Notes under the pieces: generated by a model | The model's database searches: none | What the model saw: the letters and a program-made list of their open reading frames with translations, nothing else | Told to the model about the DNA's origin: nothing | NCBI RefSeq assembly: GCF_003334785.1 | Contig: NZ_QOWV01000012.1 | Direction: 5' to 3' (one strand) | Source: Escherichia coli | GTDB taxonomy: Bacteria > Pseudomonadota > Gammaproteobacteria > Enterobacterales > Enterobacteriaceae | Length of the DNA stretch: 64,000 bases | Shown here: positions 1 to 64,000 of the stretch, one piece after another | How the letters are laid out: every line of letters starts with the position of its first letter | Position numbering within the stretch: the first letter of the stretch is position 1 | Translations under genes and position numbers: made by a program

Positions 1-1
1 C

Positions 2-154
2 AGCAAGCGTTACACTCAGCGCATTGAGCGACATAATCTGAATCTGAGACAACATCTGGCAAGGCTGGGACGGAAGTTACTGTCGTTCTCAAAATCGGTG
101 GAGTTGCATGACAAGGTCATCGGGCATTATCTGAACATAAAACACTATCAGTAA
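2..154 (+). CDS. 3' end of an unidentified ORF running off the left window edge (partial)
   Basis: Open frame from the window edge to TAA at 152-154; no family recognised by eye. Confidence 0.2.
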
Positions 155-878
155 GTTGGAGTCATTACCTCCTCCCGAACTCAAAGCTATCATACAGATA
201 ATTACTGGTTAACCCTATATAGGGCATTTTAAAGTGTTGTGATCTTACCCAGCAATAGTGGACACGCGGCTAAGTGAGTAAACTCTCAGTCAGAGGTGAT
301 TCACAAGACAAAACAGTTTCAACCAGTAAAAAAACGTAAACACCATTCGCATGAATTTCGTAGTTAAGATCTGAAGCTTGCAGAATGCATCGGTGTTACT
401 GCCGGAGTTCGTGAACTTAGTCTGCATGAATCACCACAGCTTTACATCTGTCGCAGTAAACAGCAAAATCAGCAAACTTACTTAATTATATCGAGTGCGA
501 TTACAATCGCTGGCGATGGTACAGTTGGTGTGGCGGTCTCAGTCCGGAACAATTTGAAAATCAGAATCTCACTTAAAACGGCATCCATTTTACAAAAGAT
601 GGCCGTCTGTGTATTTGTAATGAATACCTTCTACATGTTTAGAGTGCATAATCCACGACAAGGCGATATCCTAAAAATTAGCTAGCAGGCAACTTTGATG
701 GCATAGATAATGTTTTTAGTAAAAAAGAGTTGACTGAATATAATACAGCCTCTTCCTACATAAGAAGGAATGTGCTCACAAAAAAAACCATTAGTCTGCT
801 TCCTGTTCTTACAATAATCAGTATTATGTATTTTATTTATATAGCAAAATATGCTTGTTACACCTGTCATAATTAGGC

Positions 879-1172
879 ATGGTAAAATTATTGACTGAAC
901 CCTGGGGGAGAAAGATGCACAGTGATTATTATAATATGGTTTTTGGTGAAAAATTGGCCAATATTTTATATGAAGCTAACTCTCAATTTTTTTACGAGAG
1001 AAATGTCATAGAAGAGGCAGTCAACGCTTTATTCTGTGAGCGTGAAATAATAAACAACAAGAACATAATAAAGAAGCTGATGTTCTTTTTGTCAGATGTT
1101 AATCACACCAAGAAAGATGTTGTTCAGAGCGCACTTAATATTATCATTGACATTACATCAGGTGATATTTGA
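879..1172 (+). CDS. hypothetical protein (97 aa) in AT-rich DNA
   Basis: ORF in track; strongly AT-rich context typical of horizontally acquired DNA; no recognisable motif. Confidence 0.3.
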   Translation: MVKLLTEPWGRKMHSDYYNMVFGEKLANILYEANSQFFYERNVIEEAVNALFCEREIINNKNIIKKLMFFLSDVNHTKKDVVQSALNIIIDITSGDI

Positions 1173-1505
1173 GATTTTACATAAAAGATAATCTCTCAAG
1201 GAGTCTTATCTGAAAACGAAATATATAGTCCCTCTCGTTTTGTAATATCGATTGGCTTTGTTGAATCGGTTACGTACCCCGGAGCCGGTCATATTTTCAG
1301 GTAATACACACGCTTTCAGACATTTCGGCTTTCGTCATTTTGGTATCATGGGCATAGCTTCTGCTACCTGACCATCATAATCACGCAGCTTCAGTGAAGC
1401 AGTGACCACCTGTTTAACCCGGTGTATCGTTATGATCTTATCCAGCAATTGAACCGCCCCGGGTTTCCTGGAGAGTGTTTTATCTGTGAACTCAGGCTGC
1501 CAGAT

Positions 1506-1612
1506 CATCGTTTCCGATGGAAGCATAATAAGCTTTTTCTGCTTCTGCCGGTGGAATATGGCCCTGCCTTTCCAGCAATCGTCGATTGTTATACCAGTCC
1601 ACCCACGTGAGT
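1506..1612 (-). mobile_element. IS3-family transposase 3'-terminal remnant
   Basis: Minus-strand translation reads ...DELTTLTWVDWYNNRRLLERQGHIPPAEAEKAYYAS, a typical IS3-family OrfB C-terminus; only ~35 codons present, so a decayed fragment. Confidence 0.5.
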
Positions 1613-3195
1613 GTGGTCAGCTCATCATACTGACACGTGCATTACCCCTACCGCGATAATGCAACCGTACAATATAGGGCGTTTCCTAAACGCAGCCCTC
1701 ATCACTCCAATCCAACAAGACACAGCATTTTTGATCACGAAGAAAGACAAATAATTTCCGTAAATGTTTCCGTTGTTACAAATAACAACAGTGTTTTATA
1801 TTTCTTTGGCCTCAGGCCCGCGCATGTTGCCATTCGATGTCATTTTCCTGACTCGTTTCTTCTTTATGGTGTAGTGTGATCTTCACTTTATGGATGCTAA
1901 CAATATGAAAAGAAAAATTATTCCCGTGCTAATCGGTTGTACGCTCTCTTTCTCTGCCCTGGCGGCACAACCTACGGCTGAGCGCTATGTCGTCAGTTTT
2001 CCAGAAGGCACGCACGTGAACTATGCCGGCGCATTTGCCAGTGCATTCCCGAACGGCCTTCCGGTTGGGATAGGTTCTGGCCTGCTGTTCACCGGTAATC
2101 CGTGATCGAATCGAGCGGAATACGCAGCCCCGACAAATACGAGCCCCCTTCAGCAGATACAGGCCGGTAATACCTGAAAATCAGCCTATTACCGCCCACG
2201 CCTCCGGCACCATTCCCTTTTGATTTCGAATTCTTTGTTGTCGCTATACCGCTTAATGTTCCCGGTCCTCCGGTGCAGATAACACCGGAGTCATCGTAGC
2301 GCTGCTTCAATATTCAGGTGACATATTTCCAGACGGAAGCCGGCGCGCGATCGTAAAGTTTGTTCATTGTCAGTTCTGCCAGCCGGTTGTCAACGGCAGA
2401 GTTAAAGGCTTCCAGCTCCGCAAGGGTAAGTTTATAACGCGTGTGGGAATTCACTTTTCCCGCGTCTCCTGACGTATTACGGGCTGCCACTTACCAGGTG
2501 TCCCGCAATACAGCCTTAGTGTTCCGTTATCGGGGATCCGGACGCACCGCAACAACCGGGGAAGTATTTCTGGTTTAGAGCAGTGTCAAGAGGGATTTCT
2601 CAGCCCCTCACTCACCGGCTCAGTCTCAGGGCAGGAGCATTAATACGCTCAGTTCATGTCTTATACAGGAATGGGCACAGGGGGAGCTGGCGTGTCACTG
2701 CTGATTTTACGCATCAGCGTTCATGTATCTGCACTCTGATACATGAACGATTCACAGCGCTCTGTTACCGGAGAGATTTACTCTCTTAGCTTACTCTGGC
2801 AAATCCTTTACGTTACTCTCTGATGACTTCTTATATTTATAATACCAATCAGACAGCCTTATCCCATCGGTGATATCAGTCTCCTCCTCGCCAGGAACGG
2901 GCTGACTCACTGTAACCACCTCCGAAAACAACTCTGCAATTATCAGAACGCTAGTTTTCCCCTTGTCTCACGAAAGTCCTCCCTCCTTTATCGCGCGTGC
3001 GTGCGGAAGCATCTTTTCGCAACAACCACCCGGGATTCCGCTACGGCTCTGCCATCGCAATCCCCCCGTTTATCTCCGGACAGCCACATTCCCGATTATT
3101 TTTTACGTTTCTCCCCGGTTGTTATGCCAGTGAAGGTGGCGCGCTGTTTTCATGACCACACCGGCTGGTTTAACAACATCCGGAGGAACATTCTC

Positions 3196-3393
3196 ATGGC
3201 TACAGCCGCAGCCGGCAGTAACATGACGTTCTCACCGTCACAGAATGGTACGTCACTGGACCTGCAGGCCGGACTGGAAGCCCGTGTCCGGGAAAATATC
3301 ACCCTGGGCGTTCAGGCAGGTTATGTCCACAGCGTCAGCGGCAGCAGCGCTGAAGGCTATAACGGTCAGGCCACGCTGAATGTGACCTTCTGA
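3196..3393 (+). pseudogene. flu: antigen 43 autotransporter, C-terminal beta-barrel fragment only
   Basis: Translation ...GSNMTFSPSQNGTSLDLQAGLEARVRENITLGVQAGYVHSVSGSSAEGYNGQATLNVTF matches the extreme C-terminus of Ag43; upstream sequence in the same frame is unrelated, so the gene is truncated. Confidence 0.6.
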
Positions 3394-3507
3394 CAGAACC
3401 ATCGCCTCTCTGTGGTCCCGGTCATCATGATCGGGACCCGGACCGGCGCAACGGATATTCAACGCCACATTCGCTGGCATTAACAATAACATGATATTCA
3501 TCACGGA

Positions 3508-5049
3508 GTGACTATGTTACAGATAGTCGGCGCGCTGATCCTGCTGATCGCAGGATTTGCCATTCTTCGCCTTTTGTTCAGAGCATTAATCAGCACGGCT
3601 TCTGCGCTGGCAGGGCTCATATTGCTGTGTCTGTTCGGCCCGGCCTTACTGGCTGGCTATATCACCGAACGCATAACCCGGTTGTTCCATATTCGCTGGC
3701 TGGCAGGCGTATTTCTGACGATTGCCGGAATGATCATCAGCTTCATGTGGGGACTTGATGGTAAACATATCGCGCTGGAGGCTCACACCTTTGACTCTGT
3801 GAAATTTATTCTGACCACCGCTCTCGCCGGTGGTCTGCTGGCTGTTCCCCTGCAGATCAAAAACATTCAGCAGAACGGGATCACACCAGAAGATATCAGC
3901 AAGGAAATTAACGGGTATTACTGCTGTTTTTATACTGCCTTTTTCCTTATGGCGTGTTCTGCATGCGCACCATTGATCGCGTTACAGTACGATATTTCAC
4001 CGTCACTGATGTGGTGGGGCGGGTTGTTGTACTGGCTGGCTGCATTAGTGACGCTGCTATGGGCGGCCAGCCAAATCCAGGCGCTGAAAAAACTGACCTG
4101 TGCCATCAGCCAGACACTGGAAGAACAACCGGTGCTCAACAGTAAATCGTGGCTGACCAGTTTGCAAAACGATTACAGCCTTCCTGACTCACTGACGGAG
4201 CGCATCTGGCTGACGCTCATTTCTCAACGGATTTCCCGGGGAGAGCTGAGGGAATTTGAACTGGCAGACGGAAACTGGTTACTGAACAATGCCTGGTATG
4301 AAAGAAACATGGCAGGGTTTAACGAACAGTTGAAAGAGAACCTGTCATTCACACCTGATGAACTGAAAACGCTCTTCCGGAACCGCCTGAATTTATCACC
4401 GGAAGCGAATGACGATTTTCTCGATCGTTGCCTGGACGGCGGTGACTGGTATCCCTTTTCAGAAGGTCGCCGTTTTGTATCATTCCATCACGTGGATGAG
4501 CTTCGTGTCTGTGCCTCCTGCGGGCTGACAGAAGTACATCATGCCCCGGAAAATCATAAGCCGGATCCGGAATGGTACTGCTCCTCTCTTTGTCGCGAAA
4601 CAGAAACACTGTGTCAGGAAATTTATGAACGCCCTTACAACAGCTTTATTTCCGATGCAACGGCGAATGGTCTGATTCTCATGAAACTGCCGGAAACCTG
4701 GAGTACAAATGAGAAAATGTTTGCTTCCGGAGGGCAGGGACATGGGTTTGCCGCTGAACGGGGAAACCATATTGTCGACAGAGTCCGTCTGAAAAACGCA
4801 CGGATCCTCGGTGATAATAATGCCAGAAATGGAGCAGACAGACTGGTCAGCGGAACAGAAATCCAGACGAAATATTGTTCAACTGCAGCCCGTAGCGTCG
4901 GTGCGGCATTCGACGGACAAAACGGACAGTATCGTTACATGGGAAATAATGGCCCCATGCAACTGGAAGTCCCCCGTGATCAGTATGCCGGCGCTGTTGA
5001 AACCATGAGGAATAAGATCCGCGAAGGTAAAGTAACCGCGCTGAAATGA
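3508..5049 (+). CDS. yeeR: CP4-44-type inner membrane protein YeeR homologue (513 aa)
   Basis: Hydrophobic N-terminal half; position after a flu remnant and before yeeS/yeeT/cbeA/cbtA mirrors the CP4-44 gene order. Confidence 0.6.
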   Translation: MTMLQIVGALILLIAGFAILRLLFRALISTASALAGLILLCLFGPALLAGYITERITRLFHIRWLAGVFLTIAGMIISFMWGLDGKHIALEAHTFDSVKFILTTALAGGLLAVPLQIKNIQQNGITPEDISKEINGYYCCFYTAFFLMACSACAPLIALQYDISPSLMWWGGLLYWLAALVTLLWAASQIQALKKLTCAISQTLEEQPVLNSKSWLTSLQNDYSLPDSLTERIWLTLISQRISRGELREFELADGNWLLNNAWYERNMAGFNEQLKENLSFTPDELKTLFRNRLNLSPEANDDFLDRCLDGGDWYPFSEGRRFVSFHHVDELRVCASCGLTEVHHAPENHKPDPEWYCSSLCRETETLCQEIYERPYNSFISDATANGLILMKLPETWSTNEKMFASGGQGHGFAAERGNHIVDRVRLKNARILGDNNARNGADRLVSGTEIQTKYCSTAARSVGAAFDGQNGQYRYMGNNGPMQLEVPRDQYAGAVETMRNKIREGKVTALK

Positions 5050-5219
5050 GTCCGGAAGCTGCCGGCATTGCTGCCTGTCTGATGACGTACAGTCATCATG
5101 CCTGTCGTACGGAGTGTTATGCCATGACGGTCCATTATTACCGGCTGCGGGATTACGCCCTGCAGCATCCGGAATGCAGCGCCATTATGCGCATCATCGA
5201 CTGAATGGAGAGAAGTACA

Positions 5220-5696
5220 ATGCAACAGCTTTCCTTTCTGCCCGGAGAGATGACGCCCGGCGAGCGCAGCCTCATTCAACGGGCCCTGAAAACCCTGGAC
5301 CGCCATCTTCATGAACCCGGCGTGGCCTTCACCTCCACCCGTGCGGCACGAGAATGGCTGATTCTGAACATGGCGGGACTGGAGCGTGAAGAGTTCCGGG
5401 TGCTGTATCTGAACAACCAGAATCAGCTGATTGCCGGTGAAACCCTCTTCACCGGCACCATCAACCGCACGGAAGTCCATCCCCGTGAAGTGATTAAACG
5501 CGCCCTGTATCACAATGCCGCTGCTGTGGTGCTGGCACACAATCACCCGTCCGGTGAAGTCACACCCAGCAAGGCAGACCGCCTTATCACGGAACGTCTG
5601 GTACAGGCACTGGGCCTGGTGGATATCCGGGTGCCGGACCATCTGATAGTCGGTGGCAGCCAGGTTTTCTCCTTTGCCGAACATGGTCTGCTTTAA
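5220..5696 (+). CDS. yeeS: RadC-like JAB-domain protein (YeeS/YfjY/YkfG family)
   Basis: MQQLSFLPGEMTPGERSLIQRAL... with the HNHPSGEVTPS JAB/MPN metal motif; start taken at the internal Met matching family length. Confidence 0.7.
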   Translation: MQQLSFLPGEMTPGERSLIQRALKTLDRHLHEPGVAFTSTRAAREWLILNMAGLEREEFRVLYLNNQNQLIAGETLFTGTINRTEVHPREVIKRALYHNAAAVVLAHNHPSGEVTPSKADRLITERLVQALGLVDIRVPDHLIVGGSQVFSFAEHGLL

Positions 5697-5758
5697 CCCG
5701 TCACAACCACATCACACCTGTTTTCACTTTTATCTTCTGTCTTCAGAGGTATCCCACT

Positions 5759-5980
5759 ATGAAAATCATCACCCGTGGCGAAGCCATGCGTATTCACCGT
5801 CAGCATCCGGCATCCCGTCTTTTTCCGTTCTGTACCGGCAAATACCGCTGGCACGGCAGTGCTGAAGCGTATACCGGTCGTGAAGTGCAGGATATTCCCG
5901 GTGTGCTGGCCGTGTTTGCAGAACGCCGTAAGGACAGTTTTGGTCCGTATGTCCGGCTGATGAGCGTCACCCTGAACTGA
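5759..5980 (+). CDS. yeeT: DUF987 protein YeeT homologue (73 aa)
   Basis: 73-aa ORF MKIITRGEAMRIHRQHPASRLFPFCTGKYRWHG... in the conserved position between radC-like gene and cbeA. Confidence 0.65.
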   Translation: MKIITRGEAMRIHRQHPASRLFPFCTGKYRWHGSAEAYTGREVQDIPGVLAVFAERRKDSFGPYVRLMSVTLN

Positions 5981-6142
5981 TGTTCCGTCACCCGGAAAAC
6001 GAGTACGACTGGCTGAGCTCAGACGCCGCTGTGGATGAGGTCCTGCTCATCAACGAATACACCTTTACCGAAGCCGGTCTGCGCGCCGGCTGACCCGTCA
6101 TCGTTAAACTATCATTCACCGATTTTCTGTGAGGATTTTATC

Positions 6143-6511
6143 GTGTCAGACACACTTTCCGGGACAACGCATCCCGATGACAATGACGACCATCCCTGGT
6201 GGGGACTACCCTGCACAGTGACGCCCTGTTTCGGCGCCCGTCTGGTGCAGGAGGGTAACCGCCTGCATTACCTTGCCGACCGCGCCGGTATCAGAGGCCT
6301 GTTCAGCGATGCAGATGCGTACCACCTGGACCAGGCCTTTCCGCTGCTGATGAAACAACTGGAACTCATGCTCACCAGCGGTGAACTGAATCCCCGCCAT
6401 CAGCATACCGTCACGCTGTATGCAAAAGGTCTGACCTGCAAAGCTGACACTCTCGGTAGCGGTGGTTACGTTTATCTGGCTGTTTATCCGACGCCCGAAA
6501 CGAAAAAGTAA
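6143..6511 (+). CDS. cbeA: type IV antitoxin CbeA (YeeU family)
   Basis: GTG start; [52 protein letters not shown]... matches the YeeU/CbeA family; immediately upstream of cbtA. Confidence 0.75.
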
Positions 6512-6600
6512 ACCACCGGAATAACCTTCTGCTCCGGCCTGGTGCTTTCACCACGCCACTTTTCCATTTTTCATCTCTGCATATCAGGAAAACCTTCAGT

Positions 6601-6975
6601 ATGAAAACATTACCCGATACACACGTACGGGAGGCATCGAGCTGCCCGTCTCCCGTCACCATCTGGCAGACTCTGCTCTCCCGACTACTGGGCCAGCATT
6701 ACGGCCTTACACTGAATGACACACCGTTCGCCGATGAACGTGTGATTGAGCAGCATATTGAAGCTGGCATTTCACTGTGTGATGCGGTGAATTTTCTCGT
6801 GGAAAAATACGCGCTGGTGCGTACCGACCAGCCGGGATTCAGCACTTGTCCCCGCTCTCAGTTAATAAACAGTATTGATATCCTCCGGGCTCGCAGGGCG
6901 ACCGGCCTGATGACCCGCGACAATTACAGAACGGTAAATAACATTACCCTGGGTAAGCATCCGGAGAAACGATGA
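6601..6975 (+). CDS. cbtA: toxin CbtA (YeeV family, cytoskeleton-inhibiting)
   Basis: 124-aa [79 protein letters not shown]...; conserved antitoxin-toxin order. Confidence 0.75.
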
Positions 6976-7460
6976 AACTTTCCCTGATGCTGGAAGCCGA
7001 CAGAATTAATGTGCAGGCACTGAACATGGGGCGAATTGTCGTTGACGTCGATGGTGTTAATCTCACTGAACTGATTAACAAGGTCGCTGAAAACGGTTAT
7101 TCACTCCGCGTGGTGGAGGAATCCGACCAACAGTCAACCTGCACACTACCACCGTTTGCAACCCTTGCCGGCATACGCTGCAGTACCGCACATATCACGG
7201 AAAAGGATAACGCCTGGCTGTACTCGCTGTCGCATCAGACCAGTGACGTTGGTGAATCAGAATGGATTCATTTCACAGGTAGCGGATATCTGTTACGTAC
7301 CGATGCGTGGTCATATCCGGTTCTGCGGCTTAAACGCCTGGGGCTGTCAAAAACGTTCCGTCGTCTGGTTATCACACTTACCCGACGTTATGGCGTCAGT
7401 CTCATTCATCTGGATGCCAGCGCTGAATGCCTGCCGGGTTTACCCACTTTCAACTGGTAA
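6972..7460 (+). CDS. yeeW: CP4-like prophage protein (YeeW-like), function unknown
   Basis: ATGA start/stop overlap with cbtA as in the CP4-44 cbtA-yeeW arrangement; 162 aa. Confidence 0.5.
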
Positions 7461-7471
7461 CCAGGAACAAC

Positions 7472-7669
7472 ATGAAATCATTAACCACGGAAACCGCACT
7501 GGATATTCTGATTGCGTGGCTGCAGGACAATATCGACTGCGAATCGGGAATTATCTTTGACAACAATGAGGATAAAACGGATTCAGCAGCACTGTTGCCC
7601 TGTATCGAACAGGCCAGAGAGGATATCCGTACCCTGCGCCAACTGCAGCTTCAGCACCAGAACCGGTGA
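7472..7669 (+). CDS. small hypothetical prophage protein (65 aa)
   Basis: ORF following yeeW-like gene; internal Met chosen; no motif recognised. Confidence 0.3.
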   Translation: MKSLTTETALDILIAWLQDNIDCESGIIFDNNEDKTDSAALLPCIEQAREDIRTLRQLQLQHQNR

Positions 7670-8386
7670 GTCTTACTCACCAGACTTCATTCCACTGACG
7701 CCAGCCTGAACAGGGCTGGCATTTTCATTTATCTGCAAAAAGGAATATCGATTATGTCTGATATCACAGCCTACCGTCCGGAAGTGGTCAACGAGAATAC
7801 GGACGTTATCTGCTCAACCAGCATCCGCCGCATTCTGGCTGTACGAAAGAGTTCACTGCTGCAAATCGACACAATTATCCGGCATCAAGTGAGCGATATC
7901 AGTTAACAGATATAGATGGAGAAGATGCTTTTATCCGGATTGGTTCTATCGCGATGGTGCGAGTACTACTTGATGCAATGAAGCCTGTCGAGGAAGATGA
8001 CGAGTAACAGAGCTCGGTATCTCAATCAGGAGCTGATTGTCCTGGTTCGATGCCGAAAACCAGTGATTTTTCGTGTTGGTATCTGTGTTGGTATAAGATG
8101 ATATTGTTTATTATTAACAATTTTAAATCATGAGGTTAAGTCACATGTTTGAGTCCGGCCTTCGCACCTTCGCACCTTCGCACCATCGGAACATCAATAG
8201 ACATCAACGGACGTTTTTTTATGACTGAAATCCGCGCCACACAAGGCTTTTCGCTATTTTTCGCTCAACCTAAGTCAACCTACATCAACTTACTGATGTG
8301 GATACAGCTACAGCTGCGGCTATACCCCGATTCGATAATGTTTGTACCCACACAAAACCCTTGAAAGGCTACAAGGCTGAAATTGT

Positions 8387-8605
8387 CTAAACCATAGAGA
8401 TGATTTTTATGATCCAGTCTTTCTCTTGTTGAGATAGTTCCAGTTTGCTCACTCGTGTTAAGAAGGTATTGATCACCTGAACATCCGAATTGGTGAGCCT
8501 ATTTAATAGAGCGGGTGGTATACCTTTACTAACAATCGCTTTGCGGTGACTTTCGTAGTTTTTATTACTCATTGTTGATCCTAAAAAATCATTGTATGGC
8601 GGCAT
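8387..8605 (-). CDS. hypothetical protein (72 aa); possibly C-terminal part of a frameshifted gene
   Basis: ORF in track directly downstream of the 8629..8871 ORF on the same strand, different frame. Confidence 0.3.
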   Translation of the reverse strand: MPPYNDFLGSTMSNKNYESHRKAIVSKGIPPALLNRLTNSDVQVINTFLTRVSKLELSQQEKDWIIKIISMV

Positions 8606-8628
8606 TGATCGTTTCCAGCAACCTTTAC

Positions 8629-8871
8629 TTACTCACTTCGAACTGCATCCTCGTAGACTGTTCCACTACAATAATCGAAAAGGCGCGGATGTCCATTCAG
8701 GTATCCCGCTAATACGTATAGCAATAACAATGGCTTATGCGGCGCGCGCTGTTCACCCTTGTGCCAGATTTTTATATTGGCAATTGCCTGCTGTAGCGAT
8801 TTACTGGAAGCTATTGATATCCCTAGCAGTGAAATAATTGCGATCATGCTCGCAAATTTTCTGCTGTTCAA
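8629..8871 (-). CDS. hypothetical protein (80 aa) with RAPHKPLLLLYVLAGYLNGHPRLFDY motif; possibly N-terminal part of a frameshifted gene
   Basis: ORF in track, divergent from the HNH gene; followed 24 bp downstream by a second ORF in another frame. Confidence 0.3.
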   Translation of the reverse strand: MNSRKFASMIAIISLLGISIASSKSLQQAIANIKIWHKGEQRAPHKPLLLLYVLAGYLNGHPRLFDYCSGTVYEDAVRSE

Positions 8872-8950
8872 GCCTGCAAGTGAAGATATATTACCTTGAT
8901 CTCATTTGTTTTTTTGCTGCCTGTTCTGAGAACGTATAAGGACATTCTCC

Positions 8951-9601
8951 ATGAATAAACTCCCTGATCATCTTCCGCGGCGGTATATCATCGAAGCTAT
9001 CCATTTATGGGATGCGGGAGAAACTCATCAGTTCCAGCCTGCGCGGTTGTATGAGATTGAATATCATGGCCGACGTTACCCCTCGAAGGCGATTGCTGGC
9101 ATCGCAGCGACATTGATGACGGGGACGCAATTTACCCCTGCGGATTTCACCGGCGGAATAAAATCTAAATGTGTCAAGCTACTCATAGAGCAGGGATTTC
9201 ATATTCATCTGGATAAAGCCGCTGCGGCTCCCATAGCCGACGTTCTGTTCCCGGATGAGTTGCCGTCGCAGGAGACATACCTTGAAGGTGCGGCGATAAA
9301 GGTGACAGTAAACCGCTATGAACGCGATAAAAAGGCCCGAGATAAAGCGGTCGAACATCATGGATGCCAGTGCAACGTATGCGGTGTTGATCTGGTGAAG
9401 ATCTATGGTGATATCGCTGAAGGCTTTATCCATGTGCATCACCTGGTGCCGCTGTCAGCCATTAAAGAGGATTACCAGCTGGATCCAGTTAATGATTTGC
9501 TGCCTGTGTACCCTAATTGCCATGCGATGTTGCACCGACGCAAACCACCGTTTACGCCGGAGCAGTTAAAAGCGCTGATGGATGCGAATAAATCAAATTA
9601 A
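8951..9601 (+). CDS. HNH endonuclease with an extra N-terminal domain (type IV restriction-like)
   Basis: C-terminal HHGCQCNVCG...FIHVHHLVPLS...NDLLPVYPNCHAMLHRR is a canonical HNH (C-x2-C, HH, N, C-x2-H) motif; about 120 aa of unrelated N-terminal sequence; AAGGA Shine-Dalgarno upstream of ATG. Confidence 0.7.
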   Translation: MNKLPDHLPRRYIIEAIHLWDAGETHQFQPARLYEIEYHGRRYPSKAIAGIAATLMTGTQFTPADFTGGIKSKCVKLLIEQGFHIHLDKAAAAPIADVLFPDELPSQETYLEGAAIKVTVNRYERDKKARDKAVEHHGCQCNVCGVDLVKIYGDIAEGFIHVHHLVPLSAIKEDYQLDPVNDLLPVYPNCHAMLHRRKPPFTPEQLKALMDANKSN

Positions 9602-9608
9602 TGAACGC

Positions 9609-10589
9609 TCACCTTTCGCGCCAAAACTGCAAAATTGCTTCTACAAACTTGTCAGAAATAATCCCCCGACGGGCTGCCGTGCTGAAATGACTGCTTCGCA
9701 GTGCCGTCGTCCAGTTCTCCGGTGACCGGTACGCTGAACCGTAATATCCCGTGCTTAAATCGTCCGGGTCTTCATCAGGCGCGTTCGTCAGTCCTCTTTC
9801 ACCTTGTTGCTGGAAGTCGACGAAAATAATATTGGCTAAAACATTATTTTGATAATTGCCATAAATAACTTCATACGCATGAGGGAAATTTTCTTTCCAG
9901 TACCAGGTGGTATCGCCGCAAAACCACGGTGCGTCAGTAATATTATTAAGCTGAGAATGGTATTGTTTTAGATCCCTACGAAAGGCTTCAACCATATGAT
10001 TAAAGTGTTGAGGGTGTGACGCGTAGTCACTGGTCATTAAGTCAAATTCGCCTTGCATCCAGCATACGCCGAGGAATTTGTTATGCGGATTTTTTGCCAG
10101 TGCGGCTCGCGTTCTGCTGACTAAATCCTGGTATAGCGGAGTATCCGTTCCCCAACGACAAGCATCATGGCTGGCTCCGTGCCGTTCTGAATATGTCCCT
10201 TCGCTGCCCGCGGTAAAAGCCGATCCGCCACGGCAACACGGAACGATGAGAACCCCTGCATTATCAGGAATAAAGGGCAGTAATTTCCGTGCTATATGCA
10301 GTGCCTGGCCAACGGTGCCGTACTGTGTTTGATGATTCGTTGCCAGAGGATGGTGATAACCCTGCATATCCTGAACATCGTGTGGGCAGTGAGTCAGTGG
10401 AATCATGTCGTTAAAGTGACATGGCGGGCCTCCGGGATGCGTATGCGCAAATCTCGCTAATTGTTTGATTCTGGGATGAGGCGCATCTTCCCTGTCCGGT
10501 AATGGCAGTCCTTCGCCATACGCCATGGCATTAGACTGACCAGCAATGGTAAGAATATAGTAATAATCGGGCGATATTATTGCGTTCAT
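9609..10589 (-). CDS. nanS: 9-O-acetyl-N-acetylneuraminate esterase NanS
   Basis: MNAIISPDYYYILTIAGQSNAMAYGEG... matches NanS (YjhS); start at the internal Met giving 326 aa; synteny with nanM and nanC. Confidence 0.85.
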   Translation of the reverse strand: MNAIISPDYYYILTIAGQSNAMAYGEGLPLPDREDAPHPRIKQLARFAHTHPGGPPCHFNDMIPLTHCPHDVQDMQGYHHPLATNHQTQYGTVGQALHIARKLLPFIPDNAGVLIVPCCRGGSAFTAGSEGTYSERHGASHDACRWGTDTPLYQDLVSRTRAALAKNPHNKFLGVCWMQGEFDLMTSDYASHPQHFNHMVEAFRRDLKQYHSQLNNITDAPWFCGDTTWYWKENFPHAYEVIYGNYQNNVLANIIFVDFQQQGERGLTNAPDEDPDDLSTGYYGSAYRSPENWTTALRSSHFSTAARRGIISDKFVEAILQFWRER

Positions 10590-10653
10590 ATAAATTTCGC
10601 GTAATTGAAATGACAAATTGATAGCAGGGCCCCTTTACCGGGGCCCTGAAGCG

Positions 10654-11760
10654 TTAGTTTTGTACTGTAACTTTATTATCCTTCACAGAGATCAAAACTG
10701 AATCCGTCACCGCTTTGCCGCCTGCAGTTTCACCGCCAATAATCAATAGACTATTATTCCAGGGCAATGATACTCCGTAGGCCCGACCTTGCGATAATTC
10801 ACCCGATTTATCCCATTTCCCGTTATGCCAAAGATGAATATCAGTGCTATATGATTTTTTCAGGCCTTCATGCGCATAGTTCTTACCGTTCTGGTAATTT
10901 TCTCGTGAACCTTTGAATCCGGCCCCTCCGGCAAATATAAGAGAATCATTGCTTATCCCCGCAAAACCGCCAGCTACGCCATCTGGTGATGAGACGGGAG
11001 CAAGCTTATTCCATTTTAAATTATTACCGGTGAAATCAAGTTCAAATACGGCATCCGTTCGCAATCCTGGTTTGGCTTCGCCATTAATAAGCCAGGTTTT
11101 ATCACCTTTATTCACAACCGCCGCACCAGCCGTTCCGTACCAGGGCGATTCGCCAGCGTAACTCCATTGCTGTGTTGAGGGATCAAAAGACAACAGAAAC
11201 TTATTGAAAAAATAATCTTCTGCTTTTTTGTCAAAATAGTGAGCGTTGATTTTATCTATAGCGGTTGAATCTTTTCCAGCCTCGTTGAGATCTTCAAAAT
11301 AGCCATTGAAGATATTCTGGTTAACACCGCCAGTAACATAAGCCTTGCCGTTGTGTACAAAAGTTACATGACCCGCCATGCCCATCGGTGCGTGCGACAT
11401 CAATTTAACCCAACTATTGGTTTTGGGGTTGTATTTGTGTACGTCATTAAATACCTGAGTCAAGCCCTCGCTGTTTTTGCCAATGCCGCCAAACACATAC
11501 AGATTGCCATCAATAAATGCCGAGGTTGCTTGATCTCTTGGTCCACCAGGGAATGCAGCTAACGCTTTCCATTTTTTATCTTTGGCCTGTGTATCCAGCT
11601 TGTACCATGCCGTACCTGCGCTACCTAAACCAATGTAGACAGTGTCGTTATCAATTGCTCCGGTACCACTTTTAAATGGCACAGGAGTTTCCGGTAATAC
11701 AGACGCGTTTGCGGCAAATGAAGCCATCATGATAGCAAGCGCCGTTATTGTTTTATTCAT
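10654..11760 (-). CDS. nanM: N-acetylneuraminate mutarotase NanM (kelch repeats)
   Basis: MNKTITALAIMMASFAANASVLPETPVPFKSGTG... signal peptide plus kelch repeats; 368 aa from the internal Met. Confidence 0.85.
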   Translation of the reverse strand: MNKTITALAIMMASFAANASVLPETPVPFKSGTGAIDNDTVYIGLGSAGTAWYKLDTQAKDKKWKALAAFPGGPRDQATSAFIDGNLYVFGGIGKNSEGLTQVFNDVHKYNPKTNSWVKLMSHAPMGMAGHVTFVHNGKAYVTGGVNQNIFNGYFEDLNEAGKDSTAIDKINAHYFDKKAEDYFFNKFLLSFDPSTQQWSYAGESPWYGTAGAAVVNKGDKTWLINGEAKPGLRTDAVFELDFTGNNLKWNKLAPVSSPDGVAGGFAGISNDSLIFAGGAGFKGSRENYQNGKNYAHEGLKKSYSTDIHLWHNGKWDKSGELSQGRAYGVSLPWNNSLLIIGGETAGGKAVTDSVLISVKDNKVTVQN

Positions 11761-11779
11761 TGTGACTGTCTCCTGTCTA

Positions 11780-12496
11780 CTACAGTTTAAATGACACACC
11801 AATGCGATAACTGTTTTCCGATAAATTATCTCTGCCGTTGTAAACACCCTGACGGTCAAGGTAGTCATATTCTATGTATGGCGTAATATCCGGCGTCATA
11901 TGGTATTGTAGAACAAATGCATTTTCCGTCGCCCATTTCTTATGGTTTGCATAGCGATAATCGTTCTGTTTGCTGTATAGCGTCGTTTGCCATGCGAAGG
12001 TGAAATCACTATTAATATGGTAAGTGACATATCCATCCCAACGATGAACGTTATCACGAGACATATCACCGGATAAGTCTTGTTGTCGGTAAGCTTTCCA
12101 GTCGTAACGATAGCGAATGCCAAAATTAAGATCTTTTGTCGCGTCCCAGGACAGTTTTACGTAGGGTCCGTAGCGTGTGCCGTTGCTGCTAAAATGCGTT
12201 AACATTCCCGGGCGCACCGTCCATTGATCATCAAGTTTAATCGCGTAATTAACATCAACCTGAACATCATTGAGTGCGGCATTTTCCTTTTTATTATCAT
12301 GAATGGTATTCCAGGTATTACTTTCCATACTTGCCCACCATCCATTTTGCCATCCCTCACTGACTTTGAGTCGAGTCTCATAGGCGTGGCTTCCACTACG
12401 ATATCCACCACGTACGTCCAGTGTCGCAGCTTGAGAAATTAATGGTGACGAAAAGCACAGTAATAATACGCCAGAAAGTATTTTAGCCTTTTTCAT
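11780..12496 (-). CDS. nanC: N-acetylneuraminic acid outer-membrane channel NanC (KdgM family)
   Basis: MKKAKILSGVLLLCFSSPLISQA... signal peptide, beta-barrel-like sequence ending ...YRIGVSFKL; 238 aa. Confidence 0.85.
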   Translation of the reverse strand: MKKAKILSGVLLLCFSSPLISQAATLDVRGGYRSGSHAYETRLKVSEGWQNGWWASMESNTWNTIHDNKKENAALNDVQVDVNYAIKLDDQWTVRPGMLTHFSSNGTRYGPYVKLSWDATKDLNFGIRYRYDWKAYRQQDLSGDMSRDNVHRWDGYVTYHINSDFTFAWQTTLYSKQNDYRYANHKKWATENAFVLQYHMTPDITPYIEYDYLDRQGVYNGRDNLSENSYRIGVSFKL

Positions 12497-12920
12497 AAAT
12501 TTCACTCATTTGTAGGAAACAGAAAGCAATACAAAGCCCGCATAAACAATTAGCATTTATGTTGTGTAATATTTTTTTGCCAGGCTTATAGTGTCTTTGG
12601 CAACCGGTAGCTGTATTTTATATTTTTTGTATAAGGTCTCCTGTGAAAAATCTCTTTTCACATTATTTAAATAAACAGAGAGCCAGATTAAATACCTGAG
12701 TATAAAATCTCTTCTGATGTTTAATTGATTTGAATGTTCGTAAGCTATATCACTTACTCAATCCATTTTACCCAGAGTCATAAAATAGAGTGTCTGTTGA
12801 TCTCATTTTCATATTCCTTTCAGACTGAAGTGCATTTTCATCACCCGATGTGAAAGAACTGAAGTGATGTTTGCCATAGATTGCGAGATGCCCTGTCTCA
12901 TTGACTATCTTGGTGCACCT

Positions 12921-12935
12921 TTATACCTGTTATAC
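12921..12935 (-). promoter_or_regulatory. NanR-type operator (GGTATA direct repeats) in the nanC-fimB intergenic region
   Basis: Plus strand TATACCtgtTATACC is the reverse complement of GGTATAacaGGTATA, the NanR hexamer-repeat operator pattern. Confidence 0.45.
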
Positions 12936-13951
12936 CAGATCAAAAATCACGCAATCCATACAACAAAACCAGATTTGCAATTCGTGTCACAAAATATGTC
13001 GATATTTTTCTAAGAAGAAGATGCCATGTGAAGCCAAACGAACACTTGCGGAGGCCTTCACAAACCAAGGGTTGTTATTTAATTATCTGTTTTATAAGTA
13101 ATTTATTTAGAGTATAAACAAGGAAAGATTTGCAAGATAACTCAGTGGGCGTGGTGAAAATAAGTGTTTACCCGCCATCAGGCTGAGCATAATTCTCATC
13201 ATGAAATATGTTTCCTGGTTTGTGGCTTGTAGCTGGTCACTCCTGAAGTCTCTCTGGAGAGGCTTGTTGATGTTGGTGTTTTCAGGATGATGTTTCACTT
13301 AGCTTGTTTGCCGAATAGCCCGGCGAACAGCTGTGATTGAGGAAGGTTTAAGTCGCAGTGACCAAAGCCATATTTACCAACGGATGCAGATGAAAAAATC
13401 ATCTCCTGCTTTCCCCCATATCTCCAGGATAAAAAGGAATGTAACAATCTCATGAACTAAACTGACGAACCAGCCAGGAATAATCGCTAGGGACCTAAGA
13501 ATTAGCCTGATAATAGCTACTAAGAAATTACTGCGTTCCATGAAATAGCCATTTTGTGGCAAATGGAGTTGTCTAATAATGTCATATGTGAGACGGATAG
13601 TTGAACGAATATTAAATTTTGCTGAATTTTTTATGTTGATTTTACTTGTTACAGAACATATCACATGATATATAGATAAGATTAGTTGCATTAATGATGA
13701 GGGTTATTATTAGATTCGTATCCGATTGATAAATATATAAAGGTACATAGCATGCAAGAGCATAGCGTTTGTATGGCAACGTTATTATAAGTAACTGTTG
13801 CTACTCCATTTAAGTTCACTCAGAAGAACTGGTCCACTTACGTTAGTTATTAAGCAAACGTTCGCTTTTATAAACATAATCAGGATAAAAATGTTGGATT
13901 ATTGCTAACCCAGCACAGCTAGTGCGCGTCTGTAATTATAAGGGAAAAACG

Positions 13952-14554
13952 ATGAAGAATAAGGCTGATAACAAAAAAAGGAACTTCCTGACCCATAGTG
14001 AAATCGAATCACTCCTTAAAGCAGCAAATACCGGGCCTCATGCAGCACGTAATTATTGTCTGACTTTGCTTTGTTTTATTCATGGTTTCCGGGCGAGTGA
14101 AATTTGTCGATTGAGGATTTCGGATATTGATCTTAAGGCAAAGTGTATATATATCCATCGATTAAAAAAAGGCTTTTCAACAACGCACCCGCTATTGAAC
14201 AAAGAAGTTCAGGCTTTAAAAAACTGGTTGAGTATCCGTACTTCGTACCCGCATGCTGAGAGCGAATGGGTATTTTTATCGCGTAAGGGAAATCCGCTTT
14301 CTCGGCAACAGTTTTACCATATTATCTCGACTTCCGGTGGTAATGCCGGGTTGTCACTGGAGATTCATCCGCACATGTTACGCCATTCGTGTGGTTTTGC
14401 TTTGGCGAATATGGGAATAGATACGCGACTTATCCAGGATTATCTTGGGCATCGCAATATTCGTCATACTGTCTGGTATACCGCCAGCAATGCAGGGCGT
14501 TTTTACGGCATCTGGGATAGAGCCAGAGGACGACAGCGTCACGCTGTTTTATAG
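13952..14554 (+). CDS. fimB: type 1 fimbriae switch recombinase FimB
   Basis: MKNKADNKKRNFLTHSEIESLLKAANTGPHAARNYCLTLL... tyrosine recombinase, 200 aa. Confidence 0.9.
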   Translation: MKNKADNKKRNFLTHSEIESLLKAANTGPHAARNYCLTLLCFIHGFRASEICRLRISDIDLKAKCIYIHRLKKGFSTTHPLLNKEVQALKNWLSIRTSYPHAESEWVFLSRKGNPLSRQQFYHIISTSGGNAGLSLEIHPHMLRHSCGFALANMGIDTRLIQDYLGHRNIRHTVWYTASNAGRFYGIWDRARGRQRHAVL

Positions 14555-15031
14555 AGATAGTTGAGATACCAGGGATGGTGTTAAAAACTACATTATTCTT
14601 ACGATATATCAAAAATGATTAACCATTTATTAATTGATGTTATTGTAAGTGTGATTATTAATTTTCATAATAAACATTAAGTTAACCATATCCATACAAA
14701 ATACAATGGTTTATGTTCTTAAAAATAAATAAACAAAATCATTCATAAATTTACACATCACTTAAATTCTCCTGTTTCCGCACTTTTTTCTTTATTTTTT
14801 AAGCAACTGGAAGTTAATCCACTGCAATCTATTGTTATATTGAATCAAATCAATGAAAATAGATGTTATCACATCAGTGATATTTTATTTTTGTATGATA
14901 TTTAATGTAATTGACTGATAGCCACATCACTTCGTGTGTGGTTATCTTTTTATCTATTGGGCTAATTTTGACCGATTGAGGTTTCCTATAGGTATTCATT
15001 CAAATATATCTCAGTCAGGAGTACTACTATT

Positions 15032-15628
15032 GTGAGTAAACGTCGTTATCTTACCGGTAAAGAAGTTCAGGCCATGATGCAGGCGGTTTGTTACGGGGCA
15101 ACGGGAGCCAGAGATTATTGTCTTATTCTGTTGGCATATCGGCATGGGATGCGTATTAGTGAACTGCTTGATCTGCATTATCAGGATCTTGACCTTAATG
15201 AAGGTCGAATAAATATTCGCCGACTGAAGAACGGATTTTCTACCGTTCACCCGTTACGTTTTGATGAGCGTGAAGCCGTGGAACGCTGGACCCAGGAACG
15301 TGCTAACTGGAAAGGCGCTGACCGGACCGACGCTATATTTATTTCTCGCCGTGGGAGTCGGCTTTCTCGCCAGCAGGCCTATCGCATTATTCGCGATGCC
15401 GGTATTGAAGCTGGAACCGTAACGCAGACTCATCCTCATATGTTAAGGCATGCTTGCGGTTATGAACTGGCGGAGCGTGGTGCAGATACTCGTTTAATTC
15501 AGGATTATCTCGGGCATCGAAATATTCGCCATACTGTACGTTATACCGCCAGTAATGCTGCTCGTTTTGCCGGATTATGGGAAAGAAATAATCTCATAAA
15601 CGAAAAATTAAAAAGAGAAGAGGTTTGA
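15032..15628 (+). CDS. fimE: type 1 fimbriae switch recombinase FimE
   Basis: GTG start; MSKRRYLTGKEVQAMMQAVCYGATGARDYCLILLAYRHGMRISELL...; 198 aa. Confidence 0.9.
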   Translation: MSKRRYLTGKEVQAMMQAVCYGATGARDYCLILLAYRHGMRISELLDLHYQDLDLNEGRINIRRLKNGFSTVHPLRFDEREAVERWTQERANWKGADRTDAIFISRRGSRLSRQQAYRIIRDAGIEAGTVTQTHPHMLRHACGYELAERGADTRLIQDYLGHRNIRHTVRYTASNAARFAGLWERNNLINEKLKREEV

Positions 15629-15675
15629 TTTAACTCATTGATAATAAAGTTAAAAAACAAATAAATACAAGACAA

Positions 15676-15989
15676 TTGGGGCCATTTTGACTCATAGAGG
15701 AAAGCATCGCGCACAAACTTTTTCAGTTTATTTGTTGGCTTAATATTCTATTGTTATCTTTATTTATAGATTTTTATATTGCATGAGGTGGTTTTTGGAG
15801 AGAAGAATGAGGAAGATGCGTCGAGCCACAGAAACGTTAGCTTTACATATAGCGGAGGTGATGTGAAATTAATTTACAAGAGAAATAATTTACATATCAA
15901 ACAGTTAGATGCTTTTTGTCGTTTTTTAATATTTTTATGCTTGAGAAAAAATACGTAACTTATTTATGATATGGACAGTTTGGCCCCAA
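15676..15989. promoter_or_regulatory. fimS: fimS invertible phase-variation switch (314 bp) bounded by 9-bp inverted repeats, captured in the fimA-ON orientation
   Basis: TTGGGGCCA at 15676-15684 and TGGCCCCAA at 15981-15989; promoter-like TTGAGA / TATGATA inside the element pointing toward fimA. Confidence 0.85.
15944..15971 (+). promoter_or_regulatory. fimA sigma70 promoter inside fimS (-35 TTGAGA, -10 TATGATA)
   Basis: Hexamers read directly from sequence, about 18 bp apart, immediately inside the right inverted repeat and oriented toward fimA. Confidence 0.55.
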
Positions 15990-16108
15990 ATGTTTCATCT
16001 TTTAGGGGAAAACTGTGCAGTGTTGGCAGTCAAACTCGTTGACAAAACAAAGTGTACAGAACGACTGCCCATGTCGATTTAGAAATAGTTTTTTTAAAGG
16101 AAAGCAGC

Positions 16109-16657
16109 ATGAAAATTAAAACTCTGGCAATCGTTGTTCTGTCGGCTCTGTCCCTCAGTTCCGCAGCGGCTCTGGCCGATACTACGACGGTAAATGGTGG
16201 GACCGTTCACTTTAAAGGGGAAGTTGTTAACGCCGCTTGCGCAGTTGATGCAGGCTCTGTTGATCAAACCGTTCAGTTGGGACAGGTTCGTACCGCTAGC
16301 CTGAAGCAGGCTGGAGCAACCAGCTCTGCCGTTGGTTTTAACATTCAGTTGAATGATTGCGATACCACTGTTGCCACAAAAGCCGCTGTTGCCTTCTTAG
16401 GTACGGCAATTGATGCTACGCGTACTGATGTACTGGCTCTGCAGAGTTCTGCTGCAGGTAGTGCAACAAACGTTGGCGTGCAGATCCTGGACAGAACAGG
16501 CAATGCTCTGACGCTGGACGGTGCGACATTTAGTGCACAAACAACCCTGAATAACGGTACCAACACCATTCCGTTCCAGGCGCGTTATTATGCAATCGGC
16601 GAGGCAACCCCGGGTGCAGCTAATGCGGATGCAACCTTCAAGGTTCAGTATCAATAA
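16109..16657 (+). CDS. fimA: type 1 fimbrial major subunit FimA
   Basis: [23 protein letters not shown] signal peptide, pilin sequence ending ATFKVQYQ; 182 aa. Confidence 0.9.
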
Positions 16658-16721
16658 CCTACCCAGGTTCAAGGACGTCATTACGGGCAGGGATGCCCAC
16701 CCTTGTGCGATAAAAATAACG

Positions 16722-17261
16722 ATGAAAAGGAAGAGATTATTTCTGTTAGCGTCGTTGCTGCCAATGTTTGCTCTGGCCGGAAATAAATGGAATACCACGC
16801 TGCCCGGCGGAAATATGCAATTTCAGGGCGTCATTATTGCGGAAACTTGCCGGATTGAAGCCGGTGATAAACAAATGACGGTCAATATGGGGCAAATCAG
16901 CAGTAACCGGTTTCATGCGGCAGGGGAAGATAGCGCACCGGTGCCTTTTGTTATTCATTTACGGGAATGTAGCACGGTGGTGAGTGAACGTGTGGGGGTG
17001 GCGTTTCACGGTGTCGCGGATGGTAAAAATCCGGATGTGCTTTCCGTGGGAGAGGGGCCAGGGATAGCCACCAATATTGGCGTAGCGTTGTTTGATGATG
17101 AAGGAAACCTCGTACCGATTAATCGTCCTCCAGCAAACTGGAAACGGCTTTACTCAGGCTCTACTTCGCTACATTTCATCGCCAAATATCGTGCTACCGG
17201 GCGTCGGGTTACTGGCGGCATCGCCAATGCCCAGGCCTGGTTCTCTTTAACCTATCAGTAA
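16722..17261 (+). CDS. fimI: fimbrial protein FimI
   Basis: [19 protein letters not shown] signal peptide, pilin-like sequence ending FSLTYQ; 179 aa from the internal start. Confidence 0.85.
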
Positions 17262-17297
17262 TTGTTCAGCAGATAATGTGATAACAGGAACAGGACA

Positions 17298-18023
17298 GTG
17301 AGTAATAAAAACGTCAATGTAAGGAAATCGCAGGAAATAACATTCTGCTTGCTGGCAGGTATCCTGATGTTTATGGCAATGATGGTTGCCGGACGCGCTG
17401 AAGCGGGAGTGGCCTTAGGTGCGACTCGCGTAATTTATCCGGCAGGGCAAAAACAAGTGCAACTTGCCGTGACAAATAATGATGAAAATAGTACCTATTT
17501 AATTCAATCATGGGTGGAAAATGCCGATGGTGTAAAGGATGGTCGTTTTATCGTGACGCCTCCTCTGTTTGCGATGAAGGGAAAAAAAGAGAATACCTTG
17601 CGTATTCTTGATGCAACAAATAACCAATTGCCACAGGATCGGGAAAGTTTATTCTGGATGAATGTTAAAGCGATTCCGTCAATGGATAAATCAAAATTGA
17701 CTGAGAATACGCTACAGCTCGCAATTATCAGCCGCATTAAACTGTACTATCGCCCGGCTAAATTAGCGTTGCCACCCGATCAGGCCGCAGAAAAATTAAG
17801 ATTTCGTCGTAGCGCGAATTCTCTGACGCTGATTAACCCGACACCCTATTACCTGACGGTAACAGAGTTGAATGCCGGAACCCGGGTTCTTGAAAATGCC
17901 TTGGTGCCTCCAATGGGCGAAAGCACGGTTAAATTGCCTTCTGATGCGGGAAGCAATATTACTTACCGAACAATAAATGATTATGGTGCACTTACCCCCA
18001 AAATGACGGGCGTAATGGAATAA
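17298..18023 (+). CDS. fimC: periplasmic fimbrial chaperone FimC
   Basis: GTG start; 241 aa; PapD-like chaperone sequence; operon position. Confidence 0.9.
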   Translation: MSNKNVNVRKSQEITFCLLAGILMFMAMMVAGRAEAGVALGATRVIYPAGQKQVQLAVTNNDENSTYLIQSWVENADGVKDGRFIVTPPLFAMKGKKENTLRILDATNNQLPQDRESLFWMNVKAIPSMDKSKLTENTLQLAIISRIKLYYRPAKLALPPDQAAEKLRFRRSANSLTLINPTPYYLTVTELNAGTRVLENALVPPMGESTVKLPSDAGSNITYRTINDYGALTPKMTGVME

Positions 18024-18089
18024 CGCAGGGGGAATTTTTCGCCTGAATAAAAAGAATTGACTGCCGGGTGACTTTAAACCGGAGGAATA

Positions 18090-20726
18090 ATGTCATATCT
18101 GAATTTAAGACTTTACCAGCGAAACACACAATGCTTGCATATTCGTAAGCATCGTTTGGCTGGTTTTTTTGTCCGGCTCTTTGTTGCCTGTGCTTTTGCC
18201 GCACAGGCACCTTTGTCATCTGCCGAACTCTATTTTAACCCGCGTTTTTTAGCGGATGATCCCCAGGCTGTGGCCGATTTATCGCGTTTTGAAAATGGGC
18301 AAGAATTACCGCCAGGGACGTATCGCGTCGATATCTATTTGAATAATGGTTATATGGCAACGCGTGATGTCACATTTAATACGGGCGACAGTGAACAAGG
18401 GATTGTTCCCTGCCTGACACGCGCGCAACTCGCCAGTATGGGGCTGAATACGGCTTCTGTCGCCGGTATGAATCTGCTGGCGGATGATGCCTGTGTGCCA
18501 TTAACCACAATGGTCCAGGACGCTACTGCGCATCTGGATGTTGGTCAGCAGCGACTGAACCTGACGATCCCTCAGGCATTTATGAGTAATCGCGCGCGTG
18601 GTTATATTCCTCCTGAGTTATGGGATCCCGGTATTAATGCCGGATTGCTCAATTATAATTTCAGCGGAAATAGTGTACAGAATCGGATTGGGGGTAACAG
18701 CCATTATGCATATTTAAACCTACAGAGTGGGTTAAATATTGGTGCGTGGCGTTTACGCGACAATACCACCTGGAGTTATAACAGTAGCGACAGATCATCA
18801 GGTAGCAAAAATAAATGGCAGCATATCAATACCTGGCTTGAGCGAGACATAATACCGTTACGTTCCCGGCTGACGCTGGGTGATGGTTATACTCAGGGCG
18901 ATATTTTCGATGGTATTAACTTTCGCGGCGCACAATTGGCCTCAGATGACAATATGTTACCCGATAGCCAAAGAGGATTTGCCCCGGTGATCCACGGTAT
19001 TGCTCGTGGTACTGCACAGGTCACTATTAAACAAAATGGGTATGACATTTATAATAGTACGGTGCCACCGGGGCCTTTTACCATCAACGATATCTATGCC
19101 GCAGGTAATAGTGGTGACTTGCAGGTAACGATCAAAGAGGCTGACGGCAGCACGCAGATTTTTACCGTACCCTATTCGTCAGTCCCGCTTTTGCAACGTG
19201 AAGGGCATACTCGTTATTCCATTACGGCAGGAGAATACCGTAGTGGAAATGCGCAGCAGGAAAAACCCCGCTTTTTCCAGAGTACATTACTCCACGGCCT
19301 TCCGGCTGGCTGGACAATATATGGTGGAACGCAACTGGCGGATCGTTATCGTGCTTTTAATTTCGGTATCGGGAAAAACATGGGGGCACTGGGCGCTCTG
19401 TCTGTGGATATGACGCAGGCTAATTCCACACTTCCCGATGACAGTCAGCATGACGGACAATCGGTGCGTTTTCTCTATAACAAATCGCTCAATGAATCAG
19501 GCACGAATATTCAGTTAGTGGGTTACCGTTATTCGACCAGCGGATATTTTAATTTCGCTGATACAACATACAGTCGAATGAATGGCTACAACATCGAAAC
19601 ACAGGATGGAGTTATTCAGGTTAAGCCGAAATTCACCGACTATTACAACCTCGCTTATAACAAACGCGGGAAATTACAGCTCACCGTTACTCAGCAACTC
19701 GGGCGCACATCAACACTGTATTTGAGTGGTAGCCATCAAACTTATTGGGGAACGAGTAATGTCGATGAGCAATTCCAGGCTGGATTAAATACTGCGTTCG
19801 AAGATATCAACTGGACGCTCAGCTATAGCCTGACGAAAAACGCCTGGCAAAAAGGACGTGATCAGATGTTAGCGCTTAACGTCAATATTCCTTTCAGCCA
19901 CTGGCTGCGTTCTGACAGTAAATCTCAGTGGCGACATGCCAGTGCCAGCTACAGCATGTCACACGATCTCAACGGTCGGATGACCAATCTGGCTGGTGTA
20001 TACGGTACGTTGCTGGAAGACAACAACCTCAGCTATAGCGTGCAAACCGGCTATGCCGGGGGAGGCGATGGTAATAGCGGAAGCACAGGCTACGCCACGC
20101 TGAATTATCGCGGTGGTTACGGCAATGCCAATATCGGTTACAGCCATAGCGATGATATTAAGCAGCTCTATTACGGAGTCAGCGGTGGGGTATTGGCTCA
20201 TGCCAATGGCGTAACGCTGGGGCAGCCGTTAAACGATACGGTGGTGCTTGTTAAAGCGCCTGGCGCAAAAGATGCAAAAGTCGAAAACCAGACGGGGGTG
20301 CGTACCGACTGGCGCGGTTATGCCGTGCTGCCTTATGCCACTGAATATAGGGAAAACAGAGTGGCGCTGGATACCAATACCCTGGCTGATAACGTCGATT
20401 TAGATAACGCGGTCGCTAACGTTGTTCCCACTCGTGGGGCGATCGTGCGAGCAGAGTTTAAAGCGCGCGTTGGGATAAAACTGCTCATGACGCTAACCCA
20501 CAATAATAAGCCGCTGCCGTTTGGGGCGATGGTGACATCAGAGAGTAGCCAGAGTAGCGGCATTGTTGCGGATAATGGTCAGGTTTACCTCAGCGGAATG
20601 CCTTTAGCGGGAAAAGTTCAGGTGAAATGGGGAGAAGAGGAAAATGCTCACTGTGTCGCCAATTATCAACTGCCACCAGAGAGTCAGCAGCAGTTATTAA
20701 CCCAGCTATCAGCTGAATGTCGTTAA
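18090..20726 (+). CDS. fimD: outer-membrane fimbrial usher FimD
   Basis: 878-aa usher following the chaperone gene. Confidence 0.9.
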   Translation: MSYLNLRLYQRNTQCLHIRKHRLAGFFVRLFVACAFAAQAPLSSAELYFNPRFLADDPQAVADLSRFENGQELPPGTYRVDIYLNNGYMATRDVTFNTGDSEQGIVPCLTRAQLASMGLNTASVAGMNLLADDACVPLTTMVQDATAHLDVGQQRLNLTIPQAFMSNRARGYIPPELWDPGINAGLLNYNFSGNSVQNRIGGNSHYAYLNLQSGLNIGAWRLRDNTTWSYNSSDRSSGSKNKWQHINTWLERDIIPLRSRLTLGDGYTQGDIFDGINFRGAQLASDDNMLPDSQRGFAPVIHGIARGTAQVTIKQNGYDIYNSTVPPGPFTINDIYAAGNSGDLQVTIKEADGSTQIFTVPYSSVPLLQREGHTRYSITAGEYRSGNAQQEKPRFFQSTLLHGLPAGWTIYGGTQLADRYRAFNFGIGKNMGALGALSVDMTQANSTLPDDSQHDGQSVRFLYNKSLNESGTNIQLVGYRYSTSGYFNFADTTYSRMNGYNIETQDGVIQVKPKFTDYYNLAYNKRGKLQLTVTQQLGRTSTLYLSGSHQTYWGTSNVDEQFQAGLNTAFEDINWTLSYSLTKNAWQKGRDQMLALNVNIPFSHWLRSDSKSQWRHASASYSMSHDLNGRMTNLAGVYGTLLEDNNLSYSVQTGYAGGGDGNSGSTGYATLNYRGGYGNANIGYSHSDDIKQLYYGVSGGVLAHANGVTLGQPLNDTVVLVKAPGAKDAKVENQTGVRTDWRGYAVLPYATEYRENRVALDTNTLADNVDLDNAVANVVPTRGAIVRAEFKARVGIKLLMTLTHNNKPLPFGAMVTSESSQSSGIVADNGQVYLSGMPLAGKVQVKWGEEENAHCVANYQLPPESQQQLLTQLSAECR

Positions 20727-20735
20727 GGGGGCGTG

Positions 20736-21266
20736 ATGAGAAACAAACCTTTTTATCTTCTGTGCGCTTTTTTGTGGCTGGCGGTGAGTCACGCTTTGGC
20801 TGCGGATAGCACGATTACTATCCGCGGCTATGTCAGAGATAACGGCTGTAGTGTGGCCGCTGAATCAACCAATTTTACTGTTGATCTGATGGAAAACGCG
20901 GCGAAGCAATTTAACAACATTGGCGCGACGACTCCTGTTGTTCCATTTCGTATTTTGCTGTCACCCTGTGGTAATGCCGTTTCTGCCGTAAAAGTTGGGT
21001 TTACCGGCGTTGCAGATAGCCACAATGCCAATCTGCTTGCACTTGAAAATACGGTGTCAGCGGCTTCGGGACTGGGAATACAGCTTCTGAATGAGCAGCA
21101 AAATCAAATACCCCTTAATGCTCCATCGTCCGCGATTTCGTGGACGACCCTGACGCCGGGTAAACCAAATACGTTGAATTTTTACGCCCGGCTAATGGCG
21201 ACACAGGTGCCTGTCACTGCGGGGCATATCAATGCCACGGCTACCTTCACTCTTGAATATCAGTAA
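20736..21266 (+). CDS. fimF: minor fimbrial subunit FimF
   Basis: [22 protein letters not shown] signal peptide; pilin ending ATFTLEYQ. Confidence 0.9.
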
Positions 21267-21278
21267 CTGGAGATGCTC

Positions 21279-21782
21279 ATGAAATGGCGCAAACGTGGGT
21301 ATTTATTGGCGGCAATATTGGCGCTCGCAAGTGCGACGATACAGGCAGCCGATGTCACCATCACGGTGAACGGTAAGGTCGTCGCCAAACCGTGTACGGT
21401 TTCCACCACCAATGCCACGGTTGATCTCGGCGATCTTTATTCTTTCAGTCTGATGTCTGCCGGGGCGGCATCGGCCTGGCATGATGTTGCGCTTGAGTTG
21501 ACTAATTGTCCGGTGGGAACGTCGAGGGTCACCGCCAGCTTCAGCGGGGCAGCCGACAGTACCGGATATTATAAAAACCAGGGGACCGCGCAAAACATCC
21601 AGTTAGAGCTACAGGATGACAGTGGCAACACATTGAATACTGGCGCAACCAAAACAGTTCAGGTGGATGATTCCTCACAATCAGCGCACTTCCCGTTACA
21701 GGTCAGAGCATTGACGGTAAATGGCGGAGCCACTCAGGGAACCATTCAGGCAGTGATTAGCATCACCTATACCTACAGCTGA
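21279..21782 (+). CDS. fimG: minor fimbrial subunit FimG
   Basis: MKWRKRGYLLAAILALASATIQA signal peptide; 167 aa. Confidence 0.9.
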   Translation: MKWRKRGYLLAAILALASATIQAADVTITVNGKVVAKPCTVSTTNATVDLGDLYSFSLMSAGAASAWHDVALELTNCPVGTSRVTASFSGAADSTGYYKNQGTAQNIQLELQDDSGNTLNTGATKTVQVDDSSQSAHFPLQVRALTVNGGATQGTIQAVISITYTYS

Positions 21783-21801
21783 ACCCGAAGAGATGATTGT
21801 A

Positions 21802-22704
21802 ATGAAACGAGTTATTACCCTGTTTGCTGTACTGCTGATGGGCTGGTCGGTAAATGCCTGGTCATTCGCCTGTAAAACCGCCAATGGTACCGCTATCCCT
21901 ATTGGCGGTGGCAGCGCCAATGTTTATGTAAACCTTGCGCCCGCCGTGAATGTGGGGCAAAACCTGGTCGTGGATCTTTCGACGCAAATCTTTTGCCATA
22001 ACGATTATCCGGAAACCATTACAGACTATGTCACACTGCAACGAGGCTCGGCTTATGGCAGCGTGTTATCTAATTTTTCCGGGACCGTAAAATATAGTGG
22101 CAGTAGCTATCCATTTCCTACCACCAGCGAAACGCCGCGCGTTGTTTATAATTCGAGAACGGATAAGCCGTGGCCGGTGGCGCTTTATTTGACGCCTGTG
22201 AGCAGTGCGGGCGGGGTGGCGATTAAAGCTGGCTCATTAATTGCCGTGCTTATTTTGCGACAGACCAACAACTATAACAGCGATGATTTTCAGTTTGTGT
22301 GGAATATTTACGCCAATAATGATGTGGTGGTGCCTACTGGCGGCTGCGATGTTTCTGCTCGTGATGTCACCGTTACTCTGCCGGACTACCCTGGTTCAGT
22401 GCCAATTCCTCTTACCGTTTATTGTGCGAAAAGCCAAAATCTGGGGTATTACCTCTCCGGCACAACCGTAGATGCGGGCAACTCGATTTTCACCAATACC
22501 GCGTCGTTTTCACCAGCGCAGGGCGTCGGCGTACAGTTGACGCGCAACGGTACGATTATTCCAGCGAATAACACGGTATCGTTAGGAGCAGTAGGGACTT
22601 CGGCGGTAAGTCTGGGATTAACGGCAAATTACGCACGTACCGGAGGGCAGGTGACTGCAGGGAATGTGCAATCGATTATTGGCGTGACTTTTGTTTATCA
22701 ATAA
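21802..22704 (+). CDS. fimH: mannose-binding fimbrial tip adhesin FimH
   Basis: MKRVITLFAVLLMGWSVNAWSFACKTANGTAIPIGGGSANVYVNLAPAVNVGQNLVVDLSTQIFCHNDYPETITDYVTLQRGSAYG...; 300 aa. Confidence 0.9.
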   Translation: MKRVITLFAVLLMGWSVNAWSFACKTANGTAIPIGGGSANVYVNLAPAVNVGQNLVVDLSTQIFCHNDYPETITDYVTLQRGSAYGSVLSNFSGTVKYSGSSYPFPTTSETPRVVYNSRTDKPWPVALYLTPVSSAGGVAIKAGSLIAVLILRQTNNYNSDDFQFVWNIYANNDVVVPTGGCDVSARDVTVTLPDYPGSVPIPLTVYCAKSQNLGYYLSGTTVDAGNSIFTNTASFSPAQGVGVQLTRNGTIIPANNTVSLGAVGTSAVSLGLTANYARTGGQVTAGNVQSIIGVTFVYQ

Positions 22705-22775
22705 AGAAATCACAGGGCATTGCTAATGCAGTTACGCAATATTACCTGAAGCTAAAAACCTGCACGTTAGCCCTT

Positions 22776-22813
22776 TGTAGGCCAGATAAGACGCGTCAGC
22801 GTCGCATCTGGCA
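22776..22813. repeat. REP-like palindromic element downstream of fimH
   Basis: tgtaggccagataagacgcgtcagcgtcgcatctggca resembles the REP consensus (GCC.GATGCG.CG...CGCATC.GGC). Confidence 0.5.
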
Positions 22814-22939
22814 TAAACAAAGCGCACTTTGCTGGTCTGTTCCCCTCACCCTAACCCTCTCCCCGGAGGGGCGAGGGGACTGTCCGGGCACATTTTTAGA
22901 CTTTGTCATCAGTCAGAGCCTGCCATTGGCAGGCTCTGG

Positions 22940-23131
22940 TGTTCTTTTACGCTACCTTGCTAATAATCAGCCCAACCACGGAGTTGACCAGCTCCAGCAG
23001 ACCCCAGGTTTTCAACGTGTCTTTTACTGACAGGTCAAAATTATCTAAGAGGCATTGCTAATGCAGCGAATGTGTCTGAACCTGCGGTCTTTGTCAGTAC
23101 CAGCATCAGGCCAATGCCGAATACCACCCAG
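22940..23131 (-). pseudogene. gntP: gluconate permease gntP remnant: first ~19 codons fused through ~55 bp of junction sequence to the last ~30 codons
   Basis: Minus strand reads MHVLNILWVVFGIGLMLVL, then [17 protein letters not shown] and a stop; downstream frame reads [29 protein letters not shown]; the ~1.1 kb transporter core is absent. Confidence 0.75.
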
Positions 23132-23204
23132 AGAATGTTAAGCACATGCATAACGTTTTACCTTACCTGGTTGAACCGTTGTTATTTTGGGCGACATGTT
23201 ATGT

Positions 23205-23222
23205 AAATTGGTCAACCATTGT
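23205..23222. promoter_or_regulatory. UxuR/ExuR-type operator (imperfect AAATTGGT..ACCAATT palindrome) upstream of uxuA
   Basis: aaattggtcaaccattgtt read from sequence. Confidence 0.45.
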
Positions 23223-23311
23223 TGCGATGAATGTCACATCCTCTGATCAATAACCATCGATTACCCTTTGCTGCAATTTGCAGCAACAACCATGAGAGTG
23301 AAATTCTTGTG

Positions 23312-23329
23312 ATGTGGTTAACCAATTTC
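23312..23329. promoter_or_regulatory. second UxuR/ExuR-like operator with adjacent TTGACA -35 element of the uxuA promoter region
   Basis: atgtggttaaccaatttc contains the palindrome TGGTTAACCA; TTGACA lies about 18 bp downstream. Confidence 0.4.
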
Positions 23330-23490
23330 AGAATTCGGGTTGACATGTCTTACCAAAAGGTAGAACTTATACGCCATCTCATCCGATGCAACGCCACGGC
23401 TGCGGTCTGGTTGTTCATCCGGATACCTAAACAACTCCAGGGTTCCGCGTCTCTTTGCTGTGGAACCCACTATGTGAAAGAGGAAAAATC

Positions 23491-24675
23491 ATGGAACAGA
23501 CCTGGCGCTGGTACGGCCCAAACGATCCGGTTTCTTTAGCTGATGTCCGTCAGGCGGGCGCAACTGGCGTGGTTACCGCGCTGCACCATATCCCGAACGG
23601 CGAAGTATGGTCCGTAGAAGAGATCCTCAAACGCAAGGCGATCGTTGAAGACGCAGGCCTGGTGTGGTCTGTCGTAGAAAGCGTACCAATTCACGAAGAT
23701 ATCAAAACCCACACTGGCAACTATGAGCAGTGGATCGCTAACTATCAGCAGACTCTGCGCAACCTGGCGCAGTGCGGCATTCGCACCGTGTGCTACAACT
23801 TCATGCCGGTGCTCGACTGGACCCGTACTGACCTCGAATACGTGCTGCCAGACGGCTCCAAAGCTCTGCGCTTCGACCAGATCGAATTCGCTGCATTCGA
23901 AATGCATATCCTGAAACGTCCAGGCGCGGAAGCGGATTACACCGAAGAAGAAATTGCTCAGGCTGCTGTTCGCTTCGCCACTATGAGCGACGAAGACAAA
24001 GCGCGTCTGACGCGTAACATCATTGCCGGTCTGCCGGGCGCGGAAGAAGGGTATACCCTCGACCAGTTCCGTAAGCACCTGGAGCTGTACAAAGATATCG
24101 ATAAAGCGAAGCTGCGCGAAAACTTTGCCGTCTTCCTGAAAGCGATTATTCCAGTTGCTGAAGAAGTTGGCGTGCGTATGGCGGTTCACCCGGACGATCC
24201 GCCGCGCCCGATCCTTGGCCTGCCGCGCATTGTTTCCACCATTGAAGATATGCAGTGGATGGTTGATACCGTAAACAGCATGGCGAACGGTTTCACCATG
24301 TGCACCGGTTCCTACGGCGTGCGTGCTGACAACGATCTGGTTGATATGATCAAGCAGTTCGGTCCGCGTATTTACTTCACCCATCTGCGCTCCACCATGC
24401 GTGAAGATAACCCGAAAACCTTCCACGAAGCGGCGCACCTGAACGGTGACGTTGATATGTACGAAGTGGTGAAAGCGATTGTTGAAGAAGAACACCGTCG
24501 TAAAGCGGAAGGCAAAGAAGACCTGATCCCGATGCGTCCGGACCACGGTCATCAGATGCTGGACGACCTGAAGAAGAAAACCAACCCAGGTTACTCCGCA
24601 ATTGGTCGTCTGAAAGGCCTGGCCGAAGTTCGCGGTGTCGAACTGGCGATCCAGCGCGCTTTCTTTAGCCGTTAA
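23491..24675 (+). CDS. uxuA: mannonate dehydratase UxuA
   Basis: [45 protein letters not shown]...; 394 aa from the internal Met. Confidence 0.9.
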
Positions 24676-24755
24676 TACCCACCGGCATGGCTGCGCGCCG
24701 TGCCGGTTCCTTCTTCCTTGCCGTCACTCTCTGAAGACGGATTCTGGAGTTTACG

Positions 24756-26216
24756 ATGACTACTATTGTTGACAGCAATCTGCCGGTTGCCCGCCCGTCA
24801 TGGGAGCATTCTCGTCTGGAATCACGCATTGTGCATCTCGGTTGCGGGGCGTTTCACCGCGCGCACCAGGCGCTGTATACCCATCACCTGCTGGAAAGCA
24901 CCGACAGCGACTGGGGTATCTGCGAAGTTAACCTGATGCCAGGCAACGACCGCGTGCTGATCGAAAACCTGAAAAAACAGCAACTGCTGTACACCGTGGC
25001 GGAAAAAGGCGCGGAAAGCACCGAGCTGAAAATTATCGGTTCGATGAAAGAAGCGCTGCATCCGGAAATCGACGGCTGCGAAGGTATTCTCAATGCGATG
25101 GCGCGTCCGCAGACGGCGATTGTCTCTCTGACAGTCACGGAAAAAGGCTACTGCGCTGATGCGGCAAGCGGTCAGCTGGATCTCAATAACCCACTGATCA
25201 AGCACGATCTGGAAAACCCGACTGCGCCGAAGTCCGCGATTGGTTACATCGTCGAAGCCCTGCGGCTGCGTCGTGAAAAAGGGTTGAAAGCGTTTACGGT
25301 GATGTCCTGCGATAACGTGCGTGAAAACGGCCATGTGGCGAAGGTCGCGGTACTGGGACTGGCTCAGGCGCGTGACCCGCAGCTGGCGGCATGGATTGAA
25401 GAGAACGTCACCTTCCCGTGCACCATGGTTGACCGCATCGTTCCGGCGGCGACGCCAGAAACCTTACAGGAAATTGCTGACCAGCTGGGCGTTTACGACC
25501 CGTGCGCCATTGCCTGCGAACCGTTCCGTCAGTGGGTGATTGAAGATAATTTCGTTAATGGTCGCCCGGACTGGGATAAAGTGGGCGCACAGTTCGTTGC
25601 AGACGTTGTGCCGTTCGAAATGATGAAGCTGCGTATGCTGAACGGTAGCCACTCTTTCCTGGCGTACCTCGGTTACCTCGGCGGCTATGAAACTATTGCC
25701 GACACCATGACTAACCCGGATTATCGCAAAGCGGCCTTTGCCCTGATGATGCAGGAACAAGCGCCAACGCTGTCGATGCCGGAAGGTACGGACCTGAACG
25801 CCTATGCGACGCTGCTGATCGAGCGTTTCAGCAACCCGTCTCTGCGTCACCGTACCTGGCAGATTGCGATGGACGGCAGCCAGAAGTTACCGCAGCGTCT
25901 GCTGGACCCGGTGCGTCTGCACCTGCAAAACGGCGGCAGCTGGCGTCACCTGGCGCTGGGCGTGGCTGGCTGGATGCGTTACACCCAGGGCGTGGATGAG
26001 CAGGGTAATGCCATTGACGTGGTCGACCCGATGCTGGCCGAGTTCCAGAAGATTAACGCGCAGTATCAGGGCGCAGACCGCGTGAAAGCGCTGCTAGGCC
26101 TGAGCGGTATTTTTGCCGATGATCTGCCGCAGAATGCCGACTTTGTTGGCGCGGTGACGGCGGCATATCAGCAGCTGTGCGAACGCGGTGCGCGCGAGTG
26201 TGTGGCTGCGCTGTAA
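24756..26216 (+). CDS. uxuB: D-mannonate oxidoreductase UxuB
   Basis: 486 aa; MTTIVDSNLPVARPSWEHSRLESRIVHLGCGAFHRAHQALY... NAD-binding N-terminus; operon with uxuA. Confidence 0.9.
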   Translation: MTTIVDSNLPVARPSWEHSRLESRIVHLGCGAFHRAHQALYTHHLLESTDSDWGICEVNLMPGNDRVLIENLKKQQLLYTVAEKGAESTELKIIGSMKEALHPEIDGCEGILNAMARPQTAIVSLTVTEKGYCADAASGQLDLNNPLIKHDLENPTAPKSAIGYIVEALRLRREKGLKAFTVMSCDNVRENGHVAKVAVLGLAQARDPQLAAWIEENVTFPCTMVDRIVPAATPETLQEIADQLGVYDPCAIACEPFRQWVIEDNFVNGRPDWDKVGAQFVADVVPFEMMKLRMLNGSHSFLAYLGYLGGYETIADTMTNPDYRKAAFALMMQEQAPTLSMPEGTDLNAYATLLIERFSNPSLRHRTWQIAMDGSQKLPQRLLDPVRLHLQNGGSWRHLALGVAGWMRYTQGVDEQGNAIDVVDPMLAEFQKINAQYQGADRVKALLGLSGIFADDLPQNADFVGAVTAAYQQLCERGARECVAAL

Positions 26217-26240
26217 CTAACTGATTACCCTACAGACTTA

Positions 26241-26286
26241 CTGGTCAATCAAACTGATATTTGGTTGACCAGTTTTCGTTTTTTTG
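26241..26286 (+). terminator. rho-independent terminator of uxuAB
   Basis: Hairpin ctggtcaatcaaa...tttggttgaccag followed by ttttcgtttttttg. Confidence 0.6.
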
Positions 26287-26356
26287 CCCACCTGTACGTG
26301 CCAACTTCCAGTGCTAATGGTATAGTTTGAGATTAACAGGGGCCGTAAAATTGCCC

Positions 26357-26395
26357 GTTGTAGGCCGGATAAGGCGTTCACGCCGCATCCGGCAA
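26357..26395. repeat. REP element between uxuB and uxuR
   Basis: gttgtaggccggataaggcgttcacgccgcatccggcaa matches the REP consensus. Confidence 0.6.
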
Positions 26396-26430
26396 AAATT
26401 TGATTAACCGCACCTAACGGACACAACACC

Positions 26431-27204
26431 ATGAAATCTGCCACCTCTGCGCAAAGACCTTACCAGGAAGTCGGGGCGATGATCCGCGATCTGATCATAA
26501 AGACGCCGTACAACCCTGGCGAACGGCTGCCGCCGGAGCGTGAAATTGCAGAAATGCTTGATGTCACGCGGACGGTGGTACGTGAAGCGCTGATCATGCT
26601 GGAGATCAAAGGGCTGGTGGAAGTACGCCGGGGTGCCGGTATCTATGTTCTTGATAACTCAGGCAGCCACAACACAGACAGTCCGGATGCCAACGTCTGC
26701 AATGATGCGGGTCCTTTTGAGCTGTTACAGGCGCGTCAGTTACTGGAAAGTAACATCGCCGAGTTTGCCGCCCTGCAGGCTACCCGCGAAGATATCGTCA
26801 AAATGCGTCAGGCATTGCAACTGGAAGAGCGTGAACTGGCTTCCAGCGCGCCGGGTAGCAGCGAAAGCGGTGATATGCAGTTCCATCTCGCCATTGCCGA
26901 AGCAACGCATAACAGCATGCTGGTGGAGCTGTTCCGTCAGTCCTGGCAGTGGCGGGAAAACAATCCAATGTGGATCCAGTTGCACAGCCATCTGGATGAC
27001 AGCCTGTATCGCAAAGAGTGGTTGGGCGATCACAAACAGATCCTCGCCGCGTTAATCAAAAAAGATGCCCGAGCGGCGAAGCTGGCAATGTGGCAGCATC
27101 TGGAAAACGTTAAGCAACGTCTGCTGGAATTCTCGAACGTTGACGATATTTATTTTGATGGCTATCTGTTTGATTCATGGCCGCTGGATAAAGTCGACGC
27201 CTGA
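26431..27204 (+). CDS. uxuR: GntR-family repressor UxuR
   Basis: 257 aa; N-terminal winged-helix (GERLPPEREIAEMLDVTRTVVREAL) plus FadR-like C-terminal domain. Confidence 0.9.
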   Translation: MKSATSAQRPYQEVGAMIRDLIIKTPYNPGERLPPEREIAEMLDVTRTVVREALIMLEIKGLVEVRRGAGIYVLDNSGSHNTDSPDANVCNDAGPFELLQARQLLESNIAEFAALQATREDIVKMRQALQLEERELASSAPGSSESGDMQFHLAIAEATHNSMLVELFRQSWQWRENNPMWIQLHSHLDDSLYRKEWLGDHKQILAALIKKDARAAKLAMWQHLENVKQRLLEFSNVDDIYFDGYLFDSWPLDKVDA

Positions 27205-27344
27205 CTTATTATAATAAGCGCAAGGGTAAACGTTCCTTGCGCTTTCTTAAATTAAGAAGTCGCAATGAGTATTACTTTGTAAATTGCAGGGTATTGTTTA
27301 GCTATCTGTATAACCTGAATGTTAGTACTCATTCTTCCTGGTAG

Positions 27345-28175
27345 TTATTTACCAATATAATTCCATTCACCATTTTTTAATTCAAACAGTTCTGGAAGAG
27401 ATGACGGTTGCAGAGTCATACGTTTGAGTGGTGCATTTTCATCACCCGGGATAACTTTATATCCCATTTTTGCATGGATCTCCGCGGTACCGGGATAGGC
27501 TTCTATACCAATTATTGGGTCATTACCCAACTCAATATTAGCATTAAGTAATGCGGCAAGGGCGAATCCGGAAGAATTTGCTACCCCTGTTACCGTCATT
27601 ATCTGATCAATATAGATATCAATCCTTGGCTGCTCATTGGTCCATCTTTTTGCCTGAGAAGCTGGAAGGGTTGAAATATATCCTATCGTGGTTCCGGCAT
27701 AACCAGGAACATTGCAACCAGGGCCTAATGTTATTTCATGAACTGTATAGTCCTCAACAGGATCGAAAGGGCTCTTCATAAATAAATTTAGCCGTAAACC
27801 TTCTGCTAACTCTGTGGTAGCATGCGCCTTTTTACATATGCCACCATATATTTCGTCTAAAGCTGAGGTGATTTTCAAGTTCCGATAGAGCATACGTCCT
27901 GTTGTTGTAATACCATCGGATTCTCTGCATGCTCCTGTCACATAATTAAATGGCCAGGGCTCTTTACTAATATCAAGTTTTCTAATTTCGACAACGCTTT
28001 TTCCATCGTAATTATGGTTATTGCCACGAGTAAGAGGCGGAAGATAGATGTTTTCCGAATCCATGCGTGCATATTTTAATTTACGTGTAAACTCACTGTC
28101 GACTATTGGGTGATGAAGGAAGTGAGCATCTGTAATAATTTGACTCTGAAGGGCATTGCTTAATGGCATAGACAT
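27345..28175 (-). CDS. yjiC: uncharacterized protein YjiC
   Basis: 276-aa ORF in the K-12 yjiC position, AT-rich, divergent from iraD. Confidence 0.75.
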   Translation of the reverse strand: MSMPLSNALQSQIITDAHFLHHPIVDSEFTRKLKYARMDSENIYLPPLTRGNNHNYDGKSVVEIRKLDISKEPWPFNYVTGACRESDGITTTGRMLYRNLKITSALDEIYGGICKKAHATTELAEGLRLNLFMKSPFDPVEDYTVHEITLGPGCNVPGYAGTTIGYISTLPASQAKRWTNEQPRIDIYIDQIMTVTGVANSSGFALAALLNANIELGNDPIIGIEAYPGTAEIHAKMGYKVIPGDENAPLKRMTLQPSSLPELFELKNGEWNYIGK

Positions 28176-28847
28176 AATAGTTACCTTTTATGAGTATTTC
28201 ACTGATGTTTAGAAAAATAGATAAATTTTTCTGTAGTAAAAAGAGAAGTAAACAAATGACATGCATGTTTCTATTGTAGTGATATCAACTCTACACGGTG
28301 ATATTAAAGGGTAGGAAACACTCTAAAGTATCAAAAAACGCTCATTTAAAATTATTTGCATGCAATTTAAAAGCATATCTTATTACTAATTGGAATTTGA
28401 TGTTGCTATATTGAGGTCTATATTAATAATGCCTGTGAATGGTATTTTTGATGTATTTGATATGTTATCAATTTATATTATTTACAAACTAATTGTTTCA
28501 AATAATACATGGCTGATTATGCGGAAATAAATAATTTCCCACCGGAATTAAGTAGCAGCGGTGACAAGTATTTTCATCTACGTAACTATTCGGAATATTC
28601 AGAATATACTAGCGGTTTTTTTTTGAGTTTGATGATTTTTATCAAATCATGACTTTTTTCCTGAAAAGTCAGTAGATATTCATAGGCAAGTAAGGTTTTA
28701 TACTTTGCTGACAGGATTCAGGCCTGTCTCAGACTGACATGGATGTAATGAACAAAAGGGAATGGCTATGGAAAATGAGCATCAATACAGTGGTGCCCGG
28801 TGTTCAGGGCAAGCCGCATATGTTGCTAAACGTCAGGAGTGCGCAAA

Positions 28848-29240
28848 ATGATGCGCCAATCACTTCAGGCTGTTTTACCTAAAATTTCAGGCAATAAAAC
28901 GTCATTGCTGCGTAAATCGGTATGCAGCGATCTCCTCACTCTTTTTAATTCTCCTCATTCGGCATTACCGTCATTACTTGTTTCAGGCATGCCCGAGTGG
29001 CAAGTGCATAACCCGAGCGACAAACATCTCCAGAGCTGGTATTGCCGTCAGCTGCGTTCTGCACTGTTATTTCATGAGCCACGGATTGCGGCGTTGCAGG
29101 TTAATCTGAAAGAAGCGTACTGCCACACTCTGGCGATCAGCCTTGAGATAATGCTGTACCACGACGATGAACCGCTAACGTTTGATCTGGTCTGGGATAA
29201 TGGCGGTTGGCGCAGTGCGACGCTGGAGAATGTCAGCTAA
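28848..29240 (+). CDS. iraD: anti-adaptor protein IraD (RpoS stabiliser)
   Basis: [56 protein letters not shown]...; 130 aa from the internal Met. Confidence 0.85.
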
Positions 29241-30144
29241 GCACAATCTCCAGCTCGCGCAGTTCACGCCAGAAGCGTTCGGCAACGGGATTCATGCGGG
29301 TATTCATCCGGTATGCATAGGCCTGAATCGGGATCACCAGTTCGTCCCGATTCAGTACAACGAGCTTCCCGCTGCGAATTTCTTGTTGGATGGCGTACTC
29401 CGGCAGCCAGGCAATCCCACAGCCGTCGAGGGCAACCTGCTTTAAAAGCTCGCTCATCGAAGAGACAAAAAAGGTGCTGAAACTTAACTCACTGTGGCGC
29501 GTCAGGGTGCGATTAATCAATCGCCCCATGTAGGAGTTGCGGCTGTAATTCAGTAACGGAAAGTGTGGCTGCGCGAGGTTAAAAAGTGCTTCTCCGTGTT
29601 CGTCACTGGCGCAGACAGGGAACAATTGAGATTCAAATAAGCGAATGTGGTCAAACGGCGCTTCCAGCAAATCTTCGTCGTGAAAGGAAAAAATACAGTC
29701 ACTTTGCCCTTCACGCAGTTTATCGACCGCTTCATCGACATCAATGGCTTCAATTGCCCAGGTAAAGAGCGGCGGCATCTGGCTGATAATGGACGGTAAC
29801 AGACCGAGGGAAAGAGAGTGTGCAGCGGCTATCTTGATTTTACGTTGCGCGTAATCGCTGCCGCCACGCAGCTCTGCCAGATTGCTCTCTAACTGTTGCA
29901 ACAGATGGCGGATCTGCGAATGGAAGATTTTCCCTTGTTCTGAGAGTTGCAGCGGCGTTACCTGGCGGTTAAACAATTCAACACCAATCGCCTGTTCCAG
30001 CGCACGGATGCGGCGGCTGAATGCCGGTTGCGAGACGTTGCGACTGACTGCCGCCTGGGAAAAATTGCGGCATTTTTCCAGGGTCAGAAAATCATAAAGC
30101 CATTTGGTTTCAATATTATGCAAAATCGCACCACAGTCATCCAT
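29233..30144 (-). CDS. hypT: LysR-family hypochlorite-responsive regulator HypT (YjiE)
   Basis: 303 aa; LysR helix-turn-helix N-terminus; 8-bp convergent overlap with iraD as in K-12. Confidence 0.85.
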
Positions 30145-30208
30145 TACGTTTTACTCTGTCAGCCGCCCTTGCGGGCATTCTACGTCCATTCGGGCGGCTG
30201 ACAACCGT

Positions 30209-31381
30209 TTAAGCCGTTTCAAACGTTCCTTTCACGCAGGCTTTGCCGTCTTTGACCATCAGTTTGCCGCGAGCGTATACCTGCTCAATGCGCAGTTCTG
30301 GCGTCATGACCAGCAAGTCAGCATCATTGCCTGGCAGAATTTCGCCTTTCCCGGTCAGGTTAAGGAAACCGGCTACGCTACTGGTGAGCGGGCGCAGGGC
30401 ATCGCTGATACTGAAATCATAGTCTTTGACCAGCACCTGCACGGTTTCCAGCAACGTTTCAAAACCTGCAACACCGATATGGGTTAAATTCCCTTCGTCA
30501 TCGAAGAACGGCTGGCTACCGTTGCCGTCGGAGCTGAGGGTGACGCGTGCCAGCGGAATACCCGCCTGAACGGCGCGGGCAATACCTTCGGCAGGGGCGA
30601 CCGGTTCGTCAATGCTGCTGGTGATATCGATGGTGCCGCCTTTGCGCGCGAACTCCAGCGCCTGCTCAAACAACGGTACGTTGCGGTTAACGTGGGTCGG
30701 CAGCAGCTTGCTGATCGGCACATCGCAGTTTTCCAGCAGGTCATAAATAGGCTGTAACGCCTTTTTACTGTCGCCCATGTGGAACACGGTGACGCCAGGT
30801 TTACCGCCGAGCAAACCGCCAACGCGGGATTCTGCCGCCATATTGGCCAGGTGATAAACGTCCGGTGCGGCAGAACGGTGATCAGAGATGGCGCATTTCA
30901 CGCCAATCACACGATCGATAATCGCCACGTCTTTTTCCACGGAACCCGTAATGGTGCGGGAAGGGACATGATAAGCGCCGGTCAGCATCCAGGCGCTGAT
31001 GCCTTCTTCATTGAGCGCACGGGTCTTGGCGAGCAGGGATTCCGGGTGGCGAGAGATAGAGTCGGTGCCCAGCAGACCAACCACTGACGTGACGCCCGCT
31101 TCCGTCAGGCGACTTAGCGCCACTTCCGGCGTGCGCGTCGTGGGACCTGCTTCGCCGCCACCGCCAATCAAATGGACGTGTTGATCAATAAAACCTGGGC
31201 AGAGGATCTGCCCACTGAGATCGACAACCGTGCAGTTCGGTACAATGTCAGAAGGGATATTGCTGGCAACGGCGATAATTTTGCCGTTAGCGACGAGGAC
31301 ATCGCAAATTCCCCGATCTTCCGGCGCATACAAATGCGCTCCCTGCAGCAGGGTAAAACCGGCTGCGGTATAATCAATCAT
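30209..31381 (-). CDS. iadA: isoaspartyl dipeptidase IadA
   Basis: 390 aa; amidohydrolase HxH metal motif (FIDQHVHLIGGGGEAG). Confidence 0.9.
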   Translation of the reverse strand: MIDYTAAGFTLLQGAHLYAPEDRGICDVLVANGKIIAVASNIPSDIVPNCTVVDLSGQILCPGFIDQHVHLIGGGGEAGPTTRTPEVALSRLTEAGVTSVVGLLGTDSISRHPESLLAKTRALNEEGISAWMLTGAYHVPSRTITGSVEKDVAIIDRVIGVKCAISDHRSAAPDVYHLANMAAESRVGGLLGGKPGVTVFHMGDSKKALQPIYDLLENCDVPISKLLPTHVNRNVPLFEQALEFARKGGTIDITSSIDEPVAPAEGIARAVQAGIPLARVTLSSDGNGSQPFFDDEGNLTHIGVAGFETLLETVQVLVKDYDFSISDALRPLTSSVAGFLNLTGKGEILPGNDADLLVMTPELRIEQVYARGKLMVKDGKACVKGTFETA

Positions 31382-31393
31382 GGTAACTCCTTG

Positions 31394-31855
31394 TTAAACA
31401 ATAAGCTGCATAACCCAGATCGACAGCAATGCGTTAATCACGCAGACCGTAATGATATGCGGGTAATATTTGGCATTCACTTCGGCTGTCCCCAGGCAGC
31501 GACCGACATTTTGCACCGGGTTGCCCATTAAATACATCGCGGGCAGTAAAACGGTGACATCGTGACCGGTTAATGCGCCGGCGGTCGCCAGACTGGCGGC
31601 AACACCGACTGCGCCGCCCATACTCATTAATGCGGCTAAAAGGACGGTTGCCGCTTCACCGGGTAATCCCCACAGCGCCATTACGGGTTCACAGATATGC
31701 CCCACCCAGTCGAGCAGGCCGGTAATTTTCAGCGCCTGAATGATGACAAACGCCATCACCACGTTTGGCAGCAGGTTGGTCGTGGCGATAGTAAAGCCAC
31801 GGCGCGCACCATCGATAAACATATCCATGACATTTTTGCGGACCTGAGTTGTCAT
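31394..31855 (-). CDS. yjiG: inner membrane protein YjiG
   Basis: 153-aa hydrophobic ORF, 4-bp overlap with yjiH. Confidence 0.8.
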   Translation of the reverse strand: MTTQVRKNVMDMFIDGARRGFTIATTNLLPNVVMAFVIIQALKITGLLDWVGHICEPVMALWGLPGEAATVLLAALMSMGGAVGVAASLATAGALTGHDVTVLLPAMYLMGNPVQNVGRCLGTAEVNAKYYPHIITVCVINALLSIWVMQLIV

Positions 31856-32547
31856 GCTTGCGCTCCTTGCGTTGGGTTGCGACGTTCTTCGAAGTTAAGC
31901 CAGACGCGCAAAATGTTGGCTCCGACAAATTTAAACACCAGGATGACGGCTAAAGGTACGATTACGGACGTGCCCAGAAAGGCAAACACCGCGACGCCGG
32001 AAGAGAAGTAGTTGGTGATGATGGCGCTACCGCTGGTTTGATATGCGGCGAAAATCACTTTATCGCGTTCGGTAATTTCACCTTCCTGCGCCAGCTCTTT
32101 GGTCATACCGGCGGCGGCATCCGTGTTTTGCAGGTTAGCGATCAGCGCCAGCGAGCAGATCCCTGGAATGCCCAACAACGGTTTTAGCACAGGTGTCATT
32201 AACTGCTGCGCGGCGCGTAATCCACCAAGACCATCGGTAATTGAAATAATCCCCAGAGAGAGAATGACTGACGGTGCCAGCTCCAGCGCAAAGAGAAAGC
32301 CATCTTTAGCCCCCGCGCCACCCGCCCCGCGAAATGAGGTGGTGGCTCCATTCGCACCAGGCAGTTGCCCAAACGATCCGTTCAGAACGGAAAAATCAAA
32401 AACGCGCCACCAACTGTCTGTCCCGGAAAAAACACCGGAAAAAAAGATTATGGTGAGAAAAAAAGCCAGATACCCTTTAATGCCCACTTTTTCTGTCGCC
32501 AGCTCCCCGGCTACAGCATCCCCTTGTTGTGTCATAACAATCCCCAT
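31852..32547 (-). CDS. yjiH: inner membrane protein YjiH
   Basis: 231-aa hydrophobic ORF upstream of yjiG in the same operon. Confidence 0.8.
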   Translation of the reverse strand: MGIVMTQQGDAVAGELATEKVGIKGYLAFFLTIIFFSGVFSGTDSWWRVFDFSVLNGSFGQLPGANGATTSFRGAGGAGAKDGFLFALELAPSVILSLGIISITDGLGGLRAAQQLMTPVLKPLLGIPGICSLALIANLQNTDAAAGMTKELAQEGEITERDKVIFAAYQTSGSAIITNYFSSGVAVFAFLGTSVIVPLAVILVFKFVGANILRVWLNFEERRNPTQGAQA

Positions 32548-32784
32548 TGTTTTTTTGTGTTTGTGTGTTGCTTGAGCCAGGAAAATTCCTGGAGCGGAAA
32601 AACCTTATCAGCCATGTGGGTATGGGGAAAATGCAAGTATGTTTCTGGCTATGCGTTTTTTGCATAGCGGAAAAATTACGCTGTGTGGAAAAGGCTCTGC
32701 GCAGGATTGAGTTGCAGAAAATTCATAAACCCAGTGACAATGACATCAGTAAATAAAAACAGAAAATCCAGGGACGAAAACGAG

Positions 32785-33339
32785 ATGGCAAAGTACAACG
32801 AAAAAGAGCTGGCGGATACGAGCAAGTTTTTAAGTTTTGTCCTCCGACACAAACCGGAGGCGATTGGTATCGTACTTGACCGTGAAGGATGGGCGGATAT
32901 CGATAAGCTTATACTCTGTGCCCAAAAAGCGGGCAAGCGGTTAACCCGTGCATTGCTGGATACCGTGGTCGCTACCAGTGATAAAAAACGTTTTAGTTAT
33001 TCCAGTGATGGTAGGTGCATCCGCGCGGTTCAGGGGCATTCGACTTCGCAGGTCGCTATTTCCTTTGTCGAAAAAACACCGCCACAGTTTCTCTACCACG
33101 GTACGGCAAGCCGTTTCCTTGATGAGATAAAAAAACAGGGGCTGATTGCAGGGGATCGTCATTACGTGCATCTCTCTGCTGATGAAGCAACGGCACGCAA
33201 AGTGGGAGCAAGACACGGATCGCCGGTTATCTTAACCGTCAAAGCACAGGAAATGGCGAAACGAGGTATCCCTTTCTGGCAAGCGGAAAACGGAGTCTGG
33301 CTGACATCAACGGTTGCGGTCGAATTTCTTGAGTGGTAA
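32785..33339 (+). CDS. kptA: RNA 2'-phosphotransferase KptA (Tpt1 family)
   Basis: [42 protein letters not shown]...; 184 aa from the internal Met. Confidence 0.85.
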
Positions 33340-33351
33340 GGGAAACACTCC

Positions 33352-34530
33352 TCATGAAGTGACCACTTGCAGCTTAAATAATTGTACTGTGCTGATAAGC
33401 GCAGCAATAAACAACGCCGCCGCGCCGCAGAGAGTGGCGCCGGCAAGCGCCGATGTTCCATTGCCGAGCATACTGGTCAGCGCCGGGCCGAGGATTTGTC
33501 CAATGCCGTAAATGAGCGTCACAAAGCCTAAAAGATTGAGATTTCCCGGAACGCTCAGTTGGCGGGCGATAGTCATCACCAGAGATGTCGTGCCCATAAA
33601 GGTACCGCCAAAACCGATACTACTAATGATAAGCAAGAGAGGAGAGTCGCTGGCGAGAGTAAGCAGCACACTGATAGCCTGCACCAGCAAATTCGCCGTC
33701 AGGCAAGGCAAAGCCCCCCAACGTTTTGCTGCCCATAGCCAGCCAAAGCAGCCTGGCACAATTGATAAGCCGACTAACGTCCAGAGATGGGCGGTTAACA
33801 ATGGTGAGCCTGCATCTTTCGCCATGAGCGGCAGGTAAGTCGCGACGATGATATAACCAAATCCCGCCAGGCCGTACAGAATAGCCAGTAACCACCAGCT
33901 CATTATCTGTTGCTCCGTTTTTGCCAATGGCATTGGTGCGATGGCGTGTTTTTTCGAGGGCATTAAAAGCGTAAGTGCAATCAGCATCATGCCAGAAAGC
34001 GCCCCGGCGCCTTGCCATAACGTTTGCGAGGATAAGGCAAAATGCAGGCCTGCCAGAACATATTCGTTGCCCAGTGCAATGCCAATGCCAACGCCAGAAA
34101 ACAAAGCTGCCAGCACAAAAGGATGGCGCGTGTGCTGCATAATCAGCGTCGAACCAAAAATCAGCATACCGGCGCTGGCGACACCCGCCAGGAAGCGAAT
34201 CAATAACACCAGAATAAATGGCGGCAACCATGCCATTGCGAGGATCAACAACCCGCTCGCCAGGGCAGAAACCAACAGAAATGGGCGCAGGCGCGACGGC
34301 TGGTGAAATGCGCCAAACGAAAATAGCAGACTGCCAGCCAGATACCCCGCATAGTTGCCGCTGGCAATCCACGAGAGCTGGCTAAATGAAAACGCCCCTT
34401 CCGCCATCATGACGGGCAACATAGGCGTATAAAGGAAGCGACCTAATCCCATACCTAAGGTCAGAACCAGCATCCCGAAAAGCGCGGTGCTGAAAGAAAA
34501 GCGTTCTACGGGATGCGAGGACGAAGGCAT
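33352..34530 (-). CDS. yjiJ: MFS transporter YjiJ
   Basis: 392 aa, multi-span hydrophobic profile. Confidence 0.8.
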
Positions 34531-34597
34531 GTTTAACCTTGTATGTCATTTTTGTTGTTAACAAGTTAATAACAAAAAGGTGAAATATGCCAGCCTG

Positions 34598-37705
<3,108 letters not shown>

Positions 37706-37820
37706 GATTTTCCTTCCCCGTACCACGGGAGATAATGAAAAGAGGCCACATTATTACCATTCTTTTAGTGTGGTTTATTTGATCTCTCTCGCGGTTAGCC
37801 ACTTAGTTTTTCATGGATTT

Positions 37821-39101
37821 CTAAAAATTGCCGAGGGGGAACAAGGCCGGTAGCTGCGACAGCAAATATAAAATTAGCCCAATACAACCGCCGACCAGCG
37901 TACCGTTGACACGGATAAACTGCAGATCTTTGCCGATATTTAACTCGATTTGCCGCGACATATCCCGCGCATCCCAGCTTTTTACCGTGTCGCTGATATG
38001 GCGCGTCAGGAATGCGGAAAACTCAGGCGCGACGCGGTGCGCGGCTTGTTCCAGATGACCATTTAACGACGCCCGCAAGGCATCATCGGCAATTAACGTT
38101 TCGCCAAACCATTGACCCGCCCGCGCGATACGTTCTTTCACACGAGAATCTTCACTGTTGATATCCACTTTCAGCCATTCCCGTAAATCCCCCCACAATT
38201 CACTGAGATAGCGGTTAAAAGCTTCATCTTCTTTCAGATAACTTTTTACGGCATCGGCTCGCGCTGCCATTTCAGGATCGTTTTTCAACTTGTCGATCAG
38301 GGCAAAGGTGGCGCGATCAAATGCATGGCGGATCTGATGCGCACGATCGCGGCTGATATCATCAAGCAAAGAATTCACCGCGTCAGAAACCAACTCCGCG
38401 CTATGTTCGCCCAGCCATTCAGTAGGCAAAATTTTGGCTTTCAGCGGATGCTCGCTCTCCAGCCAGCGAACAATTTGCTGGGCAATAAACTTGCGCGATT
38501 TATCGCGCTGGAGAAGGGCGATCAACTGTGCGATCAGCGTATCCAGCAGCACCTGATGACGATTGTTTTTGGTCATACTCTCCAGCATCAACGCACTGGT
38601 TCCGGAAAGATCGACCTTATCAATCGCCCGATGGACCGCGCGCTTAAGCAGGCGCTGAATACGCGCATCATCGGTCAGTTCAAGAAAACCGCTCATGATC
38701 TGCAACAGATGCTGACCAACGCGGCGGGCGTTCTCCGGCTGACTAAACCAGTTGCCAATCAACAACGCCGGTTCGTGACGTCGAATCAATGCCACCAGCG
38801 ACTGGGTATCGAGAAATTTTTCCTGCACGAACTGACCGAGATTTTCGCCAATCCGGTCTTTATTACGCGGGATAATCGCCGTATGACGAGAAATGATCGG
38901 AATCGGCACGCGGCGAAACAGCGCCACCACCGCAAACCAGTCCGCCAGCGCGCCGACCATCGCCGCTTCAGCAATCGCCTTCACGCCGCTCACCCAAAAA
39001 TTGGGCGGCAAAAACAGCGTAACGACAAAGGTAGCAGCGGCGATAAGCAGTAAAGAGAGCGCCAACATTTTGGCGCGTCTGAGTTCAATGAGTTTATTCA
39101 T
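37821..39101 (-). CDS. yjiN: inner membrane protein YjiN (DUF445)
   Basis: 426-aa ORF with N-terminal transmembrane segments; synteny. Confidence 0.8.
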
Positions 39102-39141
39102 AACGTTAAGAATAGAGCCTGACGGCAGGATCGCGCAAAAA

Positions 39142-40374
39142 TCACCGCTCCTCCGCCAGCTCGGCAGCCTGATGTTGGCGCACGCGATTGAGCAATCCTG
39201 CCAGGGTGAAAACGACGATAACGCCCGCCACGACGGCTAACAGATGAAACGGCAAGCGACCGCCGTTAAACCACAGCCAGCGGCCGATTTCGACCGAGAC
39301 AGACATCACCATCAGGATCACCATATTCAGCGATGCGGAGACGGTCCCTTTCGGTAAGTTATTGGAAAAAAGCGTAAAGCGGAATAAGGTCGGGAAGATC
39401 AAACCAATCCCGAAAGCATACAGACTGGTGCCCAGCACCGACCACAGCCAGACGTGCGGTGACAGCAGATTGCCGATAATCAACAGCGCGAGGCCGACCA
39501 GTTGAATGGGTACGGCACGCCAGATAAAGCGCGGTTCGGTCGGATCTTTAACGAAACGCGCCACGATGGCATTCGCGACAATCACCGCGCCGAACACCGG
39601 AACCTGTGTCCAGGCGAACTGCGAAGTTGTTAAGCCGCCCGCGTCGATCAGGATCACCGGCGAGACAGCCACCCAACTCATCATTGGGATATAGCTTAAA
39701 GAGATGGTTGCTGCGCCAAAGAGGAACAGCCGATTGCAAAAGACATTACGAAAATCGCGCAAGACGCTTTTGGCGCTAAATGGAACCGCGCCGCGCTTCA
39801 CCGTCTCTGGCATCGCCAGCAGTAAGCCAACAAATGAGATAAAACCCATAACCGCAATGATGGCAAAAAGGACTTTCCAGTGCACAAAGTGCATCAGAGC
39901 TGCGCCGGAAAGCGGGCCAATAATCGGCGCAATCAGTACGATGGAGGTGATAATCGCCATCAACTTAATCCCTTTTGTCTGTCCGAACGCCTCCTGCACC
40001 GTGACATAACCAACGGTAGCAATAAAACAGATACTGGTGCCCTGAATTGCACGCGCGATAAGAAACTGTGTCATAGACGTGGTGAACATTGTCGCAGCGC
40101 AGGCAAGGGTAAATATTAGCGCCCCGGTAATCAGCACCGGCCTGCGGCCAATCCTGTCGGAAAGTGGCCCCAGCAGCCACTGCAACGCCATACCGCCAGC
40201 GAGATAGAGACTGACGGCTGCCGGGGCCAGACTGACATCGGCATTAAAATCACGGACCACATTAATGATCCCCGGCTGGATCAGATCCGTCGACAGGTAC
40301 GCGGCAAAGTCATACAAAATCAACGCCATCGGGAAAAACAGCGTGGCGGCATGGCGGGCAAAAAAACGTGGCAT
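39142..40374 (-). CDS. mdtM: MFS multidrug efflux transporter MdtM
   Basis: [43 protein letters not shown]...; 410 aa from the internal Met. Confidence 0.85.
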
Positions 40375-40840
40375 AACAAACAACTCCTTGTCCGGAGAAC
40401 CCCAATGGGGAAAACGAAATTCAATACCGTCGGTAATGACGAAAGGCAGGCGAGAAGGACAAATGTACTGAATTTCATGTAATCAACCACTCTGCCTGTG
40501 AACACACAGACAGAGAAATACCTTCTGATTCCAGGTCAGAATGTATAACGATTACAAATAGTCATCAGCACATTACACCTCTTGAATTGATGGGTTGCAT
40601 AGAAAATATACACCTTAAGTGTAATTAAAATTTGCGGTTAATCAAAAGAGCGCGGTGGAAAGGGGAATATCTGCCGGGTACAGGAAATGTAAAACGCGAG
40701 CCTGTTTCCGGAAAAATGTATCGTTTGCAGACGAACAAAAATAGCCTGGAAAGCGCCTCGGGGAACGAGAAATTGCCGGGTGAGAATGGTTTTGTTAGTC
40801 GCTAAAGTCGGGCCATCTTATCAACAGGTGACGGATCGCC

Positions 40841-41785
40841 ATGACAAACTTCACGACCAGCACGCCGCATGACGCATTGTTTAAATCTTTTCTCACGCAT
40901 CCGGATACCGCGCGGGATTTTATGGAGATCCACTTACCTAAAGATTTACGTGAACTGTGCGATCTCGACAGCTTAAAACTTGAATCCGCCAGCTTTGTCG
41001 ATGAAAAATTGCGGGCGCTACATTCCGATATTCTGTGGTCGGTAAAGACCCGCGAAGGCGATGGCTATATTTATGTGGTGATTGAACATCAGAGCCGCGA
41101 GGATATTCATATGGCCTTTCGCCTGATGCGCTATTCTATGGCGGTGATGCAGCGCCATATCGAGCATGATAAACGCCAGCCGCTACCGCTGGTCATCCCG
41201 ATGCTGTTTTATCACGGTAGCCGTAGTCCTTACCCCTGGTCCCTGTGCTGGCTGGACGAATTTGCCGACCCGACTACCGCACGGAAAGTTTATACCGCCG
41301 CGTTCCCGCTGGTGGATGTCACTGTCGTGCCAGACGACGAGATTGTGCAGCACCGCAGAGTCGCTCTGTTGGAGTTGATCCAAAAGCATATTCGCCAGCG
41401 CGATCTGATGGAGCTTATCGATCAACTGGCAGTATTACTGGTTACAGGGTGCGCTAATGACAGCCAGATAACCGCGCTGTTAAATTACATTTTACTGACT
41501 GGCGATGAAGCGCGTTTTAAGGCGTTTATCAGCGAACTTACCAGGCGAATGCCACACCACAGGGAGCGAATAATGACAATTGCAGAGCGAATTCATAATG
41601 ATGGATGGCTGTTGGGAAGGGAGAAAGGGAAAGAAGAAGGGGAACAGCGCCTCCTCCGATTGTTGTTGCAGAATGGGGCAGATCCTGAATGGATACAAAA
41701 GATTACCGGACTTTCGGCAGAGCAAATGCAGGCATTAGAGCAGCCCTTGCCTGAAAGCAAGCGCGAACCATGGATCGAATACTAA
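40841..41785 (+). CDS. rpnD: recombination-promoting nuclease RpnD (YhgA-like PD-(D/E)XK family), intact 314-aa frame
   Basis: Single uninterrupted [69 protein letters not shown]...; YhgA-like family features. Confidence 0.75.
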
Positions 41786-41809
41786 TCAGAGGCTGATGAC
41801 AAACGCAAA

Positions 41810-41912
41810 GCAGCCTGATGTGCTACGCTTATCAGGTCTACATAACCCATTAAATATATTGAACTTTAAAAATTTTGTAGACCTGGTAAGGCGTTCACAT
41901 AGCATCCGGCAT
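41810..41912. repeat. REP/BIME cluster between rpnD and yjiR
   Basis: gcctgatgtgctacgcttatcaggtctac and gtagacctggtaaggcgttcacatagcatccggca palindromic units. Confidence 0.55.
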
Positions 41913-42027
41913 GAACAAAGCGCACTTTGCCTAAGCCATGCTGTAACGTGGCGATGACCCTGCAAAGATAAAACGAGTTACAGGCGATTCGTGAGAGTAA
42001 ATCAGGGGCCTCGGCACTAATTCGAAT

Positions 42028-43440
42028 TTATTCCATTGCCCGATACACGGCATCGCCAATTTGCTTTAGTGCTTCGCGATAGGTTTCGCTGAGCGGCAAA
42101 GCGCAGTTGATGCGCAGACAATTACGGTATTTGCCGGAAGCCGAGAAAATCGAGCCTGCTGCCACCTGGATTTTCATGCGGTACAGCTGCCGCGCGACGC
42201 AGACCATATCGACCTGTTCAGGCAATTCGATCCACAGTAAAAATCCGCCTTTCGGGCGCGTAATACAGATTTCGCAGGGAAAATATTCCCGTATCCAGCA
42301 GGTATAAAGCGCCAGATTGCGCTGATAAGTCTGCCGCATCCGCCGGATATGGCGATGATAGTGACCTTCCAGCACAAACGTTGCCGCCGCCATTTGCGTG
42401 GACGGCACATTAAAGCTGCTGATGGCGTATTTCATATGCATCAGTTTATCGTGATAACGCCCCGGTGCGACCCAACCCACGCGCAGGCCTGGTGCAATGC
42501 TTTTACTGAACGAGCTGCACAACAGCACTCGCCCGTCGATATCCCAGGAATGAATGGTCCGCGGGCGCGGATACTCCGTTGCCAGTTCGCCGTAGACATC
42601 ATCTTCAAAAATCACAATATCATGACGCTGAGCGAGAGAGAGAACGGCCCGTTTGCGCGCGTCCGGCATAATAAATCCCAGCGGATTATTACAGTTTGGC
42701 ACCAGAATGATGCCTTTAATCGGCCACTGTTCCAGCGCCAGTTCCAGCGCTTCAACGCTGATGCCAGTTTCTGGATCGGTTGGGATTTCAATCACTTTCA
42801 CGCCCATACCGCGCAGCATCTGCATCGAACCGTAATAACAGGGGGATTCGACCGCGACAATATCGCCCGGTTTACACACCGCCATTAACGCCAGCGACAT
42901 CGAGTTATGGCAGCCGCTGGTGATAATGATGTCATCGGCGGTGACCACCGAGCCGCTGTCGAGCATCAGGCGGGCAACCTGCTCACGCAATACCCGCTGA
43001 CCGGCTAACAAGTCATAACCGAGAACGGTTTGCAGATTATGCTGCACCACCCGGCTTAGCTCCCGCCACAGCGGTTTCAGGCTGGGCGTTTCGACATCCG
43101 GCGTGCTTTTGCTTAACGGAACAATGGAACTGTCGCTATGCGCTTCCAGCATATCCAGCACCTGATCCCACTGGGTAATTTCCACCGGACGCTGCACCGG
43201 ACGCGTCATTGGTGGCACTGGCGGCTGGGCTTTACGTTGTGCGACAAAATAACCCGAACGCGGCTGTGGGGTGATGAGCTTCATCGTCTCCAGCGTCTGA
43301 TACGCCTGCTGCACGGTGCTGATGCTGACGCCGTGCTTCTGGCTTAAGCTGCGCACCGACGGCAATTTCTCCCCGTGACGATACAGCCCTTGCTCAATCC
43401 GCTCGGCAAGTAGAGTCGCCAGATGTTGATAACGCGTCAT
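42028..43440 (-). CDS. yjiR: MocR/GntR-family regulator with aminotransferase-like domain YjiR
   Basis: 470 aa; N-terminal GntR helix-turn-helix (LPSVRSLSQKHGVSISTVQQAYQTLE) plus PLP-fold domain. Confidence 0.85.
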   Translation of the reverse strand: MTRYQHLATLLAERIEQGLYRHGEKLPSVRSLSQKHGVSISTVQQAYQTLETMKLITPQPRSGYFVAQRKAQPPVPPMTRPVQRPVEITQWDQVLDMLEAHSDSSIVPLSKSTPDVETPSLKPLWRELSRVVQHNLQTVLGYDLLAGQRVLREQVARLMLDSGSVVTADDIIITSGCHNSMSLALMAVCKPGDIVAVESPCYYGSMQMLRGMGVKVIEIPTDPETGISVEALELALEQWPIKGIILVPNCNNPLGFIMPDARKRAVLSLAQRHDIVIFEDDVYGELATEYPRPRTIHSWDIDGRVLLCSSFSKSIAPGLRVGWVAPGRYHDKLMHMKYAISSFNVPSTQMAAATFVLEGHYHRHIRRMRQTYQRNLALYTCWIREYFPCEICITRPKGGFLLWIELPEQVDMVCVARQLYRMKIQVAAGSIFSASGKYRNCLRINCALPLSETYREALKQIGDAVYRAME

Positions 43441-43616
43441 GCTGTATTCCTTATTTGGACCATACAGAGAGAAAAACCGGTACAGATGAGGCTAAAAAAC
43501 CGGATGCAGATGCTGTTTTAACCTGTCTGTATGTTAAATAAAACTAATATTTGCATCTGTATTGTGAACTGCCAGAAGACGGATGATGAAGCCTCTGAAA
43601 GATGAGGAGGCAGCAG

Positions 43617-43781
43617 ATGGAATTTCACGAAAACAAAGCCAAAACGCCGTTTATCGGCCTAGTGCAACTCTGGCAGGAGGTGAGGCGTTGGCGGCGGCAA
43701 ATGCAGACCCGACGAGTGTTACAGCAGATGAGTGATGAACGGTTGAGGGATATCGGGTTACGCAGGGAGGATGTGGAGTGA
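43617..43781 (+). CDS. yjiS: DUF1127 small protein YjiS (54 aa)
   Basis: MEFHENKAKTPFIGLVQLWQEVRRWRRQMQTRRVLQQMSDERLRDIGLRREDVE; GAGGAGG Shine-Dalgarno; below the 60-aa track cutoff, found by manual translation. Confidence 0.8.
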   Translation: MEFHENKAKTPFIGLVQLWQEVRRWRRQMQTRRVLQQMSDERLRDIGLRREDVE

Positions 43782-44277
43782 GGGGGGATATAAATTTATA
43801 TAATAAAACGTTTTTATGTTTTTAAATTAAGTTATAAAAATTTTCCCGAGACTATTCATCAATAGGTATGGAGTGTACAGGAATATCTTCTTCACTAACC
43901 TCTTTAAACTCATGTCGATAATGGTCAAAAAACGCACAGTGATTACTTGTGTTTTTTGACTGACTTTACAACTCTCATTATTCGCTATTGTGAAGTTTCT
44001 CTAATTGTTTTATATCCTGGAAAGTTAAATGTTAGTTACTGCATACTTTTTTATTTTTTGAGATTTATTTTCATTTGAAATTATAAAGTCAGGTGATAAA
44101 TGAGTTGTGATTAATAGATAGTTGATATCATTTTTATCTAAAATTGATTTATGGTGCCGACCTGAAAAATTAGCTATTGCCGCCTGATTAATTATACGAT
44201 ATTTTTAAAGGTTTTCTTTCAAATTAGAAATATTCTGGGGTTTTGTTTTTGTATCTTTTATCTCTAAGGAGCTTGCT

Positions 44278-47043
44278 TTGGGTCAATCAGAATACATTTC
44301 ATGGGTAAAATGTACTTCCTGGCTAAGTAACTTTGTGAATCTTAGAGGGTTGAGACAACCGGATGGCCGTCCTCTTTATGAATATCATGCAACCAATGAT
44401 GAATATAACCAATTAACGCAGCTACTCCGTGCAGTCGGTCAATCACAATCTAATATATGTAATAAGGACTTTGCTGCCTGTTTTGTTCTTTTTTGCTCTG
44501 AGTGGTACCGCAGGGATTATGAACGGCAATGCGGATGGACGTGGGACCCTATATATAAAAAAATAGGGATTTCATTTACCGCCACAGAGCTTGGTACCAT
44601 CGTACCGAAAGGGATGGACGATTACTGGCTGCGCCCAATTCGATTTTATGAATCTGAACGACGCAATTTTCTCGGAACATTATTCAGTGAAGGTGGTTTA
44701 CCTTTCCGGTTACTCAAAGAATCAGACAGTCGCTTTCTGGCTGTTTTCTCCAGGATCCTTGGACAATATGAGCAAGCAAAGCAGTCAGGTTTTTCTGCCC
44801 TTTCGCTGGCAAGAGCCGTCATAGAAAAATTAGCGCTGCCAACTGTTTTTAGCGAAGATACTTCTGTAGAACTTATCAGTCATATGGCTGATAACCTCAA
44901 TTCCTTAGTACTTACTCACAACCTAATAAATCACAAAGAACCAGTACAACAGCTTGATAAGGTTCACCCTACCTGGCGAAGCGAGTTTCCAATACCGTTA
45001 GATGATGAAACAGGAACGCATTTTTTGAATGGACTGCTATGCGCAGCCTCTGTAGAGGCTAAGCCTCGACTACAAAAAAATAAGAGTACGCGTTGCCAAT
45101 TCTATTGGTCAGAAAAGCATCCAGATGAGCTTAGGGCGATAGTATCTCTCCCTGACGAAGTTTCCTTTCCTGTAACAAGCGAGCCGTCAACTACGCGCTT
45201 TGAACTTGCCATTTGTGAAGATGGTGAGGAAGTCTCTGGCCTTGGGCCAGCTTATGCTTCCCTGGAAAACAGACAGGCAACAGTTCGATTACGTAAAAGC
45301 GAAGTGAGATTTGTCAGGCAAAATCCATCGGCAGGTTTGTCGTTAGTGGCTCGTGCTGGAGGGATGATTGTTGGGAGCATTAAACTTGATGACAGTGAAA
45401 TTGCCATTGGTGAGGTGCCGTTAACCTTCATCGTTGATGCAGATCAATGGCTGTTACAGGGACAGGCCTCCTGTAGTGTGCAAAGCAGCGATGTTCTGAT
45501 TGTGCTCCCTCGGGACAATAGTACTGTTGCTGGTTTTGATGGCCAATCGAGTGCAGTAAACGTATTAGGACTTGTCGCTATGACTCTGGCGGTTGCTCTG
45601 CGTCAGGCGCTAGCGGGCGTTCTGGGTATCTCCGGCGCAGAACTCGGCTATTCTGTACGCCCGGTCAGACTGGAGGATGGGCAATCGGTATTAGCCGTTC
45701 AGCTTTATGATGTGATCAGCGGTGGTGCAGGTTTTGCCTCCAGCGCACCGGTACACATTGAAGCTATTTTGCAGGGAATGGTGAAACAGTTAGGTTGCCG
45801 CCATTGTGATACTGCATGTAGTGAATGCCTGCTTGATTCCCAGACTCGCCACGATCACGATTTGCTGGATCGCAAAGCGGCGCTGGCCTGGCTTGGCGAT
45901 GACTTCACGTATTACATCGGTTTACCGGATGAAGAGACATTCTCGCTGCCGGATGCCCGCTACTGCCCTGGCGCTATTGGCGATACGATTCGCCGGGCGA
46001 TTAACGAAGGCGCTGAAAAGCTCACCCTGTGGATGACCGGCGCGCCCAATGAGTGGGATTTATACGCCCGTCAGTTCCGCGCGGCGGTTCAGAGCTATCG
46101 GCTAAAAGACAACGTCGAGGTCGATCTTGTTATACCTGCGGGAGTGGATGACCCGGATCTGTTGTATGAACTATCGCAATTTACTGCGCTGGGTGTGCGG
46201 CTGTGCCATGTTGAACAGGATCTGCAATTGCCGATCGTTGCCCAGGTTACCTTTGCCGATCGCGTGATGACGCTGGCTTCTCGCAGCCAGCAGGCAACGA
46301 TTCCGGGGCCGGAGTGGCACCTGAATGACGAACTGGTGGTGCGTAGTCTCGGTTATAAAACGGTAGAACTGAACGAGTTTATTCTGCCGGCTAAAGCCGC
46401 CAACGCTGTCGAGCGGGTCAAAGACATTCAGATCCACAAACAGTTGAATGGACCACTTTCGCAGTTTGGACAACGCTTCTGGGACGTGCTGTTTAACGAC
46501 CATGAAGAAGCACAGTCACTGATGAATAACACGCGAATTACCGGCGTTCACTATACCGATCGCTATCTGCAAAACCCGGTTGCGCTGGCGTTGTTGGGAT
46601 CAATTCTGAGACCGCTAAAAACAAAGCTGACCGATGGCGCTGAAGTGGCGCTGGATACGCTGTTTAAAGATAAAGATCGCCCCGGTAACCGGCCTTTCCA
46701 TGACTGGATGAGCATAGCGGATTTTCAGGATTTCGCTGATCAGTGGTTTGCTGCTGCGCTGGGCAGGCCGATAGAACTAACGGTGTTCGACTCGCCGCGC
46801 GATATCCCTCACCATCGTAAACTGACGGTGACTTTTGAGGATGGTCAGGTTTTGAAGATCCGCTTCGATCAGGGGATGGGCTACTGGCGTATCAACTTTG
46901 CATCGCAATGGCATTACTTTGACTTCCGCGATGACGTTTCTTTCCAGTTAGTCAAAATGGCTCAGGCCTGCAATGAAGGAAATGTGGCCAACAGCGAAGA
47001 GAGCTGGGCAACGGATGTGCTGGTGGAGGTGAGCGCCTCCTGA
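44278..47043 (+). CDS. orphan 921-aa protein of the immigration-control region; contains GG-x-G plus C-x2-C-x3-C-x2-C motif (DUF1998/MZB-like zinc ribbon); function unknown, candidate defence protein
   Basis: Long uninterrupted ORF; TTG start 6 nt after AAGGAG; motif [13 protein letters not shown]...[34 protein letters not shown] at nt ~45715-45830; occupies the slot where K-12 carries yjiT/yjiV and mcrBC. Confidence 0.8.
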
Positions 47044-47050
47044 TGATGTG

Positions 47051-47082
47051 CCGCTCCCGATGTGGTGTCGGGAGCGTTTTTC
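47051..47082. terminator. intrinsic terminator hairpin between the convergent 921-aa ORF and symE
   Basis: gctcccga-tgtggtg-tcgggagc stem-loop followed by TTTTT on the plus strand. Confidence 0.55.
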
Positions 47083-47085
47083 CAT

Positions 47086-47427
47086 TCAGGCAACTTTCTG
47101 TTTACCGGCAATCACCCCAATAAATTCCTGCACCTGCTTTTGTTTACGCGCCGACAGCTTGCACACCCTGCGCAGCGACTGCATCAGTTCGCTCTCTTCG
47201 GCGGCGGGTGGTTGAGCGGTGAGGACGATGCAGCCTTCCATCACTTTGACATCTACCGCCGTGCCGGTGGCAAAACCGGCGGCTTCCAGCCACTGACCTT
47301 TCAGGGTGATGGCGGGAATATGCGCGTGATCCGGGTAGCGGCTCGCATAACCGACGGTGACATGACGGTTATTTGCCGGAGAGACTTCTGCTTCGAACGG
47401 TTGTGCAATAGAATACGTGTCAGTCAT
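47086..47427 (-). CDS. symE: SOS-induced toxin-like endoribonuclease SymE
   Basis: [74 protein letters not shown]...; 113 aa from the internal Met. Confidence 0.85.
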
Positions 47428-47497
47428 AACTGCTATTCTCCGATAATAGTGATTGTGATGAGCGGTGCGGGTGTGTTGGCGCACATCCGCACCGCGC
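47420..47497 (+). ncRNA. symR: cis-antisense sRNA SymR (position inferred, boundaries approximate)
   Basis: In K-12 SymR is encoded opposite the symE start/5'UTR; here an inverted repeat gcggtgcgg...ccgcaccgc at 47462-47496 lies in the corresponding position. Confidence 0.4.
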
Positions 47498-47503
47498 TAA
47501 ATA

Positions 47504-47521
47504 CCTGGATATATCATCAGT
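47504..47521. promoter_or_regulatory. LexA box of the symE promoter
   Basis: Reverse complement reads CTGATGATATATCCAG (CTG-N10-CAG with AT-rich centre) upstream of symE. Confidence 0.45.
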
Positions 47522-47654
47522 AAATACAGGGAAAGTCCAGCTAAAAATAGAATAAAATGGTCAGTTCCTGGAATGATTTAAATATATTTATGTGAGTTAT
47601 GATTGGCGTGAAATAATAAAAGGCGCACCGGAAAGGTGCGCCAGAAAATAATGA

Positions 47655-48968
47655 TCAGGATTTTTTACGCGAGGCTTTTTTACCTCCGCTGGCTGCGCGT
47701 TCAGCTTTGATTTTTTCCAGCAACGCGGCGGCGCTGTTTTCTCCGCTGATTAATTCCGGGTTTTCGGCCCGCCACTGGGCGGTGAGTTCACCACGGAACG
47801 CTTTTGCCAGGATGGATTGCGTCAGGTTGTTAACGCGGGCTAAGGCGTTGTTGACCTGTTTTTCTATGGTGTCTGCGTAGGCGAAGAGCTGCTCGACGCG
47901 GCGAACGATTTCGTGTTGTTCGGGGAGTGGAGGAACAGTTATTGGGTATGCAATTAATTTCTGTGCATTAATATTTGATTGACTGACCCCATCAGATTTT
48001 ACTGAGTAGCAATATTGCCTCCCCAAAATGCTATTTAAATGGTAGTTAAGATAGTCAGGGTTTAAATCAGGTAAACATTGAACCCTAATCAAATAACCTG
48101 CATAAATAGCTGGTTGCTCTGATTTATATATGGCTGTTTTCCCGACAAGTTCAGGACTATTTGTACGATTGAATAATACATCATTGTACTCAAGTTTATA
48201 CTTTTCAATTTCTATGGTATCTGAAGTATAGACTAGATCCGTCCAGTCCAATTTTCCGCCCTGAAGATTGCCCATTCTTAATACAGGAATGAGTCCTTCT
48301 TTATTAGACTTAGATGACGTTCCATAACTTGGTTTTTTTATAAATTCCCCAAGTTTGCCTTCTATCCACCCAGACAGGCTCGAATTATCTCTCCAGTCTT
48401 CAGTTAGTTTTCCACTTACCGCGGCACCCAGCACCGCCTGACGAAAACGTTTCAGGATTTGTGGGATTTGCTCAAGACGTGCTTTGGTGCTCTCTACCTG
48501 CGCCAGCAGCGTATCGAGTTTTTCAGCGATGATTTTTTGTTCTGAAATTGGAGGAAGTTGTATTTCCCAAGCCTCCATTCCAGCTTTGGTAATATGTGGC
48601 ATTGCCACGCCGTGAGCCGATGCTTTAAGTGCCTCTGTAATATTCAATAATGCATAATAAGCAAATTGCTTATTAAGTGCAGGGGATGTTTCAATCTTCC
48701 AAATATGGTAGTGATAAATTAGTTTATGATCCCACTTCGACCAATATGGACCAAATGTTGCTGACCAAGCATATAGGAGATCATTTTTATAGCAATATTT
48801 ATCTTCCTGTAGCTCTAAGTTGGAATAAAACCATTTATTCCCTCCATTCAAATTTTGAATTCTGAGAATAGGAACACCTTCTGTGAGCATTTCTTCTTTC
48901 TTATATGCTCTGCCATTGATGAGGGTCAAAACATCACCCAACTGGCATATTTGCCAATTTTTACTCAT
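47655..48968 (-). CDS. hsdS: type I restriction-modification specificity subunit HsdS (437 aa, type IA framework, target-recognition domains unlike EcoKI)
   Basis: Conserved central and C-terminal repeats (PPISEQKIIAEKLDTLLAQVE... and PPLPEQHEIVRRVEQLFAYAD...) flank two AT-rich variable domains; ATGA overlap with hsdM. Confidence 0.9.
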   Translation of the reverse strand: MSKNWQICQLGDVLTLINGRAYKKEEMLTEGVPILRIQNLNGGNKWFYSNLELQEDKYCYKNDLLYAWSATFGPYWSKWDHKLIYHYHIWKIETSPALNKQFAYYALLNITEALKASAHGVAMPHITKAGMEAWEIQLPPISEQKIIAEKLDTLLAQVESTKARLEQIPQILKRFRQAVLGAAVSGKLTEDWRDNSSLSGWIEGKLGEFIKKPSYGTSSKSNKEGLIPVLRMGNLQGGKLDWTDLVYTSDTIEIEKYKLEYNDVLFNRTNSPELVGKTAIYKSEQPAIYAGYLIRVQCLPDLNPDYLNYHLNSILGRQYCYSVKSDGVSQSNINAQKLIAYPITVPPLPEQHEIVRRVEQLFAYADTIEKQVNNALARVNNLTQSILAKAFRGELTAQWRAENPELISGENSAAALLEKIKAERAASGGKKASRKKS

Positions 48969-50554
48969 TCCTTCACCCCACCAAACGCTTCTTCCAGCAA
49001 CTGACGCTGTGCATCCGCCTCATCGCTCGCCCCCAGTTCACGCATCAGCGCATCCAGTTCACCCAGCGCCTGTACCAGTTCGCCCATCGCTTCTGCCGCT
49101 AATACATCCGGCTCCGGCAGGTTGTCGGCGTCAATGCTGTCTTTATCTTTCAGCCAGGAGATATCCAGCGAATCGGATTTCGCGGAGCGGATCCACTCGC
49201 GGCTGAACTTGCGCCAGCGGCTGGTAGCCAGATGCTGATCGGTATTTTTGTTCTCTTCGCTGTCGGCAACTTCCGTCTCTTCGGCGTTAAAACTCCATTC
49301 CCCTTCAGTACGCGGGCTTAAGCCGTGGGGATCTTCGCCATACACGCGCTCAAACGGCTGCAAATGCTCGTCGGTAAACGGCGTGCGTTTACCAAAGCTC
49401 GGCATATTGGTCCGCAGGTCGTACACCCACACGTCGTCGGTGCAGTTCTTATCCTGATGCGGGTTCGCCACTGTGCCTTTGGTAAAGAACAGCACGTTGG
49501 TCTTCACGCCCTGCGCGTAAAAAATACCGGTCGGCAGACGCAGAATGGTGTGCAGATGACACTTATCCATCAGGTCACGACGGATGTCGGTGCCTTTGCC
49601 GCCTTCAAACAACACGTTATCTGGCACCACCACCGCCGCACGACCGCCGGGATGCAGCGTTTCGATAATATGCTGCATAAAGCACAGCTGTTTGTTGCTG
49701 GTCGGGTGAACAAAGGTGCGGGTAATGTTGGTGCCTGCGGCGCTGCCAAACGGCGGGTTAGTGGCGACAATATGCGCCTTCGGCAGGTTTTCACCGTCGC
49801 TGCCCAGGGTGTTGCCCAGACGGATTGCGCCGCCGTGGTCGAGGTTGCCTTCAATATCGTGCAGCAGGCAGTTCATCAGCGCCAGACGACGGGTGCCGGG
49901 CACCAGTTCGAGGCCGATAAACGCGCGGTGGATCTGGAAATCCTGTGTGTCGCCATCAAGGTCGTCCAGATCGTTAGTCTGCGACTTAACGTAGCGGTCG
50001 GCTTCAATCAAAAAGCCCGCCGTACCCGCTGCCGGGTCCTGCACCACTTCACGCGGCTGCGGTTTCAGCAGATGAATAATGGTTTTAATCAGCGGACGCG
50101 GGGTGAAGTACTGGCCCGCGCCAGACTTGGTTTCGTTCGCGTTCTTCTGCAACAGCCCTTCGTACATATCGCCGAAGTCATCGCGCGACTTACCGTGCGC
50201 ACCGTTGTACCAGTCCAGTGAATCCATATTGCTGACCAGTTCGGTCAACTGTTTTGGCTGGGTAATGGTGGTGTTGACGTTCTGGAACACCGCCTGCACC
50301 AGCTTTTGATTGTCGGCGCCCAGATGTACCAGCAGGTTACGGTAGAACTGCAACTGCTCCTGACCGATACGGGATTTCAGGTCGTCCCAGCGGTAGCCTT
50401 CCGGCAGGTATTCCGCTTCCTGTCTGGTTTCTTTACACATTTTCAAAAACAGCAGCGAGGCGAGTTCATTGACGTAGTTTTGATAGGAAACGCCGCCATC
50501 GCGCAGGTTGTCGCACAGCTTCCACAGCTTGGCGACCAGATCGTTATTGTTCAT
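48965..50554 (-). CDS. hsdM: type I restriction-modification N6-adenine methyltransferase HsdM
   Basis: 529 aa; NPPF catalytic motif (HIVATNPPFGSAAG); sequence closely matches EcoKI-family HsdM as recalled. Confidence 0.9.
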   Translation of the reverse strand: MNNNDLVAKLWKLCDNLRDGGVSYQNYVNELASLLFLKMCKETRQEAEYLPEGYRWDDLKSRIGQEQLQFYRNLLVHLGADNQKLVQAVFQNVNTTITQPKQLTELVSNMDSLDWYNGAHGKSRDDFGDMYEGLLQKNANETKSGAGQYFTPRPLIKTIIHLLKPQPREVVQDPAAGTAGFLIEADRYVKSQTNDLDDLDGDTQDFQIHRAFIGLELVPGTRRLALMNCLLHDIEGNLDHGGAIRLGNTLGSDGENLPKAHIVATNPPFGSAAGTNITRTFVHPTSNKQLCFMQHIIETLHPGGRAAVVVPDNVLFEGGKGTDIRRDLMDKCHLHTILRLPTGIFYAQGVKTNVLFFTKGTVANPHQDKNCTDDVWVYDLRTNMPSFGKRTPFTDEHLQPFERVYGEDPHGLSPRTEGEWSFNAEETEVADSEENKNTDQHLATSRWRKFSREWIRSAKSDSLDISWLKDKDSIDADNLPEPDVLAAEAMGELVQALGELDALMRELGASDEADAQRQLLEEAFGGVKE

Positions 50555-50639
50555 TGTGAGTTCCGTAAATTAAGCAGCGGCCCAAATTTATTGGGCCGCA
50601 TAAGAATAAATTGCCGAGGGTAATATACACAAAATCATT

Positions 50640-50755
50640 CAGGTTGCATCAAGGCGGCAAGTGAGTGAATCCCCGGGAGCGTACAGAAGTACGTGACCGG
50701 GGTGAACGAGCGCAGCCAACGCAGAGGCAGCCTGAAGGATGAAGTGTATACGTGT
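50640..50755. repeat. ERIC (IRU) intergenic repeat between hsdR and hsdM
   Basis: aagtgagtgaatccccgggagcgtacagaagtacgtgaccggggtgaacgagcgcagccaacgcagag matches the ERIC consensus. Confidence 0.7.
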
Positions 50756-53700
50756 CAGGCCAGCTCGTCCCAGATATAATCGCTGAATTTATCGAGCAGG
50801 TTGTCGAGATTATCGTCAAAGGTTCTTTGCAGCATCGCCTTCCCGCCGCGACGGTGGAAGTTGCCGGTTTTGAAGACATCGTCGTCGAGCACCACTTTCT
50901 CTTTCAGCGCCTGTGCTAAACGATCGAGCCAGCTTAATTGCTCGCTGCTCCAGTCGTTTTCGCCCTTGATGCGCGTCAGCGCGTGATCGACACGTTCCTC
51001 AAACGGTTTCAGCGCATCGCCCACCGCAGCGCGGCGAATATGTCCAATCAACCGGGCGGCAATATCTTCATTACGCGTCTCTTTCCACGCTTTGCGCAGG
51101 GAAGATTCCTCAAAGTGCTGGCGGTCAAACCACTCCTGGAGTTCGACCAGCCCTTTACGGGTGAGATCGCGCGGGCGATTGATCACCGCCTGCAATGCCG
51201 GTTGCGCGTTCGGGGAACGTTGCACCAGCGAGTCAAAGGCTTCGAGGAAATCCTGCGGCGTGTCGTAATCACCGTACAGCGATTTTACGCTCAACACTTC
51301 ATCGTCGATATCGAGGAAGATCGGCGCATCATTCAGGTTATTGATATCAGTTTTCAGCTTTTCCAGGCGGGCGATAAAGCCAGGCAGCTTGTTAAAGACT
51401 TCGGCGCTCCAGTGCGGCCCTTTTTCCCGCAGGCGCGAGGCGAAGCCGTTAAAGCCCACCCCCGCCGCGTCCTGGCATAGCTCATCCAGACGACGCACCT
51501 GTTTATCTATCGTTTCGCTGCGGTCACGGTTAAACGTGGCCAGGCCGATGATGCGCTGGAGCTTCGCCACCAGTTGTTCATGGCTGTGCTCGGCAAAACT
51601 GCGGCCATCCGCTTCGGTGATTTTATAGGTTTCTGAATCGGTAATTTCGTTGACCAGCGTTTGCAGCTCCACCTTAGGACGCACCACCACCGGACGCATG
51701 GTGTCGACGCTCTCCAGCGTGCTGTATATATCGACGCAGTCGAAAATCTTAAAGCTGGTTTTATTCACGTCCGGGCACAAGCGCGTGGCGCGGCCTTTCA
51801 TCTGCTCGTACAGAATACGGCTGCGTACTTTACGCAGGAACACGATGTTACAGATCGACGGAATATCGACGCCGGTCGTCAGCAGGTCGACGGTTACCAC
51901 AATATTGGGCAGCCGCTCTTTATTGAAGCGGGTGATCATGGTCTGCACTTTGCGCGCGTCTTTATCGGCATCACCGGTGATCTTGATTATCGCGTCGTGC
52001 TCCAGTTGCGGATACTTTTTCTTGAACGCGGTACGCAACTCTTCCACCACCATATCGGCATGGGCATTGGTGACGCAGAAGACCAGCGTTTTTTGCGACC
52101 CGGTCGGGTCAAGGTAGTTGGTGAGTTCGTTACAGACGGCGCGGTTAAACGCCGGGATCACCAGGCCACGGTTAAAGTCGGCGACCTCAAAATCCTGATC
52201 GTCTTCCAGGGTGTCGTTGATTACTTCCCCCTGCGGGCTGATGCGCTCTACCTGTTCGCCTTTGGAGAGATAAACACCCTCCTGTGCGTTGCGGGTGGTG
52301 ATCTGAATTGGTGGATCCTGGTCGATCAGAAAACCGTCGATAACCGCGGTACGGTAGGTATAACGGTAAACCGGCTCGCCGAAAATCTGCACCGTATGCA
52401 ACGCCGGGGTGGCGGTGAGGGCGATTTTTATCGCATCGAAGTGATCGAGAATGCGACGGTAGGCAGAGACATAATCCAGCTGGCTGCGGAACTGTAGTTC
52501 GCCTTCGGTCTGCTCTTTATCGAGAATATAGCCGCGATGCGCTTCATCGACGACGATACAGTCGTAACGGGCCACCGGCATCGGTTCATCTGATTGCAGG
52601 GTGCGTTTCACCAGCGACTGTACGGTGGCAACGTGAATTTTGGTGCTGTCTTCCGGGAATTTATCCGTCAGCCCTTTAATGTCGAAAATGCTGTTGAAGG
52701 TGTCGCCGTTAATACGCGTATCTTCAAACGCCCCCAGCGCCTGCTCGCCAAGAGAACGGCGATCCACAAGGAAGAGAATGCGTTTAAAACGCTGGGACTG
52801 GATCAGGCGGAACATCATGGCAATTGCGGTGCGGGTTTTACCGGTACCGGTCGCCATCGCCAGCAGGATCTCTTGTTGACCCTTGACGATTGCCTTTTCC
52901 ACCGCGCGGACGGCATCTTCCTGATAATAACGCAGGCCCAGCTCGCTCATGCCGGGATTATCGGCAAACCACTGATTCTGTTTTTGCGGTTCGCTGCCGA
53001 GCATTTCCAGCAGCTCTTCCGGGCGATGCCACTCGGGTAAGGCTTTCGACATATTGCGGGTATCACGCACGTCGCGATACCAGATGCCACTTTTAGTCTT
53101 CATTGCTGCGCGGTATTCGCGCCCGTTGGTGGAGTAGCAGAAGGGGATTTTAAACCGTTGTTGGCCGCTGGAGTCCTGCCAGCTAGTTTCATACTCCGGC
53201 ACCGCTTCATGCACTTCATCCGGTGAGTAGTGCTCAAGCAAGGTTTCCCGCAGGAAGCCATTATCGAAGCATTTACTGTAGCGATACGACTCATTGAGCT
53301 TGCCGGGAACGTCGATATTTTTACGTTTCGCCTCTACCACCGCGATGGGTTTGAGGCCGACAAACAGCACATAATCCGCAAAGCCCTGTTTACCCGTTTC
53401 ATCTTTCCCGGTCGGCCATTCGGCAATGGCTTTATTGACGCCGGGTTCCGGGCGCGCGCCTTTGGAGAAGCGCAGGGTTTTGCTATCGGCCTGCCAGCCT
53501 GCTTTACGCAGTTGCGCATCAATCAGGAAGCGGCTCTCTTCTTCGCTAAGGTTGAGTGTGCGCTTGATGGCCTGATCGGTAATTTCTTTGTGGTAAGCCT
53601 TACGTTCCTGTTCAGTCTGTTTGGCCAGTTCCGCGTTCTTCTCGGCGAGCTGTGCTTCCAGCGCCGCAAGGCGAGCCTGGGTTTGCGCTTCTGTTTCCTG

Positions 53701-54267
53701 CTGTTTGCCTTCCAGAATAGCGATATAGCCGTTCAGGGCAACCAGCTTCTGCTGTTGCGCTTCGACTTCTGCCTGAGTCTGCGCTTTTTCTCGCACCTGC
53801 TGTTCAAGCTGTTGTTTTAGCGTCAGCACTTCCTGGTGATAGAGGTTCTCGCCACGTTCTGGTAACACAAACACCGGCACCGGGAAGTCATAATCTTTAG
53901 TGACCAGACGGTAGTACCAGACAGCCAGGCGGAACCCGAGTCGCAGGCACATCTGGGCATCGTCGAGATCGTTGTGATATTCGTGCACCGCCTGGTTACC
54001 AATGCGGCGTAATTTGTGAAATACAGAGAGAATGTTGTCATCAACGAAGGCGATTTTGCCGAGTTCGCGCAGGAGATCGTGTTGATTCTCACAAGGGGGG
54101 ATGTTGAGTAACAGACCAAGATGTTTCGCTGTGGCTTCGCCAAACATACGCATTTTAATTAGCGTCGTATTGGGATCATCCGGGTAGTTATTTTCCGCCG
54201 CACAGGCGATGGCATAAGTGAAGTCGTTGACGCCCTTCAGGAATTCGAAGTTGGATTTATTCATCAT
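50755..54267 (-). CDS. hsdR: type I restriction endonuclease/translocase HsdR
   Basis: 1170 aa; Walker A (AMATGTGKTRTA) and DEAH-like (VVDEAHRG) helicase motifs; operon context. Confidence 0.9.
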   Translation of the reverse strand: MMNKSNFEFLKGVNDFTYAIACAAENNYPDDPNTTLIKMRMFGEATAKHLGLLLNIPPCENQHDLLRELGKIAFVDDNILSVFHKLRRIGNQAVHEYHNDLDDAQMCLRLGFRLAVWYYRLVTKDYDFPVPVFVLPERGENLYHQEVLTLKQQLEQQVREKAQTQAEVEAQQQKLVALNGYIAILEGKQQETEAQTQARLAALEAQLAEKNAELAKQTEQERKAYHKEITDQAIKRTLNLSEEESRFLIDAQLRKAGWQADSKTLRFSKGARPEPGVNKAIAEWPTGKDETGKQGFADYVLFVGLKPIAVVEAKRKNIDVPGKLNESYRYSKCFDNGFLRETLLEHYSPDEVHEAVPEYETSWQDSSGQQRFKIPFCYSTNGREYRAAMKTKSGIWYRDVRDTRNMSKALPEWHRPEELLEMLGSEPQKQNQWFADNPGMSELGLRYYQEDAVRAVEKAIVKGQQEILLAMATGTGKTRTAIAMMFRLIQSQRFKRILFLVDRRSLGEQALGAFEDTRINGDTFNSIFDIKGLTDKFPEDSTKIHVATVQSLVKRTLQSDEPMPVARYDCIVVDEAHRGYILDKEQTEGELQFRSQLDYVSAYRRILDHFDAIKIALTATPALHTVQIFGEPVYRYTYRTAVIDGFLIDQDPPIQITTRNAQEGVYLSKGEQVERISPQGEVINDTLEDDQDFEVADFNRGLVIPAFNRAVCNELTNYLDPTGSQKTLVFCVTNAHADMVVEELRTAFKKKYPQLEHDAIIKITGDADKDARKVQTMITRFNKERLPNIVVTVDLLTTGVDIPSICNIVFLRKVRSRILYEQMKGRATRLCPDVNKTSFKIFDCVDIYSTLESVDTMRPVVVRPKVELQTLVNEITDSETYKITEADGRSFAEHSHEQLVAKLQRIIGLATFNRDRSETIDKQVRRLDELCQDAAGVGFNGFASRLREKGPHWSAEVFNKLPGFIARLEKLKTDINNLNDAPIFLDIDDEVLSVKSLYGDYDTPQDFLEAFDSLVQRSPNAQPALQAVINRPRDLTRKGLVELQEWFDRQHFEESSLRKAWKETRNEDIAARLIGHIRRAAVGDALKPFEERVDHALTRIKGENDWSSEQLSWLDRLAQALKEKVVLDDDVFKTGNFHRRGGKAMLQRTFDDNLDNLLDKFSDYIWDELA

Positions 54268-54454
54268 TGTTATTAATCCATTGCTGTGTGGGCCTGTCCA
54301 AATATTTAAGGCCCATAACGTCTTATCTTAGCTTTCTGTACCTTTCCGGACAATGACCGGAGTCACAGCAACTGACTCATTTCTAACGTGTTCGTCTATT
54401 TTGGTAGTGTTATAGTAGCCGAAAAACATCTACCTGATTCTGCAAGGATGTACT

Positions 54455-55369
54455 ATGACGGTTCCTACCTATGACAAATTTATTGAACCTGTTCTGCGTT
54501 ATCTGGCGACAAAACCGGAAGGTGCAGCCGCGCGTGATGTTCATGAGGCTGCCGCGGATGCATTAGGACTGGATGACAGCCAGCGAGCGAAAGTCATTAC
54601 CAGCGGACAACTTGTTTATAAAAATCGTGCAGGCTGGGCACATGACCGTTTAAAACGTGCCGGGTTGTCGCAAAGTTTGTCGCGTGGCAAATGGTGCCTG
54701 ACTCCTGCGGGTTTTGACTGGGTTGCGTCTCATCCCCAGCCAATGACGGAGCAGGAGACGAACCATCTGGCCTTCGATTTTGTGAATGTCAAACTTAAGT
54801 CACGGCCGGATGCCGTCGATTTAGATCCGAAAGCCGACTCTCCCGATCATGAAGAACTAGCAAAGAGCAGCCCGGACGATCGGTTAGATCAGGCGCTAAA
54901 AGAGCTTCGTGATGCGGTGGCTGATGAGGTTCTGGAAAACTTATTGCAGGTTTCTCCTTCGCGCTTTGAAGTCATTGTTCTGGATGTTTTGCATCGCCTG
55001 GGGTATGGCGGCCACCGTGATGATTTGCAGCGTGTTGGCGGTACTGGAGATGGTGGCATCGATGGTGTGATATCGCTTGATAAACTTGGCCTGGAGAAAG
55101 TTTATGTTCAGGCAAAACGTTGGCAGAACACTGTAGGCAGGCCAGAATTACAGGCATTTTACGGCGCACTGGCTGGGCAAAAGGCGAAACGTGGGGTGTT
55201 TATTACCACTTCTGGATTTACGTCTCAGGCGCGTGACTTTGCTCAATCCGTCGAGGGTATGGTGTTGGTTGATGGGGAACGCCTGGTGCACTTAATGATC
55301 GAAAACGAAGTAGGGGTTTCTTCACGTTTGTTGAAGGTGCCGAAACTGGATATGGACTATTTTGAGTGA
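54455..55369 (+). CDS. mrr: type IV modification-dependent restriction endonuclease Mrr
   Basis: 304 aa; MTVPTYDKFIEPVLRYLATKPEGAAARDVHEAAADALGL... winged-helix N-terminus plus Mrr catalytic core (VYVQAKRW). Confidence 0.9.
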   Translation: MTVPTYDKFIEPVLRYLATKPEGAAARDVHEAAADALGLDDSQRAKVITSGQLVYKNRAGWAHDRLKRAGLSQSLSRGKWCLTPAGFDWVASHPQPMTEQETNHLAFDFVNVKLKSRPDAVDLDPKADSPDHEELAKSSPDDRLDQALKELRDAVADEVLENLLQVSPSRFEVIVLDVLHRLGYGGHRDDLQRVGGTGDGGIDGVISLDKLGLEKVYVQAKRWQNTVGRPELQAFYGALAGQKAKRGVFITTSGFTSQARDFAQSVEGMVLVDGERLVHLMIENEVGVSSRLLKVPKLDMDYFE

Positions 55370-55374
55370 AATAT

Positions 55375-55408
55375 CAGGCCGGATGCGGCTGCGCCTTATC
55401 CGGCCCAT
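55375..55408. repeat. REP element between mrr and yjiA
   Basis: caggccggatgcggctgcgccttatccggccc. Confidence 0.55.
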
Positions 55409-55414
55409 AACCCC

Positions 55415-56371
55415 TTACTTCCTCAACCCCGCAAACGCCGCCCGAATCTCATCCTCCGGCAACTGAATCCCGATAAACACCATCGTGCTATGCGGTTTTT
55501 CATCGCCCCACGGTCTGTCCCAGTCGGCGCTGTAGAGGCGCTGGACGCCCTGGAACAGCAGGCGGTTAGCTTCGCCGTCAATCCACAGCATCCCTTTGTA
55601 ACGCAGCAGTTTATCCGCCGATTCCAGCAGCAGGTTTTCCATCACGCGGGAAACTTCGCTGATATCTACCGGGTAATCCAGTTCCACCACAATCGACGAA
55701 ATATCGTTTTGTTTATCCGCGATAAAGTGGAAACGCGGTTTGGTGCTGACGACGTTCTCTTCCAGCATAAAACCGTTGGTGTTGAACAGCAGGCCCAGGT
55801 CGATGTCGCCGTGGGTAACGGTGTAGACCGGTGCACGGGCGTTGATGCGCGCCAGGCGTTCGCGCAGTTTTTCTGCTTCGCCTGCGACGTCGGTTTTAGT
55901 CAGCAGAATACGGTCGGCGTAGCCAACCTGTGACTGGGCGATGGTGAACTGGTTCATCTGCTCATCGGCATGTACCGCATCCACCAGCGCAATCACGCCG
56001 TCCAGCAGGTAACGCTGGCATAAAATCTCATGGGAGAAAAAGGTCTGAATAATCGGGCCGGGATCGGCCATGCCGGTGCATTCAATGACCAGACGGTCGA
56101 ACTGAATATTGCCCTTGTCGAGATTATCCAGCAGGTCGAGTAGCGCGTCCTCCAGCTCGTTGGAGCGCGAACAGCAGATGCAGCCGTTGGTCAGCGTTTT
56201 GATCTGCGTGGCGCGGTCACCAATCAGTTGATCATCAACGGAGACTTCGCCGAATTCGTTTTCAATCACGGCAATCTTGTAGCCGTGTTGTTCGTTAAGA
56301 ATATGGCGCAGCAGGGTGGTTTTGCCCGCGCCTAAAAAACCGGTGAGTAGGGTAACTGCAATCGGGTTCAT
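55415..56371 (-). CDS. yjiA: COG0523/CobW-family metal-associated GTPase YjiA
   Basis: MNPIAVTLLTGFLGAGKTTLLRHILNEQHGYKIAVIENEFGEVSVD... P-loop and CxCC motif (GCICCS); 318 aa from the internal Met. Confidence 0.85.
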   Translation of the reverse strand: MNPIAVTLLTGFLGAGKTTLLRHILNEQHGYKIAVIENEFGEVSVDDQLIGDRATQIKTLTNGCICCSRSNELEDALLDLLDNLDKGNIQFDRLVIECTGMADPGPIIQTFFSHEILCQRYLLDGVIALVDAVHADEQMNQFTIAQSQVGYADRILLTKTDVAGEAEKLRERLARINARAPVYTVTHGDIDLGLLFNTNGFMLEENVVSTKPRFHFIADKQNDISSIVVELDYPVDISEVSRVMENLLLESADKLLRYKGMLWIDGEANRLLFQGVQRLYSADWDRPWGDEKPHSTMVFIGIQLPEDEIRAAFAGLRK

Positions 56372-56381
56372 GCTCTCTCCA

Positions 56382-56585
56382 TTAACAACAGCGCATACCG
56401 CCTTTACCATCGCCGCCGTAGCGCGCGTTCTGGCGTTCGCGGAAGAATTCTTCATAGCTCATGTACGGCTTGTCGGGATGGTTGGTCTTCATATGCTCGA
56501 CGTAGTTGTCGTAGTCTGGAATGCCAATCAACATCTTCGCCGCCTGGCCGAGATATTTTTTTGCCTGTCCTAAGTTACCAAACAT
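56382..56585 (-). CDS. yjiX: DUF466 small protein YjiX
   Basis: 67-aa ORF immediately downstream of btsT and upstream of yjiA, as in K-12. Confidence 0.8.
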
Positions 56586-56595
56586 AGTTCACTCT

Positions 56596-56628
56596 GATAA
56601 GAACAAAGCCCCGCCGAAGCGGGGCTAA
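56596..56628 (-). terminator. intrinsic terminator downstream of btsT
   Basis: agccccgcc-gaa-gcggggct hairpin followed by a T-rich run on the minus strand. Confidence 0.5.
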
Positions 56629-56634
56629 ACACGG

Positions 56635-58785
56635 TTAGTGGTGCGAAGAGATCTTCACGCCGCCTTCCGGGATTGGAACGTACGGTGTTTCTTTGTCAGT
56701 ACGTTTGTCGCTGTTACGCACCTTCAGCCAGGTTTTGAAACCGTAGAAGATGATGCTGTACACCACAATCAGGAACAGAATACTCAGGCCCGCGTTGGTG
56801 TAGTTGTTCACAACAATGTGGTTCATGTTGGCAATCTGCTGCGCCGTCAGGTCAGTACCGTTAGCAATCTTCTCTTTGTACTGGCTTGCCATGTAGAAGA
56901 AGCCTTCCATCTGTGGGTTGGTGCTGAACAGTTTCAGACCCAGTGCCCAGGTGGTGCAGATAAGCAGCCATACAGCCGGAACAACGGTAACCCAGATGTA
57001 TTGGGTGCGCTTCATCTTAATCAGCACAACGGTGCCCAGTACCAGCGCCACGGCTGCCAGCATCTGGTTGGAGATACCGAACAGCGGCCACAGGCTCTTA
57101 ACGCCGCCCAGCGGATCGACCACGCCCTGATACAGCAGGTAGCCCCACAGACCCACACAGCCCGCAGTACCGATGATACCGGCAACCAGAGAGTCGGTTT
57201 TTTTCAGGAACGGGATGAAGTTACCCAGCAGGTCTTGCAGCATAAAGCGGCCAGAACGGGTACCCGCATCCAGCGCGGTCAGGATGAACAGGGCTTCGAA
57301 CAGAATACCGAAGTGATACCAGAAGCCCATGTCAGCCATCGGCAGCACTTTGTGGAACACATGAGCGATACCTACCGCCAGCGTCGGCGCACCACCTGCA
57401 CGGTTCAGGACAGAAGGCTCACCAATGTCTTTCGCGGTTTGCAGGATCTGCTCTGGCGAAATCACGAAGCCCCAGGAGCTGACGGTTGCCGCCGCGTGTG
57501 CGGTAACGTCTTTCAGCTGCGCCATGATGATCGGCGCGTTCTCGCCACCCATTTCATGCAGGTTAGGCATGGTGATGCCAAGGCCAGCAGGCGGGGTATT
57601 CATCGCGAAGTAAAGACCCGGTTCGATGATGGACGCAGCAACCAGCGCCATAATCGCCACGAAGGACTCCATCAGCATTGCGCCGTAGCCAATGAAACGC
57701 GCGTCGGTTTCATTAGCCAGCAGTTTCGGCGTCGTACCGGAAGAGATCAGCGCGTGGAAGCCAGATACCGCACCACAGGCGATGGTGATGAACAGGAACG
57801 GGAACAGAGCGCCTTTCCACAGCGGGCCAGTACCGTCAATGTACTGGGTCATCGCAGGCATTTTCAGTTCCGGGTTCAGCACCACGATACCCAGCGCCAG
57901 GCCGACGATAACGCCGATTTTCAGGAAGGTTGCCAGATAGTCGCGCGGTGCGAGGATCAGCCACACCGGCAGCAGTGCGGAAACAAACGCATAGCCAATC
58001 AGCGCGAAGGTAATGGTGGTGTCTTTAAAGGTCAGTGCCGGACCCCAGTACGGATCGTGAGCAATCACGCCACCGAAGTAGATAGAGGCAACCAGCAGCA
58101 CGATACCAATGACAGAGACTTCACCCACACGCCCCGGACGGATAAAGCGCATGTAGATACCCATAAACAGCGCAATCGGTACGGTTGAGCAAACGGTGAA
58201 AACACCCCACGGGCTTTCGGCCAGGGCTTTAACCACAATCAGCGCCAGGACGGCAAGGATGATGATCATGATTAAGAAACAGCCAAACAGCGCGATAGTC
58301 CCCGGTACTGGTCCCATCTCTTCTTTGATCATCTCACCGAGAGATGCGCCGTTACGGCGAGAGGAGATAAACAGCACCATAAAGTCCTGTACCGCACCGG
58401 CCAGTACTACCCCCGCCAGCAGCCACAGCGTGCCAGGTAGGTAGCCCATCTGCGCGGCGAGAACCGGACCAACCAGCGGACCAGCACCGGCGATAGCGGC
58501 GAAGTGGTGACCAAACAACACGTAACGGTTGGTCGGAACGTAGTTCAGACCGTCGTTGTTAATAACCGCAGGCGTCGCGCGCGTGGGGTCGAGTTTCATC
58601 ACCTTCTGGGCGATGTACAAACTGTAGTAGCGATACGCCACCAGATACACCGACACAGAGGCGACCACGATCCACAGGGCGCTGACGTGCTCCCCCCGAC
58701 GTAATGCAACTACCGCGAGGCAGAATGCACCGATGATTCCGAGAATCACCCAGGGTATGTGCTTGAATAGTTTTTTCGTATCCAT
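56635..58785 (-). CDS. btsT: CstA-family pyruvate/H+ symporter BtsT (YjiY)
   Basis: MDTKKLFKHIPWVILGIIGAFCLAVVALRRGEHVSALWIVVASVSVYLVAYRYYSLYIAQ...; 716 aa from the internal Met. Confidence 0.9.
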   Translation of the reverse strand: MDTKKLFKHIPWVILGIIGAFCLAVVALRRGEHVSALWIVVASVSVYLVAYRYYSLYIAQKVMKLDPTRATPAVINNDGLNYVPTNRYVLFGHHFAAIAGAGPLVGPVLAAQMGYLPGTLWLLAGVVLAGAVQDFMVLFISSRRNGASLGEMIKEEMGPVPGTIALFGCFLIMIIILAVLALIVVKALAESPWGVFTVCSTVPIALFMGIYMRFIRPGRVGEVSVIGIVLLVASIYFGGVIAHDPYWGPALTFKDTTITFALIGYAFVSALLPVWLILAPRDYLATFLKIGVIVGLALGIVVLNPELKMPAMTQYIDGTGPLWKGALFPFLFITIACGAVSGFHALISSGTTPKLLANETDARFIGYGAMLMESFVAIMALVAASIIEPGLYFAMNTPPAGLGITMPNLHEMGGENAPIIMAQLKDVTAHAAATVSSWGFVISPEQILQTAKDIGEPSVLNRAGGAPTLAVGIAHVFHKVLPMADMGFWYHFGILFEALFILTALDAGTRSGRFMLQDLLGNFIPFLKKTDSLVAGIIGTAGCVGLWGYLLYQGVVDPLGGVKSLWPLFGISNQMLAAVALVLGTVVLIKMKRTQYIWVTVVPAVWLLICTTWALGLKLFSTNPQMEGFFYMASQYKEKIANGTDLTAQQIANMNHIVVNNYTNAGLSILFLIVVYSIIFYGFKTWLKVRNSDKRTDKETPYVPIPEGGVKISSHH

Positions 58786-58804
58786 AGTAAAACCTGGCAT
58801 TTTA

Positions 58805-58915
58805 CTCGTCGTCTTTTGGCTTACAGGTGCGGCAGCTGCGTTCGTTCACCTCTGACACTTACTGTTGTAAGCTCCCGGGGATTCACTCACTTGCTGCCTT
58901 CCTGCAAACCAAAAT
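58805..58915. repeat. ERIC (IRU) repeat upstream of btsT, inverted relative to the copy at 50640-50755
   Basis: ...ctgttgtaagctcccggggattcactcacttgctgcc... is the reverse complement of the ERIC core seen between hsdR and hsdM. Confidence 0.6.
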
Positions 58916-59135
58916 CCATAGAGTAATTTGTTAATCATAGGCCGAAGCCGTTCTAGGTTTGCGTTGCGTTTGAGGAGGTAAATTGACCGCTATCCTGCAG
59001 TGATGTTGCCAGAGATACGCGCGCGTAAAGTAAGGTAAATAACTGAGTGGTTATTTTAGGGATGTAAGCGGTCAGGAATGGCGGTGAGCGGTTGGGCAAG
59101 AATTATTCATCGGGTGGATATGTGATTGAGATCAC

Positions 59136-59171
59136 AATAAAAATGCCCCTTCGACGAATGCGTGAAGGGGC
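59136..59171 (-). terminator. intrinsic terminator downstream of hpaC
   Basis: ccccttc...gaagggg hairpin followed by a T-run on the minus strand. Confidence 0.5.
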
Positions 59172-59177
59172 TGGAGC

Positions 59178-59690
59178 TTAAATCGCAGCTTCCATTTCCA
59201 GCATCACCGGATGGAAACGGCGTTTAAAGTAGATAAGTCCGTGACCTTCTGCACTGAGGATGATGTTTTTAATCTCCACCAGATACACCAGATGTGTGCC
59301 AATTGCCTGCACATCGCGGATCTCACCTTCAAGACTGGCCAGCGAACCTTTTAGCACCGGCTGCGCCAGCGGACCTTTTTGCCAGCATGAGAGGCTAAAA
59401 CGCTCTTCCATCGCCATGCCTGTCATGCCCGCGAAGTGGCGTGCCATCAGTTCCTGCTCATGGTTGAGGACGTTGACGCACAACTTGCCGTTGCCCTGAA
59501 AAACCGGGTTCATCGCACTGTTGGCGTTAATGCACACCATCAGCGACGGTGGTGTATCCGTGACCGAGCAGACAGCCGTTGCCGTAATCCCGCATTGTCC
59601 GGTGTCGCCCTCGGTGGTGATAATATTTACCGCTGCCGACAGGCTGGCCATCGCGTCACGAAAGCGCAGGCGTTGTTCATCTAATTGCAT
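59178..59690 (-). CDS. hpaC: 4-hydroxyphenylacetate 3-monooxygenase reductase component HpaC
   Basis: 170-aa flavin reductase MQLDEQRLRFRDAMASLSAAVNIITTEGDTGQCGITATAVCSVTDTPPSLMVCINANSAMNPVF... Confidence 0.9.
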   Translation of the reverse strand: MQLDEQRLRFRDAMASLSAAVNIITTEGDTGQCGITATAVCSVTDTPPSLMVCINANSAMNPVFQGNGKLCVNVLNHEQELMARHFAGMTGMAMEERFSLSCWQKGPLAQPVLKGSLASLEGEIRDVQAIGTHLVYLVEIKNIILSAEGHGLIYFKRRFHPVMLEMEAAI

Positions 59691-59707
59691 CTTAACCTCC
59701 TGCTGCG

Positions 59708-61270
59708 TTATTTCAGCAGCTTATCCAGCATGTTGATATCGTCGTTGTTGTGCAGGTGCGGCACAGTCCAGCCGTTCTGGTCGTATTCCGACAGGCAGCG
59801 ATCAACCATCGCCATCATCTTGTCCATATTGCCGGAGCTTTGTGCCTGGCGCAGACACTGCAGGCGAATCTCATCCTGGCTACCGGAGTAGTTGATTTCA
59901 TACAGTTCGTGGCGACCACCAAACTCGCTGCCAATGGCGTCCCACATCAGTTTGAGGATCTTGATGCGCTGGACGTGATCCATACCATTCGAACCGCGCA
60001 CATACTTCGCCAGATACTGGTCGATCTGCGGATTGTTCAGGTCACGGGCACTGGAAGGGAGGTAGATCAGGCCACTGGTAACGTTGCGTTCGATAATGTT
60101 TTTGATCTTCGCGTAGGCCATTGGTGCCAGTACGCGATAGGTTTGCAGTGCGGCATGATCCGGTAAATAAGCCCCGTTGACCCACGGCGTCGCTTCAGAA
60201 CACATCGAGTCACTCAATGCCCAGAAGGTGTTGCGCCACGCCACCACTTCACCGAGATCGGCCTGCACACCACGGAACTCCAGGGTGCCGGTACATTCGA
60301 GTGATTTTTTCAGCAGTGCCGTAATGAAGTCGAGTTTCACTGCCAGGCGCACACAGGCTTGCAGCGGATACATACGGGCAAAACCGCCTTCCATCGTCCA
60401 GCGACGGCAGCGATCAAAATCGCGGTAGATCAGCACGTTTTCCCATGGGATCAGCACGTTATCCATCACCAGAATCGCATCATTCTCATCGAAGCGGCTG
60501 GAGAGCGGGTAGTCATACGGTGAGCCGGTAGCACCCGCGACCATCTCATAAGAGGCGCGGGAGATTAATTTCACGCCATCAGCATCCATTGGCGCAACGA
60601 ACATCAGCGCGAAGTCCGGGTTTTCGCCCATTACTTGTGCCGAGCCGAAGCCAACCATGTTGTAGTGAGTCAGCGCCGAGTTGGTGGCAACCACTTTCGC
60701 ACCGCTAACGATAATCCCGGCGTCAGTCTCTTTTTCCAGCTTGATGTAAACGTCTTTCACTTTATCGGTCGGCAAATGACGATCGATCGGTGGGTTAACA
60801 ATCGCGTGGTTAAAGTAGAGGCCAGTTTCCTGAATACGGGTATACCAGTTACGGGCGTTCTGCTCGAACTGACCGTAAAAGCCCGGATTCGCGCCCAGTG
60901 CGCAACCGAAAGCAGCTTTGTAGTCTGGGGTACGGCCCATCCAGCCATAGCTCAGGCGTGACCACTCAGCGATGGCGTCGCGTTGCTGGCGCAGGTCGTC
61001 GGCACTTTTCGCCACGCGGAAGAATTTATGGGTATAGCCGCCGCTGCCGGTGTCGGTGTTCCAACACAGAGAGTCCTGCATCTCCGGTTTGTGCAGCGCG
61101 TCGTACAGTTGGGCAACAGACGCTGCCGCATTACGAAATGCCGGATGAGTAGTGACGTCTTTCACTCGCTCGCCATAGATATAGATCTCGCGACCATCCT
61201 GCAGGCTTTTCAGATACTCTTCCCCGGTGAACGGACGTTGGGTACTGGCGCGGAAATCTTCTGGTTTCAT
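59708..61270 (-). CDS. hpaB: 4-hydroxyphenylacetate 3-monooxygenase oxygenase component HpaB
   Basis: 520 aa; MKPEDFRASTQRPFTGEEYLKSLQDGREIYIYGERVKDVTTHPAFRNAAASVAQLYDALH... Confidence 0.9.
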   Translation of the reverse strand: MKPEDFRASTQRPFTGEEYLKSLQDGREIYIYGERVKDVTTHPAFRNAAASVAQLYDALHKPEMQDSLCWNTDTGSGGYTHKFFRVAKSADDLRQQRDAIAEWSRLSYGWMGRTPDYKAAFGCALGANPGFYGQFEQNARNWYTRIQETGLYFNHAIVNPPIDRHLPTDKVKDVYIKLEKETDAGIIVSGAKVVATNSALTHYNMVGFGSAQVMGENPDFALMFVAPMDADGVKLISRASYEMVAGATGSPYDYPLSSRFDENDAILVMDNVLIPWENVLIYRDFDRCRRWTMEGGFARMYPLQACVRLAVKLDFITALLKKSLECTGTLEFRGVQADLGEVVAWRNTFWALSDSMCSEATPWVNGAYLPDHAALQTYRVLAPMAYAKIKNIIERNVTSGLIYLPSSARDLNNPQIDQYLAKYVRGSNGMDHVQRIKILKLMWDAIGSEFGGRHELYEINYSGSQDEIRLQCLRQAQSSGNMDKMMAMVDRCLSEYDQNGWTVPHLHNNDDINMLDKLLK

Positions 61271-61520
61271 GTCGACCTCTACAGTATTAATCGGAATACG
61301 ATTGTTAATTTTGTGTGTTGTTTTTGTTATTCAATTGAAGCTTGCAGGGGCGATTACGGGAAGAGACTTTTGGGACAATGGCTGGTACTTTTCAGGTCGG
61401 GTACGGTTTTGTGATCGAGGTCGCTTTTAGCGATTTTTGACGTTACTAAATCCCCTTGCTCCAGGCGGAGAAAGGGGAATAGCAGGTGGTGCCTGGTTTC
61501 CCGTTAAGGCTAAGGGATTT

Positions 61521-62411
61521 TCACGTCACAGGTACTTTTTTGGCACGATAAGCACTGGGCGAGCAACCGACTAAGCGATAAAAAAAGCGCGCAAAATAAG
61601 CCGGATCCTTAAAACCGAGTTGCCAGGCAATATTGTTCACGGCGTTATCAGAAAACAGCAGCAGCCGCTTGGCTTCTCGCAGCTGCCTGTCGAAAATCAA
61701 CCGTTTTGGCGGACGGTTGGCAAAGCGACGGCAGATGTCCGTGAGTCGTGATTCGGTGATATGCAGTTCGTTAGCGTAATCCGGTACTGTCCAGTGCTGA
61801 TGAAAATGGCTTTCAATCAGCATATGAAAACGCTGGAACAGTTTTAATTCTCCGCGCATCCCGCTGGCGGCATGGTCGTCGAGTTTTGCGTTACGCAGCA
61901 GTAGGGTGAACACTGCCTGTGCCAGGAGCGTCAGGGTGTGTTCCCGTCCAGGCAGTTGTTCCACCGATTCCCGCTCTATCAGTTGCCAATAGTGTTCCAG
62001 CGCCGCCAGTTCGTCGGGTTTATCTGCCAGTGACAGGCAAATCCCCGGCAGGCCGAAGGTTTCCCGAGTGCCCGGATACAGAACTTCCAGCAGGGGCCAG
62101 ATCAGATCTTCCCGTACCGTCAACACATGACCGTCGGCGTCAGACTCCGTAATAAACGCATGAGGTACTGACGGCGGCGTCAGGACAAACAGGGGCGCTT
62201 CCACCGAGTAGCGATGATCGTCAAGCTGTAGCTCAATCTGTCCGCTATTGAGGAAATGCATCTGAAAGTACTGTTCGTGGCGATGTGGCAGCATATGGCG
62301 GCCAAAAAATGCCGCCATGCGGGCGAACGACTGATAATGCACATCGTCCGTACCCAGGCTTTCATCGTACTCTTTGCTGATATCAATATTGGCAATCTGA
62401 CGGTCACGCAT
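61521..62411 (-). CDS. hpaA: AraC/XylS-family activator HpaA
   Basis: 296 aa; C-terminal AraC-type helix-turn-helix; upstream of hpaBC. Confidence 0.85.
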   Translation of the reverse strand: MRDRQIANIDISKEYDESLGTDDVHYQSFARMAAFFGRHMLPHRHEQYFQMHFLNSGQIELQLDDHRYSVEAPLFVLTPPSVPHAFITESDADGHVLTVREDLIWPLLEVLYPGTRETFGLPGICLSLADKPDELAALEHYWQLIERESVEQLPGREHTLTLLAQAVFTLLLRNAKLDDHAASGMRGELKLFQRFHMLIESHFHQHWTVPDYANELHITESRLTDICRRFANRPPKRLIFDRQLREAKRLLLFSDNAVNNIAWQLGFKDPAYFARFFYRLVGCSPSAYRAKKVPVT

Positions 62412-62420
62412 CGTCGTTCC

Positions 62421-63797
62421 TTACGGGGTCGCTCGCGGACGGGAGGACTGCATTGGAATCGCCCAGATAATCCCCGCACCAATCACCAGCAGCGCGGCAA
62501 CAAACCACAATCCACTGTTAAAGCTGCCGGTCAGATCTTTCAACCAGCCGATCATAAACGGACTTAATGCTGAACCAATGTTGCCAGTGGCGTTGATCAC
62601 CGCAATACCGATCGCTCGTGCCCGCAGGCTGATGGACTGATCCGGTGTTGTCCAGAAAATCGCCATTGCGCTGAATGATCCTGTCGAAGCCATAATGATC
62701 CCCAGCATCTGGATCATGTTGTGATCAGTTGCCGAAGCCAGTAACCAACCAGCGGCAGCGAACAAATAAGGAAGGGCGGTGTGATGCCTTCGTTCCTGGC
62801 GGTGATCTGAGTGACGGCTCCAGTAAATCATCCCGAGAATGGTACAAATCTGCGGTACGGCGGCCAGCAGGCCGATGGTGATATTACTGCTGCCCTGATT
62901 AAAGCTTTGCAGGATCTGCGGTGTCCAGATGCTGATCGCACTAAGTGTGTTGGTCAGGCAGAAATACGCCAGGGTATACATCATCACCACCGGAGTGAAG
63001 ATCTCCCGCCACATGCTGCGTTGTTGCATGGCGTGGTGGCTGATGGCTCCCTCTGGCTGAACCAGCGTCAGACGATCGTTATCCATCATCTCTTGCAGGC
63101 ATTTTTTGTCTTCTTTCGTCAGCCACTTAGCTTTGTCCGGTGAGTCATCAAGCCAGAACCACACCATGATGCCGAGTAATACCGACGGGAAGCCTTCCAG
63201 CAAAAACAGCCACTGCCAGCCTTTTAATGCCATTACGCCATCCAGCGACAAAATGTAGCCGGAAACGATCGATCCCAACGCTGTCGTTACCGGCATTGCC
63301 ACCATAAACAAGGCGTTGGCACGGGCGCGGAAATAGGCCGGAAACCAGAAGGTTAAATACAGCAGAATGCCAGGCAGAAAGCCGGCTTCGGTAATGCCAA
63401 CCAGTATACGCAGTACGTACAAGCTGGTGGGGCCAGTGGCAAACATGGTGGCAGTAGAGGCGATGCCCCAAAGCACCATGATGGTGGCGATCCAGCGCCG
63501 CGCACCGACAATACTCAGCATAATGTTGCTGGGAATGCCGAAGATGACATAAGCGGCGTAGAACAGGGTGGTGGCGAGGCCAAACATGGTGGCGCTCAGA
63601 CCGAGGTCGCGTCCCATCGTGAGTCCGGCAAAGCCGATGTTGATGCGATCAAGGAACGAGAAGATAAACAGCACGAACAGAAAGACGATCAGGCGGCGAA
63701 ACAGCTTCTTAATAACCGCCTGTTGTCCGGCAGTCAGCGCTTTATGCTGATTCGCCGGATCGATACTCTCCGGTATGGCAGGTGAGGTGTCGCTCAT
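62421..63797 (-). CDS. hpaX: MFS 4-hydroxyphenylacetate permease HpaX
   Basis: MSDTSPAIPESIDPANQHKALTAGQQAVIKKLFRRLIVFLFVLFIFSFLDRINIGFAGLTMG...; 458 aa from the internal Met. Confidence 0.85.
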   Translation of the reverse strand: MSDTSPAIPESIDPANQHKALTAGQQAVIKKLFRRLIVFLFVLFIFSFLDRINIGFAGLTMGRDLGLSATMFGLATTLFYAAYVIFGIPSNIMLSIVGARRWIATIMVLWGIASTATMFATGPTSLYVLRILVGITEAGFLPGILLYLTFWFPAYFRARANALFMVAMPVTTALGSIVSGYILSLDGVMALKGWQWLFLLEGFPSVLLGIMVWFWLDDSPDKAKWLTKEDKKCLQEMMDNDRLTLVQPEGAISHHAMQQRSMWREIFTPVVMMYTLAYFCLTNTLSAISIWTPQILQSFNQGSSNITIGLLAAVPQICTILGMIYWSRHSDHRQERRHHTALPYLFAAAGWLLASATDHNMIQMLGIIMASTGSFSAMAIFWTTPDQSISLRARAIGIAVINATGNIGSALSPFMIGWLKDLTGSFNSGLWFVAALLVIGAGIIWAIPMQSSRPRATP

Positions 63798-63835
63798 TTT
63801 TCTTCCTCTAATGGGATTTTTGTAGGGTACGACAA

Positions 63836-64000
<165 letters not shown>

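Follow-up and report, generated by a model that had tools for sequence, protein, structure and literature searches.

The left part of the 64,000-nt stretch of Escherichia coli DNA analysed here (contig NZ_QOWV01000012.1, the window) belongs to an ordinary E. coli genomic island, inserted at the tRNA gene leuX, of which it is the worn right-hand end. Taken as a whole, it is highly probable that this is a decayed O26-type leuX island that has suffered two deletions, retains an intact toxin-antitoxin pair of the CbtA/CbeA family and has lost its adhesin; the anatomy of the module and the family assignment, as one joint claim, are practically certain. The anatomy, origin, gene integrity and gene conservation of the module are matters of observation, and decay is visible across the island in four junctions and at least eight gene fragments. 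The biology of the region is ordinary and already annotated, and the arrangement is present in other sequenced strains. E. coli O157:H16 strain 98-3133 is 100% identical to the window, and the toxin-antitoxin allele occurs in ~200 of 5,426 complete genomes. A preliminary description had called the region a strain-specific island variant, which is too strong, since ~26–27 of the 5,426 genomes carry the exact architecture and O26:H11 str. 11368 encodes identical toxin and antitoxin proteins; what stands is a variant that is a double-deletion derivative of an already sequenced island type.

On this reading, positions 170–8187 are the distal third of a ~29-kb composite island integrated at leuX. 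The module is a P4-like ("CP4") integrative element; O26:H11 str. 11368 has this type in intact form at leuX, whereas in the window it is joined behind the fec operon at a copy of IS1F and shortened by two illegitimate, microhomology-mediated deletions. The survivors are a co-oriented, attR-proximal block (yeeR', radC-like yeeS, yeeT, cbeA, cbtA, yeeW and the DUF957 gene), followed by a terminator-like hairpin. If the conserved distal module is taken as GTPase, Ag43, yeeR, DUF932, antirestriction, radC, DUF987, toxin-antitoxin pair, DUF5983, DUF957 and DUF4942, its attR-proximal half has been kept in the correct order; no GTPase, DUF932, irmA or DUF905 gene is left after the deletions, and Ag43, antirestriction and DUF4942 persist only as fragments. 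The features are as follows.

1–169, +: right end of IS1F (100% identical to K-12 IS1F; RefSeq annotation)
170–2097, no strand assigned: IS debris and cargo block (RefSeq annotation), with the next five entries
478–576: IS3 fragment (RefSeq annotation)
891–1172, +: YmgB/AriR-family gene (RefSeq annotation)
1297–1427, −: IS5 fragment (RefSeq annotation)
1450–1623, −: IS3/IS1203 fragment (RefSeq places an IS3 fragment at 1492–1623)
1905–2096, +: first 64 codons of a phytase-like esterase gene (RefSeq annotation)
2314–2490, −: short Hha/YmoA-family gene, 58 aa (NF008191 Hha)
3193–3204, +: deletion junction J1 (window compared with both the O26 alpA side and RM10809-3 agn43)
3196–3393, +: chimeric 65-codon ORF (Ag43 profile NF033177 and junction reading)
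3514–5049, +: truncated yeeR, 511 aa (99.8% identical to K-12 YeeR over 507 aa)
5032–5204, +: junction J2 and antirestriction tail (base-by-base reading against O26)
5220–5696, +: RadC-like JAB-domain gene of yeeS type, full length, 158 aa (TIGR00608)
5759–5980, +: yeeT (DUF987), 73 aa (97.3% identical to K-12 YeeT)
5980–6093, +: gene relic, last ~33 codons of a 214-aa gene (C-terminus of WP_000094916.1, strain EcPF5)
6143–6511, +: cbeA/yeeU-type antitoxin gene, 122 aa (93.4% identical to K-12 CbeA)
6601–6975, +: cbtA/yeeV-type toxin gene, 124 aa (87.9% identical to K-12 CbtA)
6972–7460, +: yeeW (DUF5983), full length, 162 aa (RefSeq annotation, K-12 comparison)
7472–7669, +: DUF957 gene, 65 aa (RefSeq annotation)
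7754–8007, +: first 50 codons of a DUF4942 gene and fragments of an HTH regulator gene (RefSeq annotation)
8146–8187, +: attR, right border of the island (leuX 3'-end repeat)
8665–8814, −: N-terminal 50 codons of a phosphorothioated-DNA-binding restriction endonuclease gene (NF045808), outside the island
8951–9601, +: intact McrA-like HNH endonuclease gene, 216 aa (structure and profile matches), outside the island
9609–10589, −: nanS, intact, 326 aa, first core gene to the right of the island

The features named in the preliminary description were all present in the sequence at or near the positions it gave, including the tail of an IS3-type transposase (minus strand in RefSeq), and the annotated coordinates confirm its CP4-44 gene order of yeeR, yeeS, yeeT, cbeA, cbtA and yeeW. 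Beyond that list we noted the Hha-like gene, the antirestriction remnant at 5034–5204, the DUF957 gene and the DUF4942/HTH fragments at 7754–8007.

Borders of the island

The tRNA gene leuX and a directly repeated copy of its 3' end bound the island. The attR sequence, TTTGAGTCCGGCCTTCGCACCTTCGCACCTTCGCACCA, is a degenerate copy of that end in which the unit TTCGCACC is present three times, with an exact 14-nt match to leuX positions 66–79; at the same point, 22 of 23 nt in UTI89 agree with the leuX end. Two other leuX elements terminate there as well: homology to the island of UTI89 ends at 8168, and homology to the unrelated P4-like element of MDK6L1 begins at 8154. The other border lies outside the window, where leuX (NZ_CP051001.1, 1457230–1457314), whose sequence was taken from the source strain itself, is followed by a 636-aa "site-specific integrase", as against the ~400 aa typical of P4-type integrases. 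With attR at 8146–8187 and leuX and the integrase 29 kb upstream, the earlier reading of the region as a decayed CP4-like module of the leuX island holds. Its span of 1300–9601 does not, since the right end is at ~8187.

At the left, upstream of which lies the fec operon, the end of IS1F is the last stretch common to the window and K-12 before they diverge. Other E. coli have the block at 170–2097 as one uninterrupted piece, with an esterase gene that runs past the break at ~2097; within this block, 1450–1623 is 93–98% identical to plasmid-borne IS3-family/IS1203 transposase genes. The sequence at 2297–3203 is 99.9% identical to the O26 leuX island, and its Hha-like protein (NF008191, E 2.5e-18, profile positions 27–71 of 72) has the same accession there.

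To the right, the HNH gene is indeed present beside nanS, as described earlier, but it is not part of the island: the island ends at attR, and strains with unrelated leuX elements also carry this gene. Residues 24–86 of its product resemble residues 29–92 of the ScoMcrA structure 5zmm (E 1e-3), with no match detected to other parts of ScoMcrA, and residues 123–198 resemble the E. coli McrA structure 6ghc (E 0.02), the elements C-Q-C-N-V-C, HVHH and PNCH of the HNH beta-beta-alpha-metal motif, with its Cys and His ligands, aligning with 6ghc residues 199–269. The Pfam HNH match has E 0.006, and type IV restriction-enzyme models of PADLOC match weakly (E 1e-4). The search for relatives found 1,054; of the 120 listed, which are ~210 aa long, nearly all have PF26345 and most have PF01844 as well, and in several sources such proteins go under the name 5-methylcytosine-specific restriction enzyme A. 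K-12 lacks window positions 8980–9605. The adjacent restriction endonuclease remnant (NF045808, E 1.7e-16, profile positions 2–45 of 284) comes from a gene that is intact in UTI89 and a remnant in K-12. RefSeq labels nanS a pseudogene, for which the sequence gives no support: the 326-aa product aligns without gaps to K-12 NanS (318/326 aa identical).

Deletion junctions and gene remnants

J1 brings together the beginning of an alpA-like HTH regulator gene and codon ~977 of agn43. The points that match lie ~10.6 kb apart on the O26 reference island and share an imperfect 9-bp microhomology, CATGG(C/G)TAC; the junction is present in ~25–26 complete genomes. This first deletion took the regulator, YfjI-like and GTPase genes together with ~94% of agn43. 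The result is an in-frame ORF in which Met-Ala-Thr of the regulator precedes the last 62 residues of the Ag43 beta-barrel; the preliminary description had assigned the last ~65 codons to Ag43, and the 65-aa ORF does match the end of the Ag43 profile, but Ag43 supplies just 62 of them. The match to NF033177 covers only positions 884–948 of 948 (E 1e-38, score 133 against a cut-off of 1200). Ag43/Cah requires a signal peptide, a passenger (alpha) domain and a complete beta-barrel translocator, of which this ORF (3196–3393) lacks the full set, with neither signal peptide nor passenger domain. The 65-codon fusion cannot make an adhesin, as had been proposed. The Ag43 tail (3223–3393) is 99.4% identical to the agn43 allele of RM10809-3 (O22:H8), compared with 95.3% for the K-12/O26 allele, and from ~3199 to 3280 it matches RM10809-3 base for base. 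The first deletion also removed the driver of agn43 and may have altered transcription of the downstream block.

The second junction, J2, has a GTA microhomology at 5032–5034 and was present in 26 complete genomes. Beyond it an antirestriction gene of the ArdB/KlcA type survives in its last 56 codons, 84% identical to residues 97–152 of K-12 LfgA (YfjX); the second deletion fused yeeR to this tail. Relative to O26, 3.1 kb is missing, namely the C-terminal half of yeeR, irmA, the DUF905 and DUF932 genes and the 5' two-thirds of the antirestriction gene. The undeleted yeeR of O26 is much longer; RefSeq gives a 794-codon partial ORF downstream of an IS600 insertion.

The yeeS-type protein (TIGR00608 radc, E 1e-43, above cut-off) is 99.3% identical to K-12 YeeS, which lacks its first 10 residues, and 78% identical to LfgB/YfjY. 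The start of yeeW overlaps the cbtA stop codon, and the gene is full length, compared with just 64 codons in K-12. A terminator-like hairpin (7700–7720) lies 3' of the DUF957 gene, and the decay of the DUF4942 and HTH genes is the same in O26 and UTI89. The relic at 5980–6093 does not represent a novel gene; it matches the C-terminus of WP_000094916.1, whose parent gene precedes yeeU in other islands. It is missing in K-12 and UTI89, where alignments skip 5981–6114/6118. The sequence upstream of cbeA is unlike that of K-12 in containing this 138-bp relic.

The cbeA-cbtA pair

By its sequence, cbeA-cbtA belongs to the type IV CbtA/CbeA family and is intact, in line with the preliminary description. 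Both ORFs are full length, no frameshift or stop was seen in either gene, and the toxin retains Phe65, the sole residue for which a need in FtsZ binding has been demonstrated. The antitoxin gene lies upstream on the same strand, 89 nt from cbtA (the K-12 spacer is reported as 88 nt; PMC5371832), and starts with GTG as in K-12, with GAGGA seven nucleotides upstream; both genes have a Shine-Dalgarno-like sequence ahead of the start codon. Residues 1–121 of the antitoxin match the solved YeeU structure 2H28 (E 3.7e-76). The toxin is 59% identical to YkfI and 65% to YpjF, and PF06755 (CbtA_toxin) is found in all 120 of the closest cluster representatives listed for it, with Phe65 invariant in the 119 that have that column.

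Residue 15 of the toxin is Cys, not Arg as in K-12 CbtA. In K-12 CbtA, F65S abolishes FtsZ binding and R15C abolishes MreB binding (PMC5624674), so the window toxin has the very residue that abolished MreB binding in the backbone of its closest relative. However, YkfI and YpjF have Cys15 and still block elongation (PMC5624674), and Cys is the commonest residue at this position among the 120 listed relatives (68 Cys, 27 Arg). Arg15 is therefore specific to the K-12 allele and not family-defining. By homology, the toxin would use a surface that includes Phe65 to bind FtsZ at its H6/H7 loop, and would probably bind MreB too, at its flat face, such that both division and elongation are blocked. 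The antitoxin would counter it without binding it, by binding and bundling FtsZ and MreB filaments. We infer the toxicity, target binding, neutralisation and expression of the window allele, and on balance we lean towards its being an active toxin-antitoxin pair.

It is rather unlikely that the pair is instead an intact-looking but transcriptionally silent relic that nothing drives after the deletions. A consensus scan found no sigma-70-like site directly upstream of cbeA on the plus strand, promoter-like sites in the region were at chance (12 found versus 8.3 +/- 2.5 expected), and the surrounding island is visibly decaying. Wen et al. reported that the antitoxins could be deleted owing to low toxin expression (PMC5371832), and with a median of three such loci per E. 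coli genome, any one of them would be dispensable. However, dN/dS between alleles is 0.10–0.37 for the antitoxin and 0.14–0.31 for the toxin, which points to purifying selection on the coding sequences (0.1–0.4 overall). The co-oriented block from 5032 to attR is undisrupted and 99.96% identical to O26, and the Shine-Dalgarno-like sequences also argue against silence. The alpA-like promoter region now lies upstream of the block, and read-through from it could drive the pair.

As to function, the pair would most plausibly act as a selfish retention module beside the attachment site. Such pairs sit near prophage attachment sites, their antitoxins cross-neutralise homologous toxins, and the operon is not autoregulated (PMC5371832). 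That the main role is anti-phage defence, with abortive infection through cytoskeleton arrest, is improbable. Toxin-antitoxin systems of mobile elements are often anti-phage (general knowledge; cf. the review PMC12548467), and the neighbours are of defence type (the antirestriction remnant, the McrA-like HNH gene and the remnant of the phosphorothioated-DNA restriction enzyme gene), but no PADLOC model matched the toxin or antitoxin, no defence phenotype of CbtA/CbeA was found in the literature searched, and the phenotypes on record are oxidative stress, biofilm formation and antibiotic tolerance (PMC5371832).

Comparison with known elements

KpLE2 of K-12, which runs from leuX to yjhR, shares the integration site, the fec operon and IS1F with the window, and has remnants of the same pair of restriction genes beside nanS; attR was not found in the stretch of KpLE2 examined. 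After IS1F, KpLE2 has 17 kb (yjhU, yjhFGHI, sgc genes, yjhP, yjhQ, topAI, yjhR) where the window has its 8.5-kb CP4-like module. The K-12 annotation thus bears out the earlier statement that yjhP, yjhQ, topAI and yjhR lie beside nanS there.

The YkfI/YafW (CP4-6) and YpjF/YfjZ (CP4-57) pairs belong to the same family as the window pair and have Cys15 in the toxin (PMC5624674). Both elements share the module order of antirestriction, radC-like, DUF987, antitoxin and toxin genes by an attachment site. However, window DNA is only 67–76% identical to either, protein identities are 59–65% (toxin) and 62–67% (antitoxin), and their pairs encode shorter proteins with a spacer of 20 nt instead of 89 nt (PMC5371832).

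CP4-44 is closer, and its YeeV/YeeU pair agrees with the window in gene order, lengths (122/124 aa), antitoxin GTG, spacer (88–89 nt) and F65. Upstream yeeR-yeeS-yeeT, downstream yeeW and the truncation point of yeeR are also shared. DNA identity is 99.3% in flu'-yeeR, 97.2% in yeeS-yeeT and 89.1% in cbeA-cbtA-yeeW', and the toxins differ by 15 substitutions, concentrated in residues 6–31 and including R15C. The window module lies at leuX beside fim and the CP4-44 locus beside cobU; unlike CP4-44, the window has no flu, and it keeps what CP4-44 has lost (the antirestriction tail, full-length yeeS and yeeW, DUF957 and attR). That the module is a displaced K-12-type CP4-44 copy recombined into the leuX island, as the shared gene order, the identical nucleotide at which yeeR is cut and the 99.8–100% identity within yeeR might suggest, is very improbable and largely refuted by the alignments: CP4-44 lacks the 209 bp of antirestriction tail and yeeS start, the 138-bp relic, full-length yeeW and DUF957, its cbeA-cbtA is only 89% identical as against 99.96% for O26 (up to attR and nanS), yeeR is equally close to O26 (99.7–100%), and the Ag43 tail is of RM10809-3 and not K-12 type.

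The alignments thus favour an O26-type island that decayed in place, and the leuX island of O26:H11 str. 11368 (NC_013361.1, about 5.56–5.585 Mb) is the comparison of reference. Window segments 2297–3203, 3223–3679, 3695–5038 and 5032–12000 align to it at 97.8–99.96% DNA identity, or 99.7–99.96% for the first, third and fourth. The two share protein accessions for Hha-like, JAB, DUF987, YeeU, CbtA, DUF5983, DUF957 and HNH, and an attR with the triple TTCGCACC and its flank to nanS. Unlike the window, O26 has IS66 copies, an IS600 inside yeeR, an intact agn43 (of another allele), and YfjI-like, GTPase, irmA, DUF905, DUF932 and full antirestriction genes, whereas the window bears the two deletions and differs in its left part (IS1F/fec, ymgB-like).

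Gene content of the region

Positions 1-12000 of the window match E. coli O157:H16 str. 98-3133 at 100% identity (chromosome NZ_CP051001.1, 1478377-1490376). Among complete E. coli genomes, 27 of 5,426 carry 80% or more of this 12-kb stretch in a single place. Gene content was taken from the RefSeq annotation of the 98-3133 record, supplemented with a six-frame ORF list. The preliminary description had proposed a decayed CP4-like island with a toxin-antitoxin pair and a truncated antigen 43 (Ag43). All of the elements it named were found in the sequence; the finding is real and the interpretation essentially right. For example, the IS3-family transposase fragment is placed by RefSeq at 1492-1623 (-), with 1450-1623 being 93-98% identical to IS3/IS1203 transposase genes. 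The Ag43 tail is a 65-codon ORF (3196-3393) that corresponds to positions 884-948 of 948 in NF033177, scoring 133 against a cut-off of 1200. The CP4-44 gene series from yeeR to yeeW is all there in the same orientation, and downstream of yeeW are DUF957, gene fragments and an HNH endonuclease gene. In K-12, the interval between IS1F and nanS holds yjhU, yjhFGHI, the sgc genes, yjhP, yjhQ, topAI and yjhR, in line with what had been stated. The principal genes are:

3514-5049, co-oriented block, yeeR
5220-5696, co-oriented block, RadC-like JAB gene
5759-5980, co-oriented block, DUF987/yeeT
6143-6511, co-oriented block, YeeU-type antitoxin (cbeA)
6601-6975, co-oriented block, CbtA-type toxin (cbtA)
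6972-7460, co-oriented block, DUF5983/yeeW
8951-9601, HNH endonuclease gene

Base composition is unremarkable, with GC ranging from 35 to 56% across the region. Previously unmentioned were two small regulator-family genes in the island remnant, one of the YmgB/AriR family (93 aa, 891-1172, +) and a short one of the Hha/YmoA family (58 aa, 2314-2490, -) that matches only positions 27-71 of the Hha profile.

Island border and right flank

The right border of the island is marked by attR, a degenerate repeat of the leuX 3' end. A short-word search matched leuX positions 66-79 exactly (14 nt) at 8151-8164, and the full repeat, TTTGAGTCCGGCCTTCGCACCTTCGCACCTTCGCACCA (8146-8187), is the leuX 3' end minus one base, with the unit TTCGCACC present three times. 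Because of the deleted base and the triplicated 8-nt unit, a search with the 25-nt leuX 3' end allowing up to 3 mismatches gave no match in the window, and the short-word search was needed. O26 (O26:H11 str. 11368) has the same three copies of the unit as the window but UTI89 a single one, so this attachment-site scar contains a small tandem expansion. At the same point UTI89 has TTCGAGTCCGGCCTTCGCACCA, 22 of 23 nt of the leuX end.

Homology between the UTI89 island and the window ends at 8168. In MDK6L1 the leuX site is taken by an unrelated P4-like satellite (psu, ogr/delta and a TOPRIM/DUF927 primase; 1-9000 of locus L008), and homology with the window starts at 8154; this satellite, ending at the same attR point, shows that unrelated elements use the leuX site. 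The window has no tRNA genes; in the source genome, leuX is found 29 kb upstream together with an integrase gene, ahead of the fec operon. Taken together, the leuX-end repeat, the two homology limits and the upstream leuX and integrase gene place the island from leuX to about window 8187. The stretch 8188-9605, with the HNH gene, is flank and lies outside the island.

The N-terminus of the 216-aa HNH protein resembles ScoMcrA residues 29-92 (5zmm, E 1e-3), and its C-terminus the HNH domain of E. coli McrA (6ghc, E 0.02). Its 1,054 relatives measure about 210 aa; among the 120 listed, PF26345 is found in nearly all and PF01844 in most, and several sources name the relatives 5-methylcytosine-specific restriction enzyme A. 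Divergent to this gene is a 50-codon remnant of a phosphorothioated-DNA restriction endonuclease gene (NF045808, E 1.7e-16). Across strains, the attR-nanS stretch (8188-9605; 14429-15505 of the UTI89 locus L007) carries two diverging restriction-like genes whose retention differs. The window, O26 and MDK6L1 have the HNH gene intact but the gene for the phosphorothioated-DNA-binding enzyme reduced to a stub, whereas in UTI89 the latter is intact and the HNH gene is down to its last 35 codons; in K-12 each of the two is left as a remnant. In K-12, the small protein YthB (MNKLPAHLSRQNCKIASTNLSEIIPRRAAVLK; 26598-26696 of the K-12 fec/IS1F-nanS locus L003) has the look of a deletion chimera, combining five codons from the start of the HNH gene with the small ORF that comes next in the window (MNAHLSRQ...). 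The window counterparts are at 8951-8979 and 9601-9690, and K-12 is without window 8980-9605. In the AT-rich stretch (42% GC) that separates attR from the restriction-gene stub lies an unannotated 72-codon ORF (8387-8605, -) with no NCBIfam match. The neighbouring nanS (9609-10589, -) is labelled a partial pseudogene by RefSeq in 98-3133, O26 11368, UTI89 and MDK6L1. Since the window ORF is full length at 326 aa and aligns to K-12 NanS without gaps and with 318 identical residues, this label is probably an annotation artefact.

Origin by deletion

The leuX island of O26:H11 str. 11368 matches the window at 99.9% over 2297-3203, 97.8% over 3223-3679, 99.7% over 3695-5038 and 99.96% over 5032-12000, with an IS600 in O26 between the pieces matching 3223-3679 and 3695-5038. 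The two also share the same RefSeq protein accessions for the Hha-like, JAB, DUF987, YeeU, CbtA, DUF5983, DUF957 and HNH proteins. Two stretches of the O26 island are absent from the window, leaving deletion junctions J1 and J2.

At J1 (3193-3204), an imperfect 9-bp microhomology links the start of the gene for an alpA-like HTH regulator to agn43. The 65-codon ORF is consequently an in-frame chimera in which the regulator's Met-Ala-Thr precedes the 62 C-terminal residues of Ag43. This Ag43 tail belongs to the RM10809-3 (O22:H8) allele type, with which it shares 99.4% identity over 3223-3393 and every base from about 3199 to 3280, against only 95.3% identity to the K-12/O26 type. Filler DNA at J1 (3204-3222) was ruled out by the exact match to this other agn43 allele. 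At J2 (GTA, 5032-5034), yeeR is joined to the tail of an antirestriction gene, with loss of the C-terminal half of long-form yeeR, irmA, DUF905, DUF932 and two-thirds of the antirestriction gene. Further left, 1-169 is an IS1F end identical to that of K-12, and 170-2097 is a separate block (IS fragments, the ymgB/ariR-like gene and the beginning of a gene for a phytase-like esterase) that is contiguous in other strains, with a break at about 2097. The small RNA isrC, upstream of flu in K-12, belongs to the part deleted here.

About 25-26 complete genomes contain J1 and 26 contain J2, consistent with the 27 that carry the whole 12 kb; hosts of genomes with this architecture include humans, chickens, a dog and a crow, as well as food. 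The variant thus belongs to a small set of genomes and is not, as had been suggested, strain-specific. In both the window (5034) and K-12 CP4-44 (12300 of locus L002), yeeR is cut at the identical nucleotide (...GAAGGTAAAGTA), followed by the antirestriction-gene tail in the former and the yeeS start in the latter. This is a small puzzle for which nested deletions and a hot spot are both candidate readings.

Toxin-antitoxin pair and comparison with K-12 prophages

The toxin and antitoxin genes are both uninterrupted, and alignment revealed no frameshift in either ORF. The antitoxin shares 93.4% identity with K-12 CbeA and aligns to 2H28, the solved structure of YeeU (E 3.7e-76); the toxin is 87.9% identical to K-12 CbtA, compared with 59% for YkfI and 65% for YpjF. 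Among 5.8 billion protein clusters searched, 2,293 are relatives of the toxin, and PF06755 is present in each of the 120 listed. Pairwise Nei-Gojobori dN/dS among the window, K-12, UTI89 and B1W1 alleles (toxin 0.14-0.31, antitoxin 0.10-0.37) indicates purifying selection on both genes. DNA of this pair family is present in 4,933 of 5,426 genomes, at a median of three places per genome, and the window allele at 99% identity or higher in 200 records. Pairs of this type are located near prophage attachment sites, their operon lacks autoregulation, and the three K-12 antitoxins cross-neutralise the three K-12 toxins (Wen et al., PMC5371832). Here the pair lies 1.2 kb from attR. None of the PADLOC defence models matched CbtA, CbeA, YeeR, YeeS, YeeW or DUF957, and NCBIfam models are absent for most genes of the module.

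The F65S substitution abolishes FtsZ binding in CbtA, YkfI and YpjF (Heller et al., PMC5624674). In K-12 CbtA, R15C abolishes MreB binding and filaments replace the lemon-shaped cells, and YkfI and YpjF, which have Cys15, still block elongation (Heller et al., PMC5624674). The window toxin retains F65, invariant in the 119 relatives with a residue there (120 listed of 2,293), and has Cys at residue 15. It would in effect be a K-12 CbtA backbone (88% identical) naturally bearing R15C. This residue was discarded as the mark of a damaged toxin, because Cys is found in 68 and Arg in 27 of the 120 relatives listed of 2,293; on this count Cys15 is the family norm rather than a lesion. Should the other N-terminal substitutions (residues 6-11, 20, 24 and 31) fail to compensate, the Cys15 CbtA-like alleles common among pathogenic E. 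coli would inhibit division through FtsZ alone, a reading that we regard as unlikely. Were it so, the dual-target action known from K-12 would be the exception, and MreB as a candidate target of Cys15 toxins is a point of some interest.

Promoter-like sites occur at chance level (12 found, 8.3 +/- 2.5 expected), and the scan placed none on the + strand just upstream of cbeA. The J1 deletion would put the alpA-like promoter region ahead of the entire co-oriented block, and a good terminator-like hairpin lies at 7700-7720, 3' of DUF957. The Rfam scan (1-12000, E <= 1) detected no known small RNAs, its sole match being a chance-level IRES model (15.6 bits, gathering score 191).

The region carries little weight beyond bookkeeping. 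It illustrates how leuX islands decay, IS-mediated joining and microhomology deletions stripping cargo, here the Ag43 adhesin, while the attR-adjacent block with the toxin-antitoxin pair stays intact and conserved. Such a pattern fits the view that these pairs aid the persistence of island remnants. For strain typing, it marks a lineage without a leuX-island Ag43 copy.

In the yeeT-cbeA spacer, a 37-codon ORF (5980-6093) has an ATG overlapping the yeeT stop codon. An unannotated coupled small gene was ruled out, as the ORF corresponds to the 3' terminus of a 214-aa gene known from other islands, which precedes yeeU in strain EcPF5; alignments found it absent from K-12 and UTI89. Judged by this match, it is a relic and not a new gene.

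Among the K-12 prophages, CP4-6 and CP4-57 align to the window at only 67-76%. CP4-44 matches at 99.3% for the flu 3' end and yeeR (3223-5034), 97.2% for yeeS-yeeT (5244-5980) and 89.1% for cbeA-cbtA-yeeW' (6119-7120). Compared with CP4-44, the window alone has 209 bp (5035-5243) comprising the last 56 codons of the antirestriction gene and the first 10 of yeeS, and 138 bp between yeeT and cbeA; yeeW is full length (162 aa), whereas the K-12 version has 64 aa. Every feature falls within known kinds: this is an ordinary deletion derivative of a known island type, already sequenced and annotated, with a toxin-antitoxin pair typical of a well-studied family.

Follow-up and report, generated by a model that had tools for sequence, protein, structure and literature searches.

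Genomic Context of the Repeat

The stretch of DNA analysed here, called the window in the following, comprises 64,000 nucleotides of the Escherichia coli chromosome (NCBI RefSeq assembly GCF_003334785.1, contig NZ_QOWV01000012.1). It opens with the right-hand part of a composite genomic island at the tRNA-Leu gene leuX, which contains IS remnants, a Hha-family gene, yeeR, RadC/JAB, a YeeU-CbtA toxin-antitoxin pair, DUF5983, DUF957, as well as DUF4942 and HTH pseudogenes. The island ends at a short array of three tandem octamers, the subject of this report. To the right of the repeat a restriction-endonuclease pseudogene, an HNH endonuclease and nanS/nanM/nanC are found, and next to these lies the fim operon in the E. 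coli genomes O26 11368, 06_3235, and 03_3013, which the window matches over the stretch right of the repeat. The coordinates of the features are collected in Table 1.

Table 1. Features at the right end of the leuX island and further features of the window.
Feature	Position	Strand	Basis or remark
Right-hand part of the composite genomic island at leuX	1-8150	+	identity to NZ_CP051001.1
Island-side (P) arm of the attachment site, ending ...CACATGTTT	8100-8150	+	P4 attP has ...TTTTGATGTTT directly before the core
Left part of the attachment core, GAGTCCGGCCTTCG	8151-8164	+	equals leuX bases 66-79 and the P4 attP core
Three perfect TTCGCACC units	8161-8184	+	direct reading, TRF, simulation
Terminal GCACCA, closing the core after the last unit	8180-8185	+	corresponds to the discriminator base and CCA at the leuX 3' end
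ATCGGAAC, start of the right flank, degenerate extra unit	8185-8192	+	sequence reading
Orphan integrase-proximal (P') arm of a lost element with P4-family integrase	8185-8349	+	alignment to relatives
Decayed terminator-like hairpin and seven-T run (GACATCAACGGACG TTTTTTT)	8200-8220	+	hairpin intact in relatives
10-bp TCAAC-containing direct repeats (TCAACCTAAG TCAACCTACA TCAACTTAC)	8265-8293	+	TRF period 10, 2.9 copies
Segment between fimE and fimA, 322 bp	15672-15993		inverted versus O26:H11 11368
SymR antitoxin RNA (symR)	47422-47498		RF01809, 89.5 bits
52-bp tandem repeat, about 2 copies	63838-63952		TRF

A scan for tRNA genes detected none in the window; leuX lies outside and was placed via identical genomes. 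Positions 1-9000 of the window are 100% identical to E. coli O157:H16 98-3133 (NZ_CP051001.1 1478377-1487376), in which leuX (1457230-1457314) is followed by an integrase gene (1457405-1459315), the fec operon and the island genes. Islands carrying fec at leuX have been listed previously (PMC7545054). The sequence corresponding to the array-bearing attachment core described below is found in 98-3133 at 1486527, and the distance from the leuX 3' end to this core amounts to 29,213 bp. A further complete core at 1464609 separates a first element of 7.3 kb from the remainder, and the order leuX, internal core and array-bearing core constitutes a clean three-core tandem arrangement. In O26:H11 11368, approximately 59.6 kb separate the core from leuX with its integrase, and an internal core is found in between here too. 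Relative to this genome the first 5 kb of the window are rearranged, and 98-3133 therefore served as the reference. The island sequence at positions 1-5040 of the window represents a shortened and rearranged version of the 11368 leuX island and lacks, for example, the Ag43 gene and several copies of IS66.

The leuX-adjacent element of 98-3133 encodes an unusually long site-specific integrase of 636 amino acids (L084:11406-13316, corresponding to the integrase coordinates in NZ_CP051001.1 given above). The attR of this element has 25 bases in common with leuX (GGTTCGAGTCC...CCA), in which GG is kept, and the enzyme belongs to a different integrase class, for which crossover in the T-loop is probable. 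Three features of the window outside the island were observed along the way. The segment between fimE and fimA is inverted compared to O26:H11 11368 at 99.4% identity and, as read from this comparison, is the fimS invertible switch, which stands in the opposite phase in the two genomes. SymR is the sole Rfam family above threshold in the window. The 52-bp tandem repeat is rich in GCCGGATG/CCGGCC and resembles REP/BIME elements.

The Array Lies in the leuX/P4 Attachment Core

A sequence-only reading of this DNA had reported a tandem octamer in three copies at positions 8157-8180. The repeat itself is real, but these coordinates are 2-4 bases off; the 26-base string ccttcgcaccttcgcaccttcgcacc quoted there was found by sequence lookup at 8159-8184 with a perfect period of 8. 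TRF calls the array at 8159-8188 with period 8, 3.8 copies of CCTTCGCA in its register, 95% matches and a score of 53, which makes it the top-scoring short-period array of the 64-kb window. Starting at 8159, each base equals the base eight positions further on for 18 consecutive positions, the maximum in the window among the periods 4 to 12. In 300 windows simulated with a first-order Markov model a run of 18 matches was never reached, the simulated maximum being 14, so that the perfect head-to-tail copies known from VNTRs exceed what is expected by chance. Beyond the three tandem copies the octamer TTCGCACC occurs in the 64 kb at four scattered places. A chance repeat is ruled out by these simulations and an assembly artefact by the recurrence of the array in hundreds of independent complete genomes; nothing was found to support either, and together they retain practically no probability. 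The sequence-only reading had taken the repeat as too short for a CRISPR, and the locus is not one: in place of repeats of approximately 24-48 bp alternating with unique spacers of similar length, it consists of contiguous units of 8 bp with zero spacers.

That reading placed the repeat in island intergenic DNA, which is imprecise, since it overlooked what the sequence is: at the right boundary of the island the leuX/P4 attachment core is present with its 3' part expanded, and this expansion is the repeat. The leuX gene, verified at at least 99% identity in 5,417 records, is 85 nt long and ends GGTTCGAGTCCGGCCTTCGGCACCA; its 3' end, on which the alignment and the assignment of the terminal GCACCA are based, reads ...CTTCGGCACCA. 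The core annotated in the attP of phage P4 (NC_001609 4078-4097) is GAGTCCGGCCTTCGGCACCA, a sequence cited as the P4 attachment site (PMC6177240). In the window, the sequence before and within the array reads GAGTCCGGCC TTCGCACC TTCGCACC TTCGCACC A. By comparison with leuX and P4, GAGTCCGGCC(TTCGCACC)3A represents the final 20 bases of leuX, and thereby the P4 att core, minus one G and with the last 8 bases triplicated. The core without this G, hereafter the one-G core, consists of GAGTCCGGCCTTCG-CACCA, i.e., a 19-base copy of the leuX 3' end that is one G short, and each octamer unit corresponds to its last bases, (CC)TTCG-CACC. The match to the left part of the core, GAGTCCGGCCTTCG, is a single occurrence in the window. 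Upstream of the core the similarity continues, with ...GATGTTT preceding the core in P4 attP and ...CATGTTT in the window.

The arrangement in related genomes agrees with an attachment site. In NZ_CP051001.1, both leuX and the core are located on the + strand, hence the core is identical with the tRNA 3' end in the orientation of the gene, and an intact tRNA gene with an adjacent integrase gene is present at the opposite end of the insert. Moreover, a BLAST search with positions 8080-8300 against 5,426 complete E. coli genomes places the repeat on a synteny breakpoint. Many genomes, including Nissle, match the window up to position 8168 and then diverge, while others match only from 8145-8175 onward. 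In addition, six different left contexts precede the same array with its right flank. Taken together, these sequence comparisons place the array within the attachment core at the right end of the leuX island, be it called attR or a junction core.

The Right Flank Is an Orphan Arm of a Lost Element

From position 8185 to approximately 8349, the sequence aligns end to end with the intergenic region between leuX and intB of K-12, and likewise with the sequence that precedes the integrase in an ETEC element and in several IMG/VR elements. The aligned arms share a spacer, a terminator hairpin and its T-run, a ATGCCTGAAATCC box, direct repeats with TCAAC and a CCGATTCGATAATGCTTGTAC box, and the window shows the corresponding series of spacer, decayed terminator, ATGACTGAAATCC box, TCAAC repeats and CCGATTCGATAATGTTTGTAC box. 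At the position of the decayed hairpin the relatives have AGACGTCGACGGACGTC-T6 or GACCTCAACTGAGGTC-T7; the copy in the window falls below the criteria of the terminator scan. The TCAAC motifs are conserved in the K-12 and ETEC arms, where they occupy the same columns of the alignment, and the 10-bp repeats containing them are probably arm-type integrase binding sites of the orphan arm, candidates whose function is derived from their sequence and place. In the loci of the relatives, tblastn finds the start of the integrase approximately 205-220 nt past the core, and past the core of the window it finds no integrase gene. As the flank is homologous to sequence upstream of integrases while no integrase follows in the window, we regard it as the orphan arm of a lost element. 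Judging by these alignments, the stretch from 8185 to approximately 8349 is therefore not native chromosome.

Copy Number Varies Among E. coli Genomes

The sequence-only reading had proposed the repeat as a candidate slipped-strand site and a comparison of repeat number among related genomes as the check, with an invariant copy number as the outcome that would speak against it. Copy number was derived using a query of eight units plus 156 nt of the right flank, for which the start of the match follows query_from = 63 - 8n; this rule was confirmed on six fetched loci, and every fetched allele agreed with it. The copy number turned out not to be invariant. With the right flank being the same, the number of units ranges from 2 to 7 among E. 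coli genomes, and this supports the slipped-strand proposal. Altogether, 875 E. coli records contain the right flank of the array, 699 of them with n of at least 3. The best 60 matches comprise one record with n = 7, six with n = 6 and 13 with n = 5, the latter inferred from the search coordinates. For n = 2 to 4 the numbers were estimated from ranked BLAST listings: n = 4 occurs in at least 40 records among the matches listed (estimated at approximately 55-68), n = 3 in approximately 610-625 (the 699 records less those with higher alleles; 42 of 60 rows in an evenly spaced sample) and n = 2 in approximately 30 (two of the 60 rows in this sample). A diverged haplotype with approximately 84% identity accounts for four further rows in the evenly spaced sample. 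Alleles of 2, 3, 4, 6, and 7 units were read directly in fetched genomes.

The alleles differ by whole units on conserved flanks, as is characteristic for VNTRs, with n ranging from 2 to 7. On an identical 156-nt right-flank haplotype n = 2, 3, 4, 5, and 6 are all present, and a second haplotype that is approximately 98.5% identical holds most of the alleles with n = 5-7. Copy number also changes between near-clonal isolates, as seen in the one pair compared: strain 06_3235 carries n = 4 and strain 03_3013 n = 3, while their flanks are colinear for 20 kb to either side, with 6 SNPs and without any further indel in 40,147 bp. The different unit numbers in this pair show a recent gain or loss of a unit within a clone, in accordance with the slipped-strand idea.

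In 100,044 species-representative genomes, a scan for arrays of at least 2 units behind GGCC gave no enterobacterial match; it returned three unrelated matches in metagenome-assembled genomes (MAGs) and one mis-binned E. coli-like contig. As far as this sample of species representatives shows, the octamer expansion would thus be specific to E. coli. The contig concerned (L020; CAKRJY010000038.1), 2.8 kb long and assigned to a Lachnospiraceae MAG from a Hadza gut metagenome, contains an E. coli island end with a 4-unit array and is almost certainly a mis-binned E. coli contig.

Origin of the Array

Arrays of two or more units are confined to the ATCGGAAC flank, both among the IMG/VR cores and among the fetched E. 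coli junctions. A single unit is present at the E. coli junctions with other flanks, i.e., in Nissle, in ETEC 2011EL-1370-2 and at the internal junction of O26 11368, and 30 of the 32 junction-core matches in IMG/VR have a single unit as well. In the single-unit state, the core followed by the ATCGGAAC flank reads CCTTCGCA CCATCGGA in the TRF register, which is a direct repeat with 6 of 8 positions identical; with flanks of the K-12 or Nissle type, the next octamer matches at 2-3 of 8 positions. Single-unit copies with the ATCGGAAC flank are found on the IMG/VR contigs L028, L035, L045, and L073, and these junctions look like the ancestral state.

Two genomes of the diverged haplotype provide further traces of the process. 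The junction of ECC-1470 (L013) reads TTCGCCCC ATCGCACC ATCGGAAC, where ATCGCACC is the hybrid unit expected from slippage between the two proto-units and represents a second, independent duplication. Compared with ECC-1470, OkiPb01713 (L014) has lost exactly the 8 bases ATCGGAAC between CATC microhomologies. As a separate observation, the HNH endonuclease beside the ATCGGAAC loss is truncated (one strain of the diverged haplotype, L013/L014). The restriction of the arrays to one flank, the proto-repeat, the hybrid unit and the exact loss of ATCGGAAC fit replication slippage or unequal exchange.

The array with its right flank is joined to at least six left contexts, and the elements to the left differ. 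These contexts are the arm of the window type, the arm of strain T2, the AAA-ATPase island (strain 124611), a P4-like arm (L036), the right-hand end of the element with the 636-aa integrase (2017.02.03CC) and, in DY612, the endpoint of a deletion within the core. In 2017.17.03CC, a seventh genome, the core is degenerate. The occurrence of the same array and flank behind at least six left contexts indicates that the array is old and that left-hand elements were turned over without removing it.

From these observations, the following sequence of events can be proposed. With the core adjoining a flank that starts with TCGGAAC, CCTTCGCA and CCATCGGA form an accidental 6/8 direct repeat. Replication slippage or unequal exchange on this proto-repeat may then have led to a rare first duplication of the 8-base unit, and once two or more perfect units were present, gains and losses of single units would have become frequent. 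Position and origin of the array, its polymorphism, the recent change in a clone, the confinement to one flank and the lack of a coding or promoter context are observed, and the mechanism and the neutrality are deduced from sequence patterns. We consider it likely that the array is a VNTR which arose in the attachment core and which changes neutrally, driven by slippage. The integrase may have a share in the gain and loss of units, as the units contain GCACC, where the P4-type crossover may occur.

One-G Cores and the Point of Crossover

The missing G is not a peculiarity of the window. Among the non-tRNA cores behind P4-type arms in IMG/VR, 32 have one G and two have GG. In P4-like prophage contigs with both ends available, attL is the intact tRNA gene with GG and attR is without at least one G in ten out of ten cases. 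The loci for this observation are the window at 8151-8185, L006:4039, L084:18610 and L021-L083. One and the same right flank, AGTTACTAAATTCC, adjoins a one-G core in O26 11368, where a P4-like arm precedes the core, and a GG core in 98-3133, where the element with the 636-aa integrase precedes it, and the K-12-type arm follows GG when located beside leuX and one G when a P4-like prophage is situated in front of it. The state of the core, G or GG, tracks the element to its left. This suggests that a one-G core is brought along by the P4-family elements themselves and that their crossover lies 3' of GG, within GCACCA, and the tRNA "fragment" in attR would then not be displaced tRNA sequence. P4 itself is contrary to the one-G pattern, as its attP core has GG. 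At one E. coli junction a non-P4 arm is joined to a one-G array, which would fit only if the integrase of that element crosses over further 5'.

Alternative Explanations for the Array

Steps of 8 bases would shift a reading frame, and a mechanical TTG-start ORF of 71 aa (8149-8364), the sole one spanning the repeat, could be taken to indicate a phase-variation repeat which switches a neighbouring gene by frameshift or promoter spacing. However, none of the RefSeq genomes inspected has an annotated CDS across the repeat, and the coding reading was rejected on this ground together with the frame-shifting 8-base steps. Scans detected neither a promoter-like site on the + strand nor a terminator adjoining the repeat, and so the repeat lies neither in a CDS nor between the promoter elements of an expressed gene, as is the case in contingency loci. 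Both neighbouring features are pseudogene remnants, and the flank is an orphan attachment arm without its integrase, leaving phase variation extremely improbable. As single-stranded DNA, positions 8140-8225 form no stable structure (-2.3 kcal/mol, z = +2.2), and the whole-window Rfam scan has nothing at the repeat. An effect on recombination itself is conceivable, as every unit is a copy of the 3' part of the core, GCACC included, the junctions suggest that P4-type crossover occurs 3' of the GG position, and the array persists in hundreds of genomes behind different elements; an altered attR core could either block alignment or cleavage by the integrase, which would lock the island, or offer alternative crossover registers. 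The first unit nevertheless leaves an intact one-unit core-left plus GCACC, hence the normal register stays available, copy number drifts freely between 2 and 7 without a preferred value save the mode at 3, and left-hand elements were evidently exchanged despite the array. We therefore consider functional units of this kind unlikely.

Tyrosine recombinases typically cut with a stagger of 6-8 bp, into which the unit of 8 bp falls, and the array is situated at the crossover region of the core. It could accordingly be seen as an integration or excision scar, in which each unit stands for one cycle whose staggered cuts, 8 bases apart, were filled and rejoined. Tyrosine recombination is, however, conservative and leaves no duplication behind, and to our knowledge E. 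coli is without efficient end joining. The near-clonal pair with three and four units has colinear 20-kb flanks and no sign of gain or loss of an element, arrays are restricted to one right flank though 30 other IMG/VR junctions underwent integration too, and slippage on microhomology is in line with the hybrid unit as well as with the loss of 8 bases outside the core. The scar is for these reasons a very improbable origin, and the same low probability applies to its corollary that the array would record the history of element turnover at leuX. Hardly more probable is an array that would be a by-product of P4-family integrase action, with mis-registered or aborted recombination changing n; if this were true, the 8-bp unit would be the region handled by the enzyme and n would report the history of leuX-element activity. 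A slippage-driven, neutral VNTR in the attachment core is the reading we prefer.

Relation to Known Systems and Significance

With the P4 att core in leuX, a 20-bp sequence common to attP and attB, the window shares 14 + 5 identical bases, the leuX orientation and a P-arm ending ATGTTT, but one of the two Gs is missing and the final 8 bases occur in triplicate (2-7 copies in other strains). As in the direct repeats of leuX islands, the core is located at the island end opposite to the tRNA gene and the integrase; unlike at these island ends, the right side is the orphan integrase-proximal arm of another element and not native chromosome. The use of tDNA fragments as markers of island ends and the recognition of tandem island arrays are the principle of Islander (PMC4383910). 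The locus conforms to it with a 3' tRNA-gene fragment in tRNA orientation at the end and with serial cores as a tandem array, whereas it deviates in that the fragment behind P4-type left arms seems to be borne by the element rather than being a displaced chromosomal end, and in that the tRNA fragment of the window has turned into a VNTR. MLVA typing of E. coli uses VNTR loci such as the O157 VNTRs (PMC3777172), which resemble the octamer array in that short perfect units stand head to tail, alleles change in steps and very closely related strains differ; the octamer array is shorter, with 2-7 copies of 8 bp, and its origin from an att core is unusual. With the contingency loci of Neisseria and Haemophilus it shares the presumed slippage mechanism, but no gene or promoter is coupled to the octamer repeat. 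Neither the exact repeat string nor a VNTR at leuX was found in the open literature searched, in which only the P4 core is cited, and no published MLVA locus with this sequence was met there. The attachment site and the VNTR behaviour are thus known kinds, while this locus appears to be undescribed in the literature searched.

As a repeat, the array matters little. It marks precisely where leuX islands end on the right. The array junction is present in approximately 16% of the complete E. coli genomes (870/5,426) and is a possible cheap typing marker. The context of the array is of more use. The junction cores constitute sequence-level evidence on the place of the P4-type crossover and on the partner which supplies the tRNA "fragment" of attR, and the source of this fragment affects the calling of island boundaries by those tools which assume displaced chromosomal DNA.

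Follow-up and report, generated by a model that had tools for sequence, protein, structure and literature searches.

Two short open reading frames (ORFs) lie head to tail on the minus strand of a 64,000-nucleotide stretch of Escherichia coli DNA (contig NZ_QOWV01000012.1, assembly GCF_003334785.1; here, the window), and a gene for an HNH endonuclease is divergent from them. ORF1 (80 aa, 8629..8871) starts at a TTG, ORF2 (72 aa, 8387..8605) starts at an ATG, and the two are in different frames (266 mod 3 = 2). The ORF listing reproduced the coordinates and layout reported by an earlier reading of the sequence alone, and the peptide RAPHKPLLLLYVLAGYLNGHPRLFDY quoted from ORF1 was found in its translation. 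The positions were exact, but the gaps are each one nucleotide shorter than noted: 23 nt (8606..8628) rather than 24 between the two ORFs, and 79 nt rather than 80 between ORF1 and the start of the HNH gene. ORFs of this size are commonplace, as 39 ORFs of at least 40 aa were listed within 6 kb, and both ORF boundaries are mechanical artefacts. The locus is bounded on one side by the end of a CP4-like island (cbeA/cbtA, DUF957, and a DUF4942 fragment) and on the other by nanS-nanM-nanC-fimB. Two genes other than the HNH gene contribute to the ORFs besides the remains of an endonuclease, and we call them geneA and geneB (Table 1).

Table 1. Features assigned between positions 8159 and 9601 of the window
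Feature	Coordinates	Strand	Basis
Island-end or att-like segment	8159..8372	plus	likeness to tRNA-Leu 3' end and integrase-upstream region
Three tandem CCTTCGCA repeats	8159..8190		repeat search
geneB, 61 aa	8387..8572	minus	homologues; AGGA ribosome-binding site
geneA 3' remnant, the final ~28 codons, in-frame fusion with the stub	8569..8670	minus	DNA and protein alignment to geneA
Spurious 11-codon extension of ORF2, MPPYNDFLGST	8573..8605	minus	overlaps the geneA remnant in another frame
Endonuclease pseudogene stub, codons 1-48	8671..8814	minus	NF045808 match; DNA identity to NCTC86
Native endonuclease start codon, ATG to ATA	8812..8814	minus	comparison of stub-carrying loci
Spurious N-terminal extension of ORF1	8815..8871	minus	57 nt of the endonuclease 5' leader, chance in-frame TTG
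Shared intergenic region, 136 bp	8815..8950		same spacing where both genes are intact
Inverted repeat TTGCGAGCATGATCGCAA	8838..8855		hairpin scan
12-bp direct repeat TTTGCTGCCTGT, copy 1	8913..8924	plus	repeat search
12-bp direct repeat TTTGCTGCCTGT, copy 2	9496..9507		repeat search
HNH endonuclease, intact, 216 aa	8951..9601	plus	structure-profile and PADLOC matches

ORF1 is a chimera in which a 57-nt leader and endonuclease codons 1-48 are followed, across an in-frame join at 8670|8671, by a scrap of geneA. Residues 25-68 matched positions 2-45 of the 284 positions of NF045808, the NCBIfam model for "phosphorothioated DNA-binding restriction endonuclease" (E 1.7e-16), with a score of 60.2 bits against the curated cut-off of 180 bits for whole-protein membership. 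Moreover, a profile that we assembled from 137 full-length family members (136 representatives from 50% clustering plus the protein of strain NCTC86) matched ORF1 over profile positions 3-48 at E 3e-17. Pfam searches of ORF1 and of ORF2 returned nothing even at E <= 10. Descent of ORF1 from the NF045808 family is indicated by its orthologous position beside nanS/nanM/nanC and by DNA nearly identical to the intact NCTC86 gene: by BLAST, 8671..8924 matches that gene at its 5' end and in its upstream region with 97.6% identity, and the identity ends abruptly at 8671. The endonuclease homologues all begin with MASSKSLQQ, which corresponds to window position 8814. Thus, the native start codon is at 8812..8814, and the sequence upstream of it is leader that ORF1 reads by chance. 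Intact alleles likewise start at the equivalent of 8814, 136 nt from the ATG of the HNH gene. Position 8812 is an A in the window and in strains B7A, CFSAN061772, and ST361, and it is a G, which restores ATG, in seven other stub-carrying loci.

What remains of the endonuclease is a pseudogene. The sulfur-binding domain of such enzymes recognizes sulfur through HR/HK and YP motifs (PMC7461809), and the stub retains the HK motif (APHKP; conserved as APHKPLLLL). The second motif, which reads MPFW in the intact E. coli allele and YPFW in ScoMcrA, is gone along with residues 49-141 of the domain of ~140 aa, and the 137-member profile detected the HNH catalytic domain in no frame of 8100..8670. Because the loss of 242 codons has taken away the sulfur-binding pocket and all of the HNH domain, the stub is predicted to be incapable of binding or cutting phosphorothioate DNA. 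PGAP/RefSeq already carries 8665..8814 as a pseudogene "missing C-terminus." The fused frame is damaged in two further places besides the start codon change from ATG to ATA. A TAA at 8629..8631, where homologues have CAA, is common to all E. coli alleles sampled, and a TAG at 8581..8583 is particular to the sub-lineage of the window (GAG in 7 of the 11 loci compared).

The intact counterpart of the stub occupies the same position in NCTC86 and other strains and encodes a protein of 290 aa and 33.2 kDa. Residues 4-141 matched the sulfur-binding domain of ScoMcrA (5zmo, E 7e-8), and the C-terminal part matched the HNH domain of TagI. The intact minus-strand gene is therefore predicted to encode a phosphorothioate-dependent restriction endonuclease of the EcoWI/SprMcrA kind, in which a sulfur-binding domain is joined to an HNH domain (SBD-HNH). 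We predict the biochemical activity of the intact enzymes from family membership and from published work on EcoWI (PMC7461809). EcoWI cuts DNA modified at GpsAAC/GpsTTC, completely restricts plasmids modified by the dnd system of B7A, and requires the N-terminal part of its sulfur-binding domain for phosphorothioate dependence (PMC7461809; PMC9521924). Downstream of the intact endonuclease in NCTC86 is a 100-aa hypothetical gene, for which PADLOC gave no match. A relationship of ORF2 to that gene was considered and rejected, as the comparison gave no match in the right frame.

ORF2 contains a real gene, geneB, whose true start is the ATG at 8572 and not the ATG at 8605. The start is placed at 8572 because E. 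coli GF8 has a stop within the 33-nt extension and because the homologues all start at the equivalent of 8572; the extension is absent from all of them, and PGAP calls the 61-aa form. The AGGA lies 6 nt upstream of the geneB ATG. The product (WP_000066585.1) is basic, with a pI of 9.9, and it matched the family phrog_25874 over its full length (positions 1-61 of 61, E 3.7e-47). ORF2 had no NCBIfam match, and no function or fold match was found for geneB, PADLOC included. An AlphaFold2 model made from the single sequence contains four helices with a pLDDT of 86, and a search of AFDB50 with that model returned one significant match, a 61-aa protein with 72% identity. An initial protein search with ORF2 listed only near-identical E. 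coli copies, which gave it the look of an orphan. By tblastn against plasmids and phages, ORF2 returned 100% copies or noise only, and the one plasmid copy that was inspected lies between two IS1 elements.

How widely geneB is conserved became apparent in a scan of one genome per species, in which seven loci of other species matched geneB with 72-100% identity. Homologues are found in Citrobacter sp. NCU1 (two copies), Enterobacter sp. JUb54, Phytobacter massiliensis, Serratia sp. DD3, and an assembly labelled Chryseobacterium, as well as in Klebsiella aerogenes. The homologues are stand-alone proteins of 60-65 aa, and the six coding sequences aligned encode 60-64 aa and are 72-80% identical over the first 58 residues. 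Compared in pairs, they give a dN/dS of 0.04-0.14 at saturated synonymous sites, and geneB is under purifying selection across genera. Within E. coli, geneB has six variable sites, four of which are probably synonymous when codons are counted by hand (two of those four were confirmed). The reading frame is open in all 11 E. coli loci aligned, and the flanks have gathered nonsense changes and indels. The gene is annotated as WP_000066585.1 in some RefSeq records and is left unannotated by PGAP in most chromosomes. Expression of geneB is presumed, and the orphaned promoter of the endonuclease may drive it.

geneA is the customary partner of geneB. In four loci, geneB is preceded by a geneA of 64-74 aa with an ATGA stop/start overlap, as found by alignment of upstream regions, and the overlapping pair is present in Citrobacter (two copies), Enterobacter, the assembly labelled Chryseobacterium, and Klebsiella aerogenes. 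geneA encodes a signal peptide and two cysteines (the copy at Citrobacter locus L022 reads MKRLLVLTLALLPALANATQITLILSDEIETSDGKICLYENAVRSEQVKVAASAQCRHTMTFED) and is a widespread "hypothetical protein" of Enterobacteriaceae; the complete Klebsiella version matched phrog_4641. Upstream of geneA is a tyrosine recombinase of ~190-205 aa in Citrobacter, Klebsiella aerogenes, and E. coli AR_0128 and a serine DNA invertase in another set of genomes. Elsewhere, then, geneB usually follows geneA and often stands behind a small recombinase.

The window has only the end of geneA. At both the DNA and the protein level, CSGTVYEDAVRSE-stop-VKVAGNDQCRHTMIF-stop, which covers the end of ORF1 and 16 codons beyond it, aligned to the C-terminal half of the Citrobacter and Enterobacter geneA, C--LYENAVRSEQVKVAASAQCRHTMTFED, and the scrap supplies the tail of ORF1, CSGTVYEDAVRSE, plus the nonsense codon that ends it. 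A complete geneA ORF (64-69 aa, signal peptide, two cysteines) is absent from the window, where ~28 codons with two in-frame stops are left. Strain GF8 retains the ancestral ATGA overlap of geneA and geneB. A difference of three codons at the junction, "SGT," is without counterpart in the geneA homologues sampled. The Citrobacter cassette matched 980 E. coli genomes; among the matches listed, those that include geneB all begin at the same position in geneA, and the 5' half of geneA was absent from beside geneB in the 25 matches sampled. We infer the direction and mechanism of the join (deletion or insertion plus deletion) indirectly, because no genome was found with the presumed parent arrangement, in which a complete geneA-geneB pair would come after an SBD-HNH gene.

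The left flank of geneB is a boundary of its own. Over 8175..8372, the window shares 79% identity with the 3' end of tRNA-Leu and the integrase-upstream region of strain 12A, and in strain CUVET24-RF2 an integrase gene comes next after the att-like segment. The junction at 8376|8377 is recurrent, with differing island DNA to the left of 8377 in different strains (loci L007, L018, and L019). A weak terminator-like hairpin follows geneB on the variable side of that boundary, and a search of 7500..9800 against Rfam gave no RNA family. The possibility that 8377..8664 is a remnant of an integrase was rejected, as tblastn with the integrase of strain 12A gave nothing significant.

The HNH gene in the window is intact. 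Residues 24-86 of its product matched residues 29-92 of 5zmm, the "head" domain of ScoMcrA, at E about 1e-3, and residues 123-198 matched the HNH domain of E. coli McrA (6ghc). The PADLOC models for type IV modification-dependent restriction enzymes gave the same head and McrA HNH matches, and the Pfam HNH match was weak. A promoter scan gave nothing above shuffled expectation. In NCTC86-type genomes, 583 bp of the HNH gene are missing exactly between the two copies of TTTGCTGCCTGT, and recombination between the copies explains the deletion.

How often each part of the locus is retained was counted in 5,426 complete E. coli genomes, with "full-length" meaning at least 80% BLAST coverage rather than a verified open reading frame. 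By that measure the endonuclease is full-length in 1,707 genomes and the HNH gene in 1,239. Both are full-length and adjacent in 326, counted as at least 80% of a two-gene locus that was reconstructed by joining the intact endonuclease of NCTC86 to the intact HNH gene of the window. The segment of stub plus geneB is present in 971 genomes (~18%), every copy being at least 95% identical. NCTC86 and the window had seemed to indicate that the two nuclease genes strictly exclude each other, but this was rejected, as 326 genomes carry both; in strains EA2 and FDAARGOS_144, for example, both genes are annotated intact and adjacent, 136 nt apart, with no geneB match. Under independence about 390 genomes would be expected to carry both, and we conclude that the endonuclease and HNH genes are gained and lost roughly independently, which argues against an obligate partnership.

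Why two small ORFs should lie so close together had been tentatively explained by the sequence-only reading as one gene of ~150 aa, split in two by a frameshift or by a homopolymer error near 8605-8630. The ORFs share a strand and stand head to tail in different frames with 23 nt between them, a sulfur-binding domain alone is ~140-150 aa, and by eye the LTNSDVQVINTFL of ORF2 is faintly like the LVTGNKKLINTLA of that domain. When ORF2 was considered as a diverged C-terminal half of the domain on account of this "INT" motif, however, it scored -2.2 bits against the 137-member profile, no other frame of 8100..8670 matched, and tblastn of the intact endonuclease against ORF2 gave E = 69. Moreover, nucleotide homology to the intact gene stops sharply at 8671, and the homologues of ORF2 are preceded by geneA, not by a sulfur-binding domain. 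Comparison of the locus among related genomes found the intact gene to be the 290-aa endonuclease; the break is the fusion at 8670|8671, not a frameshift. Nor is the break an error of assembly or of a homopolymer: many independent complete genomes, B7A included, are 100% identical to the window over the surrounding 2 kb, and the same sequence recurs in hundreds of them. Of the proposed disruption, what survives is that ORF1 is a piece of a broken, divergent neighbour of the HNH gene. Database searches with the two peptides led from ORF1 to the N terminus of NF045808 and from ORF2 to a small-protein family of its own, and independent, unrelated genes were the outcome named beforehand as counting against a single gene. 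We conclude that ORF1 and ORF2 are not halves of one gene, and we leave the one-gene explanation almost no credence.

The same reading had alternatively suggested that the small ORFs could be functional partners of the HNH nuclease, for instance in an immunity, antitoxin, or regulatory role. Their divergent layout, the shared 136-bp intergenic region with its palindrome, and the intactness and conservation of geneB are in keeping with partnership, as is the probability that genomes with a full HNH gene and without a full SBD-HNH gene mostly carry the stub allele. ORF1, however, is a fragment that lacks a start codon here, the HNH gene of EA2 and FDAARGOS_144 adjoins an intact endonuclease instead of geneB, and the two nucleases coexist in the 326 genomes counted above. 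Conversely, strains such as O103:H2 129 and KSC1031 have the stub together with geneB but a mere fragment of the HNH gene, and in other genera the neighbours of geneB include recombinases, Hcp, and IS630 instead of this HNH gene. geneB and the HNH gene are thus not obligate companions, PADLOC has no match for geneB, and the near independence of endonuclease and HNH gene is not what an immunity or regulatory partner would lead one to expect. We regard partnership as very improbable. Whether geneB is itself alive is a separate matter. It could be a decaying passenger that looks conserved since the E. coli allele is young: every E. coli copy is at least 95% identical, PGAP usually leaves the gene uncalled, its operon partner geneA is destroyed, and neither function nor fold has been matched. 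But length and sequence are kept across genera at the low dN/dS and synonymous saturation given above, the frame stays open in 11 of 11 E. coli loci while the flanks deteriorate, a ribosome-binding site is present, and the single-sequence model is confident at a pLDDT of 86. A nonfunctional geneB is unlikely.

We consider it highly probable that the locus is scarred by gene loss and has a single live gene as a passenger, ORF1 being a dead chimeric stub and ORF2 being geneB. The homologies, breakpoints, population frequencies, and selection on geneB were observed directly, and from them we infer the following order of events. The ancestor would have carried two divergent modification-dependent nuclease genes beside nanS, the 290-aa SBD-HNH gene on the minus strand and the 216-aa "head"-HNH gene on the plus strand. 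A single illegitimate join at 8670|8671 would then have put codon 48 of the SBD-HNH gene directly before codon 36 or so of geneA, presumably the first gene of a prophage-type pair encoding a putatively secreted, two-cysteine protein of 64 aa and then the helical, 61-aa protein of geneB. That join would have removed the 242 endonuclease codons, and with them the pocket that binds sulfur and all of the HNH domain. Later decay may have introduced the TAA at 8629..8631 and then, in a sub-lineage, the TAG at 8581..8583 and the loss of the start codon. The ORFs now seen would be what resulted: ORF1 as leader, stub, and geneA scrap, and ORF2 as geneB with 11 spurious codons, geneB having kept its own ribosome-binding site.

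A more eventful history would credit geneB with a purpose. geneB, its partner geneA, and a small recombinase of the tyrosine or serine type might form a functional, uncharacterised module of prophage type whose arrival knocked out the endonuclease, and geneB might be kept in ~18% of E. coli as useful by itself, for instance in regulation as a small DNA-binding protein, as an accessory to a recombinase, or as an antidefence factor. Loss of the endonuclease might in turn let strains like B7A carry a GpsAAC/GpsTTC dnd system. We think this history quite unlikely. B7A, the classic dnd-positive strain, does carry the stub allele, and the allele fits it, as an intact EcoWI-type enzyme completely restricts plasmids bearing the B7A modification (PMC7461809). 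The stub of B7A is consistent with incompatibility of the enzyme and its phosphorothioate substrate, but it does not count as evidence of selection, given that ~69% of E. coli genomes are without a full-length endonuclease gene anyway.

The scar with its live geneB is, in its core, a matter of ordinary locus decay, and that core was known already, as the stub stands annotated in RefSeq. New here are an exact dissection of the chimera, a corrected start for geneB, and the recognition of geneB as a conserved small gene normally accompanied by geneA and a small recombinase. For annotation, ORF1 should not be called, being a pseudogene stub plus a scrap of a second gene, and ORF2 should be replaced by the 61-aa gene that starts at 8572. 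The site beside nanS is a hotspot at which two modification-dependent nucleases have been lost independently, and the deletions responsible have junctions that can be identified. The geneA-geneB pair, which is conserved, recombinase linked, and uncharacterised, is of wider interest. Neither phrog_25874 (geneB) nor phrog_4641 (geneA) has an assigned function, and the window departs from the usual pair in that geneA is only a 3' scrap and the preceding small recombinase is absent.

Among characterized enzymes, the closest relatives of the stub are those of the EcoWI/SprMcrA type (NF045808; 5zmo, 7cc9), and ORF1 residues 23-68 correspond to the N-terminal ~46 residues of that family. EcoWI is reported to be 33.4 kDa (PMC7461809) and the intact E. 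coli allele is 33.2 kDa, a likeness of size and family. The stub in the window, in contrast, keeps 48 of 290 codons and has a mutated start; it is a pseudogene, not an enzyme. ScoMcrA, the type IV enzyme of Streptomyces coelicolor (5zmm), combines head, SBD, SRA, and HNH domains, and the E. coli gene pair carries three of these four domain types. Unlike in ScoMcrA, the E. coli domains are split between a plus-strand gene (head and HNH) and a minus-strand gene (SBD and HNH), each with its own HNH domain and neither with an SRA domain, and the two genes are lost independently across strains. Finally, E. coli K-12 has at the same chromosomal position a locus that reads yjhR', endonuclease fragment, ythB, and nanS, and it likewise retains only a fragment of the SBD-HNH gene. 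The K-12 locus differs in that its endonuclease fragment is longer, is frameshifted, and is without geneB, and in that its HNH gene is nearly all lost.

The chromosomal site next to nanS is a defense-gene hotspot. In genomes that encode the intact 290-aa SBD-HNH phosphorothioate-dependent restriction endonuclease, of which the window retains only codons 1 to 48 (the stub), the neighboring genes encode a 1,126-aa DEAD/DEAH helicase, a DNA methyltransferase, and a 100-aa hypothetical protein (loci L009 30..3410 and L003 1..1610). In K-12, the counterpart of this intact helicase gene is the pseudogene yjhR. Strain EC974 instead has a type II Zorya system adjoining the endonuclease. Judged by its open 335-aa reading frame (9609..10616, minus strand), nanS itself looks intact in the window, whereas in B7A, a strain with the stub allele, and in several other strains, the RefSeq annotation at the corresponding position is limited to a 345-nt sialate O-acetylesterase pseudogene marked "incomplete." The discrepancy between the open frame and the pseudogene call may be an annotation inconsistency.

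To the left of the 61-aa prophage-type gene (geneB), 8175..8372 shares 79% identity with the final bases of a tRNA-Leu gene together with the DNA that precedes an integrase, and tandem repeats lie at its left end (see table). Together, 8159..8372 looks like stacked att remnants of successive island integrations. The window itself contains no tRNA gene. The 64-aa signal-peptide gene (geneA), reduced in the window to a 3' scrap, is preceded in five comparison loci by a small site-specific recombinase, which is either a tyrosine recombinase (about 190 to 205 aa) or a 203-aa serine DNA invertase. Because either recombinase chemistry may precede geneA, and because the tyrosine recombinases are only about 25% identical between loci, the arrangement suggests a conserved small-gene cargo that exchanges its recombinases. 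Moreover, geneB is found on plasmids. On pPSS-10_1 (locus L007 4074..6271), a block corresponding to window 8377..8943, which comprises geneB, the stub, and some of the intergenic sequence, is flanked by two copies of IS1, and 100% identical copies of geneB occur on 24 to 27 other E. coli plasmids. The plasmid block looks like chromosomal DNA passively captured by a composite IS1 element.

Features of the locus and of comparison loci
Feature	Position	Remark
Tandem copies of CCTTCGCA	8159..8190	three copies
Perfect palindrome TTGCGAGCATGATCGCAA	8838..8855	6-bp arms; endonuclease leader, in the intergenic region common with the HNH gene
Direct repeat TTTGCTGCCTGT	8913..8924 and 9496..9507	12 bp; two copies, 583 bp apart
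Recombinase-geneA	L028 2199..3198
Recombinase-geneA	L032 2387..3395
Recombinase-geneA	L022 1745..2738
Recombinase-geneA	L023 5203..6177
Recombinase-geneA	L027 3433..4201

The palindrome TTGCGAGCATGATCGCAA could serve as an operator or form a hairpin in RNA. The exact interval between the copies of TTTGCTGCCTGT is deleted in NCTC86-type genomes, leaving the divergent HNH gene without its first 545 nt. K-12 encodes a small protein, YthB, with the sequence MNKLPAHLSRQNCKIASTNLSEIIPRRAAVLK (locus L004 3206..3304). YthB begins with the first five codons of the HNH gene (MNKLP; window 8951..8975), and its remainder is a 29-aa open reading frame (MNAHLSRQNCK...) that, in the window (9601..9690), overlaps the stop codon of that gene. 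Thus, YthB looks like a deletion chimera of the two, in which case K-12 would have lost nearly all of the HNH gene but retained its translation start.

Follow-up and report, generated by a model that had tools for sequence, protein, structure and literature searches.

The window analysed in the current work is a stretch of 64,000 nucleotides of Escherichia coli DNA (contig NZ_QOWV01000012.1 of assembly GCF_003334785.1), the positions of which are counted from its first base. It contains a gene for an HNH endonuclease (referred to here as the HNH gene) whose 3' end faces that of nanS, and this boundary comprises the following features:

8951..9601, plus strand: HNH gene, an open reading frame of 216 codons plus stop with an ATG start, specifying a ScoMcrA_N head, a linker and an HNH module (RefSeq WP_001037966.1, ‘HNH endonuclease’)
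8938..8942, plus strand: Shine-Dalgarno sequence AAGGA, read from the sequence, 8 nt before the ATG of the HNH gene
9609..10589, minus strand: intact nanS (326 amino acids), the convergent neighbour, with 9 differences relative to K-12
9601..9690, plus strand: 29-codon open reading frame whose ATG overlaps the HNH gene stop (TAATG), antisense to the 3' end of nanS and homologous to residues 6-32 of K-12 YthB

The TAA stop of the HNH gene occupies positions 9599-9601 and the nanS stop, on the complementary strand, positions 9609-9611, leaving a gap of exactly 7 bp (9602-9608) between the two convergent genes, in agreement with the preliminary description of this locus; the 216-codon reading frame which that description had placed at 8951-9601 is likewise borne out by its ATG, its TAA and the preceding Shine-Dalgarno sequence. 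The region from approximately 5030 to 18600 is 99.96% identical to the corresponding region of strain E2865, in which the same protein is deposited as WP_001037966.1. Considering this RefSeq annotation, the occurrence of the exact 216-residue protein on at least 1000 contigs, the 1054 homologues retrieved from databases, and a dN/dS of 0.05-0.20 among E. coli alleles, the reading frame represents a real gene which is under purifying selection in E. coli. A scan of positions 8500-9800 for the sigma-70 consensus returned no promoter upstream of the HNH gene, which counts against the functional reading favoured below.

The encoded protein is composed of two domains joined by a linker, and one codon of the second domain is of particular relevance:

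8957..9214, plus strand: ScoMcrA-like N-terminal head domain (residues 3-88, Pfam PF26345), with secondary structure in the order alpha-beta-beta-alpha-alpha-beta
9215..9280, plus strand: poorly conserved linker (residues 89-110), which varies and contains gaps in alignment A1 (60 sequences); the predicted confidence (pLDDT) is 43-58 in the blocks covering residues 91-120 and falls under 50 over residues 92-100
9281..9598, plus strand: McrA-type HNH (beta-beta-alpha-Me) module (residues 111-216), beginning with EG...VNRYERDxxAR; the Pfam HNH match spans residues 141-197
9509..9511, plus strand: codon 187, TAC, which places Tyr where the third Cys of the structural zinc site would stand; the codon is TGC in the other alleles, the substituted nucleotide being 9510

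The HNH module presents, in order, the segments EG...VNRYERDxxAR, CxxC, FIHVHH and D..PVCPNCHAMLH, and in other phyla the same module is fused to different N-terminal domains. Its invariant residues are E112, G113, N121, E124, R125, R130, C141, C144, H163, H164, N189, C190, H191 and H195. The four histidines among these are conserved in all 60 sequences of alignment A1 and align to H228, H229, H252 and H256 of EcoKMcrA; by this alignment H164 would be the activator of the nucleophile, with H163, H191 and H195 as putative ligands of the active-site metal. The preliminary description had considered the HNH signature complete. The catalytic histidines and the C141/C144 pair of the structural zinc site, which likewise aligns to EcoKMcrA, are indeed present; however, the second knuckle reads Y187-P-N-C190 in place of the usual C-P-N-C, so that a tyrosine replaces a zinc cysteine. 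Similarly, the C-x2-H motif which had been listed as part of the signature is absent, the string in question being C190-H191-x3-H195.

Position 187 is a cysteine in 104 of the 107 homologues that contain the motif, in 58 of the 60 sequences in alignment A1 and in all 16 wider relatives with which only the HNH module is shared, and it aligns to a cysteine in the second CxxC of EcoKMcrA. Six other alleles sampled from E. coli, four of which were measured and are 94.8-98.5% identical at the nucleotide level, all specify Cys187 (TGC), and at four positions the window allele is distinct from every one of them, having L87, L111, Y187 and Q205 where they have Q, V, C and E. According to the study describing EcoKMcrA, the structural zinc in this class of enzymes is held by the four cysteines of two CxxC motifs, and in TagI activity is nearly abolished when either of the cysteines in the first CxxC of the same zinc site is changed to alanine. 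Because the third ligand of the structural zinc has been replaced, the window allele is probably weakened, whether hypomorphic or inactive. Functional variants of the zinc site with CxxD or CxxH are known among relatives, although these differ at the other residue of the second motif. The Tyr187 allele is nonetheless the commonest full-length allele in E. coli, being present in approximately 667 of the 1239 genomes that carry the full-length gene; the exact 61-mer around codon 187 was retrieved from at least some 670 genomes, a lower bound derived from ranked samples. It is also carried by strain TW10722, which was sampled from the class with 95.7% identity.

The N-terminal part of approximately 120 residues had previously been regarded as a domain that could not be placed, an assessment which no longer holds: residues 3-88 correspond to PF26345 (ScoMcrA_N), followed by the linker at residues 89-110 and by the HNH module at residues 111-216. 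A Pfam profile search of the 216-residue protein returned HNH alone because the copy of Pfam used was an older one, without PF26345, which is precomputed on nearly all of the homologues. The profile and structure searches of the N-terminal part which the preliminary description had proposed identify it as a ScoMcrA head, both by sequence and by fold. As a single query against PDB chains, the head matches ScoMcrA (5zmm_A) at residues 29-92 with an E-value of 1e-3, and a profile built from 57 diverse head-domain sequences matches residues 3-93 of the same chain, as its sole match, with an E-value of 3.6e-9. Structure comparison confirmed that the head shares its fold with the crystallographic head domain of ScoMcrA and returned no significant similarity to any known DNA reader, the latter result counting against the favoured reading. 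In the article reporting the ScoMcrA structure, the head is described as a small, flexibly attached domain of unknown function, the dimer contacts being formed by the other three domains; our literature search retrieved no functional work on the head that is later than this article.

Across the family, the consensus of the head contains the conserved polar positions H26, S31, D35, Y43, K46, D65, C74, K/R76 and K88, and the enterobacterial clade to which the window protein belongs has A31, E35 and S45 in place of the consensus. The domain is only mildly basic (mean net charge of +1, median pI of 8), which also counts against the favoured reading. Other assignments of the N-terminal part were considered and discarded. 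The segment RRYPSKAIAG bears a resemblance to the sulfur pocket of ScoMcrA (Y164-P165...A168), but an SBD assignment on this basis was rejected since the alignment falls within ScoMcrA residues 3-93, not 91-260. In keeping with this, PF26340 (SBD) is never listed among the homologues of the 216-residue protein, and NF045808, the model for phosphorothioate-dependent SBD-HNH endonucleases, scores 17.4 bits on the protein as compared to a cut-off of 180, the aligned stretch being the linker and HNH region. Nor was the NEco domain of EcoKMcrA recovered, as only residues 123-198 align to 6ghc_A (at 199-269).

The distribution of the head was assessed by scanning 1.84 billion representative proteins with residues 1-110 at a threshold of E ≤ 0.001, which yielded 590 clusters at 50% identity. 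Pfam analysis of 75 longer relatives containing the head identified HNH in 37, HNH_2 in 16, EVE in 13 and NOV_C in seven, in addition to SAD_SRA, DUF3427, AAA_5, DUF7669 and nSTAND3 in three each; three fusions to a McrB GTPase were found among the members. Elsewhere the head is fused to HNH, PD-(D/E)xK-type and McrB modules, often beside EVE, SRA or DUF3427 readers. A Foldseek search of the head against AFDB50 returned 325 matches at E ≤ 0.001, whose UniProt descriptions include EVE, YDG, DUF3578/McrB-DNA-binding, DUF3427, DUF3883, NO VEIN, HNH and ‘ScoMcrA-like N-terminal head domain-containing’. The head was absent from the matches in 50,697 phage records, eight of which match the HNH part only, and matched none of 38,880 PHROG families. 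Judging from these partner domains and from its absence from the phage records and PHROGs, the head is, on comparative sequence grounds, a mobile module of modification-dependent restriction enzymes. Since it stands beside an established reader in many proteins, the head could also be an accessory rather than a specificity module, which counts against the favoured reading; its own role might be that of an additional reader, of a general clamp on DNA or of a regulator. A separate scan for the partners of the HNH subtype present in the window mostly retrieved loci which have only the HNH module in common with it; almost none of the N-terminal domains at those loci were recognised by Pfam (DUF3427 once, EVE once and weakly), and the functional inference was not sharpened by them.

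Upstream of the HNH gene, the divergent side of the locus contains the remains of a second nuclease gene and a conserved intergenic element:

8665..8814, minus strand: 50-codon 5' remnant of a gene for an EcoWI-like phosphorothioate-dependent endonuclease (SBD-HNH), with ATA in place of the ATG start; annotated as a pseudogene by RefSeq in the identical locus
8834..8859, no strand assigned: 26-nt conserved block of the divergent intergenic region, containing the palindrome TTGCGATCATGCTCGCAA (8838-8855)

The remnant scores 61 bits against NF045808, as compared to 440 bits for the intact 290-codon gene in another of the loci compared (L005), against whose translation the start codon of the remnant was examined. 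Pairs with the same divergent orientation are present in E. coli, Klebsiella aerogenes, three Citrobacter species and an Enterobacter species, and in other E. coli both genes reside 4 kb apart within one integrative conjugative element. The 26-nt block is the sole intergenic stretch conserved across E. coli, K. aerogenes, two Citrobacter species and Enterobacter, the palindrome (window positions 8838-8855) taking the form TTGCGAT(C/G)ATGCTCGCAA across genera. It occurs in 15 of the 104 loci compared, all 15 being cassette loci, and only once in the window, and it scores as terminator-like on both strands; by its conservation and position it is probably a regulatory element shared by the cassette. 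The HNH gene is half of an ancient divergent two-nuclease cassette beside nanS. The earlier view of it as the last gene of the left-hand accessory island is accurate in that the gene adjoins nanS, but it is not simply the last item of cargo.

The extent to which the two genes are retained together was assessed in 5,426 complete E. coli genomes. The HNH gene is intact in 1239 of these (23%) and its partner in approximately 1700, the latter number being an estimate from sampled entries rather than an exact count, and both are intact in 326 genomes as compared to approximately 390 expected under independence. Some 900 genomes carry the HNH gene with a dead partner and some 1400 an intact partner without an intact HNH gene. 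Of the 11 species-level loci at which a full-length match was obtained, seven contain no SBD gene within 6 kb, and the same applies to the HNH genes of Pantoea, of Sulfurimonadaceae and of the loci adjacent to Kiwa. Because they are kept or lost independently, each of the two nucleases would appear to work alone, and EcoWI itself is known to be active alone, as a homodimer, both in vitro and in vivo.

In other strains the cassette is neighboured by McrBC-family genes, type II Zorya, AbiE, a type I restriction-modification system and a cytosine methyltransferase, and across several genera the HNH gene is additionally found near Kiwa and PLD-helicase genes. Given the McrBC-family, type II Zorya, AbiE and restriction-modification neighbours, the cassette site is a defence hot spot. 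In the locus identical to that of the window, the HNH gene is flanked on one side by nanS and on the other by the nuclease remnant, toxin-antitoxin genes and DUF genes. Loci of this type have no methyltransferase coupled to the HNH gene, and none is listed adjacent to it in Pantoea, in Sulfurimonadaceae or in the Kiwa-neighbouring loci. Membership of a known defence family was considered and rejected: PADLOC-DB 2.0 returned only weak and partial matches, to two mREase_IV models (E-values of 1e-4 and 2.5e-4) and to IetA (2e-3), a result which counts against the favoured reading.

Traces of the cassette are present in 4938 of the 5,426 E. coli genomes, and at least three different deletion alleles of the HNH gene were distinguished. 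One of these is bounded by a direct repeat which is still present in duplicate in the window:

8913..8924, plus strand: left copy of the 12-bp direct repeat TTTGCTGCCTGT, at the deletion junction in the locus designated L002
9496..9507, plus strand: right copy of the 12-bp direct repeat TTTGCTGCCTGT; the loss of 571 bp between the copies leaves the last 106 bp of the gene

This 571-bp deletion, with its 106-bp 3' remnant, is present in approximately 1000 or more E. coli genomes. Other alleles retain still less of the 3' end, 34-48 bp, and in O157:H7 these accompany an intact partner gene. In the K-12 allele, codon 5 of the HNH gene is joined to the sequence just past its stop, and the resulting product, MNKLP followed by 27 residues, is the annotated small protein YthB, the first five codons of which are derived from the HNH gene. 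The preliminary description had stated that K-12 has different genes at this position; K-12 does lack the full gene, but what it retains are decayed pieces of the same cassette, five codons of which begin ythB. YthB has been detected by chromosomal tagging and immunoblotting, which indirectly indicates that the promoter and the ribosome-binding site of the HNH gene are active. The locus as a whole illustrates the decay of a defence gene, through at least three deletions and a substitution in the zinc site, with a leftover start which in K-12 now drives YthB.

Taken as an ancestral function, the architecture and context suggest a single-chain, type IV-like defence nuclease with a candidate targeting head and an McrA-type HNH domain, a reading to which we assign about an even chance of being correct. 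According to this model, the ScoMcrA-type head (residues 3-88) would select the target, most likely DNA carrying a modification or other feature which is foreign to E. coli; the flexible linker of approximately 22 residues would connect the head to the HNH domain, which would cut nearby DNA; and the protein would probably dimerise through its HNH domains, by analogy with EcoKMcrA and TagI. Because neither a methyltransferase nor an immunity gene accompanies the HNH gene, self DNA would have to be spared by target specificity. The best reading of the head is that of an uncharacterised targeting domain. What is shown comprises the domain identities, conservation, genomic context and allele states; sensing of DNA or of a modification by the head, nuclease activity, a role in defence and the effect of Cys187Tyr are inferred. 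The more ambitious proposal that the head, with its own fold and a conserved polar cluster (H26, S31, D35, Y43, K46 and C74 in the family consensus), is an unrecognised reader of a DNA modification or feature, and the 216-residue protein the minimal natural enzyme of a new type IV class found in roughly one in four E. coli genomes and extending across many phyla, is put forward tentatively, as its probability is in our judgement closer to one in three than to one in two. The idea of a type IV restriction or defence nuclease, which had been raised previously, has gained comparative support from the ScoMcrA head, the type IV architectures, the defence islands and the absence of a methyltransferase, though it had overlooked the loss of the zinc ligand.

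That loss counts against the favoured reading and bears directly on the most serious competing explanation, according to which the HNH gene of the window strain is a decaying relic whose Cys187Tyr substitution breaks the zinc site and renders the protein unstable or catalytically dead, the reading frame being open only because the allele has spread recently. We consider this somewhat short of evenly probable, and it is compatible with an ancestral type IV-like function. The near-universal cysteine at position 187 (invariant in the wider relatives), the four-cysteine zinc site of EcoKMcrA, the drastically reduced activity of the first-CxxC alanine mutants of TagI, the four residues at which the window allele stands alone, and a decaying locus in which the partner is a remnant with an ATA start and the HNH gene itself has at least three different deletion alleles all point to a relic. 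Its commonness speaks against this, since the Tyr187 allele has an intact reading frame and has reached the frequencies given above; functional CxxD and CxxH sites do so as well, albeit at the other motif position, and the substitutions are too few to reveal relaxed selection. A signal-activated abortive-infection nuclease, in which the head would respond not to a DNA modification but to a protein of the phage, to a nucleotide signal or to some structure in the DNA, and would release non-specific cleavage by the HNH domain with death or arrest of the infected cell as the outcome, appears unlikely. A head of no known function, not markedly basic and resembling no known DNA reader, would suit such a role, as would its occurrence alongside STAND-type NTPases and in a protein whose description mentions a ZorC EH domain. 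Moreover, the structural matches of the HNH domain include, after EcoKMcrA and ScoMcrA, the ligand-activated CBASS effector Cap5, but these Cap5 matches are weak (E ≥ 0.1) and confined to the HNH core. Against this role, the partners of the head are overwhelmingly modified-DNA readers and type IV effectors (EVE, SRA, DUF3427 and McrB), and the head of ScoMcrA belongs to an enzyme which acts directly on modified DNA.

The remaining explanations are considerably less probable than the favoured type IV-like nuclease. An obligate pairing with the SBD-HNH neighbour as a system of two genes, amounting to a split ScoMcrA of which the window copy would be a functionless orphan, is suggested by the divergent pairs in several genera, by the shared integrative conjugative element, by the conserved palindromic block and by the presence of both domains in the single chain of ScoMcrA. 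We nevertheless regard it as very improbable and reject it on account of the E. coli co-occurrence counts, with both genes together no more often than expected and many genomes retaining just one, and of the loci without an SBD gene in other species; the autonomous activity of EcoWI argues in the same direction. The notion of a homing or mobile-element HNH endonuclease, or of a housekeeping repair nuclease with no role in defence, is further removed still and merits hardly any credence. HNH domains are common in homing endonucleases, and residues 124-205 show weak matches to PHROG HNH families; yet no full-length relative was present in the phage records, the head matched no PHROG family, and the gene stands by itself, preceded by a ribosome-binding site of its own and outside any intron or intein, so that the identity to a homing endonuclease in such a context against which the preliminary description had cautioned was not found and this candidate was discarded. 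For a housekeeping enzyme, the patchy presence and repeated deletion of the gene in E. coli fit poorly.

Type IV restriction enzymes are of interest both as phage-defence factors and as laboratory tools for the mapping of DNA modifications, and each new reader domain has provided a new tool, as was the case for SRA, EVE, SBD (with EcoWI-seq) and the winged helix for 6mA. In the crystal structure of ScoMcrA the head domain could be seen as early as 2018; it has a Pfam entry and is widespread, in a large variety of architectures. The simplest context in which to learn what it recognises is the head-HNH protein of E. coli, with the natural Cys187 and Tyr187 alleles as a ready pair with a complete and a damaged zinc site, respectively. 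Because the protein is already generically annotated and the domain is in Pfam, any novelty is limited to the head-HNH architecture as a possible new class of reader; if the protein should prove to be just another weak, non-specific HNH nuclease, the finding would be an ordinary one.

Among characterised systems, the head of the E. coli protein is homologous to that of ScoMcrA (Sco4631, PDB 5ZMM) of Streptomyces coelicolor, a type IV enzyme with the order head-SBD-SRA-HNH. ScoMcrA is, however, 561 residues long as compared to 216, and the E. coli protein lacks both the SBD (ScoMcrA residues 91-260) and the SRA domain, the parts of ScoMcrA that were shown to read phosphorothioate and 5mC/5hmC. 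The ScoMcrA head, in turn, lacks the family-conserved H26, S31, D35 and C74, which align to Y, A, F and gap/A/V, respectively. EcoWI and its phosphorothioate-dependent SBD-HNH relatives (NF045808), a member of which is the ancestral divergent neighbour of the HNH gene, are likewise stand-alone HNH nucleases without a methyltransferase; they differ from the window protein in possessing an SBD, and the HNH subtype of the neighbour is HNH_2 rather than Pfam HNH. The closest solved HNH domain is that of EcoKMcrA (PDB 6GHC; NEco-HNH, from the K-12 prophage e14), which similarly combines a small N-terminal specificity domain with a C-terminal HNH. The active-site histidines and the CxxC...CxxC layout are common to both proteins, although their N-terminal domains bear no relation to each other and the zinc site of EcoKMcrA retains its four cysteines where the window allele has a tyrosine at the third. 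In the SRA-HNH, EVE-HNH and DUF3427-HNH enzymes (the TagI, ScoA3IV and VcaM4I class), the readers flip or cage the modified base with defined specificities and have a fold different from that of the head; the modular design is nevertheless the same, and longer relatives of the E. coli protein fuse the head to those very readers.

The gene encoding the stand-alone HNH nuclease (window 8951-9601, + strand), which lies convergent with nanS, is accompanied by three short sequence elements with the following positions in the window:

8913-8924 and 9496-9507, the two copies of an exact 12-bp direct repeat, TTTGCTGCCTGT
9601-9690, + strand, a 29-codon ORF running antisense to the nanS 3' end, MNAHLSRQNCKIASTNLSEIIPRRAAVLK
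8834-8859, a block of 26 nt that contains the palindrome TTGCGATCATGCTCGCAA

A 571-bp deletion between the two copies of the direct repeat, carried by about 1000 or more genomes of E. coli, removes codons 1-182 of the nuclease gene together with the promoter-proximal region. The ATG of the 29-codon ORF overlaps the stop codon of the nuclease gene (TAATG, window 9601), and in K-12 a deletion fuses nuclease-gene codons 1-5 (MNKLP) to this small ORF (NC_000913.3 4536597-4536695, corresponding to 6598-6696 of the fetched K-12 locus). The product of this fusion is the small protein YthB, which is annotated and has been experimentally detected, and YthB therefore looks like a by-product of the decay of the nuclease gene.

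In several genomes (e.g., strain E2865, locus L001 10025-10639, and a further comparison locus, L102 2873-3439), RefSeq marks the nanS gene itself (window 9609-10589, - strand) as a pseudogene and incomplete, yet the E2865 translation is full-length and identical to that of the window. The pseudogene call is likely caused by the overlapping YthB-like small ORF that is now annotated at this position, and it appears to be an annotation artefact involving no real truncation.

With respect to the divergent intergenic region that separates the nuclease gene from its partner, a phosphorothioate-dependent nuclease gene retained in the window as a stump, the 26-nt block is the sole stretch conserved among E. 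coli, K. aerogenes, Citrobacter and Enterobacter. Of the 104 fetched loci, 15 contain it, and every one of these belongs to the loci of the two-gene cassette. A scan also scored the block as terminator-like on both strands, and it may be an operator or an RNA hairpin. No exact match to the block was present in comparison locus L002, though this locus does contain the corresponding region. At window 8812-8814 (- strand) the stump reads ATA vs. the ATG start codon of intact alleles.

Elsewhere in the window, the segment located between fimE and fimA (15672-15993) is inverted relative to E2865, with flanks being 99.96% identical, and is the oppositely oriented form of the fimS phase-variation switch.

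The site beside nanS is a defence-gene hot spot, being occupied in different strains by differing defence genes, which comprise a McrB/McrC-family pair, type II Zorya, DUF6088 with AbiEii, a type I R-M system and a cytosine methyltransferase (loci L002 1606-4967, L003 5478-8651, L004 and L006 2064-3399, and L005 919-2058). In the K. aerogenes locus (L012), a third stand-alone nuclease gene (4260-4919), specifying a 219-aa protein with Mrr_N and HNH domains, directly adjoins the pair formed by the SBD-HNH gene and the head-HNH gene, with a type I R-M system adjacent; three small HNH enzymes are therefore arranged in a row, each with a different N-terminal domain.

The HNH module of the window protein (EG...VNRYERDxxAR...PVCPNCHAMLH) also recurs in many phyla (loci L033-L101) as copies of 45-60% identity that are fused to other N-terminal domains of 100-300 aa. 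Almost none of these domains were recognised by Pfam (DUF3427 once and, weakly, EVE once), and collectively they constitute a reservoir of candidate sensor domains not yet recognised.

Follow-up and report, generated by a model that had tools for sequence, protein, structure and literature searches.

Type 1 fimbriae are a major adhesin of E. coli and one of its virulence factors, and it has been known for two decades from K-12 that these fimbriae are linked to the sugars sialic acid and GlcNAc. The closest described counterpart of the site treated here is the operator O_NR of the K-12 nanC (yjhA)-fimB region (Sohanpal et al. 2004, 2007; Kalivoda et al. 2013; Horne et al. 2021). The nanCMS operon is repressed by NanR (PMC3658417), and fimB is activated by NanR and NagC from distant operators (PMC3173223; PMC5401889). 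NanR dimers bind GGTATA repeats cooperatively, two such repeats being enough for binding with a KD of ~25 nM, and binding is weakened by Neu5Ac (PMC8012715). Genomic SELEX has placed a NanR peak in the nanC/fimB spacer (PMC5934670). For the long-range activation of fimB either direct contact or an altered DNA structure has been proposed (PMC5401889), and one review ascribes the effect on fimB to protection from Dam methylation. NanR has also been given the opposite sign, as a repressor of fimB (PMC4797297); this is regarded here as a misstatement, as it conflicts with PMC3173223 and PMC5401889.

The nanC-fimB Spacer

The window, meaning the whole 64-kb stretch of E. coli DNA that was analysed, carries nanC, the first gene of nanCMS, encoding an N-acetylneuraminic acid outer membrane channel (11780..12496, - strand), and fimB, encoding a type 1 fimbria switch recombinase (13952..14554, + strand). 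Both genes are supported by ORFs and by RefSeq annotation. They are divergent, with start codons (ATG) at 12496 and 13952, and the region between them also lies upstream of the gene series nanC-nanM-nanS. The original prediction, made from the sequence alone, described an AT-rich non-coding stretch of about 1.45 kb between divergent nanC and fimB, and the ORFs and annotation bear this out: the intergenic region spans 12497..13951 (1,455 bp) and has a G+C content of 36.1%, against 49.6% for the whole window. Its left edge, previously set at 12505, corresponds to an in-frame GTG upstream of the nanC ATG and has been moved to 12497. The AT-richness of the spacer fits the published coverage of fimB by H-NS from -500 to +150 (PMC3173223).

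The spacer is 100% identical to that of several RefSeq chromosomes, which annotate nanC and fimB on either side of it, and it is found in 5,110 of 5,426 complete E. coli genomes. None of the RefSeq records compared (the 100%-identical records, the K-12-like record, and the ten-allele set) has an annotated gene there. Relative to the K-12-like allele 59 positions differ (96% identity), and 49 of these fall in 13000-13600. An Rfam scan of 11500-15500 at a permissive threshold gave no match, and RNA folding revealed no excess structure in either the predicted nanC leader (12480-12922, - strand; z-score 0.17) or the fimB leader (13681-13970, + strand; z-score -0.21). A generic scan for sigma-70 promoters and terminators was uninformative, returning five promoter-like sites where 6.5 were expected and missing both the published fimB promoter and the predicted nanC promoter.

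Beyond fimB the fim target system is complete in the window, with the 314-bp fim switch and ORFs for fimA-H. The invertible element lies at 15676-15989 between 9-bp inverted repeats (TTGGGGCCA) and has the opposite orientation to that in the K-12-like record. The fimA promoter (TTGAGA-18 nt-TATGAT) is directed at fimA, and the assembly thus has the switch ON.

The NanR Operator

A NanR-type GGTATA repeat had been predicted at 12921-12935. The repeat is present, one base further along: TATACCtgtTATACC lies at 12922-12936 and occurs once in the 64 kb, with 0 occurrences expected, and TATACCTGTTATACC had no match in 100 dinucleotide-preserving shuffles. On the nanC strand the complete site, O_NR (12914..12936, - strand), reads GGTATAACAGGTATAAAGGTGCA, that is, GGTATA-ACA-GGTATA-AA-GGTGCA, with two exact GGTATA repeats and a degenerate third repeat, GGTGCA. 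These 23 nt are 2 positions off a three-repeat GGTATA operator, occur once in the window, and are identical in the K-12-like record; they constitute the published NanR operator (PMC8012715; PMC5934670; PMC3173223), so that the predicted identity of the site is upheld. The degenerate third repeat makes occupancy by three NanR dimers uncertain. Motif scans had been put forward together with the prediction as a means of checking it, and a scan for GGTATA-N2-3-GGTATA found no second perfect double repeat in the window, leaving O_NR as the only location of the double GGTATA and placing no operator elsewhere.

A Dam site, GATC, lies at 12938..12941, 2 bp from O_NR, and is conserved in all aligned alleles. 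This arrangement fits the published description of NanR as binding no more than 5 bp from the GATC sites at nanA, nanC, and yjhB (PMC5155068). O_NR has the attributes of a Nan box of the E. coli sialoregulon: at least two direct GGTATA repeats 2-3 nt apart, a nearby GATC (5 bp away at most), a position in the promoter region of a sialic-acid operon (nanATEK, nanXY, or nanCMS), and stronger purifying selection than in its flanks. The GGTATA repeat is the NanR operator already known from the literature, and the prediction of it is correct but ordinary.

One further candidate, TATATAAAGGTACA at 13734-13747 in the fimB leader, was considered as a second NanR site and rejected as a chance match, having 3/12 mismatches. 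Matches of this grade number 81 in the window, and ~1.8 are expected per spacer. The sequence is conserved and forms one member of an inverted-repeat pair returned by the repeat finder; had it been a real site, it could have suggested NanR looping to the fimB promoter.

NagC, IHF, and SlyA Sites and the fimB Promoter

Two NagC operators are found on the fimB side of O_NR. O_NC1 (TGCAATTCGTGTCACAAAATATG, 12976..12998) is an exact match to fimB1, and O_NC2 (CATAATTCTCATCATGAAATATG, 13188..13210) is an exact match to fimB2 (Table 1 of PMC3098098). Their spacing is 212 bp, and the same pair was returned independently by a repeat finder. O_NC1 overlaps a CRP-like sequence, TGTGA-N6-TTGCA, at 12976-12991 on the - strand. 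A NagC weight matrix was built from eight published sites, with the fimB sites excluded, and scored at 63,978 positions of the window. O_NC2 ranked first and O_NC1 fifth, so that this second of the proposed motif scans recovered both fimB operators among its top five positions.

Two other positions ranked highly with the NagC matrix. The third-ranking match, GAATTTTCTCGTGGAAAAATACG (6789-6811, score 14.7), lies 53-75 bp upstream of a gene for a Hha/YmoA-family regulator (6560..6736, - strand) in island-like DNA and may be due to chance. The same may be true of the second-ranking position (831-853), which lies within coding sequence.

Three matches to the IHF consensus (WATCARNNNNTTR), each with one mismatch, were found by a consensus scan at 13080..13107, and the centre of this cluster, 13093, is the exact midpoint of O_NC1 and O_NC2. 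For the 189 bp between the two operators (12999-13187) 0.6 such matches would be expected. IHF reportedly binds midway between the NagC sites and helps NagC looping, a finding attributed to Sohanpal et al. 2007. According to PMC5401889, fimB is one of the operons for which two NagC sites and looping are required.

Nearer to fimB are two SlyA operators, O_SA2 (CTAGGGACCTAA, 13487..13498) and O_SA1 (TTAGCCTGATAA, 13502..13513), located from published sequences (PMC3173223). O_SA1 differs by one base, at 13507, from its K-12 version, TTAGCATGATAA; O157 carries T at this position, and the base found in the window is matched by none of the ten other aligned alleles. Since the change takes O_SA1 one step further from the SlyA consensus, TTAGCAAGCTAA (PMC3173223), activation of fimB by SlyA might be weaker in this strain.

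A 5′ UTR of 271 bp has been reported for fimB, with an SphI site located at -203 relative to the ORF (PMC3911127). The UTR length puts the fimB transcription start at 13681 and the 271-nt UTR at 13681..13951 (+ strand), and the SphI site, GCATGC, located at 13750, fits this assignment. Relative to the start, O_NR lies at -767 to -745, O_NC2 ends at -471, and O_SA2-O_SA1 extend from -194 to -168, in agreement with the published SlyA positions. The map of the spacer is internally consistent, as sites taken from three independent papers agree with one another.

Conservation across E. coli

The window was aligned with ten other alleles to give a set of 11, in which spacer identity is 93-97% and alleles differ by up to 6.7%. 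Among the 11, the 300 bp of nanC and of fimB next to the spacer are 97-100% identical, and the spacer therefore evolves faster than the genes beside it. Within the spacer O_NR, the adjacent GATC, and O_NC1 are invariant in 11/11 alleles, as is the fimB promoter block at 13630-13700, and two alleles each have one change in O_NC2. The operator island and the fimB promoter have 0 to 5 variable columns per 50 bp, against 23 in each of the intervals 13046-13095 and 13396-13445. Within the spacer, variability is greatest in the stretch that separates the operator island from the fimB promoter. Between 12896 and 12996 there are zero differences from the K-12-like allele. On the wider scale of complete genomes, 5,104 have the 63-nt block 12913-12975; 4,073 of them carry it without a change, and in another 1,005 it is 95-99% identical.

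The pattern extends to a divergent E. coli-named genome, here called E69, in which 12913-13009 has 2 changes, against 10-39 in neighbouring 50-bp bins, and the flanks of the operator island differ by 15-40%. The only O_NR repeat changed in E69 is the third, which reads GGTACA instead of GGTGCA and is nearer to the consensus. Such a distribution of changes marks a clear phylogenetic footprint over the operator island. The operators of the window are present, unique, identical to those of K-12, equally spaced, and strongly conserved.

Several features of the surrounding DNA vary among strains. Hypervariable patches at 13046-13145 and 13396-13445, together with a 12-nt indel, separate the conserved islands. 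K-12 and most E. coli have a Dam GATC next to O_NC1, which in the window reads GATA (13001-13004, with A at 13004). An exact 41-mer carrying GATA is found in 1,027 of 4,996 genomes, and E69 likewise has GATA. Given this lost GATC and the changed SlyA site (13507), the size of the response could differ from that of K-12. In strain ES4 (NZ_CM184348.1) the nanC-fimB spacer is interrupted by an IS5 element. In strain WWCOL-236 (NZ_CP178552.1) an IS1 stands where homology ends, at ~13688, just past the fimB start, and the DNA from fimB through most of the fim operon is missing. A 3.3-kb contig assigned to an uncultured Bacteroides MAG (CAUHML010000277.1) carries the spacer with exact O_NR, O_NC1, O_NC2, and O_SA2 and is probably a binning contaminant.

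Paralogy with nanXY and a Predicted nanC Promoter

Many genomes have a second match to 12917-12969, located upstream of nanXY. The nanXY upstream region reads TTTTTGATCTGGTATAACAGGTATAAAGGTATA, with three exact GGTATA repeats, and this three-repeat site and O_NR share GGTATAACAGGTATAAAGGT. The region also carries GGTATAACAGGTATAAAGGTATA, which matches the nanC site in its flanking GATC and in its distance from a CRP-like site. The CRP-like half-palindrome is TGTGACACGAATTGCA at nanC (12991..12976, overlapping O_NC1) and TGTGACATCAGTAACA at nanX, and at either gene a distance of 49.5 bp separates its centre from a TATAAC in the first GGTATA repeat. Because the spacing from the CRP-like site is identical upstream of nanC and nanX, TATAAC at 12929..12934 (- strand) is the likely -10 hexamer of nanC.

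Transcription of nanC would then start near 12922 and produce a leader of ~425 nt. With that start the CRP-like site would be placed at about -61.5, NagC at O_NC1 would be a competitor of CRP, and NanR would lie over approximately -15 to +9. O_NR is in the first place the operator of the nanCMS promoter, predicted ~420 bp upstream of nanC, and not just a remote element of fimB. As O_NR overlaps the likely nanC promoter, bound NanR would repress nanCMS.

Short Open Reading Frames in the Spacer

Three short ORFs of the spacer (12901..13101, 13107..13298, and 13374..13691), present at exactly these coordinates, had been judged more likely to be regulatory DNA than genes. For the first two the judgement holds, as both are truncated in most alleles. 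ORF 12901..13101 (+ strand) has a stop at codon 55 in 8/11 alleles, and ORF 13107..13298 (- strand) has an early stop in all ten alleles other than that of the window and has lost its start codon in two. Neither has a third-position excess of variable sites, and they are not genes. Reading frames are not conserved across the 11 alleles for any of the three ORFs, and NCBIfam and Pfam scans of the short ORFs of the spacer gave no hits.

The third ORF is not simply noise. It belongs to a frameshifted remnant of an E. coli-only ORF family (13295..13691, - strand), whose orientation is antisense to both the SlyA sites and the fimB promoter and which is split here into 13374..13691 (105 aa) and 13295..13453 (52 aa), with the C-terminal part in another frame. 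The frame opens inside the fimB leader, at an ATG at 13691, and from there crosses the fimB promoter and the SlyA sites, its longest forms also taking in O_NC2. Members of the family are 105, 131, 135, 195, or 199 aa long, and the intact forms (131-199 aa) have two hydrophobic stretches. Across the aligned alleles the length varies from 73 to 135 aa, with frameshifts.

It is very unlikely that this - strand frame represents a present or recent protein-coding gene (131-199 aa in other lineages), pseudogenised in this strain, in which case the spacer would not be purely regulatory. The ATG opens an intact frame of 131-135 aa in 6/11 alleles, including an in-frame 12-nt insertion, but the frame is broken in K-12, O157, the window, and E69, the last of which has a stop as codon 2. 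A protein search returned 93 clusters of predicted proteins, E. coli-named or unnamed, some of them with memberships from the hundreds to above 1,000. PGAP, on the other hand, does not call the ORF in the annotated records compared, there is no Pfam or NCBIfam match, and a remote homologue search with the 195-aa form against 1.84 billion representatives gave only E. coli variants and one spurious repeat-protein match. A contig search recovered only the E. coli contig in the Bacteroides MAG and E69 and so yielded no sign of the ORF in other species, its sensitivity being limited by exact-peptide seeding. Of the 40 variable sites of the ORF, 8, 9, and 23 are at codon positions 1, 2, and 3, respectively (chi-square p = 0.005), and codon periodicity is found nowhere else in the spacer; by our own estimate an open frame of such length is also improbable by chance at 36-44% G+C. 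Set against this are a middle portion that is read in two different frames among strains, through paired frameshifts, a stop that is often read through to give forms of 195-199 aa running across O_NC2, and conserved N-terminal codons (72) that coincide with the fimB promoter and the SlyA/H-NS region, which is conserved on its own account.

Whatever its origin, the antisense ORF is most likely non-functional in this strain. That the spacer is large partly on account of a decaying or lineage-specific antisense gene, frameshifted in the window, whose antisense transcription or translation might modulate fimB in lineages with an intact form, is very doubtful indeed. Were such modulation real, the sialic-acid response of fimbrial switching would be lineage-dependent.

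The Regulatory Circuit and Alternative Readings

The preferred reading of the locus is that O_NR controls nanCMS and, together with NagC at O_NC1 and O_NC2, raises fimB, and the arrangement of the sites makes it very probable that the circuit is that of K-12. The K-12 literature supplies the evidence for binding, for the direction of regulation, and for the physiological response. Dimers of NanR, a member of the GntR family, would bind the two exact GGTATA repeats cooperatively and the third repeat probably weakly. NanR on O_NR would repress nanCMS and, with NagC on O_NC1 and O_NC2, would raise fimB transcription from a distance of ~750 bp. Uptake of Neu5Ac would release NanR, and its breakdown product GlcNAc-6-P would release NagC. 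On release of the two regulators nanCMS would be derepressed and fimB expression would fall; OFF-to-ON switching of type 1 fimbriae would fall with it, and fewer cells would be switched on. The idea that sites far upstream of fimB modulate switching as a response to sialic acid and GlcNAc, also part of the original prediction, is published K-12 biology, and the operators are identical here. From these identical sites and the presence of the fim switch and fimA-H we infer the same circuit, and K-12-like behaviour, for this strain. The genes nanR and nagC lie outside the 64-kb window, and their presence in the genome is assumed.

A different, very unlikely reading holds that O_NR serves in this strain only as the operator of nanCMS, fimB having been uncoupled by the divergent spacer, the SlyA change, and the loss of a Dam site. 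Differences from K-12 are indeed concentrated in 13000-13600, and O_SA1 is altered at 13507, yet O_NR, O_NC1, O_NC2, the 212-bp spacing, the IHF-like cluster at the midpoint, and the fimB promoter block are all kept. Sohanpal 2007 reportedly found sequences downstream of O_NC2 to be unneeded for fimB activation. The change of GATC to GATA at 13001-13004 could likewise be counted in favour of uncoupling, but the GATA allele is common (the 1,027 genomes above), as expected for a neutral variant. Still less can be said for the view that the GGTATA repeat is a functionless chance feature of AT-rich DNA, the probability of which is negligible. The single hexamer GGTATA/TATACC is frequent, with 31 copies in the window, as are weak two-repeat matches of the 3/12-mismatch grade, but the double repeat was produced by no shuffle, is invariant across the alleles, and persists in the far more divergent E69. 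It is also identical to the published operator and paralogous to that of nanXY, and NanR binding in the nanC/fimB spacer has been published (PMC5934670).

With the K-12-like circuit retained as the preferred reading, O_NR would couple the choice of whether E. coli makes type 1 fimbriae to the host sugars sialic acid and GlcNAc, signals of inflamed or mucus-rich surroundings. Unchanged operators in a non-K-12 allele and in ~5,000 genomes confirm the circuit as conserved in the species. The finding brings nothing new to the biology; the feature is the textbook region for control of nanCMS and fimB by NanR and NagC.

Comparison with Known Systems

Compared with O_NR of K-12, the site has the same 23 nt, the same GATC, and the same distances to the NagC sites, the fimB start, and the nanC ATG. 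The operator itself is unchanged, whereas the allele has its 59 differences elsewhere, including the GATA by O_NC1 and one base of O_SA1. With the operators of nanATEK-yhcH and nanXY (yjhBC), O_NR shares the hexamer, the ACA and AA spacers, the GATC, and a CRP-like site at identical spacing. It differs from these operators, which have three GGTATA repeats, in its third repeat, GGTGCA, in its distance of ~420 bp from the structural gene, and in being shared with the distant fimB promoter. The NagC looping systems of nagE-nagB, chb, and glmU likewise have two 23-bp NagC sites with IHF-like sites between them. In contrast to NagC in those systems, where it is a promoter-proximal repressor, NagC at fimB is an activator acting from ~470-700 bp upstream.

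Follow-up and report, generated by a model that had tools for sequence, protein, structure and literature searches.

Positions 15676–15989 of the window, the whole 64-kb stretch of DNA that was analysed, almost certainly represent fimS, the canonical switch by which the type 1 fimbrial operon of E. coli undergoes phase variation, captured here as ON. Everything by which a fimS switch can be recognized from sequence was found: the repeats, the locus, the homology, the recombinases, the promoter and the inversion. No evidence counts against either the identity of the element or its orientation. Both the switch with its recombinases and the significance of either orientation became known in 1985-86, the cited sources for fimS being Abraham et al. 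1985 and Klemm 1986.

Repeats, homology and promoter of the fimS element

The fimS element is defined as a 314-bp segment bounded by 9-bp inverted repeats (PMC9820224, PMC2647292). In the window the left repeat, IRL (TTGGGGCCA), and the right repeat, IRR (TGGCCCCAA), are exact reverse complements and span 314 bp, and each 9-mer is present in one copy in the 64 kb. Perfect 9-bp inverted pairs at a spacing of 250–400 bp number 44 in the window, and a 298-Gb scan for the 18-base pattern made up of both 9-mers at the fimS spacing returned 65 matches in unrelated phyla and 16 genuine ones. Thus, a 9-bp inverted repeat is statistically undistinctive and the identification of fimS rests on homology and context; given the same counts, we dropped the argument that the inverted repeat is significant in itself. 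The original prediction had described a 314-bp element with these bounding repeats; its coordinates and sequence details were right, and homology and context identify the element as fimS. The coordinates of the element and of the surrounding features are collected below.

Table 1. Features of the fim locus in the window.
Feature	Position	Strand	Basis or comment
fimB, tyrosine recombinase inverting fimS both ways	13952..14554	+	200 aa, identical to MG1655 FimB
fimE, tyrosine recombinase, mainly fimS ON to OFF	15032..15628	+	198 aa, identical to MG1655 FimE
Putative IHF site outside IRL, WATCAANNNNTTR	15631..15643	-	Consensus match only, at the position of IHF site I
fimS invertible element, ON orientation	15676..15989	no strand	314 bp; K-12 homology, inverse in relative, in-silico digests
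IRL, left 9-bp inverted repeat, TTGGGGCCA	15676..15684	no strand	Same 9-mer for fimS in PMC9820224
HinfI diagnostic site in fimS	15689-15693		
BstUI diagnostic site in fimS	15708-15711		
Putative IHF site inside fimS	15895..15907	+	Consensus match only, at the position of IHF site II
fimA promoter	15941..15970	+	-35 TTGAGA 15941-15946, 18-bp spacer, -10 TATGAT 15965-15970; sigma-70 match, literature position
SnaBI diagnostic site in fimS	15952-15957		
IRR, right 9-bp inverted repeat, TGGCCCCAA	15981..15989	no strand	Window match
Conserved motif outside IRR (TTGGGnGAAAACTGT in relatives)	16001..16016	+	Conserved across genera; carries 16004 G-to-A
fimA, major fimbrial subunit, first switch-driven gene	16109..16657	+	Open 182-aa ORF, ATG 16109
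fimI, fimC, fimD, fimF, fimG, fimH, rest of operon	16722..22704	+	All open, no internal stops

The abundance of comparable inverted pairs, and the matches that the two-repeat pattern makes by chance in unrelated phyla, would also speak for a reading in which the repeats and promoter hexamers are coincidental, or in which the inversion is an assembly error, and the window lacks a functional switch. This reading is refuted by the 99% identity to K-12, the exact gene context, the precision of the inversion and the 249 other genomes in the ON orientation (see below), and we give it next to no credence.

The identification as fimS draws on several comparisons. The element is identical at 311 of 314 positions (99%) to the reverse complement of MG1655 fimS (4542682–4542995) and lies between fimE and fimA, with fimB and fimE directly upstream; in the annotation of a colinear relative, NZ_CP051001.1, fimB, fimE and fimA stand at the matching loci. 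The likeness to fimS of K-12 and UPEC strains extends to the 9-bp repeats, the length of 314 bp, the position between fimE and fimA, the FimB and FimE proteins, the promoter hexamers and the diagnostic SnaBI, HinfI and BstUI sites. The window differs from MG1655 by three SNPs inside fimS and by 16 residues of FimA, the latter being normal allelic variation with respect to K-12 FimA, while a G-to-A change at position 16004 is private to the window.

The fimS elements of Klebsiella, Raoultella, Citrobacter, Enterobacter and Shimwellia have identical 9-bp repeats and the same fimE-element-fimA synteny. The elements of these other Enterobacteriaceae genera measure 314–317 bp, or 325 bp in Enterobacter soli, and their interiors have diverged, with weak alignment to the E. 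coli interior. The UPEC switches hyxS (with FimX) and ipuS (with IpuA and IpuB) work on a similar principle, in which a tyrosine recombinase inverts a promoter segment between short inverted repeats, but they lie elsewhere, control different genes and have repeats of 16 or 7 bp; a switch of the hyxS or ipuS type was not found in the window.

The literature places PfimA inside fimS. Our promoter scan of positions 15560–16160 returned 3 sigma-70-like sites, where 2.3 were expected, and the top site was TTGAGA-18-TATGAT, which agrees with the consensus at 10 of 12 positions, reads toward fimA and lies 11 bp from IRR. TTGAGA and TATGATA hexamers near the right end of the element, directed toward fimA, had been part of the original prediction; both are on the + strand, where they form this best site, with TATGAT(A) at 15965–15970(1). 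When the 16 Enterobacteriaceae fimS elements are oriented ON, the -10 region is kept in all except that of Enterobacter soli (15/16). From the position of the promoter, fimA transcription would start at approximately 15975–15977, just inside IRR. In addition, the two IHF consensus matches sit at the published relative positions of IHF-1, which adjoins IRL, and IHF-2, which is within fimS, and are listed as putative sites.

Orientation of the switch and its frequency in genomes

The orientation of the element was determined by in-silico versions of two published restriction assays. With the published SnaBI primers (AGTAATGCTGCTCGTTTTGC / GACAGAGCCGACAGAACAAC), which define a 602-bp amplicon, the window gave fragments of 404/198 bp and the same sequence with the element computationally flipped gave 160/442 bp; the assay as published yields 403/198 when fimS is ON and 440/161 when it is OFF. 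HinfI digestion of a 559-bp amplicon gave 75/484 bp for the window and 358/201 bp for the flipped element. The primers of this second assay are presumably those of the published protocol, the 559-bp length of the amplicon being equal to the sum of the published fragments. For HinfI the published fragments are 74/485 (ON) and 202/357 (OFF).

In the in-silico SnaBI assay MG1655 gave 161/442, which is the OFF pattern, and its fimS is the reverse complement of that of the window. The UTI89 reference fimS is likewise reported to be OFF, whereas the window is ON. Four independent lines, namely the SnaBI digest, the HinfI digest, the inverse relation to MG1655 and the direction of the promoter toward fimA, thus establish that the orientation of fimS in the window is ON. 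The same four lines bear out the phase-ON call of the original prediction, and the comparison includes the published OFF state, as the window matches the ON fragment sizes and the flipped element those of OFF.

Positions 1–24000 of the window are colinear with the genome of E. coli O157:H16 98-3133. Once positions 15685–15980 are flipped in 98-3133, three single-base differences are left in these 24 kb (8825, 15927 and 16004), and what separates the two sequences is thus a precise inversion whose breakpoints fall within the repeats. At the level of sequence, the finding of the exact inverse in genomes that are otherwise nearly identical offers direct evidence, by comparison, that the fimS segment inverts. 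The nearest relatives of the window, with approximately 100% identity over the 24 kb, are all OFF; each of them matches in two pieces, with 314 bp missing.

A census of deposited genomes was taken in which colinearity with the window across the switch was scored as ON and colinearity with the computationally flipped window as OFF. The locus is present in 4,722 of the 5,426 RefSeq complete E. coli genomes, 249 of them ON and 4,460 OFF. Deposited ON elements make up ~5.3% of the complete E. coli genomes that have the locus and show no obvious lineage pattern. Among Enterobacteriaceae species representatives with the fimE-element-fimA arrangement and the same 9-bp repeats, 14/16 are OFF and two are ON, E. 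coli E69 (CP089930.1) and Shimwellia pseudoproteus. The fimS element of E. coli E69 is 315 bp in length, not 314 bp. An ON orientation in an assembly is therefore uncommon but recurrent.

In the literature, FimE-driven switching from ON to OFF dominates over FimB, wild-type cells are mostly OFF because of this dominance of FimE, and OFF is the one orientation seen in aerated cultures. The minority of ON deposits fits the published picture. The census (approximately 5% of complete E. coli genomes and 2/16 representatives ON) may help in the interpretation of invertible promoters in assemblies. It also follows from the orientation that, when this genome is used as the mapping reference for fimS counts, ON and OFF are swapped relative to MG1655.

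Recombinases, structural genes and the meaning of an ON consensus

The catalytic tetrads of both recombinases encoded upstream of fimS are complete, with R47, H141, R144 and Y176 in FimB and R41, H136, R139 and Y171 in FimE, the R-H-R-Y residues being those given in PMC9820224. On the mechanism known for this system, with the catalysis taken from the literature, FimB and FimE would cut and rejoin within the 9-bp inverted repeats and so flip the 314-bp segment, on DNA that at fimS is reported to be shaped by IHF and Lrp. In the state recorded in the window the promoter would stand beside IRR and read into fimAICDFGH, while in the opposite orientation, that of most genomes, it would read back toward fimE and the operon would be silent. 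Published work describes PfimA as joined to fimAICDFGH in ON and disconnected from it in OFF, with a Rho-dependent terminator within fimS that shortens the fimE transcript. The recorded ON state matters for any prediction of fim operon transcription made from the sequence.

One structural gene was suspected of being truncated. The RefSeq call for fimG (21279–21782) in the nearest relative starts at 21339 with a non-standard start codon and covers 147 aa. This truncation was ruled out, as the 167-aa ORF from the ATG at 21279 is open. The full ORF includes a signal peptide, and the short fimG of the relative is thus an annotation quirk and not a defect. We also asked whether some defect might hold the switch in one state, and found perfect repeats, wild-type FimB and FimE and no third Fim-like recombinase in the window. 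With the recombinases and all seven structural genes intact, the ON state is best taken as a reversible snapshot of a working switch.

Two observations concern small RNAs of the locus. The fimR2 sRNA, which in MG1655 is located just after fimA, corresponds to window positions 16668–16702, where there is a one-base difference (TTCAAGGACG here and TTCAGGGACG in MG1655); an exact match to fimR2 was sought in the window and none was found. An Rfam search of positions 13000–23500 found no family.

The ON consensus is somewhat unexpected because ON-to-OFF switching dominates when FimE is intact, ON being then the less stable state. Static growth, a colony founder effect, the choice of the assembler or a genetic bias are possible causes. 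An assembly would show the orientation favoured by its reads or by its assembler, and the sequenced DNA may have come from cells that were mostly ON. The original prediction took the sequenced population, or else the assembly consensus, to be predominantly piliated; ON can be asserted of the assembly consensus alone, as an assembly presents one orientation of a population that is usually mixed; moreover, the ON orientation is necessary for fimbriation and does not demonstrate it.

A related account gives the orientation still less weight. The culture may have been a mixture of ON and OFF cells in which the assembled orientation was arbitrary or marginal, or reflected a founder effect, with little bearing on piliation. 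Static cultures are known to hold both orientations, aerated ones being mostly OFF, and sequencing libraries contain fimS in both orientations. The scatter of ON deposits among the complete genomes (~5%, with no obvious lineage pattern) and the OFF state of near-identical relatives are in keeping with such a mixture. No sequence evidence speaks against it, and it is compatible with the reading of mostly ON cells, from which it differs in the weight placed on the orientation. We consider it a real possibility, although one that falls short of probable.

The reading of a reversible snapshot was also weighed against a strain that is genetically biased toward ON or locked in it, through the cis change at 16004, through a trans mutation beyond the window in a gene such as fis, lrhA or hns, or through an additional recombinase such as FimX, HbiF or IpuA. 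Regulators and unlinked recombinases of this kind are known to shift the balance between ON and OFF, and an ON consensus is unusual for a genome with an intact fimE. Set against these points are the two perfect repeats, the two wild-type recombinases and the finding of no third Fim-like recombinase in the window. Taken together with the evidence on 16004 given below, which bears on the cis variant, we regard a genetic bias or lock as very improbable and retain the snapshot of a working switch as our reading.

Position 16004 and other variable sequence in the window

Position 16004 lies in the fimA leader, 15 bp outside IRR, and is A in the window and G in the relatives. A 41-mer designed to seed solely across this variant was found in 0/5,426 complete E. 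coli genomes with the A and in 4,060 with the G. The A could be a true mutation or a sequencing error. For a genetic ON bias, the attraction of the change is that it is absent from all of these genomes and falls within a conserved motif, on a base that does not vary between genera. Against it, the substitution is next to a G run, where it could be a sequencing error, and 16004 is beyond the outer recombinase half-site of ~9 bp that we infer from the palindrome around IRR in other genera. Thus, a direct effect of the change on recombination is not expected. A YhaJ binding site covering 16004 was considered as well and ruled out, the published YhaJ footprint being within fimS.

The motif that carries the change reads TTGGGGGAAAACTGT in E. 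coli and resembles IRL with its inner flank in OFF genomes (TTGGGGCCAAACTGT). In Klebsiella, Raoultella, Citrobacter, Enterobacter and Shimwellia it is found as TTGGGnGAAAACTG at 12–13 bp from IRR, with a spacer that varies; Enterobacter soli is without the TTGGGnGAAAACTG motif outside IRR. From its sequence, the motif resembles a third, degenerate copy of IRL and the inner flank; solely when fimS is ON could it form a hairpin or, together with IRR, a palindrome in the DNA. In that orientation positions 16001–16016 can pair with 15975–15990, the motif being an inverted copy of 15975–15989, and an RNA from the fimA start proposed above would begin with a predicted two-part 5' hairpin.

Conservation of this pairing was examined in ON-oriented leaders. 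In 14 distinct sequences, few and related to one another, 91% of the cells of a hairpin model derived from the E. coli sequence were paired, compared to ≤57% in slid controls. Compensatory changes were seen at two hairpin pairs; at the one adjoining IRR the combinations A-U, U-A and U-G occur. Half of the pairs do not vary at all, and three of these are in IRR, where recombination constrains the sequence in any case. In 14/14 sequences the base at 16004 is paired to a C of IRR, and the 143-nt leader is predicted to fold with -33.2 kcal/mol when it carries the A and with -38.2 kcal/mol when it carries the G. The literature that we searched, which did not extend to the primary fim papers in subscription journals, contains no description of an IRR-side motif or hairpin of this kind.

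By breaking an invariant C-G pair, the A at 16004 might alter the stability of fimA mRNA or the ON/OFF balance and in this way explain the ON state, an idea to which we attach only a slight chance. A functional link of any kind between the 16004 change and the ON state is in our judgement quite unlikely. The conserved motif with its hairpin and the private change at 16004 are a small lead, not a result, and the ON consensus is still best read as a reversible state of an intact switch.

Other differences were noted away from fimS. A second private SNP is located at 8825. It falls in the region upstream of nanC/nanM/nanS (1–9700), which, by colinearity with the annotation of a relative, is a decayed island containing IS1/IS3/IS5 fragments, yeeR, CbtA/YeeU-type toxin-antitoxin genes, an antirestriction remnant and an HNH endonuclease. 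Further along, positions 45015–54316 (9.3 kb) hold a yjiT-like gene of the STY4851 family together with the type I restriction-modification genes hsdS, hsdM and hsdR, beside mrr, and in 98-3133 this segment is replaced by ~2.2 kb of IS600/IS30 sequence. The same segment is identical in NCTC9087 and other genomes and thus represents ordinary variation of the hsdRMS/mrr region.
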